Part shown: positions 1 through 34,673 of the stretch, in pieces
How positions within the stretch are numbered: the first letter of the stretch is position 1
Layout of the letters: each line of letters opens with the position of its first letter
Source: a virus
Taxonomy: Duplodnaviria; Heunggongvirae; Uroviricota; Caudoviricetes
Direction: 5' to 3' (one strand)
Length of the DNA: 34,673 nt
IMG/VR virus record: IMGVR_UViG_2563366915_000001
Translations under genes and position numbers: made by a program
Notes under the pieces: generated by a model
The model's input: only the letters and a program-made list of their open reading frames with translations
Databases searched by the model: none
What the model was told of the DNA's origin: nothing

Positions 1-1164
1 TTACGCCTTCTTTATATCCTCCATAATTCCAGAGTGGGACATATTTGGGACATTATCACCAAAAATGTCGTCTATTTTCCTCGCATGCTCTGTCAAATGA
101 TTAGGCGCAAGGTGAGCATACCTACGAACCATTTCTATGGACTCCCATCCGCCCATTTCCTGAAGCACTGATAATGGGACGCCTGACTGAATCAGCCAGC
201 TTGCCCAGGTGTGTCTGAGGTCATGGAAACGGAAATCTTCAATTCCTGCACGACGACAAGCTGATAGCCATGATGTCTTGCTGTCGATGCGCATCTTCCT
301 GACCGCAGGCGTTGATGTTCCATCTGCTCGCTTAGCCGCCTTGGTATGTACAAACACCCATTTGTGATGCTTGCCTATTTGATCACGCAACACTTTACAG
401 GCGGTATCGTTCAGCGCCACACCAATGGCGCGGTTTGATTTGCTCTCTTCTGGATTCACCCAGGCAACTCGTCGCTGCATGTCGATTTGTTGCCATTCCA
501 GATTTATGATGTTCGACTTTCTCAGACCAGTTGCCAGCGCAAACTTGACGACAGATTTCAGTGGTTCGGGGCACTCATCAATAAGGCGTTTTGCTTCCTC
601 CTTTTCCAGCCATCTGACTCGCTTGTTTCTGACCGCTGGTATCTTGATGACAGGCGCTTTTTCCAGCCACTTCCAGTCGCGTTCTGCAGCACGGAGAATG
701 GCCTTTATCATGGCAAGATGCTTTGCCTTTGTCTGAGTTGATACTGGCTTTGGTTCATAAACAGGCAGTTCTTTACCTTTCCTGATGGCGGCCTGAACTT
801 TCTGTTTCCATATTTCTTTCGTCTTTCTGTTATGCATTCTGCTTACAGCAGAGTAAATCTTTGCCTCCGAGATATCTTTAAGCCTTATACCCTCAAAATG
901 TTCAAGCCAGAACTCAATCCGGCTTTTATCTGAATCGAGAGATTTTTTATCAGCTTTTTCCTCAAGCCATCTTAGGCAGGCCTCTTCAAAAGTGACATCA
1001 GGTAAATCCCCTAGCTTTTCTACTCGCCAGAGTTCTGCTTTTCGCTTGTCGTGCAACTCCTGAGCTTGCCGCTTGTCCTTTGTGCCAAGAGATTCCTTAA
1101 TTCGTTTCCCGCCCGGGAGCGAATACGAGGCATACCATATTTCATTTCTGCGGAAGAGTGACAT
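1..1164 (-). CDS. int: Tyrosine site-specific integrase, 387 aa, full length; stop codon is at window positions 1-3
   Basis: ORF-track translation has the C-terminal tyrosine-recombinase signature (HDLRHTWAS...RYAH) and matches my recollection of DLP12 IntD (argU-targeting); it is not lambda Int. It is the first gene of a leftward operon followed by xis. Confidence 0.9.
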
Positions 1165-1391
1165 TTTCTTTCCTCTGTTATGCCATCACCCGCGCTCACC
1201 TGGACAGTATGCAGCGGAGACTGAAGCGCCGCAATGCAGGCTTGCCGTGTTGTGAGGTAAGGAGATTTTGGCTTGGTTGGATCTTTACGTGTTGCCTGTA
1301 GGCGGCCTGTTCGTATCCAGTTGGTGGCGGTTGGTCTGGATATCTTAAGAAACTGACAGGCCTCATCGAGTGTGAGGCTGTATGATTCCAT
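1020..1391 (-). CDS. xis: Excisionase-like DNA-binding protein; start taken at MESYSL, overlaps the int start
   Basis: N-terminus [31 protein letters not shown] is a winged-helix/HTH pattern typical of Xis/AlpA-type proteins; position immediately upstream of int. Exact 3' extent is uncertain because the frame runs on into int. Confidence 0.5.
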
Positions 1392-1641
1392 GGTTACCTC
1401 TGCTTTTTGAACGCATGTCACGTAACTTCTTAATGTGTTCTGCCGTTTCGATCTCTTCTGCTATCCGATCTGCATCAGCTTTATTCACAGGTTCAAAGTC
1501 ATGATTAAAGCGGAACATGCTGGCGATACATGTTCTGCCTTTTCGGATGTAGTGAACTTTGTTGTGGGTAGAACGCAGGATTTTGCAGGGAGTGCCGTGG
1601 TGGTCGACGTACCAGGTGTTAGGAAAAATGATTCTGAACAT
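1363..1641 (-). CDS. Hypothetical phage protein (92 aa)
   Basis: ORF in the leftward early operon between xis and the TraR-like gene; no recognisable motif. Confidence 0.35.
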   Translation of the reverse strand: MFRIIFPNTWYVDHHGTPCKILRSTHNKVHYIRKGRTCIASMFRFNHDFEPVNKADADRIAEEIETAEHIKKLRDMRSKSRGNHGIIQPHTR

Positions 1642-1688
1642 TTTTACACCTCAGTTGGACGATGTTGAAATTTGCTGCTTTGAGGCCA

Positions 1689-1907
1689 TCATAGTCCCCA
1701 TTGTTTGTTCTTAAGTTCGATCTCCTCCTGGCAACTTGCACAAGTCCGACAACCCTGAACAGCCAGGCGTCTTCGCTCATCTATCGGATCGCCACACTCA
1801 CAACAATGAGTTGCGGATACAGTCTGGTAGTTCAGACGACGCATTTTTATTGCTGTATTGCGCTGTAATTCTTCGATTTCTGATGCTGAATCAATGATGT
1901 CTGCCAT
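1689..1907 (-). CDS. TraR/DksA-family C4 zinc-finger protein (72 aa)
   Basis: Two CxxC pairs (CCECGDPIDE...CRTCASC) in a ~70-aa protein, the pattern of TraR-like RNA-polymerase-binding proteins encoded by lambdoid phages (lambda Orf73-like). Confidence 0.7.
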   Translation of the reverse strand: MADIIDSASEIEELQRNTAIKMRRLNYQTVSATHCCECGDPIDERRRLAVQGCRTCASCQEEIELKNKQWGL

Positions 1908-1999
1908 CTTCCATTAATCCCTGAATTGTTGGTTAATACGCTTGAGGATGAATGCGAACAATAAAAAAGGAGCCTGTAGCTCCCTGATGATTTTGCTTT

Positions 2000-2221
2000 T
2001 CATGTTAACCGTTCCTTAAAGACGCCGTTTAACATGCCGATCGCCAGGCTTAAATGAGTCGGTGTGAATCCCATCAGCGTTACCGTTTCACGGTGCTTCT
2101 TCAGTACGCTACGGCAAATGTCATCGACGTTTTTATCCGGAAACTGCTGTCTGGCTTTTTTGATTTCAGAATTAGCCTGACGGGCAATGCTGCGAAGGGC
2201 GTTTTCCTGCTGAGGTGTCAT
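2000..2221 (-). CDS. Hypothetical small protein of the lambda b-region type; start taken at MTPQQ, an upstream start at 2317 is possible
   Basis: ORF-track frame 2000..2317; position corresponds to the lambda orf61/ea cluster. Confidence 0.3.
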   Translation of the reverse strand: MTPQQENALRSIARQANSEIKKARQQFPDKNVDDICRSVLKKHRETVTLMGFTPTHLSLAIGMLNGVFKERLT

Positions 2222-2297
2222 TGAACAAGTCCCATGTCGGCAAGCATAAGCACACAGAATATGAAGCCCGCTGCCAGAAAAATGCATTCCGTGGCTG

Positions 2298-2489
2298 TCA
2301 TACCGGGTCTCTCTCATCTGCTTCTGCTTTCGCCACCATCATTTCCAGCTTTTGTGAAAGGGATGCGGCTAACGTATGAAATTCTTCGTCTGTTTCTACT
2401 GGTATTGGCACAAACCTGACTCCAATTTGAGCAAGGCTATGTGCCATCTCAATACTCGTTCTTAACTCAACAGGAGATGCTTTGTGCAT
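2298..2489 (-). CDS. Hypothetical small protein (63 aa), lambda orf63-like by position and size
   Basis: ORF track; lies between the orf60a-like ORF and the upstream small genes. Confidence 0.35.
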   Translation of the reverse strand: MHKASPVELRTSIEMAHSLAQIGVRFVPIPVETDEEFHTLAASLSQKLEMMVAKAEADERDPV

Positions 2490-2650
2490 ACCGCCTCCCG
2501 TTTATTATTTATCTTCTCAGCCAGCCGCTGTGCTTTCAGGGGATTTCTGATAACAGAAAGGCCGGGAAATACCCAGCCTCGCTTTGTAATGGAGTAGACG
2601 AAAGTGATCGCGCCTACCCGGATATTATCGTGAGGATGCGTCATCGCCAT
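2462..2650 (-). CDS. Hypothetical protein, lambda orf60a-like (62 aa)
   Basis: Translation [19 protein letters not shown]... matches my recollection of lambda orf60a; sits immediately downstream of exo with a short overlap. Confidence 0.45.
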
Positions 2651-3321
2651 TGCTCCCCAAATACAAAACCAATTTCAGCCAGTGCCTCGTCCATTTTTTC
2701 GATGAACTCCGGCACCATCTCGTCAAAACTCGCCATGTAATTTTCATCCCGCTCAACCACGACATAATGCAGGCCTTCACGCTTCATTCGTGGGTCATAG
2801 TTGGCAAAGTACCAGGCATCTTTTCGCGTCACCCACATGCTGTACTGCACCTGGGCCATGTAAGCCGACTTTATGGCCTCGAAACCACCGAGCCGGAATT
2901 TCATGAAATCCCGGGAGGTAAACGGGCATTTCAGTTCAAGGCCGTTGCCGTCACTGCATAAACCATCGGGAGAGCAGGCGGTGCGCATACTTTCGTCGCG
3001 ATAGATGATCGGGGATTCAGTAACATTCACGCCGGAAGTAAACTCAAACAGGGCTCTGGCGTCGTTCTCGTACTGTTTTCCCCAGGCCAGCGCCTTAGCA
3101 TTAACTTCCGGAGCCACACCGGTGCAAACCTCAGCCAGCAGGGTGTGGAAGTAGGACATTTTCATGTCAGGCCACTTCTTTCCTGAGCGGGGCTTTGCTA
3201 TCACGTTGTGAACTTCTGAAGCGGTGATGACGCCGAGCCGTAATTTGTGCCATGCATCATCCCCCTGTTCGACAGCTCTCACGTCGATCCCGGTACGCTG
3301 CAGGATAATGTCCGGTGTCAT
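2641..3321 (-). CDS. exo: Lambda exonuclease (Red-alpha), 226 aa
   Basis: Translation [40 protein letters not shown]... is near-identical to lambda Exo as I recall it; 4-bp overlap with bet. Confidence 0.95.
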
Positions 3322-4103
3322 GCTGCCACCTTCTGCTCAGTGGCTTTCTGTTTCAGGAATCCAAGAGCTTTCACTGCTTCGGCCTGTGTCAGTTCTGACG
3401 ATGCGCGAATGTCGCGGCGAAATATCTGGGAACAGAGCGGCAATAAGTCGTCATCCCATGTTTTATCCAGGGCGATCAGCAGAGTGTTAATCTCCTGCAT
3501 GGTTTCATCGTTAACCGGAGTGATGTCGCGTTCCGGCTGACGTTCTGCAGTGTATGCGGTATTTTCGACAATGCGCTCGGCTTCATCCTTGTCATAGATA
3601 CCAGCAAATCCGAAGGCCAGACGGGCACACTGAATCATGGCTTTATGACGTAACATCCGTTTGGGATGCGACTGCCACGGTCCGGTGATTTCTCTGCCTT
3701 CGCGGGTTTTGAATGGTTCGCGGCGGCATTCATCCATCCACTCGGTAACGCAGATCGGATGATTGCGGTCCTTGCGGTAAATCCGGCATGTGCAGGATTC
3801 ATTGTCCTGCTCAAAGTCCATACCATCAAACTGCTGGTTTTCATTGATGATGCGGGACCAGCCATCAACGCCCACCACCGGAACGATGCCATTCTGCTTA
3901 TCAGGAAAGGCGTAAATTTCTTTCGTCCATGGATTAAGGCCGTACTGGTTGGCAACGATCAGTAATGCGATGAACTGCGCATCGCTGGCATCACCTTTAA
4001 ATGCCGTCTGGCGAAGAGTGGTGATCAGTTCCTGTGGGTCGACAGAATCCATGCCGACACGTTCAGCCAGCTTCCCTGCCAGCGTTGCGAGTGCTGTACT
4101 CAT
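3318..4103 (-). CDS. bet: Lambda Bet (Red-beta) single-strand annealing recombinase, 261 aa
   Basis: Translation [50 protein letters not shown]... matches lambda Bet. Confidence 0.95.
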
Positions 4104-4108
4104 CCGTT

Positions 4109-4405
4109 TTATACCTCTGAATCAATATCAACCTGGTGGTGAGCAATGGTTTCAACCATGTACCGGATGTGTTCTGCCATGCGCTCCTGAAACTCAACAT
4201 CGTCATCAAACGCACGGGTAATGGCTTTTTTGCTGGCCCCGTGGCGTTGCAAATGATCGATGCATAGCGATTCAAACAGGTGCTGGGGCAGGCCTTTTTC
4301 CATGTCGTCTGCCAGTTCTGCCTCTTTCTCTTCACGGGCGATCTGCTGGTAGTGACGCGCCCAGCTCTGAGCCTCAAGACGATCCTGAATGTAATAAGCG
4401 TTCAT
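4109..4405 (-). CDS. gam: Gam, host RecBCD inhibitor; only the short (GamS-length, 98 aa) form is encoded
   Basis: Translation [60 protein letters not shown]... matches lambda Gam from its internal Met. The in-frame upstream sequence has no start codon and reaches a stop at 4490-4492. Confidence 0.9.
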
Positions 4406-4480
4406 GGCTGAACTCCTGAAAATGGCTGTGAAAAAATCGCCCGCGGAATGCCAGGCTGATTCGGAAAACAGGAAAGGGGA

Positions 4481-4771
4481 TTAGTGATTCAGACCGTTGC
4501 CGCGTCCGTCGAGAAAAACTTCCACGAGCAAGTCACGGGTATAAGTGCGCTCAATGCCGCGATGCAGATAAAGTCGTCCGCGTAAATTAGCTGATGCAGT
4601 CCAGGTACCATCTTTGCGTTTGACCAGCATTCCTGGCATGACCGCACCGCGATTAACGGTCTGCGTTCCGTAATGTTGATGAACCATAAAAACTCCTGCC
4701 CGTAAGCTGGGCTGCTGAACATATAAAGACTTCTGCGCGTATTCAGGCGGTGGATGGCCGCCGGTTGTCAT
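4481..4771 (-). CDS. First ORF of the PL operon; kil-like by position, possibly N-terminally extended (96 aa)
   Basis: Ends where lambda kil ends relative to gam; no arginine-rich motif, so not N-like; no cIII-like sequence. Identity to lambda Kil is not verified. Confidence 0.4.
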   Translation of the reverse strand: MTTGGHPPPEYAQKSLYVQQPSLRAGVFMVHQHYGTQTVNRGAVMPGMLVKRKDGTWTASANLRGRLYLHRGIERTYTRDLLVEVFLDGRGNGLNH

Positions 4772-4964
4772 AACTAAGCCGCCTCGTTGAAGCGACTAAG
4801 GTATGAAATGTTGAGTTGATTTCAGCTGGTCACACCGACGTTCACGCGTCCGTTTCATCCCTCGCACTCCCCGAAGCCTGCTGAAATTCAAGCTGCGGAT
4901 CTAAGCGGTCATCGCAACGGTGAATCAGGTAGTTGCCGTATCGTTGTGTTGTTGCGATGAACTT

Positions 4965-5040
4965 ATTTAAAACTATAGTTGTTTTATCGTCAACAACAAA
5001 AGTTGTTTTATTGGTTGTTTTAGATATAACTGGTTGTATT
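4965..5040 (-). promoter_or_regulatory. Candidate PL promoter with OL-type operator repeats
   Basis: On the minus strand: TTGACG (plus 4988-4993), 17-nt spacer, TTAAAT (plus 4965-4970). Architecture ttgttgacNNaaaacaacNatagtttTAA parallels the PR candidate. GGTTGTT/AACAACC-type half sites recur (ttggttgtttt, actggttgtat, caacaacaaaag). Confidence 0.45.
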
Positions 5041-5130
5041 TAGGATGGATTTATTTTGTGACTTGAATCGCATAGCGATAACTGAAGCGAGGTTATGGTG
5101 GTTTTTTTAACGGTGTGTGTGATGAGGGGA

Positions 5131-5161
5131 GGGCAAAAGAAAACCCGGCACGGTGGCCGGG
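5131..5161 (-). terminator. Rho-independent terminator closing the cI-proximal two-gene cassette
   Basis: Stem cccggc/gccggg (5144-5149 / 5156-5161) with 6-nt loop; on the minus strand it is followed by ttttcttttgccc; sits 9 bp past the stop of the 310-aa ORF. Confidence 0.6.
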
Positions 5162-5169
5162 TAGCATCA

Positions 5170-6102
5170 CTATTCGATTTTTTTAACCATGTAGTTACGT
5201 CGTGATGTTCCTAATCTTTCATTGTGAATCTCAGAAACGCTTACTACGAGCGATATTCGTTCACCAACTTTATATTTACTTTGAATTTCTCCTAACATAT
5301 CAATCGGATAAGAAGCCTTTATTTTTCCAAGCTCGCTTGCAATCTCCAATTTCCCGTACATGGATAAAATAGCAAGTTCGCCTGATATATGCTCATCCGG
5401 TAGCTGAATGACCTTCGTTAAAGCTAAGCGAGCATTCAGTTTTTTTATATCTTCTGAAGAAATTGACACTTGTCTGGTACCATCACTTAAAGGTCCAATC
5501 CAAGTAAGATCAAAGTTAAGACTATATTTTTCGCACTCATTTATGATGTTTTTTAGGTTAGCTGTTGATTGCGAACCAATTTCGGCAATTTTAGCCGTGA
5601 ATGTTTCTTCATCAATGGATGAGAGTAGTGCAAAAATCTCCTTAACAGCATGACTGGATACTGTTTCGATGAGCTCGCAAGAACCAGTAGAAAAAGTAAC
5701 ACCTAACTTCGTCGAACCTGGACGCAAGTCTGCCAATCTCATGTCTAATGATTTTTTAACATCAATCGGCACACGACTAGAATCTTTCCCAGATCCAAGT
5801 CGGTAAACTGCTTTCTGTACAAGGGATGCGAGATTACCTGAAATTACAGATAGAATATCTAACGGAATAGACCCGAAATCGACCAAAACACCTTTTAATC
5901 TCAACTCCATGAAATCACGTAAAGGATGTTGGTTATCGATTGCACGTTGTCTCTCTCGGAGATCGCTCAGATGGGAGTCAAGTGATCTAAATATAATGTC
6001 ATCAGCAAATGATCTCCCCTTATTTTGAGCAAGCAGATCCACATCGCGTTGAATGAACGCAATTCGCTCCTTGAGGGAGTTGAATGTTTTTTCTTCGCTC
6101 AT
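5170..6102 (-). CDS. Uncharacterised 310-aa protein, second gene of the cassette in the rexAB slot
   Basis: Long ORF in AT-rich DNA; its ATG overlaps the stop of the upstream ORF (ATGA at 6099-6102); no motif I can recognise (no Walker A, no clear HEPN Rx4-6H, no TM segment). Confidence 0.7.
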   Translation of the reverse strand: MSEEKTFNSLKERIAFIQRDVDLLAQNKGRSFADDIIFRSLDSHLSDLRERQRAIDNQHPLRDFMELRLKGVLVDFGSIPLDILSVISGNLASLVQKAVYRLGSGKDSSRVPIDVKKSLDMRLADLRPGSTKLGVTFSTGSCELIETVSSHAVKEIFALLSSIDEETFTAKIAEIGSQSTANLKNIINECEKYSLNFDLTWIGPLSDGTRQVSISSEDIKKLNARLALTKVIQLPDEHISGELAILSMYGKLEIASELGKIKASYPIDMLGEIQSKYKVGERISLVVSVSEIHNERLGTSRRNYMVKKIE

Positions 6103-6572
6103 AACATTACCCTCACGAGGCCTTTAGGATTCTCCTTCCGATCAAAACCAAACCACCCTCTCCAGTAACTTCGCCTTTCACTATAATCGATTTCTGGATG
6201 ATTTTCAGGCAGCAAAAGAACGTCAATGCTGTAGTTTTCTTTAATAAAATCTCTATTTAACAATGAGCTGACCAATGGCATCAGCGTGTTTGGCAAAGAG
6301 TTTAGGGCCAAATAATCGACGACCACGAGTATATCTATGTCATCAGGTTCAGGTTTCTCTGTAGTGAATGAACCATCGATCCACACTTCAGAGAAACATA
6401 GACACTGCTGATTAACAAGTTTAAATTGCTCAATAAGCTGTATAAAATTACAGTATAGCATACTTCTTCTAACGGATTTTGGGAAGGTGTCGACACAAAG
6501 AGACTTGATGCCATCACTATCCATATCATGAAATCCTGCTGTAAGAAGAGGTGGGAAGCTAGGCTTTTCCAT
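6099..6572 (-). CDS. Putative minimal nucleotidyltransferase (pol-beta superfamily, MNT/SMODS-like), 157 aa
   Basis: Translation contains WIDGSFTTEKPEPDDIDILVVVD, i.e. hG[GS]-x9-DxD, the signature of pol-beta-fold NTases, with a further acidic stretch (DVLLLPEN) downstream; first gene after cI on the same strand. Confidence 0.65.
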   Translation of the reverse strand: MEKPSFPPLLTAGFHDMDSDGIKSLCVDTFPKSVRRSMLYCNFIQLIEQFKLVNQQCLCFSEVWIDGSFTTEKPEPDDIDILVVVDYLALNSLPNTLMPLVSSLLNRDFIKENYSIDVLLLPENHPEIDYSERRSYWRGWFGFDRKENPKGLVRVML

Positions 6573-6653
6573 CCTAAGTCCTTGTTTATGCCATATAGTG
6601 TTCTATTTAATATTCTTGAAAAGAGTGTGCCTTAAAAAGCTACAGGCTAATTA

Positions 6654-7343
6654 TTAACCATGCTTCCTGTACGTCTGCGGCATGCTCCCAATAACCTTAC
6701 CGAAGATGAACACCCGGTTCATCTCGTCTTTCTCGATCGGGTCCCACGGTGAGTAGCTTTTGTTATCAGAGATGACCAGCAGCTTATCCTTCATCATTTG
6801 CAGGCGCTTTACATGGGCTGTGTCGTCGTACAGAAACGCATAGATACCATCACCGTCGAAAGATTTAACTGTGATATCAACGAACAGCAGATCACCTGGT
6901 TCGATCGTTCCTGACATGCTGTCACCACGCACGTTAATGATGCGGATATTTTCCGCCTTCCTACCATCGAACATGTGACGAGCATCGTCAAACGAGTACT
7001 CAACCGAGCGTAGAACTTCTACAAACTCACGGTTGATGACTCCCGGCCCAGCACTGACTTCTATATCAAGAACGTCAATCTTGAAGTATTTGGAATGGCT
7101 GACAGTTGATTGTATTGGTTGCACTGTACTGTCTGACATATTTCCAACGCCAGAAGATAACCATTCTGCGCGCACACCCAAAGCGTTCGCGATCTCCACG
7201 ATTTTAGTTGTTTGATTAGCTTTCCCTGTTTCGATTTTCTGAATAGCAGCCTGGCTAACCCCGACCAAATCCCCAAGCGCCTTTTGTGTAAGGCCTCGCG
7301 CTAATCTGGCTTCTTTAAGTCTTTCTGAGAGTGTTGTTTTCAT
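6654..7343 (-). CDS. cI: CI-type prophage repressor, N-terminal HTH plus C-terminal S24/LexA-like peptidase; start taken at MKTTLSERL
   Basis: HTH region LTQKALGDLVGVSQAAIQKIETG; C-terminal autocleavage-domain pattern (RGDSMSGTIEPGDLLFVD...VKR); divergent from cro across an operator region. Confidence 0.9.
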   Translation of the reverse strand: MKTTLSERLKEARLARGLTQKALGDLVGVSQAAIQKIETGKANQTTKIVEIANALGVRAEWLSSGVGNMSDSTVQPIQSTVSHSKYFKIDVLDIEVSAGPGVINREFVEVLRSVEYSFDDARHMFDGRKAENIRIINVRGDSMSGTIEPGDLLFVDITVKSFDGDGIYAFLYDDTAHVKRLQMMKDKLLVISDNKSYSPWDPIEKDEMNRVFIFGKVIGSMPQTYRKHG

Positions 7344-7447
7344 AGTCCAAATGTACAACCAAGGTTTTATTCCATCAAACGAAAATGGTTGTTGACTAAA
7401 AACAACCATAGTTTTAATCTTGATTCAAATTAACCACGGAGGTTGTT
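7344..7447. promoter_or_regulatory. OR/PR/PRM region between cI and cro
   Basis: PR candidate TTGACT (7392-7397), 17-nt spacer, TAATCT (7415-7420); inverted repeat atggttgtt-N7-aacaaccat embraces the -35; same half sites as the PL region. Confidence 0.55.
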
Positions 7448-7678
7448 ATGAACCCAGCTATCAAAACAGCGATCAATATCGTTGGTTCACAAAAGAAACT
7501 GGGCGCTGCTTGCGAAGTTTCACAGCAGGCCGTCTATAAGTGGCTTCACAACAAAGCAAAGGTATCCCCTGAACATGTCGGCAGCATTGTTACGGCTACT
7601 GGTGGAGTAGTGAAGGCATACCAGATTCGCCCGGATCTTCCGAAGTTGTTTCCACACACCGAAAAGAACGCAGCTTAA
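7448..7678 (+). CDS. cro: Cro-like HTH regulator (76 aa)
   Basis: Small HTH protein (QKKLGAACEVSQQAVYKWL) transcribed divergently from cI immediately after PR. Confidence 0.75.
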   Translation: MNPAIKTAINIVGSQKKLGAACEVSQQAVYKWLHNKAKVSPEHVGSIVTATGGVVKAYQIRPDLPKLFPHTEKNAA

Positions 7679-7747
7679 ATTTCCATTTCACGCTCTTTAA
7701 CAATAAGCAATCAACTTAACAGTCAATTCAAACTAAAGGAGTCAATT

Positions 7748-8287
7748 ATGCAACCACTTCCATACCAACAGACTAGCGGATTTAGCCCGACTGCGGTGAT
7801 AAATCGTTCTCAAACAAAACAGGTGCCAGGCCACGAAAAAATCCGTGATGCCGTCCGCGCCTGGTCGGCTGTAGATAATCAGGATGTCGTTGCCACACTC
7901 ATTGTGAATGAGTATCGGGAGCAGGGCGGCGGCACCATCGATTTCCCTGATGATGTCAGCCGTGCACGCCAGAAGCTGTTCCGCTTCCTCGATAACAAAT
8001 TCGATTCTGAAAAATACCGAAATAACGTGCGTGAACTGACCCCGGCAATTCTGGCGGTACTACCGCTGGAATATCGCGGTTACCTGGTTGAGCAGGATAG
8101 CTTCATGGCTAGGTTGGCTGAAATGGAAAAGGAACTCAGTGAGGCAAAACAGGCTGTCATTCTCAACGCACCACGCCACCAGAAACTGAAGGAAATTAGT
8201 GAAGGTATTGTATCGATGTTTCGTGTGGACCCAGATCTGGCTGGTCCATTGATGGCGATGGTTACTACCATGCTGGGGGCGATATGA
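7748..8287 (+). CDS. YdaT-like protein occupying the cII position (179 aa)
   Basis: Motifs NEYREQGGG and LTPAILAVLPLEYR resemble what I recall of Rac YdaT; no lambda-cII-like sequence. Confidence 0.5.
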   Translation: MQPLPYQQTSGFSPTAVINRSQTKQVPGHEKIRDAVRAWSAVDNQDVVATLIVNEYREQGGGTIDFPDDVSRARQKLFRFLDNKFDSEKYRNNVRELTPAILAVLPLEYRGYLVEQDSFMARLAEMEKELSEAKQAVILNAPRHQKLKEISEGIVSMFRVDPDLAGPLMAMVTTMLGAI

Positions 8288-8373
8288 CAGGTTCAGAAAT
8301 GGCGAAAGCCGGTCTGCTGGAACAGAACCGACTTTCAGGTGCAAATCGTAACACACTCATTGCGGGAGGAATT

Positions 8374-9303
8374 ATGGCAAACACTGCTGAGATATTCAAT
8401 TTTCCAGTGCCGGATGCGGCACAAAAGGAGCCGCGCGTGGCAGATCTCGATGATGGTTATACGCGCATTGCAAATGAGTTGCTGGAAGCTGTGATGCTGG
8501 CCGGATTAACACAGCACCAGCTTCTGGTCTTCCTGGCTGTCATGCGCAAAACATATGGCTTTAATAAAAAACTGGATTGGGTGAGCAACGAGCAACTTTC
8601 CGAATTGACCGGGATATTGCCGCACAAGTGTTCTGCTGCAAAAAGCGTTCTGGTAAAGCGTGGGATTCTTATTCAGAGCGGGCGGAATATCGGCATTAAT
8701 AATGTGGTCAGTGAATGGTCAACATTACCCGAATCAGGTAAGAAAAATAAAGTTTACCTGAAAGAGGTAAATTTACCTGAATCAGGTAAGAAAAGTTTAC
8801 CCAAATCAGGTAAAGGCGTTTACCCGAATCAGGTAAACACAAAAGACAAACTAACAAAAGACAATATAAAACCTTTTTCGTCCGAGAATTCTGGCGAATC
8901 CTCTGACCAGCCAGAAAACGATCTTCCTGTGGTGAAACCGGATGCTGCAATTCAGAGCGGCAGCAAGTGGGGGACAGCAGAAGACCTGACCGCCGCAGAG
9001 TGGATGTTTGACATGGTGAAGACTATCGCACCATCAGCCAGAAAACCGAATTTTGCTGGGTGGGCTAACGATATCCGCCTGATGCGTGAACGTGACGGAC
9101 GTAACCACCGCGACATGTGCGTGCTGTTCCGCTGGGCCTGCCAGGACAACTTCTGGTCCGGTAACGTGCTGAGTCCGGCCAAACTCCGCGACAAGTGGAC
9201 CCAGCTCGAAATCAACCGGAACAAGCAACAGGCTGGCGTGACAGTCGGCAAACCAAAACTCGACCTGACAAACACTGACTGGATTTACGGGGTGGATCTA
9301 TGA
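8374..9303 (+). CDS. O: Replication initiator O; start taken at MANTAEIFNF with GGGAGGA RBS
   Basis: N-terminal O-type domain (ADLDDGY...LLVFLAVMRKTYGFNKK), lambda-like C-terminus ending ...DWIYGVDL, iteron array inside the gene; 4-bp overlap with P. Confidence 0.9.
   Translation: MANTAEIFNFPVPDAAQKEPRVADLDDGYTRIANELLEAVMLAGLTQHQLLVFLAVMRKTYGFNKKLDWVSNEQLSELTGILPHKCSAAKSVLVKRGILIQSGRNIGINNVVSEWSTLPESGKKNKVYLKEVNLPESGKKSLPKSGKGVYPNQVNTKDKLTKDNIKPFSSENSGESSDQPENDLPVVKPDAAIQSGSKWGTAEDLTAAEWMFDMVKTIAPSARKPNFAGWANDIRLMRERDGRNHRDMCVLFRWACQDNFWSGNVLSPAKLRDKWTQLEINRNKQQAGVTVGKPKLDLTNTDWIYGVDL
8725..8880. repeat. Replication origin: five 17-19-bp iterons (consensus tttacccgaatcaggtaa) followed by an A-rich segment, inside O
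   Basis: Direct repeats at 8725-8741, 8753-8770, 8772-8789, 8796-8813 and 8819-8836, then acacaaaagacaaactaacaaaagacaatataaaacc; same layout as lambda ori. Confidence 0.8.
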
Positions 9304-10001
9304 AAAACATCGCCGCACAGATGGTTAACTTTGACCGTGAGCAGATGCGTCGGATCGCCAACAACATGCCGGAACAGTATGACGAAAAGCCACAGGTACA
9401 GCAGGTAGCGCAGATCATCAACGGTGTGTTCAGCCAGTTACTGGCAACTTTCCCGGCGAGCCTGGCTAATCGTGAGCAGAACGAACTGAACGAAATCCGC
9501 CGCCAGTGGGTTCTGGCTTTCCGGGAAAACGGGATCACCACGATGGAACAGGTTAACGCAGGAATGCGCGTAGCCCGTCGGCAGAATCGACCATTCCTGC
9601 CATCCCCCGGACAGTTTGTAGCCTGGTGCCGGGAAGAAGCATCCGTTATTGCCGGACTACCAAACACCAGCGAGCTGGTTGATATGGTTTACGAGTATTG
9701 CCGGAAGCGTGGCCTGTATCCGGATGCAGAGTCTTATCCGTGGAAATCAAACGCGCACTACTGGCTGGTTACCAACCTGTATCAGAACATGCGGGCCAAT
9801 GCGCTTACTGATGCGGAATTACGGCGCAAGGCTGCCGATGAACTGACTTGTATGACCGCGCGAATTAACCGTGGTGAGGCGATACCTGAACCAGTAAAAC
9901 AACTTCCTGTCATGGGCGGTAGACCTCTAAATCGTGCACAGGCTCTGGCGAAGATCGCAGAAATCAAAGCGAAGTTCGGACTGAAAGGAGCAACTGTATG
10001 A
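9300..10001 (+). CDS. P: Replication protein P (DnaB helicase loader), 233 aa
   Basis: Translation MKNIAAQMVNFDREQMRRIANNMPEQYDEKPQVQQVAQIINGVFSQLLATFPASLAN... is near-identical to lambda P. Confidence 0.95.
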   Translation: MKNIAAQMVNFDREQMRRIANNMPEQYDEKPQVQQVAQIINGVFSQLLATFPASLANREQNELNEIRRQWVLAFRENGITTMEQVNAGMRVARRQNRPFLPSPGQFVAWCREEASVIAGLPNTSELVDMVYEYCRKRGLYPDAESYPWKSNAHYWLVTNLYQNMRANALTDAELRRKAADELTCMTARINRGEAIPEPVKQLPVMGGRPLNRAQALAKIAEIKAKFGLKGATV

Positions 10002-10300
10002 CGGGCAAAGAGGCAATTATTCATTACCTGGGGACGCATAAGAGCTTCTGTGCGCAGGACGTTGCTGCGGTAACAGGCGCAACAGTAACCAGTATAAATC
10101 AGGCTGCGGCTAAAATGGCACGGGCAGGAATCTTGGTCGTTGATGGTAAGGTCTGGCGAACGGTGTATTACCGGTTCGCTACCAGGGAAGAACGGGAAGG
10201 AAAGGTGAGCACGAATCTGATTTTCAAGGAGTGTCGCCAGAGTGCCGCGATGAAACGAGTGTTGGCAGTGTATGGAGATATGAACTTAAACTTGCTGTGA
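9998..10300 (+). CDS. ren: Ren (Rex-exclusion negation protein), 100 aa
   Basis: Translation MTGKEAIIHYLGTHKSFCAQDVAAVTGATVTSINQAAAKMARAG... matches lambda Ren. Confidence 0.9.
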   Translation: MTGKEAIIHYLGTHKSFCAQDVAAVTGATVTSINQAAAKMARAGILVVDGKVWRTVYYRFATREEREGKVSTNLIFKECRQSAAMKRVLAVYGDMNLNLL

Positions 10301-10548
10301 CGGTTTTCATCGGTAACACACCATGTAATCTAGCAGTCAGCTTAGAAATAGGAGCGGCAGTTAAAGATTTTTCAGTTAGTAGAAAATTACTGTTATTGCA
10401 GGGATCTAATCACCGGAGAGTCGTTCCATTTGTCTTATGATTACCTGAAGTCCGTTAGTTCGTTGGTAATCACCGTTTTTGTTAGAGAAGTAAGCATCGC
10501 TGACAAAATATTCTCAACGATGCCTGCTTTATTGCTACTACAAATTAA

Positions 10549-12051
10549 TTAAATTGCATCTGCAAACTCTGGGGTTTTTCGCTCAGGTATAATTGATGAG
10601 TTGCTGTTGTCACTTTTTTTATTTTCATGATTACGAATAGCCAATGACTCATTAAAGTCTTTTGCGACTGCTGTCTCAATAAATTCAATTTCTGAATCAG
10701 AGTGTTTTTTAACAGCTTCTTTGATCTCATCCAGAGTAACATAGAAAAACTCTTTTCTACGATTTACAAGATTGACTCTCTTTTTATCGAAGACATCATG
10801 TAGTTTTTTTTCTAATGATGGAGCGTCCTCCGAATAAATCATGGCATGTACATCAAAAATAAAAGGAACAGATGCATCACCGAGCTCATTTACACGGTCT
10901 TGCGGATCAAGACGTCGTGTCATGCCTATTTTATAAACATTCTCCCCAAAAGAACCTATGTTCGAAATAATATAAACATGACCTTGTTTGGTTTGTTGTG
11001 CCATGGATAATGCTCTTTGATGCTTTGATTCAGCCTGCGACAAACTCTGTTCTAGTTCGGCAATGCGATTTTCGAGGCGCTGCTTCATGTCACCAGTAAC
11101 TTTTTCCATTTCCTTTCTTGCAGCTTCAATTGCTTTTTTATAACGGCGCTCTTCTGCCTCTGCGTCTTGCATGGCCTTTTCTATTTCTCGTTGTGCACGC
11201 TCCTCCTCTCTCATTTGTGCCCTTATTTCTGCCTGTTCTTCTTTTTCTTTCTGTTTTTGCTCACGATATTCATGGGTAAGCCACAATTCCTCAAGTTTTT
11301 TATTGAGGTATTTAGTGTTTATATATATGTGATTTTGCTCGTTTAGTTTATTTATGGCCTCAAATGCCTTTGTGATGCGTTCTTCCATTTTAGTGATGTT
11401 TTTCCACGTGCAATTGCTAATTGCAGCATCACATTCATTATTAAATGCTCTAGTAGTTAGCCTGATATTTCTGTCTGTCATTTTTTTACCCTCTGCTCGA
11501 GAGCCTTCAACAGTCCATTGGGTTGTACAATATACTGCGCCAGAGTGGGTTTTATCCCGCAGCATTAATTTCTGTTCATCCCTGATGGATTTTATTTTGT
11601 TTTTAAATTGCTCTGAATCTTCAAAATTAAAATGAGGTTCGTAAAATCCTAGTTCGGCTAGCTCAACATCTTCTGAATAAATAGAAATTTGCCTTACTAG
11701 TTTATCATATATTTCTTTCTTCTCTTTATAAGTTCTTCTTAGCTCTTGGATTTGTTTATTGATACCATCCATTTTTTCAATGGTGTTTGTTAGTTCATTA
11801 TTGGCATTTTCTTTTACTTTTAGGGATTCTTCTTTTATTATGGAGCATTCTTGCTCTGTTTTCTCAATAAGCTTCTTACATTCTTCTTCTACATTAAAAT
11901 AATCTGCAAAGCGAGATTTGTATTCTTCATTTTTTTGATTGCTATCACTTAATTCTAATTGTATTTTTTTGATGCGTTTGATTGCAGCTATATAAAGAAC
12001 AAGAACAACCAATAAAAATATGATTGCAAGTAATAGAGGAGTTTGAGTCAT
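10549..12051 (-). CDS. Membrane-anchored coiled-coil protein with DUF4041-like region and C-terminal T5orf172 (GIY-YIG-like) domain, 500 aa
   Basis: N-terminal hydrophobic helix (LLLAIIFLLVVLVLYIAAI); long E/K/R/Q-rich heptad region; C-terminal GHVYIISNIGSFGENVYKIGMTRRLDPQDRVNELGDASVPFIFDVHAMIYSEDAPSLEKKLHDVFDKKRVNL...KEFFYVTLDEIKEAV fits T5orf172; antisense to the early-right operon; AT-rich. Confidence 0.8.
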   Translation of the reverse strand: MTQTPLLLAIIFLLVVLVLYIAAIKRIKKIQLELSDSNQKNEEYKSRFADYFNVEEECKKLIEKTEQECSIIKEESLKVKENANNELTNTIEKMDGINKQIQELRRTYKEKKEIYDKLVRQISIYSEDVELAELGFYEPHFNFEDSEQFKNKIKSIRDEQKLMLRDKTHSGAVYCTTQWTVEGSRAEGKKMTDRNIRLTTRAFNNECDAAISNCTWKNITKMEERITKAFEAINKLNEQNHIYINTKYLNKKLEELWLTHEYREQKQKEKEEQAEIRAQMREEERAQREIEKAMQDAEAEERRYKKAIEAARKEMEKVTGDMKQRLENRIAELEQSLSQAESKHQRALSMAQQTKQGHVYIISNIGSFGENVYKIGMTRRLDPQDRVNELGDASVPFIFDVHAMIYSEDAPSLEKKLHDVFDKKRVNLVNRRKEFFYVTLDEIKEAVKKHSDSEIEFIETAVAKDFNESLAIRNHENKKSDNSNSSIIPERKTPEFADAI

Positions 12052-12360
12052 TCGTGCTATTCCTTACGGACAATTTAAGACGTTTTGTATTAAATCCTGT
12101 TCAATGTGTATGCGGGTGATTGCTACCGCTTACAATCTTCATAATTATCAGTTAGATAGACTCGCTAGTAAATAATTTCATTTTTTGCAATATTCTTATT
12201 GAATATTTCAATTTATGAAATGAACTCTTTATCCTTTCAAGGTGAAAGGTTTCTTCTTCGGAAATATTTGCTCTCGTGTGACGTATAAAGACCTTTGATT
12301 TTCAAAAATCAGTAGGGAATAATATAGTTACTGTCGGCCTGAACACCCGGTGGTGGGGTT

Positions 12361-12450
12361 GCGCTAAACGGGGACGTTTATGCGCACACACAATCCAAAC
12401 TCTCATCTCCATTCACAGATGCAGAAATGCACCTACGATTTTTTACATTC
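12361..12450 (+). repeat. Direct repeat copy 1 (~90 bp, 7 mismatches versus copy 2 at 14295-14384)
   Basis: gcgctaaacggggacgtttatgcgcaca... aligned by eye with the ninB-proximal copy; carries a short ORF start (ATG 12380) after a GGGGA motif. Confidence 0.75.
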
Positions 12451-12863
12451 GGTGTTTTACTTCGACAGCCAGAATTGGGAGTCTCTATTCGTCTGGCGGC
12501 TAAAGGTGATATGGAAATCGTTATGTTTTGGCCTGAGGTAGTTGTAACTGTTGTAGCAGCTATGGATGTGATCATCATGGTGTCCATTTACTGGGGTTGA
12601 CGACATGATTTATCCGGCGCTATATTCTGTGCGTTGCCGCAAAATCGGCACACGGGATTGGCGTCCCGGGATACTACTCAACGCATACCGCGTTAAGCGG
12701 TTTTTTTGTGCGCTAAGCACGGCTATGCCCAAATTATGGTGGGCTGTGTGAGGGCTTCTTCGGAAGCGCCGGGTTTGAGTAGCCGGTTACGCCAACCTTA
12801 CACAGTTCACCACCAGTCGATTGGCGTCGTTGGTGGTGATGGTTAACCTGATGAGGTGATACT

Positions 12864-13472
12864 ATGACTACTCAATTAGCATTCCACAAAACGACGTTTA
12901 CCCCGATTTGCCACAATAACAGAATTTGGCTTACTGCCACTGAAGTTGGTTTAGCACTGGAATATGCGGACGATAAAGCAGTTCAGCGCATTTACTCTCG
13001 GCACTCAGATGAATTCACAGATATGATGACAAGGGTGGTCAAAGTGACCACCCCTCGTGGAATGCAGGAGTCTCGAGTATTTAGCCTTCGCGGAGCCCAT
13101 TTGATCGCCATGTTTGCTCGTACTCCTGTGGCCAAAGAATTCCGCCGCTGGGTTCTGGATATTCTCGATCGAGAAGTTCAACAATCCCCAATCACAAAAC
13201 AATTCACTGATAACGAACTTTGCACACTCGCCTGGTTATGGCGAGCAAGTGATACGATGTTAACCGCCTGCCAGAACGTTACGCCCCTTCTTCAGGTCGC
13301 AGAGCATCGCGAAGCAGGTAGATTCACTTCAATCGAACAAGAATATCCTCGGATACTCAACAGGGCGCGAGAAATCCTTGCCAGAGAAACGGCGCATGTA
13401 AAATTCCAACCGTGGCAGGATGATAAGTGGAGTCGTGTGTTACCATATTTCCGTCAGAATCTGTTGCAATAA
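12864..13472 (+). CDS. Bro-N domain antirepressor-like protein (202 aa)
   Basis: N-terminal region RIWLTATEVGLALEYADDKAVQRIYSRHSDEF...RGMQESRVFSLRGAHLIAMFARTPVAKEFRRWVLDIL fits the Bro-N/AntA pattern. Confidence 0.7.
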   Translation: MTTQLAFHKTTFTPICHNNRIWLTATEVGLALEYADDKAVQRIYSRHSDEFTDMMTRVVKVTTPRGMQESRVFSLRGAHLIAMFARTPVAKEFRRWVLDILDREVQQSPITKQFTDNELCTLAWLWRASDTMLTACQNVTPLLQVAEHREAGRFTSIEQEYPRILNRAREILARETAHVKFQPWQDDKWSRVLPYFRQNLLQ

Positions 13473-13492
13473 AGTCACTAGTTAGAAATACT

Positions 13493-13532
13493 GCCAGCAT
13501 TCTGCGATGACGGAAGTGCTGGCATTTTTTTT
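13493..13532 (+). terminator. Rho-independent terminator after the Bro-N gene
   Basis: Stem gccagca (13493-13499) / tgctggc (13517-13523), followed by an 8-T tract (13525-13532). Confidence 0.7.
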
Positions 13533-13707
13533 GGTAATGTGCGAGTCCATTTCATAAAATACGGGTACTGGAACTGGACGATATAATCTAAAAGATACCA
13601 TTATCAGTAGCATTAAAATCGCTATGTGCCGATACGGATATAAATTATATTGATTGTTCACATACCTTATTGGATATTACTGAGGGGTGTTTATATAAGG
13701 TGTAACG

Positions 13708-14217
13708 ATGATGTGGAACTTTGACAGTGCCGACTTAAGTGCAATAGCAGCAGGCATTTCTGCGTTTGGCACATTAGCCGCAGCGGGGTCGGCGCTTGCA
13801 AGTTGGTGCACGTCAAAAAAAGCGCTGCAGCTACAAAATAGAGTTTACCTTTATGAGTCTTTAAAGGCTTGCGCTGAGAGAGCCAATTCATCAGCTAAAG
13901 ATAAGCGCGGATCTGAATGGAGCGTTAATGATGCAGCGGATATCATCAGGTGCCTAGTACGGGCGATGGAGCTCATCAAGCAGGATAGCCAGCAGAAAGA
14001 AGGTAATCAGGCATTAATGTTGAAACAGTACTTTGTTAATCTGCTAATAATGGAACTGTACGAGGAAGTTCATAACGGTGATGCGGCTGATTCTGTTTTT
14101 AAAAGTACGGAACCTACACAAGTACTTGATAACTTATGGAGCAAATGGCAGGAGGCTATAGCTTTTTTTGATATTTGGAATTACCCAGTTGCGACTGAGG
14201 AAGACTTGGCAGACTAA
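13708..14217 (+). CDS. Uncharacterised 169-aa protein with hydrophobic N-terminal segment
   Basis: ORF downstream of the terminator in AT-rich DNA; N-terminal AIAAGISAFGTLAAAGSALASW suggests a TM or signal segment; no recognisable catalytic motif. Confidence 0.5.
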   Translation: MMWNFDSADLSAIAAGISAFGTLAAAGSALASWCTSKKALQLQNRVYLYESLKACAERANSSAKDKRGSEWSVNDAADIIRCLVRAMELIKQDSQQKEGNQALMLKQYFVNLLIMELYEEVHNGDAADSVFKSTEPTQVLDNLWSKWQEAIAFFDIWNYPVATEEDLAD

Positions 14218-14294
14218 TTTTCAGCACATTTGATTTCCAATAATCAACCAGCCATAATCATGCCATTGGAGCTTGAACAACTCCGGTGACTTCT

Positions 14295-14384
14295 GCGCTA
14301 AACGGGGACGTTTATGCGCACATACAATCCAAACTCTCTTCTCCCTTCACAGATGCAGAGATGCACCTGCGATTTTTTGCATCC
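14295..14384 (+). repeat. Direct repeat copy 2, immediately upstream of ninB
   Basis: See copy 1; about 92 percent identical over 90 bp. Confidence 0.75.
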
Positions 14385-14415
14385 AGCGTTTGACCTCTGC
14401 GGAGGTGAAGCGTGA
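14314..14415 (+). CDS. Small ORF (33 aa) inside repeat copy 2, YlcH-like by position; overlaps the ninB start
   Basis: ATG preceded by GGGGA; encodes [33 protein letters not shown]; DLP12 has a 33-aa ylcH in this position (recollection). Differences from copy 1 are mostly non-synonymous, so coding status is doubtful. Confidence 0.3.
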
Positions 14416-14867
14416 ACCTCCCACAAGACGGCATCAAATTGCATCGTGGTAACTTCACCGCTATCGGCCAGCAGATCCAGCCTTATCTGGAGGAAGGCAA
14501 ATGCTTTCGCATGGTGCTTAAACCGTGGCGTGAGAAACGCAGTCTTTCCCAGAATGCACTCAGCCACATGTGGTACAGCGAAATCAGTGAATACCTCATC
14601 AGCAGGGGTAAAACGTTCGCCACTCCAGCTTGGGTAAAAGATGCTCTCAAACACACATATCTCGGTTATGAAACCAAAGACCTGGTTGATGTCGTAACCG
14701 GTGAGATCACCACTATCCAGTCGTTACGCCATACCTCCGATCTTGATACCGGAGAGATGTATATCTTCCTGTGTAAGGTTGAAGCCTGGGCGGTGAATAT
14801 TGGCTGCCACCTGACTATTCCGCAGAGCTGCGAGTTCCAGCTGCTGCGCGACAAGCAGGAGGCGTAA
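14412..14867 (+). CDS. ninB: NinB-family protein (YbcN-like), GTG start
   Basis: Translation [55 protein letters not shown]... has the NinB-type RSLSQN motif and matches what I recall of DLP12 YbcN. Confidence 0.8.
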
Positions 14868-15037
14868 TGGCTACACCGCTTATTCGTGTCATGAACGGAC
14901 ACATCTACAGAGTACCAAATCGTCGTAAGCGTAAACCTGAGCTGAAGCCATCCGAAATACCAACACTGCTCGGATATACCGCCAGCTTGGTTGATAAAAA
15001 ATGGTTGCGACTGGCAGCAAGGAGGAATCATGGCTGA
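14867..15037 (+). CDS. ninE: NinE-like small protein (56 aa); not in the ORF track because it is under 60 aa
   Basis: Read manually: ATG at 14867 overlapping the ninB stop (TAATG), [56 protein letters not shown], stop at 15035-15037. Confidence 0.6.
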   Translation: MATPLIRVMNGHIYRVPNRRKRKPELKPSEIPTLLGYTASLVDKKWLRLAARRNHG

Positions 15038-15320
15038 TTTGAGAAAAGCAGCGCGTGGTCGGGAATGCCAGGTAAGAATCCCTGGCGTATGTAATGGCAA
15101 TTCTGAGACGTCTGTACTGGCACATATCCGGCTGGCTGGATTGTGCGGTACCGGTATCAAACCGCCAGACCTGATTGCCACCATTGCATGTTCTGCCTGC
15201 CACGACGAAATCGACCGCCGCACGCATTTTGTTGACGCTGGATATGCAAAAGAATGCGCGCTGGAAGGTATGGCGAGAACGCAGGTTATCTGGCTGAAAG
15301 AGAGGGTAATTAAGGCGTGA
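15030..15320 (+). CDS. ybcO: YbcO-like protein (DUF1364), cysteine-rich; start taken at MADLRK
   Basis: Translation [62 protein letters not shown]...; nin-region position between ninE and rusA. Confidence 0.7.
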
Positions 15321-15679
15321 ATACTTACCACATCACACTACCCTGGCCTCCGAGCAATAATCGCTATTACCGCCATAATCGCGGGCGCACGCACGTCAGC
15401 GCAGAGGGGCAGGCATACCGCGATAACGTCGCCCGAATCATTAAAAACGCAATGCTGGATATCGGCCTGGCTATGCCTGTGAAAATCCGCATTGAGTGCC
15501 ACATGCCGGATCGCCGTCGCCGTGACCTGGATAATCTGCAAAAAGCCGCTTTTGACGCACTCACTAAAGCAGGTTTCTGGCTGGATGATGCTCAGGTCGT
15601 TGATTACCGCGTTGTGAAGATGCCTGTTACCAAAGGTGGGAGGCTGGAACTGACCATCACCGAAATGGGGAATGAATGA
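15317..15679 (+). CDS. rusA: RusA Holliday-junction resolvase, 120 aa
   Basis: Translation [80 protein letters not shown]... matches E. coli RusA. Confidence 0.95.
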
Positions 15680-15816
15680 TGTTTGAGTTTAATATGGCAG
15701 AACTTCTTCGCCACCGCTGGGGGCGTCTGCGCTTATATCGTTTCCCCGGCTCTGTTTTGACCGATTACCGAATACTGAAGAATTACGCCAAAACACTGAC
15801 AGGAGCAGGAGTATGA
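15676..15816 (+). CDS. ylcG: YlcG-like small protein (46 aa)
   Basis: Read manually: [46 protein letters not shown], start overlapping the rusA stop. Confidence 0.5.
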
Positions 15817-15901
15817 AGTCAGAGATAACAATCAACTAATACTGTTTTGTTGATTTTTGCTTGTAATTGGCGTTCTGGTCTGAGTTTTGTGGAGTAAGTT
15901 G

Positions 15902-16285
15902 ATGCGTGATATTCAGATGGTTCTTGAGCGTTGGGGAGCGTGGGCGGCTAATAATCATGAAGATGTGACCTGGTCGTCCATTGCCGCCGGTTTTAAGGGA
16001 TTAATTCCTTCAAAAGTAAAATCTCGCCCGCAATGTTGTGACGATGACGCGATGATCATTTGCGGGTGCATGGCCCGTCTGAAAAAGAACAACAGCGATT
16101 TGCACGATTTATTAGTAGATTATTATGTAGTCGGTATGACATTCATGTCACTGGCAGGTAAGCATTGCTGCTCTGATGGTTATATCGGGAAAAGGTTACA
16201 AAAGGCTGAGGGCATAATTGAAGGGATGTTAATGGCATTAGATATCCGGTTAGAGATGGATATCGTTGTTAATAACTCTAATTAA
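15902..16285 (+). CDS. Q: Late antiterminator Q of the phage-82/DLP12 QuuD type (127 aa from MRDIQ)
   Basis: Translation [78 protein letters not shown]... matches my recollection of QuuD; sits between the nin genes and the lysis region. Confidence 0.85.
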
Positions 16286-16318
16286 TATGCCAATTGTTTA
16301 CTAAAAATTATTAAAAAT

Positions 16319-16336
16319 GGGGCGTTGAGACGCCCC
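16319..16336 (-). terminator. Hairpin with T-tract on the minus strand; possible terminator for nmpC
   Basis: ggggcg/cgcccc stem; on the minus strand it is followed by atttttaataattttt. Confidence 0.35.
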
Positions 16337-16424
16337 CAAAAATAAAGGGTAATATATAACAGAAGGTTTATATAGTTAGAAGCAAGGTTGTGCTTCTAAA
16401 GGAAGTGGCTTGAGGGAGCCACTT

Positions 16425-16464
16425 ATATGTTGGGGAGGCAACGCCTCCCGCAACATATCTTTTT
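16425..16464 (+). terminator. Strong rho-independent terminator about 180 bp downstream of Q; candidate tR' ending a short pR' leader (6S-like) RNA
   Basis: 15-bp stem (atatgttggggaggc / gcctcccgcaacatat, one bulge) with 3-nt loop, followed directly by ctttttcg; spacing from the Q stop is close to the ~194-nt lambda 6S RNA (recollection). Confidence 0.6.
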
Positions 16465-16474
16465 CGTAATCAGA

Positions 16475-17557
16475 TTAGAACTGGTAAACCAGACCTACAG
16501 CAACGATGTCATCAGTATCAATACCAGCTGTTTTGGTAAACTTACTATCGTCAATTAAGTTGATTTTGTAATCAACAAAAGTGGACATGTTTTTATTAAA
16601 GTAGTAAGTAGCACCGACATCGACATACTTGACTAAGTCTCGGTCACCATGAACACCAAGGTCTTTACCTTTTGACTGAAGGTAAGCAACAGATGGGCGC
16701 AGACCGAAGTCAAACTGATATTGTGCTACTGCTTCAAAGTTTTGTGCTTTGTTTGCAATATGGTTATTACCAAAAACGGTCATATTCTGAGTTTCAGAAT
16801 ATGTGGTAGCCAGATAGATATTGTTCGCATCATATTTCAGGCCTGCAGCCCATACTTCCGCATTTTTGCCGGAGGCATTGAATTTGCTCTTACCATAGGC
16901 GACCTGACCGTCAGTGCGATCTGATTTAGCATAGGTTGCACCCACGCCGAATCCTTCATACTCATAAGTAGTGGAGAAACCGAAACCATCACCATTGGCT
17001 TCAGTTACGTCAGTGCGGTCATTTTTACCCTGATACTGAGCAGCAAAGTTCAGGCCATCGACCAGACCAAAGAAGTCGTTGTTACGATAAGTTGCAACAC
17101 CAGTAGTGCGACCAGTCATGAACACATCTGTTTGGGTCCAGGTATCACCACCGAATTCTGGCAGGACGTCAGTCCACGCACCGATGTCGTATGCTACACC
17201 GTAGTTACGGCCGTAATCGATTGAGCCGTAATCACCAAATTTCAGGCCTGCAAATGCAAGACGGGTTTTGTCTTTGGAAGAACCTTGAGATTCAGCGCGG
17301 TTGCCTTTGAATTCATATTCCCACTGACCGAAACCAGTCAGTTGATCGTTGATTTGGGTTTCACCTTTGAAGCCAAGACGGGCATAAGTAGTATCACCAT
17401 CATCTGCATCATTAGAGGAGAAGTAGTGCTTAGCATTAACTTTCCCGTACAGATCCAGCTTGTTACTGTCTTTATTATAAATTTCAGCTGCCTGAGCAGA
17501 CATCGCCATCAGTACTGATGCAGCTACAGCAGAAATTGCCACTGTTAATTTTTTCAT
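16475..17557 (-). CDS. nmpC: Outer-membrane general porin of the OmpC/OmpF family, NmpC/Lc type, intact 360 aa with signal peptide
   Basis: Signal peptide [23 protein letters not shown], porin body and C-terminal ...AVGLVYQF beta-barrel signature; location between Q and the lysis genes as in DLP12/PA-2. Confidence 0.9.
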
Positions 17558-17986
17558 CGTGAGCCCTTTTTTTTGAACTATTATTAAAAAATGATGTCAC
17601 TGCGCGATAAATATTCATCTAATCAATGTGATTATTTCAAGATGTAAGTTTTGGTTTCTCGTTTAATTTGTGAAGTAGATCTCTATTTTTATCTGAACTT
17701 TTTTCTATCGAATCCTATTCATGGCTCTTGGCTGAATAAAAATAAATCTATTAGCCAATTTATATTAATGGCTGTTATTTATAAGTGCTCTATAATTTGA
17801 AGGTTCAATTTAAATTGGCTAAAAATAACGCTGGAAATTATTTGTTGGTTATTTGTTGAGATTTGCTTATGTATTTGTAGTGGTGTTTTCAATACTCGGT
17901 AGCATTCTCGCAAATATCATTTAGTGGTTTACGTACGTAAAAAATTGGTTATGCTGTTAAGAGTGGTTACTTCGTCACACAGCTTA

Positions 17987-18009
17987 AACCCGCCGTCGAG
18001 CGGGTTTTT
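17987..18009 (+). terminator. Hairpin plus T-tract upstream of the holin gene
   Basis: aacccgc (17987-17993) / gcgggtt (18000-18006) stem, followed by ttttccattttttg. Confidence 0.5.
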
Positions 18010-18130
18010 CCATTTTTTGAGTCTCGATATTAGCTGATAACCCAATACCTGAGTTATTCACTGACTCCGAGTCTGTTACGTTTCGTAGTATTCCCTCAAT
18101 TTACACCCGCTTTGTCTGCGAGGTGGGGTT

Positions 18131-18346
18131 ATGAAATCCATGGATAAGTTAACAACGGGTGTCGCCTATGGCACCTCAGCAGGTAGTGCCGGGTACTGGT
18201 TTTTACAGCTGCTCGATAAAGTCACGCCCTCACAGTGGGCAGCAATAGGTGTGCTGGGTAGCCTGGTATTTGGCCTGCTGACGTACCTGACAAACCTTTA
18301 TTTCAAGATTAAAGAAGATAAGCGCAAGGCTGCGAGAGGTGAATAA
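18131..18346 (+). CDS. Holin (71 aa, phage-21 S / EssD-like)
   Basis: Small protein with hydrophobic segments and charged C-terminus ([13 protein letters not shown]); its stop overlaps the endolysin start. Confidence 0.8.
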
Positions 18347-18680
18347 TGCCTCCATCATTACGAAAAGCTGTTGCTGCTGCTATTGGTGGCGGGGCTATTG
18401 CTATAGCATCTGTGTTAATCACTGGCCCAAGTGGTAACGATGGTCTGGAAGGTGTGAGACATAATCCTTACAAAGACATAGTTGGTGTATGGACTGTATG
18501 TTACGGGCATACAGGAAAAGACATCATTCCCGGTAAAACGTATACCGAAGCAGAGTGCAAAGCCCTCCTGAATAAAGACCTTGCCACTGTCGCCAGACAA
18601 ATTAACCGGTACATCAAAGTCGATATACCGGAAACAACGCGCGGCGCTCTTTACTCGTTCGTCTACAACGTGGGTGCTGG
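18346..18680 (+). pseudogene. SAR-endolysin (T4-lysozyme-like) truncated by IS5 after about 111 codons
   Basis: N-terminal SAR domain [18 protein letters not shown] and the E/D/T catalytic region (GLEGV...[15 protein letters not shown]); the reading frame runs into the IS5 inverted repeat at 18681 and the native C-terminus is absent. Confidence 0.8.
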
Positions 18681-19875
<1,195 letters not shown>

Positions 19876-19902
19876 CTAGTCTGCACGATTATCTAAATTG
19901 CT

Positions 19903-20136
19903 TCAATCTGGTCTGACCTGCTTTCTGAGCAATTCAGTAATGTCACTCTTTTCTTTGTTTGCTTCAGGCGAAACTCTTTTTTCTGAGCACAGTCTTCGGC
20001 GGCAGGCTTCAATGACCCAGGCTGAGAAATTCCCGGACCCTTTTTGATCAAGAGCAATGTTAATTTGTTCAATCATTTGGTTAGGAAAGCGGATGTTGCG
20101 GGTTGTTGTTCTGCGGGTTCTGTTCTTCGTTGACAT
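19903..20136 (-). CDS. Small basic protein (77 aa), YlcI/DUF3950-like by recollection, just upstream of cos
   Basis: Translation MSTKNRTRRTTTRNIRFPNQMIEQINIALDQKGSGNFSAWVIEACRRRL...; position as DLP12 ylcI before nohD/Nu1. Confidence 0.45.
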   Translation of the reverse strand: MSTKNRTRRTTTRNIRFPNQMIEQINIALDQKGSGNFSAWVIEACRRRLCSEKRVSPEANKEKSDITELLRKQVRPD

Positions 20137-20335
20137 GAGGTTGTCCCGTATTCAGTGTCGCTGATTTGTATTGTCTGAAGTTGTTTTTACGTTAAGTTGA
20201 TGCAGATCAATTAATATGATACCTGCGTCATAATTGATTATTTGACGTGGTTTGATGGCGTAGATGCACGTTGTGACATGCAGATGATAATTATTATCAT
20301 TTTGCGGGTCCTTTCCGGCGATCCGACAGGTTACG

Positions 20336-20347
20336 GGGCGGCGACCT
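20336..20347 (+). other. cosN 12-nt cohesive end GGGCGGCGACCT, with cosQ upstream and cosB downstream
   Basis: Exact lambda cos sequence ...gacaggttacg|gggcggcgacct|cgcgggttttcgc... followed about 180 bp later by Nu1. Confidence 0.9.
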
Positions 20348-20524
20348 CGCGGGTTTTCGCTATTTATGAAAATTTTCCGGTTTAAGGCGTTTCCGTTCTT
20401 CTTCGTCGTAACTTAATGTTTTTATTTAAAATACCCCCTGAAAAGAAAGGAAACGACAGGTGCTGAAAACGAACTTTTGGGCCTCTGTCGTTTCCTTTCT
20501 CTGTTTTTGGCCGTGGAATGAACA

Positions 20525-21044
20525 ATGGAAGTCAACAAAAAGCAGCTGGCTGACATTTTCGGTGCGAGTATCCGTACCATTCAGAACTGGCAGGAACAGG
20601 GAATGCCCGTTCTGCGAGGCGGTGGCAAGGGTAATGAGGTGCTTTATGACTCTGCCGCCGTTATAAGATGGTATGCCGAAAGGGATGCTGAAATTGAGAA
20701 CGAAAAGCTGCGCCGGGAAGTTGAAGAACTGCGGCAGGCCAGCGAGACAGATCTCCAGCCAGGGACTATTGAGTACGAACGCCATCGACTTACGCGTGCG
20801 CAGGCCGACGCACAGGAGCTGAAAAATGCCAGAGACTCCGCTGAAGTGGTGGAAACCGCATTCTGTACTTTCGTGCTGTCGCGGATCGCAGGTGAAATTG
20901 CCAGTATTCTCGACGGGATCCCCCTGTCGGTGCAGCGGCGTTTTCCGGAACTGGAAAACCGACATGTTGATTTCCTGAAACGGGATATCATCAAAGCCAT
21001 GAACAAAGCAGCCGCGCTGGATGAACTGATACCGGGGTTGCTGA

Positions 21045-21070
<26 letters not shown>
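20525..21070 (+). CDS. Nu1: Terminase small subunit Nu1 (181 aa)
   Basis: Translation MEVNKKQLADIFGASIRTIQNWQEQGMPVLRGGGKGNEVLYDSAAVIRWYAERD... matches lambda Nu1. Confidence 0.95.
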
Positions 21071-24751
<3,681 letters not shown>

Positions 24752-24771
<20 letters not shown>

Positions 24772-26083
24772 TCTCCCGCATATTGCCAGCATGGCCTTTA
24801 ATGAGCCGCTGATGCTTGAACCCGCCTATGCGCGGGTTTTCTTTTGTGCGCTTGCAGGCCAGCTTGGGATCAGCCGCCTGACGGATGCAGTATCCGGCGA
24901 CAGCCTGACTGCCGGAGAGGCACCCGCGGCGCTGGCGTTATCCGGTGATGATGACGGACCACGACAGGCCCGCAGTTATCAGGTCATGAACGGCATCGCC
25001 GTGCTGCCGGTGTCCGGTACGCTGGTCAGCCGGACGCGGGCGCTGCAGCCGTATTCGGGAATGACCGGTTACAATGGCATTATCGCCCGTCTGCAACAGG
25101 CTGCCAGCGATCCGATGGTGGACGGCATTCTGCTCGATATGGACACACCGGGCGGGATGGTGGCGGGAGCATTTGACTGTGCTGACATCATCGCCCGTGT
25201 GCGAGACATAAAACCGGTATGGGCGCTGGCCAACGACATGAACTGCAGTGCAGGTCAGCTGCTTGCCAGCGCCGCCTCCCGGCGTCTGGTCACGCAGACT
25301 GCCCGGACAGGCTCCATCGGCGTCATGATGGCTCACAGTAATTACGGTGCTGCCCTGGAGAAACAGGGCGTGGAAATCACGCTGATTTACAGCGGCAGCC
25401 ATAAGGTGGATGGCAATCCCTACAGCCATCTTCCGGATGACGTCCGGGAGACACTGCAGTCCCGGATGGACGCAACCCGCCAGATGTTTGCGCAGAAGGT
25501 GTCGGCATATACCGGCCTGTCTGTGCAGGCTGTGCTGGATACCGAGGCTGCAGTGTACAGCGGTCAGGAGGCCATTGATGCCGGACTGGCTGATGAACTT
25601 GTTAACAGCACCGATGCGATCACCGTCATGCGTGATGCACTGGATGCACGTAAATCCCGTCTCTCAGGAGGGCGAATGACCAAAGAGACTCAATCAACAA
25701 CTGTTTCAGCCACTGCTTCGCAGGCTGACATCACCACCGTGGAGCCTGCGAAGGAGGGCGAAAACGCCAGCGCGGCGCAGCCGGATGTGAACGCACAGAT
25801 CACCGCAGCGGTTGCGGCAGAAAACAGCCGCATTATGGGGATCCTCAACTGTGAGGAGGCTCACGGACGCGAAGAACAGGCGCGCGTTCTGGCAGAAACC
25901 CCCGGAATGACCGTGGAAACGGCCCGCCGCATTCTGGCCGCAGCACCACAGAGTGCACAGGCGCGCAGTGACACTGCGCTGGATCGTCTGATGCAGGGTG
26001 CACCGGCACCGCTGGCTGCAGGTAACCTGGCATCTGATACCAATAAAGAATTACTTAATACACCTGAAGCTTTACCGGTATAA
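24752..26083 (+). CDS. C: Head maturation protease / scaffold C (GTG start; the ORF track extends it upstream to 24638)
   Basis: Translation from VTAELRNLPHIASMAFNEPLMLEPAYARVFFCALAGQLGI... matches lambda gpC; ClpP/S49-like protease fold by established knowledge. Confidence 0.85.
25466..26083 (+). CDS. Nu3: Scaffold Nu3, in-frame internal start within C (start uncertain: 25466 or 25484)
   Basis: In lambda, Nu3 is the C-terminal ~200 codons of the C frame; in-frame ATGs are present at 25466 and 25484. Confidence 0.5.
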   Translation: MDATRQMFAQKVSAYTGLSVQAVLDTEAAVYSGQEAIDAGLADELVNSTDAITVMRDALDARKSRLSGGRMTKETQSTTVSATASQADITTVEPAKEGENASAAQPDVNAQITAAVAAENSRIMGILNCEEAHGREEQARVLAETPGMTVETARRILAAAPQSAQARSDTALDRLMQGAPAPLAAGNLASDTNKELLNTPEALPV

Positions 26084-26092
26084 GAGGCAGTT

Positions 26093-26425
26093 ATGGCGAC
26101 AAAAGAAGAGTTTAACCATTACCAGCCGCTGGGTAACAGTGATCCGGCTCATACAGCAATTGCGCCTGGCGGATTGAGTGCGAAAACGCCTGCAATGACC
26201 CCACTGATGCTGGATGGCACTACCCGTAAGCTGGTTGTGTGGGATGGCACCACCGACGGTGCAGCCGTTGGCATTCTGGCGGTTGCTGCTGACCAGACCA
26301 GCACCACACTGACGTTCTACAAGTCCGGCTCGTTCCGTTATGAGGATGTGCTCTGGCCGGAGGCTGCCAGCGACGAGACGAAAAAACGGACCGCGTTTGC
26401 CGGAACGGCAATCAGCATCGTTTAA
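26093..26425 (+). CDS. D: Head decoration protein D (110 aa)
   Basis: Translation ...[34 protein letters not shown]...AGTAISIV matches lambda gpD. Confidence 0.95.
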
Positions 26426-26480
26426 TCTTCCCCTTCATCAACAAAGGCCGCCTGTGCGGCTTTTTTTATGGAAATAATTT

Positions 26481-27506
26481 ATGTCTGTATATACAACTGC
26501 AGAATTACTGGCATCGACCCAGCATCACTTTAAGTTCGATCCGCTGTTTCTGCGCCTGTTTTTCCGTGAAACCTATCCTTTCACCACGGAGAAAGTCTAT
26601 CTCTCACAAATTCCGGGACTGGTAAACATGGCGCTGTACGTTTCGCCGATTGTTTCCGGTGAGGTTATCCGATCCCGTGGCGGCTCCACCTCTGAATTTA
26701 CGCCGGGTTATGTCAAACCCAAGCATGAGGTGAATCCGCAGATGACCCTGCGTCGCCTGCCGGATGAAGAACCGCAGAACCTGGCTGACCCGGCTTACCG
26801 TCGTCGCCGTATTATTCGGCAGAATATGCTGGATGAAAATCTGGCGATTGCCCAGGTCGAAGAGATGCAGGCAGTTTCTGCCGTGCTTAAGGGCAAATAC
26901 ACCATGACCGGTGAAGCCTTCGATCCGGTTGAGGTGGATATGGGCCGCAGTGAGGCGAATAACATCACGCAGTCCGGCGGCACGGAGTGGAGCAAGCGTG
27001 ACAAGTCCACGTATGATCCGACCGACGATATCGAAGCCTACGCGCTGAACGCCAGCGGAGTGGTGAATATCATCGTGTTTGATCCGAAAGGCTGGGCGCT
27101 GTTCCGTTCCTTCAAAGCCGTCAGGGAGAAGCTGGATACTCGTCGCGGCTCTCATTCCGAGCTGGAGACAGCGGTGAAAGACCTGGGCAAAGCGGTGTCC
27201 TACAAGGGGATGTATGGCGATGTGGCCATCGTCGTGTATTCCGGACAGTACGTGGAAAACGGCGTCAAAAAGAACTTCCTGCCGGACAACACGATGGTGC
27301 TGGGGAACACTCAGGCACGCGGTCTGCGCACCTATGGCTGCATTCAGGATGCGGACGCACAGCGCGAAGGCATTAACTCCTCTGCCCGTTACCCGAAAAA
27401 CTGGGTGACCACCGGCGATCCGGCGCGTGAGTTCACCATGATTCAGTCAGCACCGCTGATGCTGCTGGCTGACCCTGATGAGTTCGTGTCCGTACAACTG
27501 GCGTAA
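26481..27506 (+). CDS. E: Major capsid protein E (341 aa)
   Basis: Translation matches lambda gpE (…KFDPLFLRLFFRETYPFTTEKVYLSQIPGLVNMALYVSPIVSGEVIRSRGG…). Confidence 0.95.
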   Translation: MSVYTTAELLASTQHHFKFDPLFLRLFFRETYPFTTEKVYLSQIPGLVNMALYVSPIVSGEVIRSRGGSTSEFTPGYVKPKHEVNPQMTLRRLPDEEPQNLADPAYRRRRIIRQNMLDENLAIAQVEEMQAVSAVLKGKYTMTGEAFDPVEVDMGRSEANNITQSGGTEWSKRDKSTYDPTDDIEAYALNASGVVNIIVFDPKGWALFRSFKAVREKLDTRRGSHSELETAVKDLGKAVSYKGMYGDVAIVVYSGQYVENGVKKNFLPDNTMVLGNTQARGLRTYGCIQDADAQREGINSSARYPKNWVTTGDPAREFTMIQSAPLMLLADPDEFVSVQLA

Positions 27507-27547
27507 TCGTGGCCCTTCGGGGCCATTTTCTCTATGTGGAGGAGTCC

Positions 27548-27943
27548 ATGACGAAAGGTGAACTGATTGTCCGTCTCCGGTCGCTGGGTGAGCAACTGAA
27601 CCGTGATGTCAGCCTGACGGGGACGAAAGAAGAACTGGCGCTCCGTGTGGCAGAGCTGGAAGAGGAGCTTGATGACACGGATGACGCTGCCGGTCAGGAT
27701 ACCCCTCTCAGACCGGAAAATGCGCTGACCGGACATGAAAATGAGGTGGTATCAGCGCAGCCGGATACCATGATTGATACGGCTGCTCTGGTCACGGTCG
27801 TGGCACTGGTGACGCTGCATACTGATGCACTTCACGCCACGCGGGATGAACCTGTGGCATTTGTGCTGCCGGGAACGGCGTTTCGTGTCTCTGCCGGTGT
27901 GGCAGCCGAAATGACAGAACGTGGCCTGGCCAGAATGCAATAA
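27548..27943 (+). CDS. FI: DNA packaging protein FI (start at MTKGEL)
   Basis: Translation MTKGELIVRLRSLGEQLNRDVSLTGTKEELALRVAELEEELDD... matches lambda gpFI. Confidence 0.9.
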   Translation: MTKGELIVRLRSLGEQLNRDVSLTGTKEELALRVAELEEELDDTDDAAGQDTPLRPENALTGHENEVVSAQPDTMIDTAALVTVVALVTLHTDALHATRDEPVAFVLPGTAFRVSAGVAAEMTERGLARMQ

Positions 27944-27954
27944 CGGGAGGCGCT

Positions 27955-28308
27955 GTGGCTGATTTCGATAACCTGTTCGATGCTGCCATTGCCCGCGCCG
28001 ATGAAACGATACGCGGGTACATGGGAACGTCAGCCACCATGACATCCGGTGAGCAGTCCGGCGCAGTAATACGTGGTGTTTTTGATGACCCTGAAAATAT
28101 CAGCTATGCCGGACAGGGCGTACGCGTTGAAGGCTCCAGCCCGTCCCTGTTTGTCCGGACTGATGATGTGCGGCAGCTGCGGCGCGGCGACACGCTGACC
28201 ATCGGTGAGGAAAACTTCTGGATAGACCGGATTTCGCCGGATGATGGTGGAAGCTGTCATCTCTGGCTTGGGCGGGGCGTACCGCCTGCCGTTAACCGTC
28301 GCCGCTGA
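27955..28308 (+). CDS. FII: Head-tail connector FII (117 aa)
   Basis: Translation MADFDNLFDAAIARADETIRGYMGTSATMTSGEQSGAVIRGVFDDPENISYAGQGVRVEG... matches lambda gpFII. Confidence 0.9.
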   Translation: MADFDNLFDAAIARADETIRGYMGTSATMTSGEQSGAVIRGVFDDPENISYAGQGVRVEGSSPSLFVRTDDVRQLRRGDTLTIGEENFWIDRISPDDGGSCHLWLGRGVPPAVNRRR

Positions 28309-28319
28309 AAGGGGGATGT

Positions 28320-28898
28320 ATGGCCATAAAAGGTCTTGAGCAGGCCGTTGAAAACCTCAGCCGTATCAGCAAAACGGCGGTGCCTGGTGCCGCCGCAATG
28401 GCCATTAACCGCGTTGCTTCATCCGCGATATCGCAGTCGGCGTCACAGGTTGCCCGTGAGACAAAGGTACGCCGGAAACTGGTAAAGGAAAGGGCCAGGC
28501 TGAAAAGGGCCACGGTCAAAAATCCGCAGGCCAGAATCAGGGTTAACCGGGGGGATTTGCCCGTAATAAAGCTGGGTAACGCGCGGATTGTCCTGTCCCG
28601 ACGCAGGCGTCGTAAAAAGGGGCAGCGTTCAGCCCTGAAAGGTGGCGGCAGCGTGCTTGTGGTGGGAAACCGTCGTATTCCCGGCGCGTTTATTCAGCAA
28701 CTGAAAAATGGCCGGTGGCATGTCATGCAGCGTGTGGCCGGGAAAAACCGTTACCCCATTGATGTGGTGAAAATCCCGATGGCGGTGCCGCTTACCACGG
28801 CGTTTAAACAGAATATTGAACGGATACGGCGTGAACGTCTTCCGAAAGAGCTGGGCTATGCGCTGCAGCATCAACTGAGAATGGTAATAAAGCGATGA
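28320..28898 (+). CDS. Z: Tail completion protein Z (192 aa)
   Basis: Translation MAIKGLEQAVENLSRISKTAVPGAAAMAINRVASSAISQSASQVARETKVRRKL... matches lambda gpZ. Confidence 0.9.
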   Translation: MAIKGLEQAVENLSRISKTAVPGAAAMAINRVASSAISQSASQVARETKVRRKLVKERARLKRATVKNPQARIRVNRGDLPVIKLGNARIVLSRRRRRKKGQRSALKGGGSVLVVGNRRIPGAFIQQLKNGRWHVMQRVAGKNRYPIDVVKIPMAVPLTTAFKQNIERIRRERLPKELGYALQHQLRMVIKR

Positions 28899-29290
28899 AA
28901 CATACTGAACTCCGTGCAGCCGTACTGGATGCACTGGAGAAGCATGACACCGGGGCGACGCTTTTTGATGGTCGCCCCGCTGTTTTTGATGAGGCGGATT
29001 TTCCGGCAATTGCCGTTTATCTCATCGGCGCTGAATACACGGGCGAAGAGCTGGACAGTGATACCTGGCAGGCGGAGCTGCATATTGAAGTTTTCCTGCC
29101 TGCTCAGGTGCCGGATTCAGAGCTGGATTCGTGGATGGAGTCCCGGATTTATCCGGTGATGAGCGATGTCCCGGCACTGTCAGATTTGATCACCAGTATG
29201 GTGGCCAGTGGCTATGACTACCGGCGCGACGATGATGCGGGCCTGTGGAGTTCAGCCGATCTGACTTATGTCATTACCTATGAAATGTGA
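28895..29290 (+). CDS. U: Tail terminator U (131 aa)
   Basis: Translation [67 protein letters not shown]... matches lambda gpU. Confidence 0.9.
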
Positions 29291-29297
29291 GGACGAT

Positions 29298-30038
29298 ATG
29301 CCTGTACCAAATCCAGTAATGCCGGTGAAAGGGGCCGGGACCACACTGTGGGTTTATAAGGGGAGCGGTGACCCTTATGCGAACCCGCTTTCAGACGTTG
29401 ACTGGTCGCGTCTGGCAAAAGTTAAAGACCTGACGCCCGGCGAACTGACCGCTGAGTCCTATGACGACAGCTATCTCGATGATGAAGATGCAGACTGGAC
29501 TGCGACCGGGCAGGGGCAGAAATCTGCCGGAGATACCAGCTTCACGCTGGCTTGGATGCCCGGAGAGCAGGGGCAGCAGGCGCTGCTGGCGTGGTTTAAT
29601 GAAGGTGATACCCGTGCCTATAAAATCCGCTTCCCGAACGGCACGGTCGATGTGTTCCGTGGCTGGGTCAGCAGTATCGGTAAGGCGGTGACGGCGAAGG
29701 AAGTGATTACCCGCACGGTGAAGGTCACCAATGTGGGACGTCCGTCGATGGCAGAAGATCGCAGCACGGTGACGGCGGCCACCGGCATGACGGTAACGCC
29801 AGCCAGTGCTTCCGTAGTGAAAGGGCAGAGCACCACGCTGACCGTGGCCTTCCAGCCGGAAGGGGCAACCGACAAGAGCTTCCGTGCGGTGTCTTCGGAT
29901 AAAACAAAAGCCACCGTGTCGGTCAGTGGTATGACCATCACCGTGAACGGCGTTGCTGCAGGCAAGGTCAACATTCCGGTTGTATCTGGTAATGGTGAGT
30001 TTGCTGCGGTTGCAGAAATCACCGTCACCGCCAGTTAA
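29298..30038 (+). CDS. V: Major tail tube protein V (246 aa from MPVPNP)
   Basis: Translation [82 protein letters not shown]... matches lambda gpV including the C-terminal Ig-like domain. Confidence 0.95.
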
Positions 30039-30053
30039 TCCGGAGAGTCAGCG

Positions 30054-30476
30054 ATGTTCCTGAAAACAGAATCATTTGAACATAACGGTGTGACCGTCAC
30101 GCTTTCTGAACTGTCAGCCCTGCAGCGTATTGAGCATCTCGCCCTGATGAAACGGCAGGCAGAACAGGCGGAGTCAGACAGCAACCGGAAGTTTACTGTG
30201 GAAGACGCCATCAGAACCGGCGCGTTTCTGGTGGCGATGTCCCTGTGGCATAACCATCCGCAGAAGACAAAGCTGCCTTCCATGAATGAAGCCGTTAAAC
30301 AGATTGAGCAGGAAGTGCTTACCACCTGGCCCACAGAGGCAATTTCTCATGCTGAAAACGTGGTGTACCGGCTGTCCGGTATGTCTGAGTTTGTGGTGAA
30401 TGATGCTCCTGAACAGGCAGAGGACGCCGGGCCTGCAGAGCCTGTTTCTGCGGGAAAGTGTTCGACGGTGAGCTGA
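30054..30476 (+). CDS. G: Tail assembly chaperone G (140 aa)
   Basis: Translation MFLKTESFEHNGVTVTLSELSALQRIEHLALMKRQAEQAESDSNRKFTVEDAIRTGAFLVAMSLWHNHPQ... matches lambda gpG. Confidence 0.9.
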   Translation: MFLKTESFEHNGVTVTLSELSALQRIEHLALMKRQAEQAESDSNRKFTVEDAIRTGAFLVAMSLWHNHPQKTKLPSMNEAVKQIEQEVLTTWPTEAISHAENVVYRLSGMSEFVVNDAPEQAEDAGPAEPVSAGKCSTVS

Positions 30477-30892
30477 GTTTTGCCCTGAAACTGGCGCGTG
30501 AGATGGGGCGACCCGACTGGCGCGCCATGCTTGCCGGGATGTCATCCACGGAGTATGCCGACTGGCACCGCTTTTACAGTACCCATTATTTTCATGATGT
30601 TCTGCTGGATATGCACTTTTCCGGGCTGACGTACACCGTGCTCAGCCTGTTTTTCAGCGATCCGGAGATGCATCCGCTGGATTTCAGTCTGCTGAACCGG
30701 CGCGAGGCTGACGAAGAGCCTGAAGATGATGTGCTGATGCAGAAAGCGGCAGGGCTTGCCGGAGGCGTTCGTTTTGGCCTGGACGGGAATGAAGTTATCC
30801 CCGCTTCCCCGGATGTGGCGGACATGACGGAGGATGACGTAATGCTGATGACAGTATCAGAAGGGATCGCAGGAGGAGTCCGGTATGGCTGA
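30054..30892 (+). CDS. T: G-T fusion produced by programmed -1 ribosomal frameshift at 30452-30458
   Basis: The -1 frame ORF (30458..30892) begins at the slippery site and has no independent start; the arrangement is the conserved lambda G/GT frameshift. Confidence 0.8.
30452..30458 (+). other. Slippery heptamer G GGA AAG for the G-T -1 frameshift
   Basis: In the G frame the codons are gcG GGA AAG tgt (…SAGKC…); the sequence is seen directly. Confidence 0.8.
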
Positions 30893-33440
30893 ACCGGTAG
30901 GCGATCTGGTCGTTGATTTAAGTCTGGATGCGGCCAGATTTGACGAGCAGATGGCCAGAGTCAGGCGTCATTTTTCCGGTACGGAAAGTGATGCGAAAAA
31001 AACAGCGGCAGTCGTTGAACAGTCGATGAACCGGCAGGCGCTGGCTGCACAGAAAGCGGGAATTTCCGTCGGGCAGTATAAAGCCGCCATGCGTATGCTG
31101 CCTGCGCAGTTCACTGACGTGGCCACGCAGCTTGCAGGCGGGCAAAGTCCGTGGCTGATCCTGCTGCAACAGGGGGGGCAGGTGAAGGACTCCTTCGGCG
31201 GGATGATCCCCATGTTCCGGGGGCTTGCCGGTGCGATCACCCTGCCGATGGTGGGGGCCACCTCGCTGGCGGTGGCGACCGGAGCGCTGGCGTATGCCTG
31301 GTATCAGGGCAACTCAACCCTGTCCGATTTCAACAAAACGCTGGTCCTTTCCGGCAATCAGGCGGGACTGACGGCAGATCGTATGCTGGTCCTGTCCAGA
31401 GCCGGGCAGGCGGCAGGGCTGACGTTTAACCAGACCAGCGAGTCACTCAGCGCACTGGTTAAGGCGGGGGTAAGCGGTGAGGCTCAGATTGCGTCCATCA
31501 GCCAGAGTGTGGCGCGTTTCTCCTCTGCATCCGGCGTGGAGGTGGACAAGGTCGCTGAAGCCTTCGGGAAGCTGACCACAGACCCGACGTCGGGGCTGAC
31601 GGCGATGGCACGCCAGTTCCATAACGTGACGGCGGAGCAGATTGCGTATGTTGCTCAGTTGCAGCGTTCCGGCGATGAAGCCGGGGCATTGCAGGCGGCG
31701 AACGAGGCCGCAACGAAAGGGTTTGATGACCAGACCCGACGCCTGAAAGAGAACATGGGCACGCTGGAAACCTGGGCAGACAGGACAGCACGGGCATTCA
31801 AATCCATGTGGGATGCGGTGCTGGATATTGGTCGTCCTGATACCGCTCAGGAGATGCTGATTAAGGCAGAGGCTGCGTTTAAGAAAGCAGACGACATCTG
31901 GAATCTGCGCAAGGATGATTATTTTGTTAACGATGAAGCGCGGGCGCGTTACTGGGATGATCGTGAAAAGGCCCGTCTTGCGCTTGAAGCCGCCCGAAAG
32001 AAGGCTGAGCAGCAGAGTCAACAGGACAAAAATGCGCAGCAGCAGAGCGATACCGAAGCGTCACGGCTGAAATATACCGAAGAGGCGCAGAAGGCTTACG
32101 AACGGCTGCAGACGCCGCTGGAGAAATATACCGCCCGTCAGGAAGAACTGAACAAGGCACTGAAGGACGGGAAAATTCTGCAGGCAGATTACAACACGCT
32201 GATGGCGGCGGCGAAAAAGGACTATGAAGCGACGCTGAAAAAGCCGAAAGGCGTGAAGGTGTCTGCGGGCGATCGTCAGGAAGACAGTGCTCATGCTGCC
32301 CTGCTGACGCTTCAGGCAGAACTCCGGACGCTGGAGAAGCATGCCGGAGCGAATGAGAAAATCAGCCAGCAGCGCCGGGATTTGTGGAAGGCAGAAAGTC
32401 AGTTCGCGGTACTGGAGGAGGCGGCACAACGTCGCCAGCTGTCCGCACAGGAGAAATCCCTGCTGGCGCATAAAGACGAGACGCTGGAGTACAAACGCCA
32501 GCTGGCTGTACTTGGCGACAAGGTCACCTATCAGGAGCACCTGAACGCGCTGGCGCAGCAGGCGGATAAGTTCGCACAGCAACAACGGGCAAAACGGGCC
32601 GCCATTGATGCAAAAAAACGGGGGCTGACTGACCGGCAGGCAGCGCGGGAAGCCACGGAACAGCGCCTGAAGGAACAGTATGGCGATAATCCGCTGGCGC
32701 TGAATAACGTCATGTCAGAGCAGAAAAAGACCTGGGCGGCTGAAGACCAGCTTCGCGGGAGCTGGATGGCAGGCCTGAAGTCCGGCTGGAGTGAGTGGGA
32801 AGAGAGCGCCACGGACAGTATGTCGCAGGTTAAAAGTGCTGCCACGCAGACCTTTGATGGTATTGCACAGAATATGGCGGCGATGCTGACCGGCAGTGAG
32901 CAGAACTGGCGCAGCTTCACCCGTTCCGTGCTGTCCATGATGACAGAAATTCTGCTTAAGCAGGCAATGGTGGGGATTGTCGGGAGTATCGGCAGCGCCA
33001 TTGGCGGGGCTGTTGGTGGCGGCGCGTCCGCGTCAGGCGGTACAGCCATTCAGGCCGCTGCGGCGAAATTCCATTTTGCAACCGGAGGATTTACGGGAAC
33101 CGGCGGCAAATATGAGCCAGCGGGGATTGTTCACCGCGGTGAATTTGTCTTCACGAAGGAGGCAACCAGCCGGATTGGCGTGGGGAATCTCTACCGGCTG
33201 ATGCGCGGCTATGCCACCGGTGGTTATGTCGGTACACCGGGCAGCATGGCGGACAGCCGGTCGCAGGCGTCCGGGAAGTTTGAGCAGAATAACCATGTGG
33301 TGATTAACAACGACGGCACGAACGGTCAGATAGGGCCACAGGCGCTGAAGGCGGTTTATGACGTAGCCCGTAAGGCGGCAATGGATGTTGTGACCGGGCA
33401 GATGCGTGATGGTGGTCTGTTCTCCGGAGGTGGACGATGA
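30885..33440 (+). CDS. H: Tail tape-measure protein H (851 aa)
   Basis: Long alpha-helical Q/A/K/E-rich protein with glycine-rich C-terminal region; matches lambda gpH in position and sequence character. Confidence 0.95.
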   Translation: MAEPVGDLVVDLSLDAARFDEQMARVRRHFSGTESDAKKTAAVVEQSMNRQALAAQKAGISVGQYKAAMRMLPAQFTDVATQLAGGQSPWLILLQQGGQVKDSFGGMIPMFRGLAGAITLPMVGATSLAVATGALAYAWYQGNSTLSDFNKTLVLSGNQAGLTADRMLVLSRAGQAAGLTFNQTSESLSALVKAGVSGEAQIASISQSVARFSSASGVEVDKVAEAFGKLTTDPTSGLTAMARQFHNVTAEQIAYVAQLQRSGDEAGALQAANEAATKGFDDQTRRLKENMGTLETWADRTARAFKSMWDAVLDIGRPDTAQEMLIKAEAAFKKADDIWNLRKDDYFVNDEARARYWDDREKARLALEAARKKAEQQSQQDKNAQQQSDTEASRLKYTEEAQKAYERLQTPLEKYTARQEELNKALKDGKILQADYNTLMAAAKKDYEATLKKPKGVKVSAGDRQEDSAHAALLTLQAELRTLEKHAGANEKISQQRRDLWKAESQFAVLEEAAQRRQLSAQEKSLLAHKDETLEYKRQLAVLGDKVTYQEHLNALAQQADKFAQQQRAKRAAIDAKKRGLTDRQAAREATEQRLKEQYGDNPLALNNVMSEQKKTWAAEDQLRGSWMAGLKSGWSEWEESATDSMSQVKSAATQTFDGIAQNMAAMLTGSEQNWRSFTRSVLSMMTEILLKQAMVGIVGSIGSAIGGAVGGGASASGGTAIQAAAAKFHFATGGFTGTGGKYEPAGIVHRGEFVFTKEATSRIGVGNLYRLMRGYATGGYVGTPGSMADSRSQASGKFEQNNHVVINNDGTNGQIGPQALKAVYDVARKAAMDVVTGQMRDGGLFSGGGR

Positions 33441-33766
33441 AAACCTTCCGCTGGAAAGTGAAACCGGGTATGGATGTGGCTTCGACTCCTTCCGTCAGGG
33501 AGGTGCGCTTTGGTGATGGTTACTCCCAGCGCGCGCCTGCCGGGCTGAATGCCAACCTGAAAACGTACAGCGTGACGCTTTCTGTCCCCCGTTGGGAGGC
33601 CACGGCGCTGGAATCGTTTCTGGCAGAGCACGGAGGCTGGAAAGCCTTTCTGTGGACGCCGCCTTATGACTGGCGGCAGATAAAGGTGATCTGCGCAAAA
33701 TGGACGTCGCGGGTCAGTATGCTGCGTGTTGAGTTCAGCGCAGAGTTTAAACAGGTGGTGAACTGA
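33437..33766 (+). CDS. M: Tail tip protein M (109 aa)
   Basis: Translation MKTFRWKVKPGMDVASTPSVREVRFGDGYSQRAPAGLNANLKTYSVTLSVPRWEATALESFLAEHGGWKAF... matches lambda gpM. Confidence 0.9.
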   Translation: MKTFRWKVKPGMDVASTPSVREVRFGDGYSQRAPAGLNANLKTYSVTLSVPRWEATALESFLAEHGGWKAFLWTPPYDWRQIKVICAKWTSRVSMLRVEFSAEFKQVVN

Positions 33767-34464
33767 TGCAGGATATCCGGCAGGAAACACTGAATGAATG
33801 CACCCGTGCGGAGCAGTCGGCCAGCGTGGTGCTCTGGGAAATCGATCTGACAGAGGTCGGTGGTGAACGTTATTTTTTCTGTAATGAGCAGAACGAAAAA
33901 GGTGAGCCGGTTACCTGGCAGGGGCGGCAGTATCTGGCGTATCCCATTCAGGGGAGTGGTTTTGAACTGAATGGCAAAGGCACCAGTACGCGCCCCACGC
34001 TGGCAGTCTCTAACCTGTACGGTATGGTCACCGGGATGGCGGAAGATCTGCAGAGTCTGGTCGGCGGAACGGTGGTCAGGCGTAAGGTTTACGCCCGTTT
34101 TCTGGATGCGGTGAACTTCGTCAACGGAAACAGTGACGCCGATCCGGAGCAGGAGGTGATCAGCCGCTGGCGCATCGAGCAGTGCAGCGAACTGAGCGCG
34201 GTCAGTGCCTCCTTTGTGTTGTCCACACCAACGGAAACGGATGGTGCTGTTTTTCCGGGGCGCATCATGCTGGCCAACACCTGCACCTGGACCTATCGCG
34301 GTGATGAGTGCGGTTATAACGGTCCGGCTGTCGCGGATGAATATGACCAGCCGACGTCCGATATCACGAAGGATAAATGCAGCAAATGCCTGAGCGGCTG
34401 TAAGTTTCGCAATAACGTCGGCAACTTTGGCGGCTTCCTTTCCATTAACAAACTTTCGCAGTAA
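33766..34464 (+). CDS. L: Tail tip protein L (232 aa)
   Basis: Translation MQDIRQETLNECTRAEQSASVVLWEIDLTEVGGERYFFCNEQNEKGEPVTWQGRQYLAYPIQGSGFELNGKG... matches lambda gpL, including the C-terminal cysteine cluster. Confidence 0.9.
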   Translation: MQDIRQETLNECTRAEQSASVVLWEIDLTEVGGERYFFCNEQNEKGEPVTWQGRQYLAYPIQGSGFELNGKGTSTRPTLAVSNLYGMVTGMAEDLQSLVGGTVVRRKVYARFLDAVNFVNGNSDADPEQEVISRWRIEQCSELSAVSASFVLSTPTETDGAVFPGRIMLANTCTWTYRGDECGYNGPAVADEYDQPTSDITKDKCSKCLSGCKFRNNVGNFGGFLSINKLSQ

Positions 34465-34469
34465 ATCCC

Positions 34470-34673
34470 ATGACACAGACAGAATCAGCGATTCTGGCGC
34501 ACGCCCGGCGATGTGCGCCAGCGGAGTCGTGCGGCTTCGTGGTAAGCACGCCGGAGGGGGAAAGATATTTTCCCTGCGTGAATATCTCCGGTGAGCCGGA
34601 GGCGTATTTCCGTATGTCGCCGGAAGACTGGCTGCAGGCAGAAATGCAGGGTGAGATTGTGGCGCTGGTCCAC
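34470..34673 (+). CDS. K: Tail tip protein K, 5' partial (first 68 codons; truncated by the window end)
   Basis: Read manually: MTQTESAILAHARRCAPAESCGFVVSTPEGERYFPCVNISGEPEAYFRMSPEDWLQAEMQGEIVALVH matches the lambda gpK N-terminus; not in the ORF track because no stop is reached. Confidence 0.85.
   Translation, partial: MTQTESAILAHARRCAPAESCGFVVSTPEGERYFPCVNISGEPEAYFRMSPEDWLQAEMQGEIVALVH

Follow-up and report, generated by a model that had tools for sequence, protein, structure and literature searches.

Lambdoid phages overcome their early terminators by two textbook routes, the N protein and nut sites of phage lambda or the put RNAs of phage HK022. The prophage analysed here, which lies in a stretch of 34,673 nucleotides (the window), raises the question of how a lambdoid early program can run if neither route is available. 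A preliminary description of this DNA had proposed that delayed-early expression is independent of N, possibly through a structured leader RNA akin to put, or else that the prophage is partly insulated by its cargo.

The lambdoid prophage in the window is intact, lies at argU of E. coli and belongs to the DLP12 family (Bievrevirus-like). The intD gene adjoins tRNA-Arg, and the genes ybcN-ninE-ybcO-rusA-ylcG-quuD-porin-essD-rrrD are present, as they are in K-12 DLP12, which is likewise integrated at argU. The PGAP annotation was taken from the locus of strain 118UI that contains the window and is 100% identical to it over the stretches compared. The gene order, int-exo-bet-gam-kil-PL-cargo-cI-cro-cII-O-P-ren-nin-Q, matches that of lambda.

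Of 5426 complete E. coli genomes, 2210 (approximately 40%) contain the leader downstream of the left promoter, PL, and about 16 isolated phages carry the same N-less PL-leader-kil layout. One isolated phage with this leader, bv_4C10, was induced to approximately 5E6 PFU/mL and forms plaques on E. coli C. Since the layout is shared with isolated phages, and bv_4C10 is inducible and plaque-forming, the independence of N is real and not a matter of prophage decay. That the prophage is defective or insulated by its cargo, such that the absence of N is functionally meaningless, is highly improbable: cargo interrupts both arms (the PDC-M63 pair, PD-Lambda-1 and IsrK/C4/ant), some of it with its own promoter or terminator, but the intact early region has 97-100% identity to isolated phages, among them PhiR34_1, IdasGreatGrand and PhiR5_1, and the sister phage bv_4C10 is inducible with the same layout. 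Insulation need not be invoked, as relatives of this layout are viable. Outside E. coli, a scan of GTDB species representatives for the PL leader returned chance matches only, in G+C-rich genomes, and two IMG/VR anchors yielded one and the same shallow E. coli set for comparative data.

The left promoter and its leader

The promoter candidate assigned to PL in the preliminary description is borne out by comparison (Table 1). PL nearly duplicates the PR promoter/operator at 7389-7420, its -10 element lines up, column by column, with the TATTAT -10 found in other immunity types, and the homology that immunity types share sets in at about +1 of the PL transcript. Operator half-sites (AACAAC/GTTGTT) overlap PL and reach to about 5040, and the 31-mer at PL is unique, with 0.00 chance occurrences expected. 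A consensus promoter scan missed PL because the -10 element lacks an A at position 2.

Table 1. Features of the early region and of the segment reaching to Q (window coordinates)
Feature	Position	Strand	Description
kil (68-aa cell-division inhibitor)	4481..4687	-	First gene of the PL operon; PF27398, PHROG 294, PGAP
Untranslated PL leader	4688..4958	-	Predicted RNA +1 at about 4958
Conserved hairpin	4768..4806	-	RNA 153-191; outer stem UCAUA/UAUGA; consensus fold
Arg-rich mini-ORF	4796..4858	-	(A/G)UG-KRTRERRCDQLKSTQHFIP-stop; GGAG 8 nt upstream
Hairpin P1	4863..4907	-	RNA 52-96; inner stem 65-70/79-84; predicted fold
5' terminal stem P0	4911..4958	-	RNA 1-8 pairs with 41-48 around a variable A/C-rich loop
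PL promoter	4965..4993	-	-35 TTGACG (4993-4988), 17-nt spacer, -10 TTAAAT (4970-4965); sigma-70-type, from sequence
Intrinsic terminator closing the cI-cargo (PRM-type) operon	5143..5162	-	Immediately upstream of PL
PR promoter/operator	7392..7420	+	TTGACT, 17-nt spacer, TAATCT; near-duplicate of PL
rrn-type boxA CGCTCTTTAACAA	7691..7703	+	13 nt past the cro stop, about 270 nt from the PR start; nutR position
IsrK terminator	12687..12707	+	First intrinsic terminator between P and Q; terminator scan
Strong intrinsic terminator after ant (moron terminator)	13492..13540	+	-18.6 kcal/mol, z -2.56, then U8; between PR and Q
Promoter-like TTGATT-17-CATAAT	14230..14258	+	Putative; upstream of ylcH-ybcN...quuD
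quuD (Q-type late antiterminator)	15902..16285	+	PHROG 79, E 5.7e-54; PGAP
tR'-like terminator	16425..16464	+	-21.3 kcal/mol, z -5.1, then U5; downstream of Q

Leader RNA positions are numbered as 4959 minus the window coordinate. The leader of some 185 nt that had been described ahead of a kil-like ORF is there, measuring 187 nt to the ATG at 4771 (a 96-aa ORF) and 271 nt to a second ATG, at 4687, where the 68-aa Kil recognised by PGAP and Pfam PF27398 starts. The latter ATG has a good AGGAG site, and the Kil homologues of Klebsiella, Enterobacter and Salmonella are also 68 aa long. PGAP places no feature in 4688-5169, and the leader is never annotated in the 2210 E. coli genomes. No Rfam family matches it; E-value scans of 4400-5200 and 7380-8400 gave nothing credible, and a scan of the whole window at gathering thresholds returned IsrK and C4 only. 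One truncated leader match (H132), considered as an ancestor with a full-length N, turned out to be an IS3 insertion and was rejected.

The 3' third of the leader, a hairpin, has relatives in phages HK225 and phi80. As in the window, a hairpin and a short MT(T/I)GGHPP ORF precede kil or the next gene in these phages, HK225 being nearly identical to the window over this segment and phi80 about 85% identical. In the predicted fold the outer stem of the hairpin buries the AUG (4771-4769) of the short ORF, MTTGGHPP..., ahead of kil. The first 22 nt or so of the PL transcript are also related. Between PL and the hairpin, however, phi80 and HK225 carry a boxA-like element, PL-proximal genes (including the annotated "N" of phi80) and an intrinsic terminator, instead of which the window has a non-coding leader of about 150 nt. 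The order in both phages is terminator, CAUACC, hairpin and short ORF, whereas the window matches only from UUUCAUACC onward, such that its homology begins inside the old U-tract. Since the terminator-bearing segment is replaced by a non-coding leader, leftward expression would be independent of N by architecture. Further along the left arm, terminator-like sites are found at 4456-4439 (weak) and at 1985-1967 (-10.2 kcal/mol, then U6).

HK022 and HK639 resemble the window in being lambdoid phages without an N antiterminator, with an RNA element directly after PL in the nutL slot of lambda; for HK639, GenBank annotates a put element in the left arm only, and the leader of the window is likewise confined to the left arm. 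HK022 keeps Nun in the position of N, whereas the window encodes nothing of that size. The put RNAs fold into two stems with a conserved CGAACGGC...GGCG...GGAUGA...CAAU core, and a second copy lies about 270 nt downstream of PR. Their action, which rpoC Y75N blocks, goes through the beta' zinc-binding domain, and terminators are read through with no need of protein factors. A covariance model of put, for which 22 sequences were used, recovered its controls (HK022 putL, 98 bits; HK639 putL, 87 bits; HK022 putR, 68 bits), yet on the leader's sense strand no score exceeded 3 bits with filters off; the model's best match in the whole window scored 10.4 bits (E 2.2) at 32240. In a BLAST comparison of 4400-8400 with the HK022 early region, the C-terminal part of cI was the sole match. 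A resemblance seen by eye (AAACGGACGCG...CGUCGG in the leader against GAACGGCGCG...GCGUCGG in put) has no score in the model and was rejected. The proposal of an HK022-like put RNA is thus not supported: the leader matches put in neither sequence nor structure, and no second copy was found after PR.

Could the leader nevertheless be an RNA of another kind? RNA 46-160 might represent a new class of cis-acting processive antiterminator, an analogue of putL unrelated in sequence that would alter RNA polymerase on its departure from PL, which we regard as unlikely. Its place is exactly the putL/nutL slot in a family without N and put, terminator-like sites follow in the left operon, and a left-only element has a precedent in the put annotation of HK639. 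The PR operon, however, is the site of the strong terminators, and no leader copy was found downstream of PR in the window or in other immunity types. Retention of the leader in at least four immunity types, with the exchange junction at about +1, speaks for this explanation, but the constraint is mild (core diversity pi 0.033, compared with 0.057 for kil and 0.040 for gam at third codon positions) and the element is confined to E. coli.

The predicted fold is similarly two-sided. The P0 stem is retained in five PL/immunity types despite a differing or insertion-bearing loop. In P1, the bulged position RNA 85 has three alleles, the 3' half has a predicted alternative pairing with RNA 130-140, and pair counts show variation that is compatible with the stem but one-sided only. 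The multi-helix fold as a whole accommodates every variant observed (99.6% of cells paired), yet its stability does not exceed that of shuffled sequences (z -0.03 and -0.30). Covariation amounts to one pair, 101-151 (A-U / G-U / G-C), in an analysis that is underpowered, the E. coli alignment being very shallow and the structure derived from the same sequences. Two short motifs flanking the boxA of the right arm recall the leader: 7669-7683, which partly extends into the end of cro, is similar to leader 62-76, and 7709-7721 to leader 138-150; both are peculiar to the immunity type of the window.

The absence of N and an arginine-rich mini-ORF

The ORF list and a six-frame scan for arginine-rich stretches revealed no N-sized ORF, and no N-family PHROG matched any of the three frames searched in 4380-5180. 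To this extent the preliminary description holds; its statement that no ORF has an arginine-rich N-terminus does not, since the leader contains a mini-ORF of 20 codons (31 codons from a TTG at 4891) that reads MKRTRERRCDQLKSTQHFIP and begins MKRTRERR. It contains a CG-rich hairpin, RNA 107-123 (4836-4852). In most relatives the start is GUG and CAG replaces the stop codon, and the frame continues into kil (125 aa).

That this mini-ORF is left over from an N gene since deleted, or acts as a minimal factor of the N type, is very unlikely. MKRTRERRCD does resemble RRRERRAE, the arginine-rich motif of lambda N, and the start codon, with GGAG in front of it, lies where an N gene would be expected to begin. 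The arginine codons, however, stem from the palindrome CGGACG...CGUCGG that forms the hairpin, and the rare changes within the motif are radical for a protein (R to W, R to C) while neutral for the hairpin. The high-frequency polymorphisms at RNA 67, 85, 106 and 151 are all synonymous in frame, and diversity by codon position is 0.023 / 0.017 / 0.070, in favour of this reading. Against it, the product has just 20 aa in the window, its length varies with the stop or CAG codon, a TCAAC insertion shifts the frame in 4 of 61 sequences, and the start is lost in 1 of 61. A tblastn search with the peptide found no relatives outside the DLP12-type family and no phage N with such an N-terminus, there is no PHROG match, and the 125-aa read-through ORF, used as a protein query, retrieved nothing N-like; this long form is hardly ever called by gene callers, and Kil homologues elsewhere have 68 aa. 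The boxB partner, finally, is absent in both operons. The mini-ORF is probably a by-product of the CG-rich hairpin.

boxA and the terminators of the right arm

The PR transcript carries a boxA directly after cro. The gamma-proteobacterial consensus is GYTCTTTAANA (PMC5725501), to which GCTCTTTAACA at 7692-7702 is the single match in the window, perfect and with 0.13 matches expected. No hairpin that could serve as boxB adjoins it, the cro-cII spacer being unstructured (-3.7 kcal/mol, z +1.13), and the PL leader has no boxA, even with one mismatch allowed to YGCTCTTTA or two to GCTCTTTAACAA. Of the N-like ORF or nut boxA/boxB elements that would speak against the preliminary description, one half is thus in place, namely the perfect boxA, and the boxB is absent. 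The window shares with lambda the boxA in nutR position and the terminators in the nin region; it differs in having no N protein, no boxB beside boxA and no boxA in the PL leader. The boxA of lambda reads CGCUCUUA, and that of the window is closer to the rrn form, GCUCUUUAACAA.

The boxA of the window, which the preliminary description overlooked, points to host Nus factors acting without N. In rrn leaders, suhB and CRISPR arrays, as in the window, a consensus boxA lies in a promoter-proximal, unstructured spacer with no phage-specific partner evident, although here it sits in a phage PR operon and is missing from sister immunity types. The known effect of rrn-type boxA complexes is mainly against Rho and not against strong intrinsic terminators; the boxA does not, therefore, explain passage of the terminators at 12687-12707 and 13492-13540, and by analogy boxA/Nus would not be expected to overcome strong intrinsic terminators downstream. 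Antitermination of Rho by boxA alone has a precedent in the long transcripts of CRISPR arrays (PMC7665894).

The cro-boxA spacer is found in 1515 of 5426 complete E. coli genomes, and boxA is confined to the immunity type of the window, which is the commonest. It is absent from the entire right arm of the 4C10-type immunity group and from the other sister types, and L089 has a single boxA match, far from cro. Since the boxA-less bv_4C10 is viable with strong intrinsic terminators between P and Q, boxA is not the family-wide answer.

Regarding these terminators, the preliminary description had counted two on the right arm. Predicted intrinsic terminators, each with a hairpin and a U-tract, are indeed present, but 16425-16464 lies past Q and bears on Q rather than on N. 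The first terminator between P and Q belongs to IsrK (Rfam RF01394, 58.7 bits). That the family needs to pass moron terminators, even in its boxA-less 4C10 type, could be taken to mean that an unrecognised phage protein from elsewhere in the early operons antiterminates in trans. Small early proteins of no known function do exist (DUF4222, DUF1382, DUF1317, PHROG 303 and PHROG 285), but none of the candidates except quuD is similar to N, Q-like or other antiterminator families. Also against it, the YdaT-type protein is equivalent to CII, the TraR/DksA protein exerts its effect at initiation, and across immunity types the two operons have no RNA or DNA recognition site in common. We judge a protein acting in trans to be quite unlikely.

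Upstream of the Q gene, the promoter-like element at 14230-14258 matches the consensus at 9 of 12 positions. The block upstream of ybcN that is conserved in 4C10 begins exactly at this element, an observation in support of a separate Q promoter. K-12 DLP12 is defective and has lost its whole early region. The lysis operon of this prophage is nevertheless reportedly controlled by its Q-type antiterminator (PMC7918800), which also supports a separate promoter for Q.

Early expression without N

The comparison with some 16 phages, among them bv_4C10 with its P-Q terminators, supports delayed-early expression independent of N, whereas the HK022-put route that had been envisaged for it is not supported. 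Our preferred reading, held tentatively and at somewhat less than an even chance, is that the left arm is independent of N by architecture, while boxA, with the Nus factors, keeps Rho from acting on the right arm. PL transcription would reach kil-gam-bet-exo without meeting a promoter-proximal terminator. The 3' hairpin, in which the start codon of the short ORF is buried, probably throttles translation of the toxic kil, and the 5' stem-loops probably help to stabilise or fold the RNA. On the right arm, by analogy with rrn operons and CRISPR arrays, the most likely role of boxA is to recruit NusB/NusE and the other Nus factors to RNA polymerase, which would shield the PR transcript from Rho. 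The strong intrinsic terminators may be part of inserted, self-contained cassettes, IsrK/C4/ant in the window and emrE and others in 4C10, and Q might be made by residual read-through, from the promoter-like element upstream of ylcH-ybcN-quuD, or by both.

Several observations run counter to this preferred reading. The boxA-less 4C10 type is viable despite its strong P-Q terminators, and the left arm of the window retains the two downstream terminator-like sites. The promoter-like element upstream of ybcN has no more than the 9/12 match given above, and constitutive expression of Q would endanger a lysogen. Moreover, the different immunity types retain the leader core, which agrees with a defined fold; a purely passive leader needs neither.

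The window and phages like 4C10 reveal the intact form of the early region that is lost from K-12 DLP12. They belong to an abundant family, represented in 2210 of 5426 genomes and by several inducible gut phages, which has neither N nor put and keeps strong terminators between PR and Q. Whether processive antitermination is dispensable, Nus factors act on a bare boxA, or an unrecognised RNA is at work can be tested in bv_4C10 or the PhiR phages. If leaky read-through and internal promoters alone are the answer, the case is one of ordinary comparative genomics. The bolder claim, that an early program without N or put runs on a new antiterminator RNA in the PL leader (46-160) or, in the commonest immunity type, on an rrn-like, boxA-only Nus complex taken over for delayed-early transcription, is rather doubtful; if true, lambdoid phages would have a third way of achieving early antitermination.

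Prophage family and gene order

Both the leader segment 4800-4960 (161 nt) and the cro-cII spacer of the window match E. coli strain 118UI at 100% identity, and in that chromosome PGAP annotates tRNA-Arg, intD, ybcN, ninE, ybcO, rusA, ylcG, quuD, ompC, essD and rrrD. By this identity and gene set, the window is an intact prophage of the DLP12 family, which K-12 carries in truncated form. The leader segment occurs in 2210 of 5426 complete E. coli genomes, in none of which it bears an annotated feature, and in about 16 isolated phages, among them Lambda_4C10, 4A7, Perceval, 1W, 3W, D2, several PhiR phages, IdasGreatGrand and Turner. Phage bv_4C10 (Lambda_4C10, hereafter 4C10; LR595861, genus Bievrevirus), a sister with another immunity type, is spontaneously released at ~5E6 PFU/mL; bacteriocins that damage DNA induce it, and E. 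coli C serves as its titration host (bioRxiv 10.64898/2026.05.26.727859).

Features of the early region and the PL leader (window coordinates; RNA position = 4959 minus window coordinate, +1 at ~4958)
Feature	Position	Strand	Remarks
int	1-1164	minus	left arm
exo, bet			left arm, between int and gam
gam	4109-4405		left arm
kil	4481-4687/4771		left arm
gap			400 nt, between kil and cargo pair
PL leader, 5' stem	RNA 1-8/41-48	minus	kept in five PL types; A/C-rich loop differs or has 8-nt insertions
PL leader, hairpin	RNA 52-96	minus	bulge at position 85, three alleles
PL leader, stem	RNA 98-103/149-154		encloses CG-rich hairpin 107-112/119-123
PL leader, long hairpin	RNA 153-191		outer stem UCAUA/UAUGA includes AUG at 4771
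two cargo genes	5170-6572	minus	rexA/rexB position, between PL and cI
cI-type repressor	6654-7409	minus
cro	7448-7678	plus	right arm
right arm after cro			YdaT-type cII equivalent, O, P, ren, cargo, ninB/ybcN, ninE, rusA, Q, porin (minus), lysis genes
promoter-like site of ant insert	12597-12626	plus
IsrK sRNA	12635-12707	plus	RF01394, 58.7 bits; own terminator
C4-type antisense RNA	12732-12817		ant insert; RF01695, 74.8 bits
ant (antirepressor)	12864-13472	plus
Q (quuD)	15902-16285	plus	right arm

The cargo pair next to cI matches the PADLOC candidate defence system PDC-M63 (B, E 4e-42; A, E 7e-43), its smaller gene being DUF6932 in PGAP; it is co-transcribed with cI, and the transcript ends at the terminator 5162-5143 (minus strand). 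The anti-phage defence gene PD-Lambda-1 (10549-12051, minus strand; 500-aa DUF4041 protein, E 1.9e-198) sits between ren and the ant module and opposes PR transcription. In the distal PL operon, the gene for a 72-aa TraR/DksA-family zinc-finger protein (1689-1907, minus strand) has a reasonable intrinsic terminator upstream (1985-1967, -10.2 kcal/mol, then U6).

The PL leader and the search for N

The leftward early promoter proposed in the preliminary description for 4965-4993 (minus strand) is present as TTGACG (4993-4988) and TTAAAT (4970-4965) with a 17-nt spacer; a simple promoter scanner passed over it, since position 2 of the -10 is not A. Three observations support the predicted promoter: PL and PR are near-duplicates in promoter and operator (GTTGTTGAC-TAAAAACAACCATAGTTTTAA at 7389-7418 versus GTTGTTGACGATAAAACAACTATAGTTTTAA at 4997-4967), the PL -10 aligns column by column with the TATTAT -10 of other immunity types, and similarity between immunity types sets in at the predicted +1, ~4958. 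The leader, described as ~185 nt followed by a kil-like ORF, measures 187 nt to the ATG at 4771, which opens a 96-codon ORF. The Kil family proper, 68 aa long in Klebsiella, Enterobacter, Salmonella and the PGAP annotation, has its start at ATG 4687, preceded by an AGGAG site; depending on the start codon, 187-271 nt are thus untranslated.

The N gene is absent: there is no N-sized ORF between gam and cI, and no frame of 4380-5180 matches the PHROGs N families. That a protein factor of an unrecognised kind supplies antitermination instead is rather improbable. Klebsiella phage ST101-KPC2phi6.1 (locus L006, 3414-3563), with a nearly identical PL (TTGACT-17-TTAAAT) and a similar cro, likewise has no N, and its ~70-nt leader leads into genes for small membrane proteins; lambdoid left arms lacking N thus occur outside the DLP12 family too.

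The accompanying statement that no ORF with an arginine-rich N-terminus exists here needs amending, since RNA 101-163 (4858-4796, minus strand) reads AUG AAA CGG ACG CGU GAA CGU CGG... (MKRTRERRCDQLKSTQHFIP-stop), with GGAG 8 nt 5' of the start codon. This mini-ORF lies where N should begin, it has a start codon with GGAG spaced upstream of it, and its RTRERRCD resembles RRRERRAE in the arginine-rich motif of lambda N. The four commonest polymorphisms (RNA 67, 85, 106 and 151) are all synonymous in its frame, and diversity at the first, second and third codon positions amounts to 0.023, 0.017 and 0.070. However, the peptide has just 20 residues in the window, its N-terminus is common to no phage N and it has no boxB partner; the stop codon is CAG in 59 of 87 distinct relatives, where the frame continues into kil, while a TCAAC insertion shifts the frame in four of 61 sequences and the start codon is lost in one. 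Within the motif, the rare changes replace R by W or C and leave the hairpin intact, and the arginine codons are simply both arms of the palindrome CGGACG/CGUCGG. The mini-ORF is probably a by-product of the hairpin and possibly a relic; a mini-N or a remnant of N is very improbable.

The predicted leader structure pairs 99.6% of cells across 61 distinct sequences, the same from which it was derived; in this set a single pair varies on both sides, and pair 101-151 is A-U in 5, G-U in 17 and G-C in 39 sequences, never A-C. The 3' half of hairpin 52-96 has an alternative pairing with 130-140. The stability of the fold does not exceed that of shuffled sequence (z -0.03 and -0.30), and nucleotide diversity in the ~150-nt non-coding core (0.033, versus 0.057 and 0.040 at third codon positions of kil and gam) points to mild constraint. 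Different immunity types retain the leader. The element is confined to E. coli, since scanning the GTDB species representatives gave chance matches only, which makes comparative power low. A new type of antiterminator RNA in the leader is unlikely. Two tandem UCAAC units at 4809-4818 (minus strand), three in 4 of 61 distinct relatives, form a length polymorphism within the conserved core, and in one genome (E. coli Res13-Lact-PEA14-20; L283, 1252-2465) an IS3-family element divides the leader at ~RNA position 108.

An HK022-like leader, as suggested earlier, was rejected. A degenerate pattern retrieved more than 120 put loci from IMG/VR, many with a putL/putR pair ~1.2 kb apart, and 22 distinct sequences were aligned into a covariance model whose stem I (10-14/30-34) and stem II pairings follow the cryo-EM account of PMC9378689. 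The model recovered HK022 putL (98 bits), HK639 putL (87 bits) and HK022 putR (68 bits). Its best hit in the whole window was a 10.4-bit chance match at 32240, and with filters off nothing in 4300-8500 exceeded 3 bits on the leader sense strand; the leader had no Rfam match. By both covariance model and Rfam, put is absent from the window. In IMG/VR put RNAs of the HK022 putL/putR and HK639 types are widespread (L127-L246). In three such contigs (L136, L204, L227) there is, in addition, a perfect boxA with a hairpin after it, a classical nut-like site; in L136 and L204 this site lies 2.7-3.3 kb from put on the opposite strand, as would fit the other early operon. A single phage can thus contain both put and nut-like elements.

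The segment 4746-4808 is 95% identical to HK225 and 85% to phi80. In these phages an intrinsic terminator (GACCCGCCACGGCGGGUUUUUU in HK225, AGCCGCCUAACCAGCGGCUUUUU in phi80) ends the PL-proximal genes and is followed by CAUACC, the hairpin and a short ORF, MT(T/I)GGHPP... (18 codons in phi80, 21 in HK225), after which HK225 kil has its own ribosome-binding site. In the window, by contrast, similarity begins within the former U-tract (UUUCAUACC), the 150-nt core replaces the terminator hairpin and all between terminator and PL, and the short ORF is fused in frame to kil. Read by eye, the window and phi80 hairpins preserve pairing through changes on both strands; automatic alignment of the three sequences puts a 2-nt gap in the wrong place. 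Because this hairpin conceals the short-ORF start codon just ahead of a toxic gene, it probably serves as a translational throttle.

Right-arm signals and the route to Q

A boxA (CGCTCTTTAACAA, 7691-7703) lies 13 nt 3' of the cro stop codon, a perfect match to the gamma-proteobacterial consensus GYTCTTTAANA (PMC5725501); 0.13 matches are expected in the window, and this is the only one. The surrounding RNA lacks structure (-3.7 kcal/mol, z +1.13) and thus offers no boxB. Nut elements had been named as evidence against N-independence; this boxA supplies half of such a site, but boxB is missing and no boxA was found in the PL leader. The boxA-bearing spacer from cro end to cII start is present in 1515 of 5426 E. 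coli genomes and is tied to the window's immunity type; in the 4C10 type and three further PL types, boxA is missing both from the cro-cII interval and from the rest of the arm up to Q. The bare boxA in nutR position is a feature of the commonest immunity type.

Two motifs, CGCAGCTTAAATTTC and AATCAACTTAACA, flank boxA in the PR transcript (7669-7683 and 7709-7721, plus strand) and recur in the same order in the PL leader with one mismatch each (4883-4897 and 4809-4821, minus strand; RNA 62-76 and 138-150). Chance is an unlikely source of the pair in nutR position, but it occurs only in this immunity type and the first motif overlaps the cro end. In HK639 (L003, 37313-37330) and 4C10-type phages (L002, 9280-9300) the cro stop codon lies in the 6-7-nt loop of a GCCGC...GCGGC hairpin with a 5-bp stem, in place of which the window's immunity type has boxA.

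BoxA-only antitermination is weak against intrinsic terminators. The two described as strong in this arm are indeed stable hairpins with U-tracts: 13492-13540 (plus strand; -18.6 kcal/mol, then eight U), after ant, and 16425-16464 (plus strand; -21.3 kcal/mol, then CUUUUUC), downstream of Q like lambda tR'; the latter concerns Q, not N. The former belongs to a self-contained P1 immI-like insert (12597-13540, plus strand). In Salmonella Gifsy-1, an antirepressor and a Q-like antiterminator are under IsrK control. Between its P and Q genes, 4C10 too carries strong terminators on the plus strand: an 11-bp stem follows emrE, and another stem has 9 bp with 6 G-C pairs, then CUUUUU. Predicted strong moron terminators thus lie between PR and Q, and since 4C10 has them without a boxA, boxA alone cannot explain how the family reaches Q.

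Upstream of ylcH-ybcN, the window and 4C10 become homologous precisely at TTGATT-17-CATAAT (14230-14258, plus strand), which resembles a promoter. This conserved block (14230-14412, plus strand), with a weak hairpin and T-run (14354-14371) ~100 nt after the promoter-like site, could give the ybcN-quuD operon a promoter of its own, perhaps an attenuated one. K-12 DLP12 presumably has no PR region. Its lysis operon is reportedly under its Q-type antiterminator (Rueggeberg et al. 2013, as cited in PMC7918800). Q would therefore be expressible without PR. As in DLP12, an OmpC/NmpC-type porin gene (16475-17557, minus strand) separates Q from the lysis genes, its 3' end adjoining the tR'-like terminator; phage PA-2 has a porin gene in a similar place.

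Early expression in the family

Our joint reading is a tentative one. The left arm would be N-independent because N and its terminator are both absent, and the 3' hairpin and short ORF would regulate kil. On the right, boxA and Nus factors would shield PR transcripts from Rho, as boxA-only, N-free antitermination of Rho does in rrn operons and CRISPR arrays (PMC7665894), and Q would be reached by leaky read-through, an internal promoter, or both. The N-independent delayed-early expression envisaged in the preliminary description agrees with the absence of N and with relatives of the same layout, though not by way of a put-type leader. Phages with this N-less layout are viable, and a defective prophage is highly improbable.

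N-less lambdoids as such are already known in HK022 and HK639, and LLS is a suspected further case (PMC12315714); systems of this kind are thus familiar. The family described here fits neither of the known mechanisms, N/nut and put.

Follow-up and report, generated by a model that had tools for sequence, protein, structure and literature searches.

A nucleotidyltransferase-containing gene pair of the PDC-M63AB candidate family in the cI-to-OL slot of a lambdoid prophage

The window analysed here is a 34,673-nucleotide stretch of Caudoviricetes DNA (IMG/VR record IMGVR_UViG_2563366915_000001). It carries a two-gene cassette, termed A-B, that lies on the cI strand in the interval from cI to OL. 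The features of this region are as follows.

4967..5021, no strand assigned: OL/PL operator cluster, with three AAAACAAC-type repeats that mirror the OR copies
5143..5162, minus strand: intrinsic terminator (terminator scan and sequence), with a 7-bp stem (6 G-C) followed by TTTCTTTT
5170..6102, minus strand: gene B, 310 aa, PDC-M63B / phrog_6603, soluble
6099..6572, minus strand: gene A, 157 aa, DUF6932 / PDC-M63A / phrog_9194, minimal Pol-beta-fold nucleotidyltransferase (NTase)
6573..6653, minus strand: cI-A spacer, 81 bp, with an AAGGA ribosome-binding site
6654..7346, minus strand: cI-type repressor, HTH_3 plus Peptidase_S24
7374..7417, no strand assigned: OR operator region (PRM/PR), carrying the OL repeats as mirrored copies
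7448-7678, rightward: cro-like gene, following the OR operator region

An earlier note, made from the sequence alone, had described two minus-strand ORFs of 157 and 310 codons in AT-rich DNA, and this is exactly what is found. The stop codon of gene A overlaps the start codon of gene B in an ATGA at 6099-6102, and the GC content between approximately 5000 and 6600 is 0.37-0.42, whereas the lambda-like red/gam DNA on its left has about 0.50-0.54. The note had also located a terminator ahead of PL/OL at 5131-5161, close to the 5162..5143 returned by the scan, and had assigned the cassette to the position equivalent to rexAB within the immunity region. The repeat content of the window bears this out. 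The AAAACAAC sequence occurs seven times where 1.6 would be expected, three of these copies falling within 4978-5021. Mirrored arms of 19 nt at 4967-4985 and 7399-7417 are 95% complementary, and the inverted repeats I1, I2, and I5 pair the OL region with 7374-7417. Because these operator-like repeats bracket the block, the cassette falls within the OL-to-OR immunity region. The OL/PL cluster also includes a −35-like hexamer (TTGACG) oriented for leftward transcription. The cI ORF is open to 7409, but its start is probably the conserved ATG at 7346, which is also the RefSeq call (230 aa).

No terminator was found in the spacer between cI and gene A, and a promoter scan gave nothing there above chance. 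Promoter-like matches in the region number seven against 6.2 expected and are attributable to chance. The spacer promoter proposed in the earlier note (TTCAAG-17-TATATG) did not hold up: only 7 of its 12 positions match, and it does not reach even the permissive threshold of the scan. A search of positions 4300-7800 against Rfam yielded zero family matches.

Protein A matches the Pfam family DUF6932 (E = 4e-26) and, weakly, Pol-beta families. The GS-x9-DxD signature that had been read from the sequence is present as WIDGSFTTEKPEPDDIDILVVVD, corresponding to G67-S68-x9-D78-x-D80. In an alignment of 40 homologues G67-S68-x9-D78-I-D80 is invariant, and D117, the likely third carboxylate, is conserved in at least 90%. 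The GS...DxD motif is intact in all 160 homologous loci. An AlphaFold2 model (pLDDT 96) has the alpha-beta NTase fold, and thus both hallmarks of the Pol-beta superfamily, the motif with its third carboxylate and the fold, are found in this protein. Profile and structure checks had been suggested for exactly this assignment, which they uphold. Its closest structural neighbours are MNT antitoxins and ANT adenylyltransferases, every one of them distant, and the protein falls below threshold for every MNT or NTP_transf Pfam model. A profile built from 40 sequences recovered nothing meaningful among all PDB chains. A basic/aromatic motif near the C terminus, RSYWRGWFGFDR, is also conserved; its resemblance to ribosome modulation factor (E = 0.37) was taken as chance. 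As judged from its sequence, protein A is a catalytically intact, active-looking minimal Pol-beta nucleotidyltransferase, and it is the sole recognisable enzyme of the pair.

Protein B consists of long N-terminal helices, a conserved Gly-Ser loop region (R68, G77, R122, G129, and S130), W201, and a C-terminal OB-fold barrel spanning approximately residues 229-310. Among 125 diverse sequences, S130 is the sole invariant residue. The structure model, which was built from a 30-sequence alignment that preceded the one of 125, is of moderate quality overall (pLDDT 70.7) and poorest exactly where conservation is highest, with the S130 segment below 50. Protein B is soluble and lacks a transmembrane segment: its maximum 19-residue hydropathy is 1.54, and the family median is 1.06. 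Sequence comparisons with Pfam and with solved structures gave no match, a profile of the 125 sequences found nothing meaningful among all PDB chains, and neither a conserved catalytic constellation across the family nor a recognisable catalytic or pore-forming domain was found. B is apparently a non-catalytic partner. The net charge of its OB domain has a median of 0 across the family (range −8 to +9) and is not consistently basic, so nucleic-acid binding is not assured. Two other proposals for this protein were rejected. An internal duplication relating the middle region to the OB domain received an hhalign probability below 3%. As for a HEPN identity, the R39-x4-H44 motif is unconserved (R39 in 16 and H44 in 74 of 125 sequences), and HEPN Pfam matches among the 125 homologues occur in single members at chance level, none of them consistent.

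The neighbourhood survey that the earlier note had proposed shows that the two genes do co-occur elsewhere. A same-strand B-family gene lies directly downstream of A in 79/79 genomic and 78/78 viral loci seeded with A (157/157), with the 4-nt overlap in 102 of these, and an intact A is present in 53/53 loci seeded with B. No conserved third gene was found at these loci. A and B thus form an obligate, self-contained two-gene module. The loci span many phyla, including Bacteroidota, and many prophages, and the pair is retained in Bermanella and Pseudoalteromonas at only 25-30% identity in B. In about 10 loci B is fragmented while A is intact and the converse was not seen, an asymmetry that is not statistically meaningful. 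Some copies reside in varied mobile settings such as Tn3/mer and IS elements, another occupies a minimal integrase island beside smpB, and at one further locus the pair adjoins a Lit-like Peptidase_U49. In non-enteric genomes most of the genes right next to the pair are housekeeping or mobile ones, defence matches among them are few, and hence the defence-island signal is weak. In phage contigs, the repressor genes that directly precede the pair come from at least two families unrelated to each other, and the pair is found downstream of cI in mEpX1 and in Erwinia phage vB_EhrS_59.

Comparison of E. coli genomes indicates that the cI-to-OL slot of this lambdoid prophage is variable and that the A-B pair is optional cargo there. 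The identical cI allele is present in 1,520 of 5,426 genomes, and the cassette in 98. Alternative contents of the slot are a HipA kinase with DUF3037, PDC-M11AB, two small ORFs, or nothing. The HipA and DUF3037 proteins carry the exact accessions of the validated defence system DS-6/HipAD, which shares with A-B the slot, the cI allele, and a two-gene, AT-rich, optional character in other E. coli prophages, although the proteins are unrelated and the chemistry differs (kinase versus nucleotidyltransferase). BstA and DS-34 are likewise cargo located next to a repressor. The ren gene, which the earlier note had listed as kept by this phage, is indeed annotated in phage PhiR30_1 (99.6% identical). 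However, its use as a pointer to the function of the cassette is not sustained, because ren moves together with the O-P replication module and also adjoins slots that are empty or hold HipAD or PDC-M11.

The pair is not new to defence catalogues. Protein A matches the PADLOC model PDC-M63A (PDLC04744, E = 7.4e-43) over residues 1-156 of 157, and protein B matches six sub-models of PDC-M63B (best E = 4e-42) over residues 25-309. Both matches are strong and essentially full length, and the genes are same-strand neighbours that overlap. The locus is a member of the candidate family PDC-M63AB and shows no structural difference from it, the family itself being a bioinformatic candidate. It was proposed through guilt-by-embedding within BREX, DISARM, or type I RM systems (Payne et al. 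2024). Protein B (WP_001288169.1) also appears in the DefensePredictor tables as a 'predicted novel defense gene', with log-odds of 5.77 against a strict cutoff of 4. The pair is absent from the units tested in that work; of those within 2 log-odds of B, 11/26 were validated, which is a moderate precision of approximately 42%. In the one published test of the family, deletion of PDC-M63AB from its native host, E. coli NILS69, caused no change for 10 virulent phages. Our literature searches found no published characterisation of DUF6932, of PhiR30, or of a two-gene defence system composed of an NTase and an OB-fold protein. Nevertheless, the description of the system as undescribed had to be given up, and little discovery credit attaches to it, as Pfam, PHROGs, PADLOC, and the DefensePredictor tables already include the family.

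The earlier note had proposed a non-Rex exclusion or abortive-infection module of the NTase-plus-effector type. The role survives as the best contextual reading, whereas the effector part does not fare as well given the absence of a recognisable catalytic or pore-forming domain in B. The likeliest function of A-B is to protect the lysogen from other phages via superinfection exclusion or abortive infection. This reading draws on the PDC-M63A and PDC-M63B matches, the DefensePredictor score, and the slot shared with HipAD. Weighing against it are the NILS69 deletion without a phenotype, the weak defence-island signal, and the moderate precision of the predictor.

The full explanation that we propose, and whose chances we consider about evenly balanced, is that A-B is a PDC-M63AB module carried as prophage cargo, cotranscribed with cI, that protects the lysogen via control resembling that of MntA/HepT. 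In the lysogen, the two genes would most likely be transcribed together with cI from PRM, with the transcript ending at the terminator at 5143-5162. We infer such a transcript because neither a terminator nor a credible promoter intervenes after cI and because A and B are translationally coupled. Lambda RexA/RexB offers a parallel, since there too two genes lie between cI and OL on the cI strand and are closed by a terminator, and from this placement and terminator A-B is likewise presumed to be expressed in the lysogen. The likeness ends there. Lambda RexB is a multi-pass membrane protein, B is soluble, A is an NTase, and there is no kinship in sequence or fold.

In the mechanism that we favour, by analogy with MntA, A may nucleotidylylate B and keep it inactive, perhaps at the invariant Ser130, a candidate modification site whose conserved surroundings are poorly ordered in the structure model. 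Upon infection the balance between A and B would be upset, freeing B, whose OB-fold domain would then act on a target that is either nucleic acid or protein. Hints of MntA-like logic are the gene order, with the NTase gene first and overlapping its partner, and the structural neighbours of A. Further hints come from S130 being the only invariant residue of B and falling in a segment with pLDDT below 50, from the lack of a conserved catalytic constellation in B, and from the roughly 10 loci in which B is fragmented and A intact. Arguing against it, B is not a HEPN protein, the charge of its OB domain is inconsistent, and its model is poor where conservation peaks. The pair also departs from the HepT/MntA type VII toxin-antitoxin systems in composition. 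Protein B has no HEPN Pfam match and no conserved Rx4-6H motif, its fold instead comprising helices and an OB barrel, and A has extra conserved elements at both termini.

Among the alternatives, the strongest, although we regard it as unlikely, is that A-B is not an anti-phage system and instead provides addiction or toxin-antitoxin-like stabilisation, lysogen conversion, or a regulatory function that benefits the prophage or mobile element. Native-host deletion without a phage phenotype would be expected on such a view, and the varied mobile contexts (Tn3/mer, IS elements, and the tiny integrase island by smpB), the scant association of flanking genes with known defence genes, and the failure of approximately 58% of units with similar DefensePredictor scores in validation all point the same way. 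Against this stand the validated HipAD system that holds the same slot elsewhere and the flagging of the pair by two independent context-based predictors. Moreover, many toxin-antitoxin-like modules are themselves abortive-infection systems, and so this alternative overlaps with the defence reading. An addiction module with A as toxin and B as antitoxin is specifically disfavoured by the loci that retain A intact with a fragmented B, in which loss of B is evidently tolerated; the reverse arrangement is compatible with them.

Protein A shares its Pol-beta-superfamily core with CBASS CD-NTases, Hailong HalB/HalA, and MenT/AbiEii, systems in which the NTase controls the immune outcome, and two further explanations build on such precedents. 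The first, to which we assign a low probability, holds that A and B form a two-subunit NTase in which the OB fold recruits ssDNA, tRNA, or an RNA 3ˊ end and A adds nucleotides in a MenT/AbiEii-like or TUTase-like manner, thereby blocking phage replication or translation. The second, which we rank after the first at a similarly low level, is a guard arrangement like that of Hailong, in which oligo-dA synthesised by the HalB NTase keeps HalA repressed. Here the OB fold of B would bind a nucleotide or oligonucleotide that A produces constitutively, and phage nucleases or nucleotide depletion would strip away this ligand and free B. The classical oligonucleotide-binding fold of the NTase partner, the strict 1:1 pairing, and the translational coupling speak for such a guard. 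Hailong itself combines a membrane ion-channel effector (HalA) with a DNA-synthesising NTase, and A-B does not encode this combination.

A divergent Rex-like system (RexA as sensor and RexB as membrane channel) or a CBASS-like system is extremely improbable, and both readings are set aside on grounds of sequence, size, fold, and the lack of membrane segments: no Rex match exists in Pfam, PHROG, or NCBIfam, B has no transmembrane segment, and, rather than the cGAS/DncV-like CD-NTase of about 300 aa or more and cyclic-nucleotide-sensing effector that define CBASS, the locus has an NTase of 157 aa, no CBASS model in PADLOC, and no cyclic-nucleotide effector domain, in agreement with the view already taken in the earlier note that A is not a CBASS cyclase.

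On a broader scale, it is possible, albeit doubtful, that DUF6932 proteins and their OB-fold partners represent a new and widely distributed class of NTase-based immune module in which a minimal NTase controls its non-enzymatic partner covalently or provides it with a ligand. Such a class would be distinct from CBASS, HEPN-MNT, MenT/AbiE, and Hailong, and in enteric prophages would be deployed from the repressor operon in the manner of RexAB. If the pair does protect lysogens, a mechanistically uncharted NTase system that spans phyla would join the repertoire of bacterial immunity. In an E. coli prophage immunity type that is very common, the slot from cI to OL would then be a hotspot into which defence cargo such as HipAD, PDC-M11, and PDC-M63 is swapped.

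Downstream of the cI-type repressor gene lie two minus-strand genes, here called A (DUF6932; PDC-M63A, where PDC denotes a PADLOC phage-defence candidate) and B, its partner (PDC-M63B). The features of this block are as follows:

6654-7409, minus: open frame of the cI-type repressor, upstream of A, with HTH_3 and Peptidase_S24 domains
6099-6572, minus: ORF A, 157 aa
5170-6102, minus: ORF B, 310 aa
5162..5143, minus: intrinsic terminator after B, found by scanning; 7 pairs (6 G-C), then TTTCTTTT

The anatomy described in the earlier note is largely borne out, including the closing terminator. The TGA stop of A overlaps the ATG start of B as ATGA at 6099-6102, and the cassette is AT-rich (GC 0.37-0.42 versus about 0.50-0.54 in the adjoining lambda-like gam/bet DNA). 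The operator-like repeat AAAACAAC occurs in 7 copies in the window, where 1.6 are expected, and forms mirrored clusters at 4967-5021 and 7333-7417, whose 19-nt arms show 95% complementarity. Because these repeats flank it, the cI-A-B block is placed between OL and OR, where it occupies the position of lambda rexA-rexB. The promoter that had been suggested within the 81-bp cI-A spacer did not survive, as it matches 7/12 positions and falls under the scan threshold, and promoter-like matches across the region do not exceed chance level. No terminator was found between cI and A by the scan, from which we infer that A and B would be co-transcribed with cI from PRM. Two promoter-like matches (9/12) at 6180-6226 on the minus strand, in the 3' part of A and upstream of B, recall the placement of lambda PLIT before rexB, with the total count of such matches at chance level.

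Escherichia phage PhiR30_1 (PV340558.1) shares 99.6% identity with the region, and its record labels A and B "hypothetical". The PhiR phages presumably originate from Brenes & Laub 2025. In the PhiR30_1 record gene A begins at an internal ATG and is 141 aa long, even though the whole family conserves the N-terminal FPPLLxxGFHD segment. The cI frame read from ATG 7409, which falls inside the OR palindrome, encodes 251 aa; RefSeq and homologous repressors start at ATG 7346 (MKT...). Between OL/PL and the kil-like gene (4686-4966), RefSeq/GenBank annotations of near-identical prophages include no N-like antiterminator gene, and this interval has no Rfam match. A second strongly AT-rich island at about 10400-12000 (GC down to 0.29) probably represents a further moron or lysogenic-conversion cassette; the annotation of its PhiR30_1 counterpart, which lies between ren and ninB, gives an acyltransferase and an outer-membrane lipoprotein.

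Protein A matches DUF6932 in Pfam (E = 4e-26) and Pol-beta NTase models below threshold. Its AlphaFold2 model is confident (pLDDT 96.2, from a 40-sequence alignment). In the same alignment, G67-S68-x9-D78-x-D80 is invariant, D117 is nearly so, and a basic/aromatic C-terminal motif, RSYWRGWFGFDR...KG, is invariant or nearly invariant. The catalytic motif is intact in 160/160 homologous loci, which upholds the NTase signature read from the sequence. These matches, the model and the intact motif together argue that A is a real minimal NTase of an uncharacterised family, probably active. It is closest to MNT antitoxins and ANT adenylyltransferases, and no solved structure is related to it at the sequence or profile level. 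A resemblance of residues 134-150, which carry the C-terminal motif, to ribosome modulation factor (PDB 2jrm; E = 0.37) was judged to be due to chance.

Partner B has no characterised relative. It has no family in Pfam or NCBIfam, no PDB relatives by sequence search or by a 125-sequence profile, and no consistent Pfam match when each of the 125 homologues was scanned. A full-library profile search recovered 278 clusters (50% identity); almost every one is 300-325 aa long, aligns over its full length and is free of fusions. The AF2 model is moderate (pLDDT 70.7): long helices at the N-terminus lead into residues 60-150, which are badly resolved, and these are followed by a helical segment and by a C-terminal barrel that is modelled with confidence. 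When predicted viral structures are ranked by similarity to this model, a DUF6575 protein comes first (E = 2e-9, 254 columns, low TM-score) and SSBs come next. DUF6575 is among the domains newly linked to defence (Vassallo et al. 2022), and we take the modelled resemblance as no more than a lead. The strongest conservation across the family falls mainly in the poorly modelled region: across the 125 sequences S130 is the sole invariant residue, G77, L81, G129, G176, W201 and G241 are each conserved in at least 90%, and E63, R68 and R122 in 84-93%. No catalytic-looking constellation is conserved in the family. B is predicted to be soluble (hydropathy maximum 1.54; family median 1.06). Nucleic-acid binding by its OB domain is plausible but not assured, because the net charge of this domain is not consistently basic (family median 0, range -8 to +9).

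Co-occurrence, for which the earlier note had proposed a neighbourhood survey, proved to be complete. An A-seeded survey covered 80 viral contigs together with 80 loci in species-representative genomes that span many phyla. Where sufficient downstream sequence was available, a B-family ORF lies directly downstream of A on the same strand in 79/79 genomic and 78/78 viral loci, and 102 surveyed loci share the 4-nt overlap type of junction. Conversely, a B-seeded survey found intact A in 53/53 loci. Even distant A homologues (Pseudoalteromonas, Bermanella, Psychroserpens and uncultured bacteria) are all followed immediately by a gene of about 305-312 aa, and these partners are true B homologues (25-30% identity, E = 7e-20 to 1e-44). 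A-B is a real, translationally coupled and obligate NTase-partner module, with no conserved third gene beside it in the loci surveyed.

Several individual loci are noteworthy. B is fragmented with A intact in about 10 loci and the converse was not seen, which hints that A alone is harmless, but on too few cases to carry weight. In E. coli OkiPb01716 (locus L015, NZ_AP042701.1; 4991-6153), an IS3 element inserted exactly between A and B changes the last residues of A and uncouples B. The gene after A in two Treponema sp. loci (L007/L008) encodes only 92 aa, compared with the 310-aa B, and may be a shortened B or another partner. In Psychroserpens burtonensis (L006, Bacteroidota; 1511-3112), Peptidase_U49 (Lit-like) and DUF6933 genes follow the pair and may form a small defence cluster with it. 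In loci L011-L013 (about 8001-10653), A-B and a single tyrosine integrase make up a minimal island beside smpB, which suggests a tiny integrative element with no other cargo than the pair.

In most phage-contig loci the pair is immediately downstream of a repressor, of at least two unrelated types (229-aa HTH + S24 in 48 loci; 131-aa HTH in 13). Phage mEpX1 and Erwinia phage vB_EhrS_59 likewise carry it downstream of the repressor, between cI and nutL/N. Of 5,426 complete E. coli genomes, 98 carry the cassette (identity of at least 99%), always on the chromosome, and 1,520 have the cI allele of the window. Other E. coli genomes having this allele were sampled for alternative contents of the slot.

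Contents of the cI-to-OL slot beside the same cI allele
Window: DUF6932 + B (PDC-M63AB), 98 genomes
Strain N427: HipA-family kinase + DUF3037 (PDC-M66AB), 284 genomes
Strain 272: 353-aa protein + ASCH protein (PDC-M11AB), 275 genomes
Strain N5D43: two small ORFs
Strain SI-NP020: nothing

The N427 proteins (WP_000389051.1 and WP_000210934.1) are identical to DS-6/HipAD, whose defence activity was validated by experiment in the DefensePredictor study, and therefore the slot carries defence cargo. The slot (window 5022-6653; also surveyed loci L176-L179) is a cargo hotspot of a very common E. coli immunity type, and A-B is an optional cargo of this repressor-adjacent position in a common lambdoid immunity region.

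The pair cannot be called undescribed, as the earlier note had it, since Pfam, PHROGs, PADLOC and the DefensePredictor tables already list its family. A and B match the PADLOC models PDC-M63A/B (E = 7e-43 and 4e-42). PDC-M63 is cassette CAS_00189, one of 145 candidates put forward because BREX, DISARM or type I RM loci were found to contain members of them. DefensePredictor Table S5 gives B (WP_001288169.1) a mean log-odds of 5.77 (strict cutoff 4) and the label "Predicted novel defense gene". Neither A nor B is among the cloned and tested units in those tables; by our own count, of the 26 tested units whose score differs from 5.77 by no more than 2 log-odds, 11 protected. No mention of DUF6932 was found in the literature searched.

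On balance, we lean slightly towards A-B protecting lysogens against other phages. A serious rival is a non-defence addiction or lysogeny function. In clinical isolate NILS69, where PDC-M63AB was picked for deletion because it is prophage-borne, its loss left the infectivity of 10 virulent phages unchanged. The defence-island signal is also weak, and flanks in non-enteric genomes are a mixture of housekeeping genes, transposases, integrases and a few defence candidates. If the role is defence, we favour an MntA/HepT-like logic in which A would nucleotidylylate B, because the gene order and the structural neighbours of A resemble MntA, B is without catalytic features, and the one residue of B that never varies, a serine, sits in a conserved loop that appears flexible. 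Alternatively, the OB fold might recruit nucleic-acid 3' ends for an A-B holoenzyme to tag, or the proteins might adopt a Hailong-like ligand-guard arrangement. Membership in the Rex-like, CBASS (already set aside on size in the earlier note), HEPN-MNT or Hailong systems is rejected, as A-B lacks a defining feature of each. In kind, A-B belongs with two-gene modules of a minimal NTase and a partner carried on mobile elements, and it represents a well-defined experimental target rather than a surprise.

Follow-up and report, generated by a model that had tools for sequence, protein, structure and literature searches.

A phi80-type cII gene of the YdaT family in the lysogeny region of a lambdoid phage

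The CII protein of phage lambda is a tetrameric helix-turn-helix (HTH) protein with its binding site within its own 5' coding region, where it recognises the direct repeat TTGC-N6-TTGC that flanks the -35 element of pRE at the 5' end of cII. The YdaS and YdaT proteins have been regarded as analogues of Cro and CII by Casjens (2003) and Jobling (2018) (PMC5917428), and experiments on such CII-equivalent homologues have been reported (PMC8630535, PMC9986795, PMC11879457). YdaT of CP-933P functions as a CII equivalent, with TTGATT-N6-AATCAA at the ydaS/ydaT junction as its binding site (PMC9986795); it activates a PRE-like promoter, is non-toxic and "is homologous to CII from Phi80" (Jurenas et al., PMC8630535). 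YdaT of the Rac prophage activates racR 29-fold via a box that overlaps its own start codon (Wons et al., PMC11879457). This box lies over the 5' end of the gene and the activated leftward promoter (PracR4) is about 190 bp away; the racR-ydaS intergenic region is also bound, and the Rac and CP-933P proteins have a footprinted consensus in common and cross-bind despite an identity of 30% (PMC11879457). For the phi80-type subfamily of YdaT, which is the subject here, no experiment was found in the searchable literature.

The window, i.e., the whole stretch of 34,673 nucleotides that was analysed, comes from a virus of the Caudoviricetes (IMG/VR record IMGVR_UViG_2563366915_000001), and the features discussed in the following are collected in Table 1. 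The original prediction, made from the letters of the sequence, described a 179-residue ORF after cro with the motifs NEYREQGGG and LTPAILAVLPLEYR, and this is exactly what the sequence has on re-reading, with ATG as start codon. The prediction also assigned the product to the YdaT family rather than to the CII family of lambda, and here it holds: the Pfam check that it proposed returns YdaT_toxin (PF06254) with E = 8.5e-30 and 103.5 bits, the cut-off being 21 bits. In control scans with the same model, phi80 CII obtains 98.7 bits and YdaT of K-12 Rac 44.7 bits, which means that the window protein outscores the latter. Its PHROG is phrog_163 (E = 3.9e-67, with 163 of the 168 positions of the profile covered), which is annotated "CII-like transcriptional activator"; a scan of the product against NCBIfam gave no model match.

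Table 1. Features of the window that are referred to in the text
Feature	Position	Strand	Remarks
Kil septation inhibitor	4481..4771		separate gene of the window phage
cI repressor	6654..7409	-	251 aa; HTH_3 + Peptidase_S24
OR-type operator palindrome ATGGTTGTTGACTAAAAACAACCAT	7385..7409	.	covers -35-like TTGACT of rightward pR
Best local YdaT-box-like site TTGATTCAAATTAACCAC	7420..7437	.	cI-cro intergenic, just after pR; 1/10 core mismatches; weak
cro	7448..7678	+	76 aa; YdaS_toxin PF15943, E = 4e-17; PHROG 35 transcriptional repressor
Weak leftward promoter candidate TTCACT-17-AACAAT	7614->7586	-	inside cro; 8/12; relaxed scan; speculative
boxA-like element CGCTCTTTAACAA	7691..7703	+	between cro and cII; near-perfect rrn-type; function inferred
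Shine-Dalgarno AAGGAG	7736..7741	+	6 nt 5' of cII ATG; read from sequence; strong RBS
cII	7748..8287	+	phi80-type, YdaT family, 179 aa
Intragenic YdaT-box-like repeat GTGATAAATCGTTCTCAA	7796..7813	.	+49..+66 of cII; candidate; 3/10 core mismatches
M3/oop-like RNA candidate hairpin	8304..8336	-	folding energy -24.1 kcal/mol, z = -2.3
O	8374..9303	+	replication protein, Phage_rep_O; likely true start 8374
P	9300..10001	+	Phage_lambda_P
Ren-like	9998..10300	+	after P
Second perfect-core YdaT-box TTGATTTTCAAAAATCAG	12295..12323	+	in promoter TTGATT-17-AATAAT; drives isrK/C4/Ant
isrK Hfq-binding RNA	12635-12707		RF01394, 58.7 bits
C4 antisense RNA	12732-12817		RF01695, 74.8 bits; a1/b1 target match 12620-12672
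Ant antirepressor	12864-13472		202 aa, phrog_245
Perfect YdaT-box TTGATTTCCAATAATCAA	14230..14258	+	in sigma70-like TTGATT-17-CATAAT; candidate extra operator

The gene occupies the same genomic slot as cII of lambda and many records annotate it "cII", from which one could take the product for an outlying member of the CII family of lambda (PF05269). However, lambda CII is found by PF05269 with 163.8 bits in the same Pfam scan, where the window protein gives no match to this family, and BLASTP between the window protein and lambda CII, with the sequence taken from the real lambda record, detects no similarity (E = 0.37). The proteins have 179 and 97 residues, respectively, and the repeat TTGC-N6-TTGC is absent near the immunity region: its single match in the whole window is at 32579, when 2.8 are expected by chance. 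The HTH and the Arg-Trp motif common to the two families (PMC11879457) amount to a very distant relationship at most. Both the sequence and the fold family already refute membership in the lambda CII family, which retains hardly any probability at all; the product is clearly a YdaT-family protein and not a lambda-CII-family protein.

The same follows from structure. In an AlphaFold2 (AF2) model of the product, built from an alignment of 36 sequences (mean pLDDT 78.7), residues 1-27 are disordered, residues 28-113 form a POU-like HTH domain and helices are predicted at 28-43, 45-58, 70-81, 88-104, 107-113, 119-138, 143-160 and 162-178, so that the long C-terminal ones, i.e., the last three, span residues 119-178. 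A defining feature of YdaT is an unusually long loop of 9-23 residues between helices alpha2 and alpha3 of the HTH (Prolic-Kalinsek et al., PMC9986795), and in the model an 11-residue loop (59-69) separates helices 45-58 and 70-81; the predicted structure reproduces the published helix order of YdaT, including this loop. When the model is compared with the PDB by Foldseek, only 3c4r and 8bt1 are found, both crystal structures of YdaT, with probability 1.00 (target-normalised TM 0.67-0.72, rmsd 2.8-3.6 A, about 120 columns), and all remaining matches have E > 2. In the recognition helix, residues 70-81, R79 has the alignment position of R60 of CP-933P YdaT and R57 of Rac YdaT and does not vary among 36 homologues. 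This arginine is essential for DNA binding by the two latter proteins, and R79 is the predicted essential DNA-contact residue of the window protein.

From the sequence comparison, the closest characterised relative is CII of phi80, with 66% identity across 179/180 residues; the name cII for this homologue dates from the 1988 record X13065. For YdaT of E. coli K-12 Rac (b1358) the identity is 35%, across 96 residues (E = 3e-12). The original prediction took the decision circuitry to be of the Rac type, with a YdaS/YdaT pair. The pair is there, the cro product upstream of cII belonging to the YdaS family (PF15943), but the Rac type is not: the repressor CI proved unrelated to RacR when the two were compared and is a distant relative of phi80 CI (24% identity, E = 4e-8). 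CI is LexA-like and presumably RecA-cleavable. From a LexA-like S24 repressor that is distantly related to phi80 CI and unrelated to RacR, it follows that the switch is phi80-like and not Rac-like. The listed cI ORF, whose start is also that of the annotation of phage PhiR34_1, is probably too long: no profile match extends further N-terminal than residue 23 (MKTTLSERLKE...), and the 22 codons before it overlap the operators, so that Met23, near 7343, is the probable true start. A further operator arm, GGTTGTT, is found at 7441-7447. In lambda, the interval between cro and cII is the position of nutR, and this is where the window has its boxA-like element.

The order repressor (on the minus strand), cro, cII and replication genes is kept in 12/12 divergent phages that were examined. 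What comes after a phi80-type cII varies and may be O and P of lambda type, gp15/14 of phi80, a module with a DnaB-type helicase or a ParB-like module. In 86 loci with near-identical cII, two unrelated cro modules are found upstream and the similarity ends exactly at the ATG of cII. With such exchange of partners on both sides, the occurrence of this cII together with lambda-type O and P is ordinary lambdoid mosaicism. The original prediction of a regulatory circuit grafted onto lambda-type O/P is therefore right as to the genes downstream and wrong in so far as it took the combination to be special. Four IMG/VR loci with O and P of the window type (L134, L140, L210, L211) have the immunity region before O replaced by IS or transposase sequence, in L134 by an IS110-family transposase; these are defective prophages without cI, cro and cII.

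Two inserts in the region resemble defence genes. Between cI and pL, in the position of rex, a two-gene insert at 5170-6572 (minus strand), which phage PhiR34_1 lacks although it is 99.6% identical elsewhere, encodes a DUF6932 nucleotidyltransferase-like protein of 157 aa and a partner of 310 aa; the pair matches A and B of the PADLOC candidate defence system PDC-M63 with E = 7e-43 and 4e-42. After ren, an insert at 10549-12051 (minus strand) encodes a 500-aa protein with a coiled coil and a C-terminal T5orf172/GIY-YIG-like region, which matches the anti-phage defence protein PD-Lambda-1 (PADLOC, E = 1.9e-198). On the pL side of the window no lambda-like N or cIII was found; there are only Kil and, at 4796-4891 (minus strand), a 31-aa Arg-rich ORF with the motif KRTRERR. 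Since no homologue of cIII or N was detected, the control of the stability of the window CII may differ from that of lambda CII.

The binding site of YdaT was searched for as the inverted repeat (W)TGATT-N6-AATCA(A), with a core of 10 nt and the full 12 nt TTGATT-N6-AATCAA. The canonical form of the repeat is absent from the junction of cro and cII in the window, where the best site, at 7697-7714, has three mismatches. For the 5' end of cII itself, 12 homologues with 49-73% protein identity were aligned by codon. Synonymous-site identity in codons 1-15 is 0.74-0.80, to be compared with 0.54 overall, and the homologues have two blocks of conserved nucleotides, ATGCA..CACTT.C.T.TCAACA at +1..+23 and TGATAAA.CG...TCAA at +50..+66. 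The latter reads as an inverted repeat, though an imperfect one, in the register of the YdaT box. In 7/12 divergent loci the single best box core within +/-700 nt, with one mismatch out of ten, is situated at exactly +50, and the site of mEp237, ATGATAAATCGCAATCAA, is one base off the footprinted Rac box. Residue 18 is encoded by the rare Ile codon ATA in 5/6 lineages, compared with an ATA usage of 11% in the rest of these genes (P about 9e-5), and the conservation of a rare codon at +50 points to selection on the DNA. The high synonymous conservation of the 5' end could instead be due to constraints on translation initiation or to recent recombination. The conservation of a box-like element at +50 at the DNA level across the subfamily is an observation made here, as are the family, the fold, the conserved DNA-contact arginine and the position of the gene. 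A direct repeat consisting of two copies of AGTCAATT just 5' of the ATG was considered as a CII site and rejected as part of the cro module, because near-identical cII genes follow an unrelated cro module without the repeat, with similarity ending at the ATG.

Promoters that could correspond to pRE were looked for in the leftward direction, and a consensus scan at standard stringency gave nothing convincing. The weak candidate inside cro that a relaxed scan returned (Table 1) is situated about 190 bp from the +50 site, i.e., at the distance between box and PracR4 in Rac, a match that is treated as coincidence. The best local box-like site, between cI and cro, is a weak candidate in a location reminiscent of the binding of Rac YdaT in the racR-ydaS intergenic region and might be an analogous site.

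We prefer the reading that the gene encodes a CII equivalent, and give it a probability of about 0.85; by analogy with the experimentally characterised homologues, this would be an HTH factor that binds TGAT(T/A)-N6-(A)ATCA and activates a leftward promoter into cI. The protein would be made early, from pR, after Cro, and would assemble to a tetramer by its C-terminal helices. The POU-like HTH, with recognition helix 70-81 and Arg79, would then bind the inverted repeat at or near the 5' end of its own gene, with the cI-cro intergenic region as a possible second place of binding. Bound CII would activate a weak promoter whose leftward transcripts cross cro and enter cI, and this transcription would push the infected cell towards lysogeny. 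For the window phage we infer the tetramerisation, the operator, the promoter that is activated and the direction in which it is regulated.

Two sites further downstream, in the nin region, equal the footprinted YdaT box exactly. One of them, at 14230-14247, is a perfect box (12/12), of which 0.0028 are expected by chance according to an analytic estimate from local composition, and is located 182 nt 5' of ninB; the other, at 12296-12311, has a perfect core (10/10). Both are intergenic, each is contained in a rightward sigma70-like promoter, where it overlaps the -35 element and the spacer, and similar leader sequences come after them. Across at least 120 viral contigs the site before ninB has constant half-sites but 29 variants of the 6-nt spacer, and from this combination the box looks like an operator. 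The second box precedes isrK, C4 and Ant, which together are an immI-like module of P1/P7 style in the nin region.

Could the main task of the protein be, then, to control these nin promoters, e.g., to shut off the isrK-C4-antirepressor module when lysogeny is established? The boxes conform to the consensus footprinted for two homologues that cross-bind at 30% identity, and the window's own +50 site is degenerate. However, the ninB-site box is also present in loci with a lambda-type cII (L201, L221, L252), so that it does not depend on a cII of phi80 type, and TTGATT doubles as a -35 hexamer. In a sample selected by the box, 26/27 informative loci have a YdaT-type cII, but in a control sample selected by NinB the same is true of 52/57 loci, which leaves a test of co-occurrence between box and cII type without power; co-occurrence was dropped as a link between the two. 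Control of the nin promoters as the main role is for these reasons unlikely. A wider proposal, that phi80-type CII recognises TTGATT-N6-AATCAA, the box of Rac and CP-933P YdaT, at its own +50 and also at the nin promoters, beyond the immunity region, is tentative and somewhat doubtful. If it were true, the gene would read its N-terminal extension through the +50 box, the nin targets would include the isrK-C4-antirepressor promoter, and an analogue of CII would directly gate antirepressor and nin expression while the choice between lysis and lysogeny is made. The control by CII would then have a second, as yet undescribed arm.

The start of O determines what lies between cII and the replication genes. 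The long version of O, which starts at 8284 and overlaps cII by 4 nt, is probably wrong and the true ATG is probably the one at 8374, because it has a GGAGG RBS, aligns with the start of phi80 gp15 and agrees with profile matches from residue 31. With this start, cII and O are separated by an 86-bp spacer, with the candidate hairpin inside it and a leftward promoter-like sequence, TTGAAT-17-CATAAT, at 8399->8371. The cII stop codon, the hairpin and the O start align with the spacers of phi80, HK639, mEp237 and HK225, in which the annotation is "M3 RNA, homolog of lambda oop"; an Rfam scan of 7300-8500 gave no match to an oop/M3 family.

The family carries the name of a toxin, and the original prediction accordingly suggested a non-canonical, perhaps toxic role. 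On this explanation the product would be the toxin in a YdaS/YdaT toxin-antitoxin pair, a true toxin or an inhibitor of cell division that serves primarily to harm the host. The explanation has in its favour the names given by Pfam and NCBI ("Bacterial toxin ydaT") and the filamentation and death that follow when Rac YdaT is over-expressed (PMC11879457). However, the toxin-antitoxin idea is a computational prediction from 2007, unconfirmed by experiments (PMC5917428, PMC9986795); tests of it were negative (PMC5917428, PMC8630535), the CP-933P protein being non-toxic (PMC8630535), and the toxicity of Rac YdaT goes by way of a degenerate, non-canonical site at host rcsA that the CP-933P homologue cannot use (PMC11879457). 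The gene is, moreover, fixed in the cII slot of viable plaque-formers (phi80, mEp237, HK225, HK639), its fold is that of an HTH DNA-binding protein and the phage already has Kil. Lambda CII, when over-expressed, is toxic too. The toxin explanation is largely refuted and very improbable, and the predicted toxic role finds no support; the homologues are CII equivalents (PMC8630535, PMC9986795, PMC11879457, PMC5917428).

The gene is a standard lysogeny regulator, phi80-type cII, which is known already, occurs very often and is annotated in many records. Of 50,697 phage records searched by tblastn, 44 contain a homologue, including phi80 (X13065), mEp237, HK225 and HK639; where annotated, it is called cII, "CII-like transcriptional activator" or "CII decision making protein", and near-identical phage records label the gene cII. 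Phages PhiR34_1 and Turner, for example, are 99-100% identical. Among protein clusters at 90% identity, 705 match the window protein at E <= 0.001, some with 1,600-2,000 members, and NCBI names for the matching clusters are "toxin YdaT domain-containing protein" or "regulator". Relatives are present in at least 560 IMG/VR contigs, and the nucleotide sequence of cII is present at 90% identity or more in 2,214 of 5,426 complete genomes of E. coli (about 41%). One gene thus has two labels, the "toxin YdaT domain-containing protein" of RefSeq/PGAP and Pfam in thousands of genomes and the cII of phage annotators. The present evidence and the literature favour the latter, and "phi80-type cII" is the correct label. 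From this follows that screens for toxins or toxin-antitoxin systems should leave the gene out of their counts, the family name YdaT "toxin" being misleading. The locus also shows again that a switch of lambda style is an assembly of interchangeable, non-homologous parts, and, for a subfamily this common in E. coli, the +50 element and the nin boxes are concrete candidates for operator sites.

Compared with the known systems, the window gene is most similar to that of phi80 (JX871397 PHI80_49; X13065), whose product also belongs to PF06254 and where the identity includes both the N- and the C-terminal extension. In phi80 and in mEp237, HK225 and HK639, the orthologue has the same slot, from cro to cII to the replication initiator, is followed by the spacer with the M3/oop-like RNA as in the window, and has 5' nucleotide blocks in common with the window gene. 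The copy of the +50 box-like element in the window is more degenerate than those of mEp237 and HK225. Unlike phi80, the window has another immunity module of cI and cro, and lambda-type O and P replace gp15/14.

YdaT of CP-933P (PDB 8bt1) has the same fold as the window protein with an identity of only 26-30%, approximately, and the fold is also like that of 3c4r, YdaT from E. coli O6. CP-933P YdaT and the window protein both have the long alpha2-alpha3 loop, and their recognition helices, RNTQKIFRWLDK and RARQKLFRFLDN, respectively, are similar. The window protein differs from the Rac and CP-933P proteins by a disordered N-terminal extension of 27 aa and a C-terminal extension of about 40 aa, and it has two extra C-terminal helices (143-178) where the tail of CP-933P YdaT is disordered. 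Rac YdaT, like the window protein, belongs to PF06254 and is encoded after a cro gene of the YdaS family, but it has 140 aa instead of 179, and the replication genes of Rac are ydaU/V. Lambda CII, finally, has the same genomic slot and presumably the same job, to establish lysogeny via a leftward promoter towards cI, and is unrelated to the window protein in sequence and family.

Follow-up and report, generated by a model that had tools for sequence, protein, structure and literature searches.

An intact copy of the anti-phage nuclease gene SNIPE (PD-lambda-1) between ren and ninB of a lambda-like prophage

The gene and its surroundings

The window analysed here is a single stretch of 34,673 nucleotides of viral DNA. 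Between the replication genes and the nin region it contains an open reading frame (ORF) on the minus strand, 10549-12051, which begins with ATG and encodes 500 amino acids plus a stop. At the local GC content of 0.351, with a stop-codon probability of 0.078 per codon, 500 stop-free codons are expected by chance with a probability of about 3e-18. The gene, referred to below as SNIPE for the reasons given in a later section, lies antisense to O, P, the ren-like ORF, the NinB-like gene, RusA and Q. The features of this part of the window are:

8284-9303, opposite strand to the SNIPE gene: O
9300-10001, opposite strand to the SNIPE gene: P
9998-10300, opposite strand to the SNIPE gene: ren-like ORF
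10281-12293, no strand assigned: AT-rich cargo cassette, which takes the place of the 73-bp ren-ninB spacer of lambda
10549-12051, minus strand: SNIPE / PD-lambda-1 coding sequence (CDS), assigned from the ORF, the PADLOC match, identity with phage PhiR26_1 and nine residues named in the literature

The stop codon of ren and that of SNIPE are 248 bp apart, and on the other side the SNIPE start is separated by 328 bp from the next annotated small ORF and by 812 bp from the next solid gene, at 12864. A preliminary description, made from the sequence alone, had reported a 500-residue minus-strand frame opposite the early-right operon, in AT-rich DNA with flanks of about 250 and 300 bp; all of this was borne out, the coordinates exactly. 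It had also stated that lambda carries no gene at this place, which agrees with the lambda map, where ren runs up to 40570 and NinB begins at 40644.

The base composition sets the region apart from its neighbours. Along the SNIPE gene the GC content ranges from 0.29 to 0.38, against about 0.50-0.55 in O, P and ren, and its GC3 is 0.28. The cassette as a whole, about 2 kb long, has a GC content of 0.352, compared with 0.512 elsewhere in the window. Homology to the ren genes of lambda, PhiR30_1 and Escherichia coli 2018-11-3CC stops at 10273-10280, within the last ren codons, and the conserved segment of the ninB leader restarts at about 12294; the cargo is therefore placed at about 10281-12293. 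The unit common to the window and strain 2018-11-3CC extends from 10487 to 12448.

Distribution of the cassette

With a cut-off of at least 95% nucleotide identity, the SNIPE gene was found in 131 of 5,426 complete E. coli genomes, in the chromosome every time, and the exact protein is present on at least 1,000 contigs. A ren-like sequence whose homology ends at the same point occurs in 2,578 E. coli genomes, of which 102 run on into the cassette, so that one common junction is seen in 102 of the 131 copies. All contexts that were inspected are lambdoid prophages with the gene in the same slot as in the window, and in PhiR30_1 this slot is occupied by an acyltransferase and a lipoprotein. The earlier view of the gene as a horizontally acquired, single-gene cargo (moron) is supported.

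Some of the other copies have features of their own. In E. coli 2018-11-3CC (NZ_AP021895.1), SNIPE is adjoined by a gene for a 515-residue HD-domain protein (extracted locus L005, 5094-6641, minus strand), located on the same strand as SNIPE and in the same ren-nin slot. This protein had no match in PADLOC, and it could be a co-cargo or a defence candidate. E. coli LP-26-E1-261 (locus L008, 4001-6702) contains a decayed SNIPE copy split by an IS5 element, while in E. coli P276M (locus L004, 7001-8017) the protein is truncated to 338 residues, within a DLP12-type remnant by tRNA-Arg and intD.

Domain architecture of the protein

The protein is composed of an N-terminal membrane segment, long helical regions, a DUF4041 domain and a C-terminal nuclease-like domain, which are encoded as follows:

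11980-12042, minus strand: N-terminal single-pass transmembrane (TM) helix, approximately residues 4-24, LLLAIIFLLVVLVLYIAAI (Kyte-Doolittle, AF2 model, homologues)
11296-11460, minus strand: DUF4041, residues 198-252 (Pfam PF13250, E = 1.2e-19, 2-56 of 56 model positions)
10705-10983, minus strand: T5orf172/MUG113 (GIY-YIG-type) nuclease domain, residues 357-449 (Pfam)
10810-10812, minus strand: codon of the catalytic glutamate E414, which is the same in all 64 homologues and was mutated to alanine in published work

The only segment above 1.6 on the Kyte-Doolittle scale is the N-terminal one, with a 19-residue maximum of 3.37 at residues 6-24. It is helical in the AF2 model, and a hydrophobic segment is found at this end in 63 of the 64 homologues. 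The AF2 model consists of two long helices, residues 4-123 and 246-353, and a C-terminal alpha/beta domain, and its DUF4041 region has a pLDDT above 90. A hydrophobic periodicity near 3.5 is strong in residues 28-123, where none of 2,000 shuffles reaches the observed value, and in residues 321-353 (shuffle fraction 0.0045), and weak in the very charged helix 246-317 (shuffle fraction 0.04). The single N-terminal TM helix and the long charged heptad region of the preliminary description are consequently found again, the latter with this weaker middle part.

The C-terminal block matches T5orf172 (PF10544, residues 357-449, E = 6.9e-17) and MUG113 (PF13455, residues 373-449, E = 7e-19), and these two matches, like that to DUF4041, exceed the Pfam gathering scores, in agreement with the pairing of DUF4041 and T5orf172 proposed earlier. 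T5orf172 and MUG113 are both members of the GIY-YIG clan of Pfam. Conservation was evaluated in a set of 64 homologues of 50-57% identity that came from Vibrio, Shewanella, Photobacterium and many Enterobacterales. Nine positions are invariant (G357, Y360, K374, G376, R379, R380, E414, N427 and N430), and position 373 is either Y or F. The GIY-YIG motifs, which comprise GIY-like and YIG-like strands some 10-15 residues from each other with conserved Arg, Glu and Asn after them, can be recognised as G357-H-V-Y360, Y/F373-K-I-G376, R379/R380, E414 and N427/N430, all invariant or nearly so, which is the pattern expected for a GIY-YIG active site.

A model of the domain alone, with a pLDDT of 66, has the order beta-beta-alpha-beta-alpha. 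Foldseek with the full-length model returned Slx1 at E = 1.8, among results dominated by long-helix noise. Searches of PDB chains by sequence and by profile gave no relevant match, and NCBIfam yielded no convincing family (best E = 6e-4, well short of the cut-off); in PHROGs the protein matches only phrog_1847, annotated as of unknown function.

Identity with SNIPE

The protein matches the PADLOC models of the defence system PD-Lambda-1 over nearly their whole length (PDLC03976, E = 1.9e-198, 1-485 of 491 model positions; PDLC03977, E = 7e-195). In a megablast search of 10300-12860 against phage genomes, Escherichia phage PhiR26_1 (PV340555.1) was the only match over the full length, with 99.9% identity. 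Over this interval there are only two nucleotide differences, at 12243 and 12566, both outside the CDS, and the PhiR26_1 protein XSB42081.1, annotated by its depositors as "PD-lambda-1", is 100% identical. RefSeq labels identical copies as "SNIPE associated domain-containing protein".

PD-lambda-1 came from E. coli ECOR26, from which it was cloned in the screen of Vassallo 2022, and was validated as a defence system (PMC9519451). In that source the gene is located on contig QOXL01000020 at 49060-50562 (1,503 bp, protein RCP76574.1), the cloned fragment spans 48998-50844, and the domains found by HHpred are DUF4041 at 197-252, T5orf172 at 357-448 and MUG113 at 373-449 (PMC9519451). The window gene matches in its 1,503-bp length and in its domain coordinates. 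More recently, PD-lambda-1 was renamed SNIPE, with 500 residues, in a report that refers by position to E414, N250, L253, W257, E264, K305, I308, T319 and E223 (Saxton et al., Nature 2026; PMC13190303), and the window protein has all nine residues at the same positions.

By every test available here, the window protein would be the experimentally tested protein of ECOR26. This conclusion is drawn from converging facts, namely how the PhiR26_1 gene is annotated, the common length, the agreement in domain coordinates and the nine residues named by position. The two also have in common the ren-to-nin slot of a lambdoid prophage, and no difference at the protein level is detectable. The carrier prophage does differ from PhiR26_1, to which it is 97-98% identical, by another cargo block beside cI and by an IS5 insertion with a deletion in the lysis region. 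The window gene is therefore a correct rediscovery of a known anti-phage protein and not a new system. The preliminary description knew of no characterised function for this architecture; in fact, the protein was validated as PD-lambda-1 in 2022 (PMC9519451) and its mechanism was described under the name SNIPE in 2026 (PMC13190303).

Expression signals

Three candidate signals for expression of the gene accompany it:

12144-12172, minus strand: candidate sigma-70 promoter, TTTACT, 17-nt spacer, GATAAT (consensus scan, 9 of 12 matches)
12060-12065, minus strand: Shine-Dalgarno-like AAGGAA, 9-14 nt before the ATG, read from the sequence
10492-10525, minus strand: stable hairpin, possible transcript end, 24-57 nt past the stop codon

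The candidate promoter, which precedes the ATG by about 90 nt, is purely a pattern match. The hairpin has an RNA folding energy of -22.9 kcal/mol (z = -3.6), with none of 200 shuffles as stable; it is an energy match, and its tail is not a clean run of U. A terminator scan detected no minus-strand terminator for the SNIPE gene, nor a surplus of terminator-like sites compared with shuffles (3 against 2.8). All three elements fall inside the 282-bp and 62-bp flanks of the published native-promoter clone, assuming that of the two flanks the longer lies upstream. SNIPE is described as expressed constitutively from its own promoter (PMC13190303). Here, its transcription would start from a promoter within 12052-12293 and run antisense to the pR operon, and the transcript may end near the hairpin at 10492-10525.

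On the plus strand, just past the antisense SNIPE gene, there is a terminator-like hairpin at 12233-12249, CCTTTCAAGGTGAAAGG followed by TTTCTTCTTC, in the position where lambda has tR2-type terminators. The difference from PhiR26_1 at 12243 (T/C) falls inside it. This hairpin may be a chance occurrence, terminator-like sites not being enriched over shuffles.

It might be argued that in this strain the gene, as cargo of a defective prophage, is silent or decaying and without a present function. The prophage has suffered an IS5-type insertion with the loss of about 2.3 kb of its lysis region, copies of SNIPE in other genomes are IS5-split or truncated, and the gene runs antisense to the early-right operon. 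In the window, however, the ORF is intact and encodes a protein identical to the version annotated as PD-lambda-1. The upstream 282 bp, enough for expression in the published clone, differ from PhiR26_1 by one base, 12243 T/C, which lies outside the predicted promoter hexamers. The occurrence of the exact protein on at least 1,000 contigs, moreover, indicates that the gene is being maintained. A dead gene is thus highly improbable, and this reading was rejected.

Published mechanism

According to the SNIPE report, the protein is a GIY-YIG nuclease anchored in the inner membrane that cleaves siphovirus DNA at genome injection (PMC13190303). PhoA-LacZalpha fusions placed its N-terminus in the periplasm and the remainder in the cytoplasm (PMC13190303). 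Defence is abolished by the E414A substitution or by deletion of DUF4041, and E414A also abolishes DNA cleavage and the toxicity of a form without the TM helix (PMC13190303). This toxic TM-less form attaches to the nucleoid by way of DUF4041 and, unless E414 is mutated, produces double-strand breaks; the membrane anchor keeps the nuclease off the chromosome (PMC13190303).

DUF4041 is assigned both DNA binding and contact with the phage tape measure protein, the latter on the basis of escape and gain-of-function mutations and of crosslinking (PMC13190303). SNIPE associates with the mannose permease ManYZ, the route of lambda DNA entry; it is labelled by TurboID-ManZ in infected or uninfected cells, and defence against lambda-type phages is largely ManYZ-dependent (PMC13190303). 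In cells with SNIPE, injected lambda genomes appear about 30-fold less, and 32P-labelled injected phage DNA is converted into a smear, while adsorption, plasmid transformation and the induction of resident prophages are unaffected (PMC13190303). The phage DNA is cut during injection, and therefore the cell survives (PMC13190303), which makes this a direct defence and not abortive infection.

The preliminary description had left both options standing, superinfection exclusion by a tethered nuclease or abortive infection. The first is essentially the published mechanism. As for the second, a tethered nuclease freed or activated on infection would kill the host before progeny are made. Abortive action is common among single-gene nuclease defences. 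The TM-less protein is indeed highly toxic and cleaves the chromosome (PMC13190303). Against this, infected SNIPE cells survived and grew in time-lapse imaging and high-MOI growth curves, unlike those with the abortive control PD-lambda-3; the injected labelled DNA was degraded; and the rare genomes that escaped replicated normally (PMC13190303). Abortive infection is contradicted by these published data on the identical protein, was rejected, and appears scarcely credible. Destruction of the entering genome by SNIPE remains the preferred reading.

Homing endonucleases include proteins with GIY-YIG and T5orf172 domains. A selfish gene of this kind, spreading its own cassette among lambdoid genomes with defence as an incidental effect, would fit the sharp cassette boundaries at the conserved ren point and the ninB leader and the differing neighbours of the cassette, but it is extremely improbable and was rejected, given that a membrane anchor, present in 63 of the 64 homologues, is ill suited to an enzyme needing access to DNA, that no sequence-specific DNA-binding module was detected in SNIPE with Pfam, that one junction in 102 of the 131 E. 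coli copies fits inheritance together with ordinary mosaic recombination in conserved flanking sequence, and that resident and plasmid DNA are not cut by SNIPE (PMC13190303).

Proposed role in the lysogen

Very probably, then, the window gene is the published SNIPE, and in this lysogen it would act as a repressor-independent device for the exclusion of lambda-type and other siphoviruses.

[quoted passage not shown] From this similarity, virions of the carrier itself should be ManYZ-dependent and of the SNIPE-susceptible class. The SNIPE-carrying prophage itself thus has the entry apparatus that SNIPE targets. Given the 97% identity to gpH, SNIPE would be predicted to degrade DNA injected by close kin, the carrier's own progeny among them, independently of cI immunity. 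Tentatively, with the balance tilting slightly to the other side, it can be suggested that the native copy may mainly be a weapon among competing lambda-type prophages and that the ren-ninB interval may be a general cargo swap site, occupied by SNIPE alone in the window, by SNIPE with an HD-domain gene in one strain, and by an acyltransferase with a lipoprotein in PhiR30_1. The PhiR phages are said to originate from Brenes & Laub 2025 (Cell Host Microbe). Neither the role in kin competition nor the swap-site idea was found stated in the literature searched; that work may cover both.

By its mechanism, SNIPE tells self from non-self DNA by the place of entry, and not by sequence or modification. 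This principle was established between 2022 and 2026 on the same protein, so that the window adds no new principle. It is a clean example in the native context, an intact SNIPE in a lambda-like prophage with a tape measure protein of the susceptible type. What it adds are the cassette boundaries, the candidate expression signals, the frequency in E. coli and the neighbouring cargo, namely a PDC-M63 candidate and an isrK/C4 antirepressor module. Reading of the sequence alone had recovered the right architecture and nearly the right mechanism.

Comparison with other systems

The lambdoid superinfection-exclusion morons of the HK97 gp15 type are likewise prophage-encoded proteins of the inner membrane that stop siphovirus genomes at entry, and both they and SNIPE depend on the tape measure protein and on a sugar-PTS permease. 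SNIPE has been likened to them (PMC13190303). It goes beyond merely blocking entry, however, in that its nuclease destroys the DNA, and no sequence relationship between the two was found in Pfam, PHROG and PADLOC searches.

Zorya and Kiwa resemble SNIPE in being membrane-localised and in acting at or near genome injection (PMC13190303). Each of them consists of several genes and is believed to sense perturbation of the envelope, whereas SNIPE is a single polypeptide placed by its contacts with ManYZ and the tape measure protein. PADLOC gave no match of SNIPE to either of them. PDC-S57 and other T5orf172-only candidates have the C-terminal T5orf172 in common with SNIPE (PADLOC E = 1.7e-18, residues 354-468); the match to PDC-S57 covers only the nuclease domain, and the TM helix and DUF4041 of SNIPE lie outside it.

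Other features of the carrier prophage

Beyond the candidate SNIPE promoter, the apparently non-coding stretch contains two matches to RNA families at the Rfam gathering level, the Hfq-binding RNA isrK (12635-12707, plus strand, 58.7 bits) and the C4 antisense RNA (12732-12817, plus strand, 74.8 bits). They are located directly 5' of a Bro-N/P22_AR_C gene (12864-13472, plus strand), which is Rha/antirepressor-like. A strong promoter-like site at 12597-12626 (TTGACG, 18-nt spacer, TATATT) fits one end of the isrK-like RNA, and a terminator-like hairpin at 12687-12701 fits the other. Judging from these matches, the whole resembles an antirepressor module of the immI type, under RNA control.

A direct repeat of 104 nt (12360-12463 and 14294-14397), with copies that are 89% identical and 1,934 nt apart, flanks the antirepressor-like gene together with a phrog_1779 gene (13708-14217). 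Other lambdoid phages have one copy just 5' of ninB, in the region of "orf33" of phage 82 and its ribosome-binding site. The duplication suggests that the antirepressor module was inserted by recombination at the conserved leader.

Directly downstream of the cI-like gene (6654-7409, minus strand), in the position of rexAB in lambda, there is a two-gene cargo (5170-6102 and 6099-6572, both minus strand) that encodes a DUF6932 protein and a 310-residue protein without a Pfam family. The pair matches A and B of the PADLOC candidate PDC-M63 (E = 7e-43 and 4e-42), and PhiR26_1 has a small lipoprotein gene at this position instead.

An IS5-type element at 18680-19974, with a transposase ORF (DDE_Tnp_1, DUF772) at 18827-19843 on the minus strand, replaces about 2.3 kb of PhiR26_1, comprising the 3' part of the gene for lysozyme R, Rz, bor, ybcV and ybcW. 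What remains of the lysozyme ORF (18346-18789) matches no more than positions 3-83 of a Pfam model that has 125 positions. Owing to this insertion and deletion and the shortened lysozyme R, the carrier prophage is probably lysis-defective, in which case the part of the role of SNIPE that benefits the phage may no longer apply. In addition, an OmpC/OmpD-type porin moron (16475-17557, minus strand) lies antisense downstream of Q, and a YdaT_toxin-domain protein (7748-8287, plus strand) is encoded in the position of cII.

Follow-up and report, generated by a model that had tools for sequence, protein, structure and literature searches.

Why should a phage genome carry the same short sequence twice, in direct orientation, on either side of a 1.9-kb segment that encodes an antirepressor? 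The original prediction for the window (the whole stretch of DNA analysed, 34,673 nt) was that a cargo module, bracketed by two copies of the ninB leader, had been inserted by recombination at that repeat. Its estimate by eye of seven mismatches, or about 92% identity, over 90 bp proved exact, positions 12361–12450 and 14295–14384 differing at 7 of 90 sites (92.2% identity). Ungapped homology extends over 104 nt at 89% (12360–12463 versus 14294–14397) and includes a perfect core of 29 nt (12360–12388 = 14294–14322), which occurs twice in the window and in none of 100 shuffles, even when 3 mismatches are allowed. Upstream of the repeat, a weaker, gapped similarity covers about 67 nt more (12293–12359 versus 14228–14293), and spans promoter-like hexamers in both copies as well as a hairpin. 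Each repeat copy has, as had been noticed, a short ORF after a GGGGA motif (one begins MRTHNPNSHLHSQMQKCTYDFLHS), and most differences between the copies, six out of seven, are non-synonymous in these ORFs. The duplicated sequence was also correctly recognised as the ninB leader: copy 2 is the leader of ybcN, a gene of the NinB/Orf family, and copy 1 is partial. What has been partly duplicated is the nin module's regulatory leader, and the repeat corresponds to the 5' two-thirds of the ybcN leader.

The intact leader, copy 2, is about 185 bp long (14230–14413). It has the following elements:

14230–14258, plus strand: promoter-like element (TTGATT, 17 nt, CATAAT), with the palindrome TTGATT-N6-AATCAA
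14264–14288, plus strand: hairpin HP1, with the conserved loop CUUGAACAA
14294–14397, plus strand: repeat copy 2, made of HP2, a G-free linker and HP3
14294–14320, plus strand: hairpin HP2, with a GGGA tetraloop and the ylcH ATG within its 3' arm
14314–14415, plus strand: ylcH, a uORF of 33 codons whose TGA overlaps the ybcN GTG at 14412
14352–14383, plus strand: hairpin HP3
14386–14413, plus strand: hairpin HP4, predicted to occlude the Shine-Dalgarno sequence (GGAGG) and start codon of ybcN
14412–14867, plus strand: ybcN, a NinB/Orf-family recombination mediator (profile matches; PMC4118853)

On its left, the conserved nin module starts with the promoter-like element of copy 2, and homology to the DLP12 prophage of K-12 begins exactly at the −35 of this element. 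The −35 and −10 hexamers are kept, with a variable 17-nt spacer, in E. coli, Enterobacter, Citrobacter, Huaxiibacter, Siccibacter and Phytobacter, and in two loci (L130 and L131) canonical terminators lie immediately upstream of the leader −35. The leader is present in 53% of complete E. coli genomes, thousands of prophages have just one copy of it, and it precedes NinB/Orf proteins of three very different types (151, 149 and 145 aa). The ylcH-ybcN pair of DLP12 and the orf33-orf151 pair of phage 82 are orthologous to copy 2 and have the same overlap of the ylcH stop with the ybcN start, but both have one leader copy, versus two in the window. The slot upstream of the leader contains emrE, ylcJ, ybcK, ybcL and ybcM in K-12, whereas it contains PD-Lambda-1 and the antirepressor cassette in the window.

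RNA folding of the repeat, which had been proposed as a check, yielded the four predicted hairpins HP1, HP2, HP3 and HP4. In HP1 and HP2, 94% of cells were paired, versus 80% in shuffles and 31–52% when the partners were slid. Compensatory changes affected 12 of the 16 HP1/HP2 pairs, a level reached by 0 of 500 shuffles. An independent second sample comprised 112 leader copies, selected by a pattern that lies outside both hairpins; among them, HP2 had 8 distinct arm pairs and HP1 had 38 distinct stem/loop variants. HP4 was predicted to fold in all 54 sequence variants (54/54), using several different stems (single-sequence folds). RNAalifold recovered the short GAAA-loop form of HP3 and missed HP4, because MAFFT misplaced a 3-nt gap.

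The reading frame is maintained as well. Among 240 leader copies preceding a NinB-family gene, ylcH was open at 31–34 codons in 238, and in the second sample its stop overlapped the downstream start (ATGA or GTGA) in 109 of 112 copies. Constraint on the amino acids of YlcH is weak: codon positions are equally variable, and N/S was 2.3 versus 3.8 expected. Nothing functional on ylcH was found in the literature. The suggestion that conservation acts at the DNA/RNA level is thus right for the RNA, as judged from the compensatory changes, but incomplete: ylcH is a genuine, maintained uORF, and therefore conservation of copy 2 is not purely non-coding.

A comparison of positions 12200–14500 with Rfam 15 (E ≤ 10) gave matches to C4, isrK and c4-a1b1, plus two chance matches outside the leader, and the leader was without a match to any covariance model. 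This conserved structured leader RNA, absent from Rfam, is the one fresh element of the finding. Within the window no convincing complementary partner site was found for the HP1 loop, and neither a window search nor a reading of the immunity region revealed an operator matching the palindrome at −35. Two candidate identities for the leader, which is rich in C and A, were rejected, the anti-sRNA AgvB, which maps downstream of the late promoter, and a Pas sRNA, for which the paper mentions no ninB, ybcN, ylcH, IsrK or antirepressor.

Between the two copies lie the following features:

12511–12600, plus strand: hydrophobic ORF hyd, 29 aa (MEIVMFWPEVVVTVVAAMDVIIMVSIYWG), whose stop is within the −35 of the isrK promoter
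12597–12626, plus strand: predicted sigma-70 promoter of isrK (TTGACG, 18 nt, TATATT; 10/12 matches)
12635–12707, plus strand: isrK sRNA and terminator (Rfam RF01394, 58.7 bits, gathering score 50)
12706–12846, plus strand: uORF of putative function that overlaps C4 and stops 18 nt upstream of ant
12732–12817, plus strand: C4 antisense RNA, full length (Rfam RF01695, 74.8 bits, gathering score 45)
12864–13472, plus strand: antirepressor, 202 aa (Pfam Bro-N 40.5 bits, P22_AR_C 63.7 bits)
13492–13532, plus strand: intrinsic terminator of the antirepressor operon (stem then U8; −18.6 kcal/mol, z = −3.5)
13708–14217, plus strand: orf169 (phrog_1779, a family of unknown function), with a hydrophobic N-terminus, occupying a variable moron slot

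The isrK terminator is at 12687–12701 plus a T-run, and the isrK region scored 39.6 bits, below the threshold of 46.7, against RF03163 (C4 a1/b1 target sites). For hyd, the PHROG phrog_4612 models a 57-aa form that starts at 12427. No match to orf169 was obtained in Pfam, NCBIfam or PADLOC, and PHROGs gave only a family of unknown function. The moron concept is reportedly that of Juhala et al. 2000.

Both genes foreseen between the copies, one encoding a Bro-N antirepressor-like protein and the other a separate 169-aa ORF, were thus confirmed, the first having Bro-N and P22AR_C domains and the second belonging to phrog_1779. The antirepressor gene had been credited with its own promoter and terminator; the terminator is strong, but the promoter at 12597–12626 would drive isrK, which C4 follows, rather than directly the antirepressor gene. 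Likewise, the cargo module is indeed present between the copies, but consists of two things, the isrK-C4-antirepressor operon and an exchangeable moron slot. The cargo near copy 1 is an antirepressor operon of a known type: isrK, C4, uORF, Bro-N/P22AR, terminator. The same parts in the same order are found in isrK-orf45-anrP-isrJ of Gifsy-1 (Hershko-Shalev et al. 2016, PMC4825925) and in c4-icd-ant of P1/P7 immI, namely a promoter, IsrK and its terminator, a C4-type RNA overlapping a uORF, a Bro-N/P22AR antirepressor and a terminator. By position, the uORF at 12706–12846 would be the equivalent of orf45 in Gifsy-1 and of icd in P1. In an operon of the Gifsy-1 type (PMC4825925), antirepressor translation would be controlled by RNA, and the antirepressor would induce the prophage. 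The Gifsy-1 locus is downstream of a Q-like antiterminator gene, whereas that of the window occupies the ren-to-ninB slot, where, unlike in Gifsy-1, a remnant of the leader and a small hydrophobic ORF lie in front of it. No counterpart of Gifsy-1 isrJ was matched at the window locus.

That remnant, copy 1, is organised as follows:

12295–12323, plus strand: promoter-like element (TTGATT, 17 nt, AATAAT), whose −35 overlaps the palindrome TTGATTTTCAAAAATCAG
12330–12354, plus strand: hairpin HP1, ACUGUCGG / CCGGUGGU with G-U pairs and the loop CCUGAACAC
12360–12463, plus strand: repeat copy 1, containing HP2 (12360–12386, GGGA loop) and the ylcH pseudo-uORF

The pseudo-uORF consists of the first 28 ylcH codons (ATG at 12380), and copy 1 is devoid of HP4 and of the ybcN ribosome-binding site. 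Its equivalent in O157:H7 is annotated by PGAP as a partial pseudogene. Relatives of the copy 1 type show loss of the start, a TAG stop, a frameshift and Cys-to-Tyr changes. The uORF was disrupted in 4 of 13 copy-1-type sequences, versus 2 of 240 leader copies, and the difference was significant (Fisher p = 6e-5). In all of the 13 two-copy loci sampled, copy 1 was joined to the hydrophobic ORF and then to isrK-C4-ant, with one shared junction signature. Therefore, copy 1 is the decayed 5' end of the antirepressor operon, a truncated leader remnant fused to the small hydrophobic ORF and the cassette. Since the same operon lies beside copy 1 in every two-copy locus sampled, the repeat pair is not a general cargo bracket.

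In the window, the promoter-like hexamers (TTGATT-17-AATAAT), HP1 and HP2 of copy 1 are still intact, and copy 1 may therefore be more than a scar. It could have been co-opted as a working leader, giving an extra upstream start or a stabilising 5' end to hyd and isrK-C4-antirepressor, and be kept by selection. In favour of this, the hyd segment, which separates copy 1 from the isrK promoter, was found together with isrK-C4 in about 299 of 308 E. coli genomes. Every hyd of the IMG/VR sample follows a leader copy, and an in-frame 6-nt indel is found in the hyd ORF among relatives. However, in relatives the sequence upstream is often unrelated or without hexamers (L002, L097, L018), L002 has a damaged HP2 and start codon, and the hyd ORF is truncated by a TAG in the L097 type (4 loci). 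The antirepressor operon directly follows ren, with no leader copy, in 5 loci, and the rate at which copy 1 diverges equals or exceeds that of its neighbours. We regard co-option as unlikely, although it is the best of the alternatives to a decaying remnant.

Another possibility concerns what is conserved in the first place. The block could be mainly a transcription stop, the counterpart of lambda tR2 before ninB, in which case the repeat would duplicate a terminator or attenuator. It could act through the weak hairpin and T-run in ylcH, as an intrinsic terminator, or through Rho on the G-free linker when ylcH is untranslated. A gcag...ctgc hairpin followed by a T-run had been pointed out in copy 2, and a scan did flag this terminator-like site (14354–14371), but it appears weak: the stem has only 5 pairs around an 8-nt loop, and the T-run appears poorly conserved, being interrupted in many natural variants (ATTCTTT, ATATTTT, ATATATT). 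As for Rho, the linker of 31 nt has 13 C and no G, and HP2 is predicted to sequester the uORF start codon, but a G-free tract of about 31 nt is short for a Rho loading site. In phage lambda, at the equivalent map position between ren and ninB, tR2 is contained in an ORF of 26 codons whose final ATGA overlaps the start of ninB. The sequences are unrelated, however; the hydrophobic ORF of lambda spans a strong intrinsic terminator, and HP1 and HP2 have no counterparts there. A stop signal also leaves the conserved promoter hexamers and HP1 unexplained. We regard it as unlikely, slightly less probable than co-option.

The exchange itself is visible in prophages that have the empty allele. Two loci, L020 and L015, have the same left flank as the window (PD-Lambda-1 gene, upstream sequence and hairpin allele) followed by a single leader, headed by the same promoter-like allele as copy 1. 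Empty-allele prophages with this left flank lack exactly 1,934 bp, and the single leader of L020 and L015 resembles copy 1 up to a point within the 29-nt perfect core and is 100% copy-2-like beyond that point, which locates the crossover there. Among complete E. coli genomes, the empty allele was present in 46 and the filled allele in 84. That recombination at the repeat adds or removes the module is thus supported; the original proposal was of an insertion, and the alleles alone fit insertion or deletion of the cassette alike. In the slot beside copy 2, at least five unrelated cargo types were found, each with and without the pseudo-leader. Upstream of the leader the cargo takes many different forms, and downstream of it stand the three NinB types. 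The repeat had been proposed as a junction for moron exchange, and a search for different cargo between the two copies in relatives as a check; such exchange is true of the slot beside copy 2, which varies, but not of copy 1, beside which the operon was constant (13/13) and which is not a generic bracket.

Four-gamete incompatibility was pervasive in the leader block, with 58% incompatible site pairs left-right, versus 51% left-left. As recombination signals are found across the whole leader, the 29-nt core was dropped as the sole crossover hotspot. It is most improbable that a dedicated enzyme mobilises the cassette, with the repeats as its ends (att-like sites or a transposon target duplication). 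Prophages that are otherwise similar do differ in having or lacking a discrete 1.9-kb insert between direct repeats, but no recombinase or transposase gene lies between the repeats, they exceed 100 bp at only 89% identity, no terminal inverted repeats are found at the ends of the segment, the repeat is a functional leader that is single in thousands of prophages, and the sequence left of copy 1 varies among loci. The repeat-flanked cassette is ordinary, known lambdoid phage mosaicism in an E. coli prophage: two leader copies flank the antirepressor cassette because related prophages recombine at the conserved leader.

The explanation we favour, with a probability of roughly 0.78, is that the leader was partially duplicated, was fused once to the antirepressor operon, and is exchanged by homologous recombination at the leader. 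The leader would consist, in order, of a sigma-70-like promoter, HP1, HP2, ylcH, and HP4 sequestering the ribosome-binding site and start of ybcN. Given the overlap of the ylcH stop with the ybcN start, ribosomes moving along ylcH would open HP4 and pass to ybcN by translational coupling, as the structure and the overlap suggest. In many lambdoid prophages no other stretch at the left edge of the nin module is as conserved as the leader, which would thus offer a patch of homology for recombination. A truncated leader (promoter, HP1, HP2 and 28 codons), having lost HP4, would have been fused once to the small hydrophobic ORF, then to the isrK-C4-uORF-antirepressor operon. The resulting donor, consisting of pseudo-leader, antirepressor operon, moron, leader and ybcN, could pass the cassette to any single-leader phage through two crossovers, the first within the leader and the second downstream, and recombination between the two direct repeats could remove the cassette again. 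Short identity suffices for the relaxed homologous recombination of temperate phages and prophages (De Paepe et al. 2014, PMC3945230), and the acting recombinase would be host RecA or phage Red/Orf. Expression of the ybcN-rusA operon of DLP12 needs promoter-creating insertions (PMC4118853), so that the leader hexamers, if they form a promoter, would be weak, repressed or attenuated.

The lambdoid mosaic junctions described previously (PMC3945230) likewise consist of a short conserved stretch between unrelated modules, with empty and filled alleles differing by a crossover in that stretch, and with self-contained cargo genes having their own promoter and terminator. The window differs from the usual junction in that the homology patch is a specific functional element (promoter, structured leader and uORF), and in that this element is present twice in direct orientation, which would also allow loss of the cassette within one genome. 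The proposed coupling has a parallel in orf45-anrP, in the same type of cassette, where translation of the uORF is likewise expected to open a structure hiding the start of the next gene; in the ylcH leader it is suggested by structure and overlap, and no trans-acting RNA or ligand is known.

More tentatively, the leader may be an uncatalogued cis-regulatory RNA cassette gating phage NinB/Orf genes across Enterobacteriaceae, and serve also as a portable homology arm. Such a cassette would comprise a promoter, two covarying hairpins (HP1 with its conserved loop, and HP2, GNRA-capped and holding the uORF start), a uORF and a hairpin occluding the ribosome-binding site. Since conservation would be much higher in the leader than in the flanking genes, the leader would serve for the exchange of defence genes, antirepressor operons and alternative NinB alleles. 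A bolder version, by analogy with the put RNAs of phage HK022, is that HP1 and HP2 might modify RNA polymerase in cis.

These results tie a concrete sequence element to a mosaic boundary. A functional leader forms the left edge of the nin module, and the constraint on it, at the level of RNA and of reading frame, explains a similarity sufficient for recombination. The stretch upstream is a hot slot for accessory genes, among them PD-Lambda-1, HEPN pairs, emrE (in K-12) and the antirepressor operon, which makes the leader a useful anchor for mining prophage cargo. The leader is a candidate new RNA family and a candidate regulator of phage Orf/RusA recombination genes. Finally, the direct repeats predict that the antirepressor operon, of a type that triggers prophage induction in Salmonella, should be gained and lost at a measurable frequency.

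The original prediction, that a cargo module bracketed by ~90-bp direct repeats of the ninB leader had been inserted by recombination, described the repeat accurately: 12361–12450 and 14295–14384 differ at 7 of 90 positions, and six of the seven differences alter an amino acid of the short ORF. The ungapped repeat spans 104 nt (copy 1, 12360–12463, versus copy 2, 14294–14397; 89% identity), and the 29 nt of its perfect core are present in the window at these two places only; no shuffled sequence contained them. Over the ~67 nt upstream the similarity is weaker and gapped, with promoter-like hexamers within it in both copies. The repeat pair is real, and its surroundings are as follows.

10549–12051, minus strand: DUF4041 + T5orf172/MUG113 protein, 500 aa; full-length match to the PD-Lambda-1 anti-phage defence model (658 bits)
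12511–12600 (57-aa form from 12427), plus strand: hyd, a small hydrophobic ORF (phrog_4612) between copy 1 and the isrK promoter
12597–12626, plus strand: isrK promoter, promoter of the antirepressor operon
12635–12707, plus strand: IsrK, part of this operon
12732–12817, plus strand: C4 RNA, overlapped by a short uORF
After the C4 RNA and uORF, plus strand: Bro-N/P22AR antirepressor, then a strong terminator, of the same operon
14314–14415, plus strand: ylcH, a 33-codon ORF annotated so in K-12 DLP12

The prophage is of the DLP12/phage-82-like lambdoid type, with an E. coli host. RefSeq-annotated identical DNA has, in order, the repressor, a cro-like gene, O, P, ren, the DUF4041 protein (minus strand), a P22AR-domain protein, two hypothetical proteins, ybcN, ninE, ybcO, rusA, ylcG, quuD and a porin gene. 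The DUF4041 protein is named there "SNIPE associated domain-containing protein", and its gene is interrupted by IS5 in some genomes. A boxA-like CGCTCTTTAACAA at 7691–7703, directly after the cro-like gene, is consistent with an N-type nutR site.

Copy 2 is the ybcN leader. The TGA of ylcH, whose counterpart in phage 82 is orf33, shares bases with the GTG start of ybcN. The product, YbcN, belongs to the NinB/Orf family of recombination mediators (phrog_72, 179 bits; PRK09741, 279 bits; Pfam NinB slightly below threshold), an assignment backed by PMC4118853. Copy 1 contains promoter-like hexamers, the predicted hairpins HP1 and HP2 and 28 ylcH codons, and lacks HP4 and the ybcN ribosome-binding site. 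All 13 copy-1-type loci sampled share the junction signature TTCGGTGTTT, followed by a small hydrophobic ORF and then isrK. The sequences indicate that the reading frames of these loci are decaying: ATG is changed to ATA in phage IdasGreatGrand, codon 15 is TAG in two loci, one has a frameshift, and most carry Cys-to-Tyr changes. Disrupted frames were found in 4/13 copy-1-type loci versus 2/240 true leaders (p = 6e-5), and PGAP calls the O157:H7 equivalent a partial pseudogene. The adjoining hyd is present in nearly all of the E. coli genomes that carry isrK-C4; in relatives it shows a 6-nt in-frame indel, but a TAG truncation as well. Its product could, for instance, be a membrane peptide or a toxin.

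Evidence for recombination came from two loci, L020 and L015, which share the left flank of the window (ren, the DUF4041 gene, upstream sequence and HP1 allele) and continue with a single leader and ybcN. The L020 leader is copy-1-like until the 29-nt core, then 100% copy-2-like, including a rare AGA codon; a single exchange between the repeats, of 1,934 bp, therefore accounts exactly for the difference between L020 and the window. A third locus, L021, has the same cassette behind a different left flank. Of 5,426 complete genomes of E. coli, 2,886 had the leader and 308 the antirepressor RNAs, and the segment immediately upstream of these RNAs was present in 299; the filled allele with the window-type left flank was present in 84 genomes and the empty one in 46. 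By four-gamete tests, recombination has occurred across the whole leader and is not confined to the core. Experiments have shown that temperate phages and resident prophages undergo relaxed homologous recombination with each other (PMC3945230), and the window pattern fits this.

Adjoining copy 1, the cargo comprises a complete antirepressor operon of known type. Its layout matches that of the studied Gifsy-1 locus and that of phage P1 immI. IsrK acts in Gifsy-1 as an activator of uORF and antirepressor translation and promotes induction (PMC4825925). Downstream of the operon terminator is a separate slot, occupied in the window by orf169 (phrog_1779) and in relatives by at least four other unrelated contents:

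O157:H7: HEPN protein + 133-aa partner
Relatives: 240-aa gene, minus strand
Relatives: 118-aa gene
Relatives: theta-subunit-like gene + two others

Every slot content occurs both with and without the pseudo-leader. In E. coli O157:H7 Z903 (L140 4843–5639) the HEPN gene, whose product weakly matches the PADLOC candidate PDC-M28A, overlaps that of its partner; they are probably a toxin-antitoxin or defence pair. In IdasGreatGrand (L002 7120–7577), ~450 bp separate the antirepressor gene from the 118-aa cargo gene; scanning found no ORF of at least 60 codons there, the record annotates two of ~40 codons, and this interval could code for a structured RNA. In K-12 MG1655 DLP12 (L258 1316–5252), emrE, ylcJ, ybcK, ybcL and ybcM fill the same slot between ren and the ylcH leader, and homology to the window starts exactly at the leader -35.

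The leader was sampled as 133 IMG/VR copies found by a core pattern, extended by 17 genomic loci via YbcN, and independently as another 112 copies retrieved by a pattern that lies outside HP1 and HP2. The promoter-like hexamers TTGATW and (C/G/A)ATAAT keep a constant 17-nt spacing around a variable spacer in E. coli, Enterobacter, Citrobacter, Huaxiibacter, Siccibacter and Phytobacter. The -35 is the exact start of homology between unrelated prophages, and in two genera a canonical terminator lies directly upstream of it. A palindrome overlapping it, TTGAT-N8-ATCAA (14230–14247 and 12295–12312), is largely kept across genera and could serve some regulator as an operator; the immunity region showed no site resembling it.

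The loop of HP1, CYUGARCA (14272–14280 in the window), is conserved in many loci, although the stem varies and covaries freely; no complementary partner was found within the window. HP2 has a GGGA tetraloop and carries the start codon of ylcH in its 3' arm. When the copies were aligned by ordinary MAFFT, 94% of HP1 and HP2 cells were paired, versus 80% when shuffled and 31–52% with slid partners, and 12 of 16 pairs showed compensatory changes (matched by 0/500 shuffles). In the independent sample, HP1 was present in 38 variants and HP2 with 8 arm pairs. A third hairpin, HP3, is short, has a GAAA loop and lies within ylcH; the Siccibacter copy shows a compensatory change in it, and in Phytobacter the pairing sequence is entirely different. 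The predicted HP4 pairs the Shine-Dalgarno and start codon of ybcN and folds in 54/54 variants, with several different stems.

The ylcH uORF is open at 31–34 codons in 238/240 copies preceding a NinB gene, and in 109/112 copies of the second sample its stop and the following start codon overlap as ATGA or GTGA. Amino-acid constraint is weak (codon positions equally variable; N/S 2.3 versus 3.8 expected). The 30-nt TCACAGATGCAGAAATGCACCTGCGATTTT (14343–14372) within ylcH is free of synonymous changes when the common E. coli allele is compared with copies from Enterobacter, Citrobacter and Huaxiibacter (L126–L132), and the peptide outside it varies freely; the constraint could be on RNA or on the motif SQMQKCTCDF. 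Window copy 2 has AGA there in place of the AAA of those alleles. The leader is the same in front of three widely differing types of NinB/Orf gene. Rfam gave no matches to it, and no functional literature on it was found.

We infer from these sequences that the leader would be a promoter-proximal regulatory cassette coupling ylcH translation to ybcN, with ylcH translation opening HP4. Because the K-12 DLP12 operon reportedly requires promoter-creating insertions for expression (PMC4118853), any promoter in the leader would be weak, repressed or attenuated. In lambda (L141 368–448; lambda 40567–40647), a 26-codon hydrophobic ORF, MTIYITELITGLLVIAGLFIWGRGKS, lies across the tR2 hairpin and ends in a TGA that overlaps the ninB ATG; the layout, a uORF coupled to ninB, is alike, but the sequence is unrelated to ylcH.

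The predicted recombination junction was thus essentially right, as the empty allele of L020 and L015 and the switch in the core attest, but the repeat is no universal cargo bracket: the pair is a single ancestral leader-operon fusion that has since spread. The case, a well-documented one, is of ordinary mosaicism among lambdoid phages, centred on a known antirepressor operon. The part meriting follow-up is the leader itself, which is widespread, strongly covarying and without an Rfam family.

Follow-up and report, generated by a model that had tools for sequence, protein, structure and literature searches.

The cargo of prophages and its expression

In lambda-like prophages, the interval between ren and ninB has proved to be a source of defence genes, and an ORF located in such an interval (13708-14217, + strand, 169 aa) raises the question of what a small protein without known domains does there and whether it is transcribed apart from the phage operon around it. 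The window, by which we mean the whole stretch of DNA analysed (34,673 nt), is a DLP12/lambda-like prophage of E. coli. Its left part holds int, exo/bet/gam, cI, cro, cII, O, P and ren, followed by the cargo interval, to the right of which lie ybcN (a weak NinB match), ybcO, rusA, ylcG, Q, a porin gene, lysis genes and lambda-type head and tail genes. The window is 100% identical to PhiR26_1 around the ORF, differs from it next to cI, and is 97% identical to PhiR5_1 over 821 bp. The PhiR phages form a temperate lambda-related panel (source Brenes & Laub 2025) that was used in the SNIPE study (PMC13190303).

The preliminary description had placed the ORF inside a cargo module, and its setting bears this out, as the ren-ninB interval of the window also carries the SNIPE gene as well as an antirepressor module with IsrK and C4 RNA matches in front of it. 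The SNIPE gene (10549-12051, - strand) encodes 500 aa, in which a hydrophobic segment at the N-terminus is accompanied by DUF4041 and by a T5orf172/GIY-YIG-type domain, and its product matches PADLOC PD-Lambda-1 with E = 1.9e-198. SNIPE is a nuclease bound to the membrane, by which phage DNA is cut during injection (PMC13190303). The BRO-N/P22AR_C antirepressor gene (12864-13472) lies directly downstream of three RNA matches on the + strand, namely the a1/b1 C4 targets (12620-12672), isrK (12635-12707, 58.7 bits) and the C4 antisense RNA (12732-12817, 74.8 bits), all with scores above or near the Rfam gathering score. Together, these RNAs and the antirepressor resemble the immI module of P1 and the IsrK-AnrP control module of Gifsy-1. 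A candidate defence pair, PDC-M63B/A (5170-6572, - strand; PADLOC E = 4e-42 and 7e-43), is found next to cI as overlapping genes for 310 aa and 157 aa, the 157-aa product being a DUF6932 protein; PhiR26_1 has a different gene at this place. Just past the Q antiterminator gene and on the opposite strand, a complete OmpC/NmpC-type porin gene (16475-17557, - strand; Porin_1, E = 1.9e-151) is likely a lysogenic-conversion gene that could alter the phage receptor surface.

We also observed a duplicated unit (14228-14397 and 12294-12463, + strand) that flanks the antirepressor module and the 169-aa gene on both sides. No Rfam match was obtained for it. It contains a TTGATT-N6-AATCAA palindrome followed by CATAAT, forming a promoter-like site, a hairpin with the loop CYTGAACAM and compensatory stem changes, and a second hairpin with the loop GGGGA. 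The unit also holds the 33-aa ylcH ORF and a terminator-like hairpin with a T-run at 14354-14371, and could be a small RNA or a ybcN/ninB leader rather than a protein gene.

The ORF, recorded as WP_000990010.1 and annotated "hypothetical protein", is almost certainly a real gene. It starts at the ATG at 13708 or at a second in-frame ATG at 13711, which is the annotated start in PhiR5_1, and the Shine-Dalgarno sequence AAGGTG (13697-13702, + strand) stands 5 nt before the first of these; three homologous loci (L003, L004 and L006) have GAGG-type ribosome-binding sites in the same place. Against these three, which belong to other Enterobacterales prophages and share 51-63% protein identity with the window protein, pN is 0.21-0.30 vs a pS of 0.78-0.88, as expected of a sequence that is under purifying selection. 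We regard the gene as real because of this low pN relative to a saturated pS, because the ribosome-binding site is conserved, because the PHROG 1779 profile spans the protein end to end (1-169 of 169, E = 1.7e-102), and because the gene is intact in the decayed prophage of FDAARGOS_772 (L013), where the antirepressor gene is a pseudogene and rusA is frameshifted. Truncated copies amount to 2 among about 55 close relatives recovered from IMG/VR.

Calling the protein an orphan, as had been done, overstated its isolation. Besides its membership in PHROG 1779, the family has 22 representatives at 50% identity among 1.84 billion proteins and 14 clusters at 90% identity in a word search; the 90% cluster of the window protein counts 460 members, and the exact sequence occurs in at least 1,000 contigs. 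Most of the 821-bp region that includes the gene is present in 178 of 5,426 complete E. coli genomes and in only 2 of 50,697 phage records. E. coli also harbours two other clades of the family. All homologues seen come from Escherichia, Klebsiella, Enterobacter, Citrobacter, Raoultella, Leclercia, Scandinavium, Serratia, Pantoea, Erwinia and Dryocola. All the contexts examined are Enterobacterales prophages or integrative elements, with no chromosomal homologue outside them. The absence of a recognisable motif, also noted beforehand, was confirmed by searches of Pfam, NCBIfam and PADLOC, which gave no match. None of the defence families of PADLOC-DB 2.0 was hit at E <= 1 (0 families), and no homologue hit carries a precomputed Pfam domain. 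The literature search found no paper naming the protein, and it is absent from the DefensePredictor supplements. DUF4760, the UniRef name of the homologue P0051, was discarded as an assignment, since ten homologues including P0051 had no Pfam match to it at E <= 10; it did not match the window protein or the 20 members of alignment A2 either, and a literature search on DUF4760 was empty.

A replaceable unit between the antirepressor gene and ylcH

The limits of the unit to which the gene belongs were obtained by comparison with E. coli 20KM0223N (L012). This genome is 95-97% identical to window positions 12360-13479 and 14217-15000 while the cassette between them is replaced, with breakpoints at 13479/13480 and 14216/14217. 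The same slot, between the antirepressor gene and ylcH, is occupied there by two unrelated ORFs of 58 and 210 aa (L012 4036-4841), neither of them with a Pfam or PADLOC match, and therefore we consider the antirepressor-ylcH slot as a cassette exchange site. Since the flanks match up to 13479 and from 14217, the swapped unit is 13480-14216 (+ strand, 737 bp) and contains the terminator, an AT-rich spacer, the promoter, the ribosome-binding site and the ORF. The GC content is 42.1% in the cassette, 47.3% in the antirepressor gene and 51.6% in ybcN-rusA. Three features expected of a moron were thus found, namely replacement in a collinear genome, an own promoter at the level of sequence and a deviating base composition, and they support the reading of 13480-14216 as a moron-type accessory cassette, placed at the right-hand end of the cargo interval between ren and ninB. 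In E. coli, the gene upstream of the 169-aa gene carries a P22AR_C domain; the whole antirepressor-plus-gene stretch is common to 112 genomes, others having an antirepressor variant or remnant. In other genera the upstream neighbours are DUF551 proteins, unknowns or a ParB-like protein.

The preliminary description had proposed that the gene follows a strong terminator and a 175-bp AT-rich spacer and is transcribed separately, and the three proposals agree with what we found, the separate transcription at the level of sequence. The intrinsic terminator (13492-13532, + strand) forms the left cassette edge, with a GC-rich stem made of the arms TGCCAGCA (13492-13499) and TGCTGGCA (13517-13524), extended by inner pairs and followed by T8 (13525-13532). 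Its fold has a dG of -23.2 kcal/mol and z = -2.75, with 2 of 200 shuffles folding as well; the consensus scan missed it, probably due to a long loop relative to the loop limit of the scan. The terminator is also present in PhiR5_1, and no comparable hairpin was seen by eye past the same antirepressor gene in L012, which is devoid of the cassette, indicating that the terminator travels with the gene. The terminator also gave an Rfam match to mir-725, which at E = 0.12 falls far short of the gathering score and was attributed to chance.

Downstream of the terminator, the 175 bp from 13533 to 13707 have a GC content of 34.9% vs 50.3% for the whole window. They begin with the AT-rich spacer (13533-13649, + strand), conserved in the E. 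coli clade only, the last bases of which are the A/T-rich stretch upstream of a -35 element. The predicted sigma-70 promoter (13650-13678, + strand) consists of the -35 TTGATT (13650-13655), a 17-nt spacer and the -10 GATATT (13673-13678), from which transcription would be expected to start near 13684-13686. The pattern TTGnnn-17-GATATT is found in all the alleles examined, at 51-100% identity, and ends 27-32 nt before the start codon; in alignment A3 (seven sequences), TTG and TGGATATTA are invariant and the flanks variable. Judged by this conservation down to 51% identity, the gene quite likely has its own promoter. Another promoter predicted by the scan (13531-13560) is broken in PhiR5_1 and was not counted.

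An imperfect inverted repeat, ACATACCT / AGGGGTGT (13660-13690, + strand), brackets the -10. The window copy is degenerate; the repeat is perfect in L003 (ATACCCT-N15-AGGGTAT), and similar repeats, perfect as well, surround the -10 in L054 and L057. In the clades at 45-56% identity, the 5' arm of a GC hairpin is joined to TATAAT or TATACT, and a T-run lies between the hairpin and the start codon; in two alleles (L073 and L087) the ribosome-binding site lies inside the 3' hairpin arm. We infer that the repeat around the -10 may act as a terminator or an operator and that the promoter would be embedded in a terminator. Such a hairpin would stop read-through transcripts and, in some alleles, silence translation too, while transcripts from the embedded promoter would start without the 5' arm and so escape it. 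A LexA box was considered for the repeat, and the spacing, checked by eye, does not fit. At the other end of the cassette, no terminator comes directly after the stop codon in the window, the next hairpin with a T-run being the one at 14354-14371 inside ylcH. A strong terminator stands immediately past the stop codon in L054, L057, L058 and L009, and the first three of these hold a complete promoter-gene-terminator unit. The cassette appears as a clear case of a terminator and a promoter packaged with a cargo gene.

The position of the gene is also what could be expected from an ordinary delayed-early accessory gene of the replication/nin region, expressed mainly in lytic growth via antitermination and acting on replication, recombination or host takeover, in which case the upstream terminator could merely be the tR2-like timing terminator of the phage. 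The gene is always co-oriented with the early genes. Of 34 distinct alleles, 29 have NinB or DUF1367 encoded on the same strand no more than about 1.2 kb downstream, and in 23 of these 29 the gap is 140-202 nt. In addition, a phage gene for DNA polymerase III theta (HolE/HOT-like) is directly adjacent to several distinct homologues, in seven alleles. In three distant prophage types (L009 5756-6519, L095 4762-5513 and L098 4762-5513) theta comes first, sharing 4 nt with the gene, and it comes second in L062 (3001-3838), which is the order of Klebsiella-type prophages. However, this adjacency may be positional, and we treat it so rather than as a functional linkage, because theta is common there and the gene was found at just 5 of the 80 closest theta loci. 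The delayed-early explanation is further supported by a distant clade at 25-30% identity, from Dryocola, Pantoea and a metagenomic contig, where the gene lies in a same-strand string with RecT or YqaJ, among RecT, YqaJ, DUF551 and methylase genes, and has no promoter of its own; in the Dryocola and Pantoea loci the theta-gene pair is near an integrase gene. These loci look like early-left operons and show that some family members are ordinary operon genes without their own promoter; they point to an early lytic role and make it less likely that the whole family is expressed in the lysogen alone. In contrast, in the E. coli and intermediate clades the conserved promoter lies immediately upstream and the terminator travels along with the gene, some alleles have a terminator right after it, and the gene stays intact in the decayed prophage. 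We consider the delayed-early explanation possible, a little less likely than the moron cassette and closer to it than the other alternatives.

Topology and fold of the predicted protein

The hydrophobic N-terminus had been described as a possible membrane anchor or signal, of which the anchor is retained and the signal is not. In the window protein, the uncharged run LSAIAAGISAFGTLAAAGSALASWCTS covers residues 10-36, with a best 19-residue Kyte-Doolittle mean of 1.59, and contains a predicted single transmembrane helix rich in small residues (residues about 10-33; 13735-13806, + strand). Over 62 family members, the run has a median length of 25 aa and a median KD19 of 1.73. The N-flank of the run totals 13 basic and 112 acidic residues in these members, and the 15 residues C-terminal to it 202 basic and 65 acidic ones. 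Because the hydrophobic run is family-wide and is preceded by acidic and followed by basic residues, as the positive-inside rule predicts, an N-out/C-in inner-membrane anchor is probable. A Sec signal peptide is unlikely on account of the acidic N-flanks, the window protein having no basic residue before the hydrophobic run. A lipoprotein is unlikely as well: the lipobox motif is L-[AS]-[GA]-C, which LASWC does not follow, and Cys34 is replaced by Tyr in the commonest allele. Within the helix, positions 18, 21, 22, 24, 25, 26, 28, 29 and 32 are always Ala, Gly, Ser, Thr or Cys, and bulky residues are commonest at positions 20, 23, 27 and 30. The always-small positions suggest that the helix packs closely against another one, either of a second copy of the protein or of a membrane protein of the host.

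Downstream of the anchor, residues 34-161 (13807-14190, + strand) form an acidic all-helical domain in the AlphaFold2 model, predicted to be cytoplasmic, and the juxtamembrane motif KALQLQ...ESLKACAERAN is conserved in it. The protein has a pI of 4.7. The model, built from 20 sequences, has a mean pLDDT of 76, rising to 85-93 over residues 41-90 and low over residues 1-30, and draws helices at residues 7-63, 73-94, 101-112, 115-123, 126-133 and 138-154. A56, W71, I79, I90, W147 and F153 are invariant. The protein ends with a conserved acidic tail, ATEEDLAD (residues 162-169; 14191-14214, + strand), in which T163, E165, D166, L167 and D169 are invariant in 13 sequences at 48-99% identity; T(D/E)EDLAD is kept in most of a 26-sequence alignment.

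Another explanation for the Ala-rich N-terminal helix is that it serves as an oligomerisation helix, of the Ala-coil type, in a soluble cytoplasmic protein. The window allele is only marginally hydrophobic, a simple sum on the Hessa scale giving roughly +2.7 kcal/mol, about two-thirds of the helix surface is made of small residues, and AlphaFold2 draws residues 7-63 as one continuous helix. However, the uncharged run measures 18-30 residues in nearly all 62 members and many alleles reach KD values of 1.9-2.5, the charges of the flanks are strongly positive-inside (13 vs 202 basic residues), and the low pLDDT over residues 1-30 may be read as a segment unpacked against the domain. A soluble protein is thus quite unlikely, and we retain the membrane anchor.

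Possible roles of the probable membrane protein

A moron cassette with its own promoter, encoding an inner-membrane protein involved in phage-phage conflict, is on the whole our best explanation for the locus, to be taken as tentative. The terminator would end un-antiterminated transcripts coming from the early-right operon and the antirepressor gene, and the gene would be read from its own promoter, in the lysogen included; during lytic growth it would probably be read through too, if phage antitermination overrides the terminator. The product would then insert into the inner membrane, with about nine residues outside, one small-residue-rich helix and, in the cytoplasm, an acidic helical domain of about 135 residues. 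In the last and weakest step, the protein would take part in conflicts between phages from the cytoplasmic side of the inner membrane, where it could hinder incoming phage DNA from entering, or detect an infection and perturb the membrane. Taken separately, a conflict-related function is possible but still more speculative than the explanation as a whole. In its favour we counted the autonomous expression signals, the presence of SNIPE in the same interval, the PDC-M63 pair and the gene having stayed intact where its prophage decayed; against it, the constancy of the synteny, the operon-like setting of the distant clade and the lack of similarity to known defence and exclusion proteins (PADLOC profiles and HK97 gp15). 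The marginal hydrophobicity of the window allele and the missing terminator directly past the stop codon were counted against the best explanation. An exclusion or lysogenic-conversion role, as the preliminary description had suggested, is a plausible hypothesis, against which the distant homologues in operon-like strings without a promoter speak.

It is unlikely that the family represents a novel defence or exclusion system of prophages that consists of a single gene in an insulated cassette, with a terminator-like hairpin enclosing the promoter -10 or fused to it. In such a cassette, transcripts reading through would stop, with the ribosome-binding site sequestered in some alleles, and own-promoter transcripts would escape. 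The kind of element is itself well known, being a moron for a small membrane protein, and the family is already catalogued as a PHROG.

Known systems were compared with the cassette and its protein. SNIPE belongs to the same cargo interval and the same prophage, its gene being about 1.7 kb upstream of the 169-aa gene. Its topology, established by experiment, comprises a short N-terminus outside, one transmembrane helix and a cytoplasmic effector domain (PMC13190303), and is the one predicted for the 169-aa protein. Unlike SNIPE, the 169-aa protein has no nuclease or DNA-binding motif, and its gene also occurs without SNIPE (PhiR5_1, L003-L006). More distant parallels are found in lambda rexB and sieB and in P22 sieA and sieB, which are membrane-protein genes expressible independently of the lytic operons, located in immunity or early-left regions and several of them encoding multi-pass proteins. 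The likeness to rexB, sieB and sieA is one of analogy, as prophage membrane-protein genes with their own promoters, and not of sequence comparison. HK97 gp15 is also an inner-membrane protein, and Cumby and colleagues reportedly described its exclusion function in 2012. In the HK97 record AF069529, gene 15 is a "moron product" with a putative terminator annotated right after it. Like this gene and morons in general, a class drawn from the comparison of the HK97 and HK022 genomes, the cassette is a small self-transcribable unit between conserved phage genes, with a GC content below that of its surroundings. However, gp15 has 62 aa and is encoded in the tail gene cluster, the terminator in the window is upstream of the gene and not after it, and the 169-aa gene keeps its place next to ninB far more strictly than phage morons usually do. 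A relationship with gp15 was rejected, hhalign giving a probability of 0.5% over 6 aligned columns. PHROG 1779, of which the protein is a member end to end, has no functional annotation and so adds no mechanism.

The promoter and membrane features on which the conflict role is based would equally fit a lysogenic-conversion factor that alters host physiology, for example an inner-membrane transporter or the envelope, with no direct part in phage-phage interactions; the porin gene after Q shows that the prophage carries host-modifying cargo. However, we found no similarity of the protein to transporter regulators or virulence factors, and its homologues are confined to prophages and integrative elements in all contexts examined, which makes such a factor improbable. 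Finally, a chance ORF in cargo DNA, compatible with the absence of a known domain, has practically no probability left given the strong purifying selection, the conserved ribosome-binding site and promoter, the homologues across many Enterobacterales genera and the confident helical fold of the AlphaFold2 model.

For the moron cassette with a possible role in phage-phage conflict, the 169-aa gene is a cheap and well-defined candidate for a phage-challenge screen, located in the interval where SNIPE sits and with an exact sequence that is widespread; by itself, its product is one more conserved hypothetical prophage protein. As a separate observation, the Dryocola element with a distant homologue contains a reverse transcriptase gene next to that of a SLATT_5-domain protein (L009 2031-3931), close to an Ogr/Delta-type gene and the integrase gene, and this pair looks like a retron-type defence system.

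Follow-up and report, generated by a model that had tools for sequence, protein, structure and literature searches.

The DNA analysed here, called the window, is a stretch of 34,673 nucleotides (IMG/VR record IMGVR_UViG_2563366915_000001) that runs from an integrase gene at its start to tail genes at its end. Positions 1-18680 are 99.94% identical to a complete lambdoid prophage that E. coli strain 118UI carries beside a tRNA-Arg gene, and the insertion site in 118UI is the DLP12 site of K-12, next to argU. Within this region a porin gene on the minus strand lies between the gene for the antiterminator Q and the gene for the holin S (Table 1), an order common to DLP12, the complete argU prophage of strain 118UI and functional phages. 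The gene is already known and its allele is a common one.

In DLP12 (qsr') of K-12, the nmpC gene has the same position and orientation between quuD and essD, and the Q gene, both intergenic regions, the late promoter pR' and the holin gene are 98-100% identical to those of the window. The gene order in PA-2 is also the same, so that an earlier note on this DNA was right that both carry nmpC/lc at this place. It was right as well that the K-12 gene is interrupted by IS5. There the element (IS5B) lies 58 nt from the 3' end of nmpC, whereas in the window the porin gene is unbroken and an IS5 breaks the lysozyme gene after 335 nt. Collinearity with 118UI stops at 18680. A deletion of 1,558 bp adjoins the IS5, and the window resumes at position 22440 of 118UI L001 (BLAST); compared with 118UI, the 3' third of the lysozyme gene, an Rz-type lysis gene, a small ORF and a DUF1398 gene have been deleted. 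The lysis cassette is broken and the porin cassette intact, which is the reverse of K-12.

Table 1. Positions of the porin gene, its flanking genes and the associated signals in the window
Feature	Position	Strand	Basis or remark
Q antiterminator gene, quuD type, 127 aa	15902-16285	+	PF06530 Phage_antitermQ, E 9.7e-54
Structured porin 3' UTR, candidate IpeX sRNA	16311-16474	-	Four hairpins and an intrinsic terminator
Intrinsic terminator of porin 3' UTR	Stem 16336-16319, T-run 16318-16313	-	Terminator scan
Bulged 15-bp hairpin followed by CTTTTT, candidate terminator of rightward transcription from Q	16425-16464	+	Sequence, fold
Porin gene, nmpC/lc allele, intact	16475-17557	-	ORF, Pfam, NCBIfam, structure alignment, allele comparisons
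Mature porin	16478-17488	-	N-terminus AEIYNK
Signal peptide of porin	17489-17557	-	23 aa, PA-2 lc annotation
Porin 5' UTR and promoter region	17558-17926	-	29% GC; 361/369 identical to K-12
Candidate porin promoter	-35 TTGAAA 17640-17635, -10 GAATAT 17616-17611, start near 17604	-	Read by eye
Late promoter pR'	17928-17970 (-35 TTTACG 17928-17933, -10 TATGCT 17950-17955, inferred start 17962)	+	Homology
qut-like block TAAGAGTGGTTAC	17958-17970	+	Invariant in window, SC370, mEp460 and phiP27
Hairpin AAACCCGCCG..CGGGTTT with T-run, candidate tR'	17986-18019	+	Terminator scan; 25 nt after pR' start
S21-type holin/antiholin gene, dual start MKSM	18131-18346	+	PF04971, E 2e-35; 214/216 identical to K-12 essD
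Lysozyme gene (rrrD type), 5' two-thirds, truncated by IS5	18346-18680	+	PF00959, model 3-83 of 125 only
IS5, 1195 bp	18681-19875	-	BLAST, 99.7% identical to K-12 IS5B; transposase NF033581, E 2.4e-109

The porin and its alleles

The porin gene is a single unbroken ORF of 360 aa with an ATG start and no internal stop (ORF listing of the window), and the Pfam profile PF00267 (Porin_1) is matched over its full length (model positions 1-337 of 337, E 1.9e-151). The completeness and intactness claimed for this copy in the earlier note are thus confirmed. The gene is an allele of nmpC/lc of lambdoid phages, and the protein belongs with OmpC, OmpF, PhoE and OmpD among the general diffusion porins, which would give it 16 strands. 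Solved structures of OmpC, OmpK37 and PhoE align with it from end to end (E about 1e-137 to 1e-133), and the alignments with OmpC and OmpK37 suggest that it folds as a trimeric 16-stranded beta-barrel. A signal peptide had also been proposed, and residues 1-23 indeed match, without a difference, the sig_peptide that the PA-2 lc record gives, and share 21 of 23 residues with the annotated sig_peptide of P7. The C-terminus, YQF, has the aromatic terminal residue expected for outer-membrane assembly. OmpD of Salmonella and OmpC, OmpF and PhoE of E. coli share family and architecture with the window porin, but they are chromosomal core genes and are regulated otherwise.

For comparison with K-12 NmpC, its two annotated fragments (1040 and 58 nt) were joined in silico, giving a repaired protein of 365 aa. 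The window porin is identical to it at 331 of 365 positions, including all of residues 1-148, differs by two small indels and is 5 aa shorter. Lc of PA-2 (GenBank J02580) has 90.7% protein identity to the window porin, and these alignments bear out the assignment to the nmpC/lc type that the gene had been given before. PA-2 lc (protein 2) is the classic lysogenic-conversion porin, and its gene order with R and Rz is that of the window module. PA-2 also shares the near-identical porin 5' region and has a 16-nt insertion in its holin leader relative to the window, but Lc carries the K-12-type variable segments, unlike the window porin. More distant is the homologue in the P1-like phage P7, with 81% identity. 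The laboratory phage 434B carries an nmpC::IS5 of the K-12 type, and its record, which is K-12-derived, annotates the nmpC gene as split after codon 346.

At least eight temperate phages with sequenced genomes (ev017, ev207, 2G7b, Perceval, PhiR11_1, PhiR49_1, PhiR57_1 and PhiR63_2) encode the same 360-aa protein without a single difference. In ev017, ev207, 2G7b, Perceval, PhiR11_1 and others the Q-porin-S-R-Rz module has ~96% DNA identity to the window; these are complete phages with intact lysis genes, whereas the window prophage has partly lost its lysis cassette. Among complete E. coli genomes, the porin gene is found in 2,503, with a copy at least 99% identical in 1,187 records, and 2,394 of 5,426 have the Q-porin-holin module at a coverage of at least 80%, counts by coverage that take in copies broken near the 3' end in the K-12 style.

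The flanks of the gene are strongly conserved relative to K-12. Identity is 382/384 nt in Q, 189/189 in the spacer between Q and the porin gene, 93/93 in the pR' block and 111/111 in the leader, and the porin 5' region and holin gene are similarly close (Table 1). Between 16502 and 17136, within the ORF, DNA identity to K-12 is just 58-88%, and the window gene is thus a mosaic allele within conserved flanks. In an alignment of six alleles the differences are clustered at residues 149-151, 181-190, 216-232, 263-267, 302-306 and 335-347, and several of these clusters fall at or beside the positions of indels in the alignment of OmpC with the window porin. On the OmpF/OmpC topology the clusters would correspond to loops L3-L8, or, in a narrower wording, to the surface loops L4-L8. 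Together with the OmpC indels, this suggests that the variable segments are surface loops. The motif LPEFGGD at residues 132-138 is invariant across the six alleles, and its PEFGGD part is an established marker of the constriction loop L3. A single-sequence AlphaFold2 model of the porin had a mean pLDDT of 32.8, too low for loop mapping.

Position of the late promoter

Whether the porin gene lies within the late transcript depends on the position of pR'. The window Q protein has 78% amino-acid identity to Q of the Stx2 phage SC370, and positions 17927-18012 of the window are homologous to a stretch of SC370 that its depositors annotated as pR' and a rho-independent terminator. The -35 hexamer TTTACG is shared, the -10 hexamer is TATGCT in the window versus TATCAT in SC370, and the hairpin with its T-run is conserved. 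The Q proteins of mEp460 and phiP27 are more distant (46-47% identical), and both phages also have the TAAGAGTGGTTAC block, which occurs once in the window.

The transcription start can be placed by way of the Sakai prophage Sp5, which is identical to SC370 over the pR' stretch (321/321). By dRNA-seq and Term-seq, the Sp5 transcript from the pR' start to the tR' 3' end is 258 nt long, with a start described as "closely associated with Q" (PMC7547250). In the sequence of Sp5 and SC370, the distance from the A of TAAGAG, 7 nt past the -10 hexamer, to the last T of the second terminator is exactly 258 nt; both published Sp5 coordinates are off from the current genome version by the same 142. By homology to this mapped start, pR' of the window would start at 17962, downstream of the porin cassette, and for that reason the late transcript would never cross the porin ORF. 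The earlier note had described the porin as embedded antisense in the late leader; with the ORF upstream of the start placed in this way, that description has to be given up. The Stx phages 933W and Sakai Sp5, whose pR'/tR' region is the source of the StxS sRNA, thus resemble the window in having a related Q (78%) and homologous -35, -10, start region and first hairpin. In Stx phages, however, pR' overlaps the end of Q and the cargo (tRNAs and stx) lies downstream of pR', whereas in the window the cargo lies upstream of it. A literature search on the promoters of DLP12 Q and essD found nothing.

SC370, mEp460 and phiP27 all conserve the hairpin at 17986-18019, and it should be tR' because no other terminator-like element occurs between pR' and the holin gene. 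Counter to this role, the homologous hairpin of Sp5 sits inside the 258-nt transcript (PMC7547250). No counterpart of the second terminator of Stx phages was seen in the window between pR' and the holin gene, and the 74-nt 3' segment of StxS had no match in the window by short-word BLAST, a search that also missed the homologous pR' block. The sole Rfam match in the window, to Trp_leader, fell on the pR' hairpin at chance level and was rejected.

Candidate expression signals and 3' UTR of the porin gene

A gap of 573 bp separates the ATG start codons of the porin and holin genes, in agreement with the ~570 bp of AT-rich upstream DNA that had been reported, but only ~369 bp of this gap is on the porin side. 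The remainder (17927-18130) consists of the late promoter, the hairpin and the holin leader. Over the porin side (17558-17926) the GC content is 29.0%, versus 50.3% for the whole window, and a region this AT-rich is compatible with silencing by H-NS. The candidate porin promoter (Table 1) has a weak -10 hexamer, and in a promoter scan no sigma-70 site for this gene scored above threshold.

Both CRP sites annotated by the PA-2 depositors are identical base for base in the window, at 17666-17686 and 17962-17982. The first would lie near -72 of the candidate porin start, and the second takes up positions +1 to +21 of the late transcript as inferred above. The best matches to CRP and OmpR (C1, F1) consensus sequences in 17558-17926 were no better than in dinucleotide shuffles (0.20-0.40 of the shuffles were at least as good), in a test of the best consensus matches; the two CRP sites are depositor annotation. 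The OmpR sites that might have been expected in this region thus find no support in the matches. Within the gene, codons 5-7 contain the heptamer CAGTGGC (17544-17538), which is complementary to the 5' end of RybB. In E. coli, nmpC mRNA is among the reported targets of RybB (PMC3333887).

On the other side of the gene, the ~165 nt that follow the porin stop codon are predicted to be highly structured (minimum free energy -64.7 kcal/mol, z = -10.2). The 189-nt stretch that includes this 3' UTR is the same in the quuD-nmpC spacer of K-12 DLP12, and PA-2 is also identical here. DLP12 encodes IpeX, which reviews describe as an sRNA of 167 nt that is transcribed from the porin promoter as a piece of the porin mRNA and processed afterwards (PMC12197685; PMC5069750), and that represses ompC and ompF (PMC5069750; PMC12197685). 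The porin 3' UTR of the window, with its ~165 nt, fits the reported location, origin and length, and is a candidate IpeX equivalent placed for being made from the porin promoter. In K-12, IS5 lies between the IpeX RNA and the porin promoter, whereas in the window the two are contiguous. Rfam searches of the whole window (gathering threshold) and of 16200-18200 (E<=1) gave no family in the porin cassette.

The homology of the P7 cassette extends from 63 nt upstream of the ATG to ~130 nt beyond the stop codon. The P7 copy of the 3' UTR is ~75% identical and keeps the hairpins; of 50 predicted pairs, 7 have changed in a compensatory manner. The structured 3' UTR has thus accompanied the porin gene into an unrelated, P1-like phage.

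Read on the plus strand, the first hairpin of the porin 3' UTR lies just before the porin ORF (16425-16464) and could stop rightward transcription from Q before it enters the porin ORF in antisense. The terminator pattern scan did not call this hairpin, possibly due to its bulge.

The porin cassette and the Q-pR' slot

The AT-rich promoter region, the porin ORF and the structured 3' UTR with its intrinsic terminator make up a cassette of ~1.66 kb (about 16262-17926). Homology of the window Q to that of SC370 stops ~7 codons before the stop codon (at ~aa 120 of 127), and because it ends early, the cassette takes the place of the last few Q codons and of the short Q-pR' junction found in 933W-type phages. 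We consider it highly probable that the locus as a whole is an intact nmpC/lc allele in a self-contained cassette that is divergent from pR', with a promoter of its own and an IpeX-type 3' UTR.

In this arrangement, transcription of the cassette would run leftward, convergent with Q and divergent from pR', and pR' would drive the holin and lysis genes rightward. Any expression of the porin would come from the promoter of the cassette, in the lysogen and apart from late transcription. As published studies of PA-2, DLP12 and other strains lead one to expect, the phage-encoded porin would be inserted into the outer membrane of the lysogen. Processing of the porin transcript would release IpeX and lead to less host OmpC and OmpF, and the change in porins would alter permeability and the surface receptors open to other phages.

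A different map would have pR' directly after Q and the porin gene in the late leader, so that the Q-modified transcript would run antisense through the porin and induction would silence it by collision. This is the default expectation, given that in lambda and in 933W-type phages pR' borders on the end of Q or overlaps with it, and the place of the porin gene between Q and S agrees with this map. It has very little probability in our view, because the homologue of the 933W/Sp5 pR', with its single TAAGAGTGGTTAC block, is found past the porin, and a scan of 16286-16474, between Q and the porin gene, found no plus-strand promoter-like site. The break in Q homology also argues that the original Q-pR' junction has been displaced, and two more phages with a related Q have cargo between Q and the TAAGAGTGGTTAC block. 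The idea that the gene is host ompC or a chromosomal paralogue, and not phage cargo, has a probability close to nil. It owes what appeal it has to annotation: the protein passes the cutoff of the NCBIfam OmpC subfamily (521 versus 484 bits) and scores under the PhoE and OmpF equivalog cutoffs, PGAP labels the gene ompC, and the RefSeq name is "porin OmpC". The OmpC model, however, is a subfamily model and not an equivalog; the gene is part of a lambdoid prophage, flanked by Q and the holin gene, and its product has 100% identity to the porins of isolated phages and 91% to NmpC and Lc. The RefSeq/PGAP identity was accordingly rejected on genomic context, and such naming by annotation pipelines can mislead porin-loss surveys in resistance studies.

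Harder to set aside is the possibility that the gene is intact but silent, a quiescent prophage gene, silenced by H-NS, whose product is normally absent from the outer membrane. The low GC content upstream and the weak core promoter fit this view, and so does the decay of the prophage, with a lysis cassette broken by IS5 and a deletion. Intact nmpC is also said to be quiescent in E. coli B. We nonetheless judge silence to be unlikely, with a minor but real chance of being correct. The ORF, the promoter region and the 3' UTR are conserved base for base in many genomes and in active phages, which argues for a maintained function. In CFT073, nmpC genes are expressed at the RNA and protein levels, preferentially at 37 C (PMC12890032), and NmpC is highly expressed in AW1.7 (PMC5093140). 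Given this expression of intact homologues, it is plausible that the window porin may act as an extra porin of its host.

As a textbook case of lysogenic conversion, the porin itself brings little that is new. An intact copy can give a lysogen a third general porin, and the linked 3' UTR sRNA can lower OmpC and OmpF too, with consequences for antibiotic entry, phage receptor availability and the reported heat resistance. The added value is modest and lies in the corrected anatomy, in which the cargo is upstream of pR' and linked to an IpeX-type 3' UTR, and in the mosaic allele. This anatomy, with the late promoter downstream of the porin cassette, extends to DLP12-type prophages, which are found in about half of complete E. 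coli genomes. Given this position, porin expression should be uncoupled from prophage induction, unlike that of Shiga toxin genes.

The slot between Q and pR' holds a gene for a GIY-YIG nuclease in phiP27 and a minus-strand gene of unknown function in mEp460. We tentatively entertain a joint reading, possible but less likely than not, in which the Q-pR' gap is a recurrent cargo slot for this Q family whose cargo would be expressed in the lysogen only, the porin and IpeX have been domesticated, and the allele clusters reflect recombinational swapping of loops. Such a slot would be set apart from the well-known pR'-to-S slot that holds stx, in that its cargo would escape late transcription. Retention of an intact porin-plus-IpeX unit while IS5 wrecked the lysis genes looks like domestication, and the swapping of loops between otherwise identical flanks could have taken place under phage or immune pressure.

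Cargo and possible control elements around the late promoter

Two further phages whose Q genes are related, mEp460 and phiP27, carry unrelated cargo in the interval from Q to the conserved block at pR', the Q-dependent late promoter, and this gap looks like a slot for cargo that has been used repeatedly. The 1986 record of PA-2, a lambdoid phage with the porin gene lc, annotates a 'CRP binding site' that corresponds to 17962-17982 in the window, which are positions +1 to +21 of the transcript inferred to start at pR'. The annotated site overlaps a block that is invariant in four Q-related phages, and it may be an element of Q utilisation, either instead of or in addition to a CRP site. The pR'-proximal hairpin of phage Sp5 (AACCCGCC..GCGGGTTTT) also has a copy matching at 22 of 23 nt at 24818-24840 (+) in the window. 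This copy falls within the head protease/scaffold ORF, and is probably a coding coincidence.

Coordinates of cargo, repeats, RNAs and the insertion element in the window and in two comparison sequences
Feature	Position	Strand	Details
PDC-M63A/B-like pair, 157 aa and 310 aa	window 5170-6572	-	genes overlap; E 7e-43 and 4e-42
PD-Lambda-1-like protein, 500 aa	window 10549-12051	-	PADLOC, E 1.9e-198
Direct repeat, 89 bp	window 12360-12448 and 14294-14382		copies about 93% identical
isrK Hfq-binding RNA and C4 antisense RNA, adjoining	window 12635-12817	+	Rfam, 58.7 bits and 74.8 bits
IS5	window 18681-19875		in lysozyme gene; remaining 5' part 18346-18680
mEp460 cargo, 308-aa ORF	L003 (mEp460_4F5) 462-2001	- in L003	within Q-pR' gap
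phiP27 cargo, GIY-YIG nuclease gene	L004 (phiP27) 644-2001		within Q-pR' gap

IS5 in the lysis genes and in phage 434B

Compared with the prophage of E. coli strain 118UI, which is 99.9% identical elsewhere, the window has lost 1,558 bp next to its IS5. This deletion took out the 3' third of the lysozyme gene and, with it, the Rz-type lysis gene, one small ORF and a DUF1398 gene. The prophage is probably lysis-defective.

A further IS5 is found in the sequenced laboratory phage 434B (OL657227; L007 2822-5118), where it splits nmpC after codon 346, exactly its position in K-12. The interrupted gene lies inside a stretch annotated 'region of 434 nonhomology', and the arrangement is consistent with acquisition of the Q-porin-lysis segment of DLP12 by the 434B stock from a K-12 host.

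Candidate defence genes and the antirepressor region

The PADLOC model for PD-Lambda-1 anti-phage defence is covered nearly end to end by a protein named in RefSeq as a DUF4041 protein. Its gene is cargo, with ren on one side and the antirepressor region on the other. The PDC-M63A/B-like genes, a candidate defence pair, are immediately 3' of the S24-family repressor gene (6654-7409), the place occupied in lambda by rexAB, directly downstream of the repressor gene.

Because the 89-bp direct repeat brackets the isrK/C4/antirepressor segment together with a 169-aa ORF, the sequence suggests that the intervening segment is a cassette, inserted or duplicated through recombination. Within it, the two RNAs are immediately 5' of a P22AR-type antirepressor-like ORF (12864-13472).
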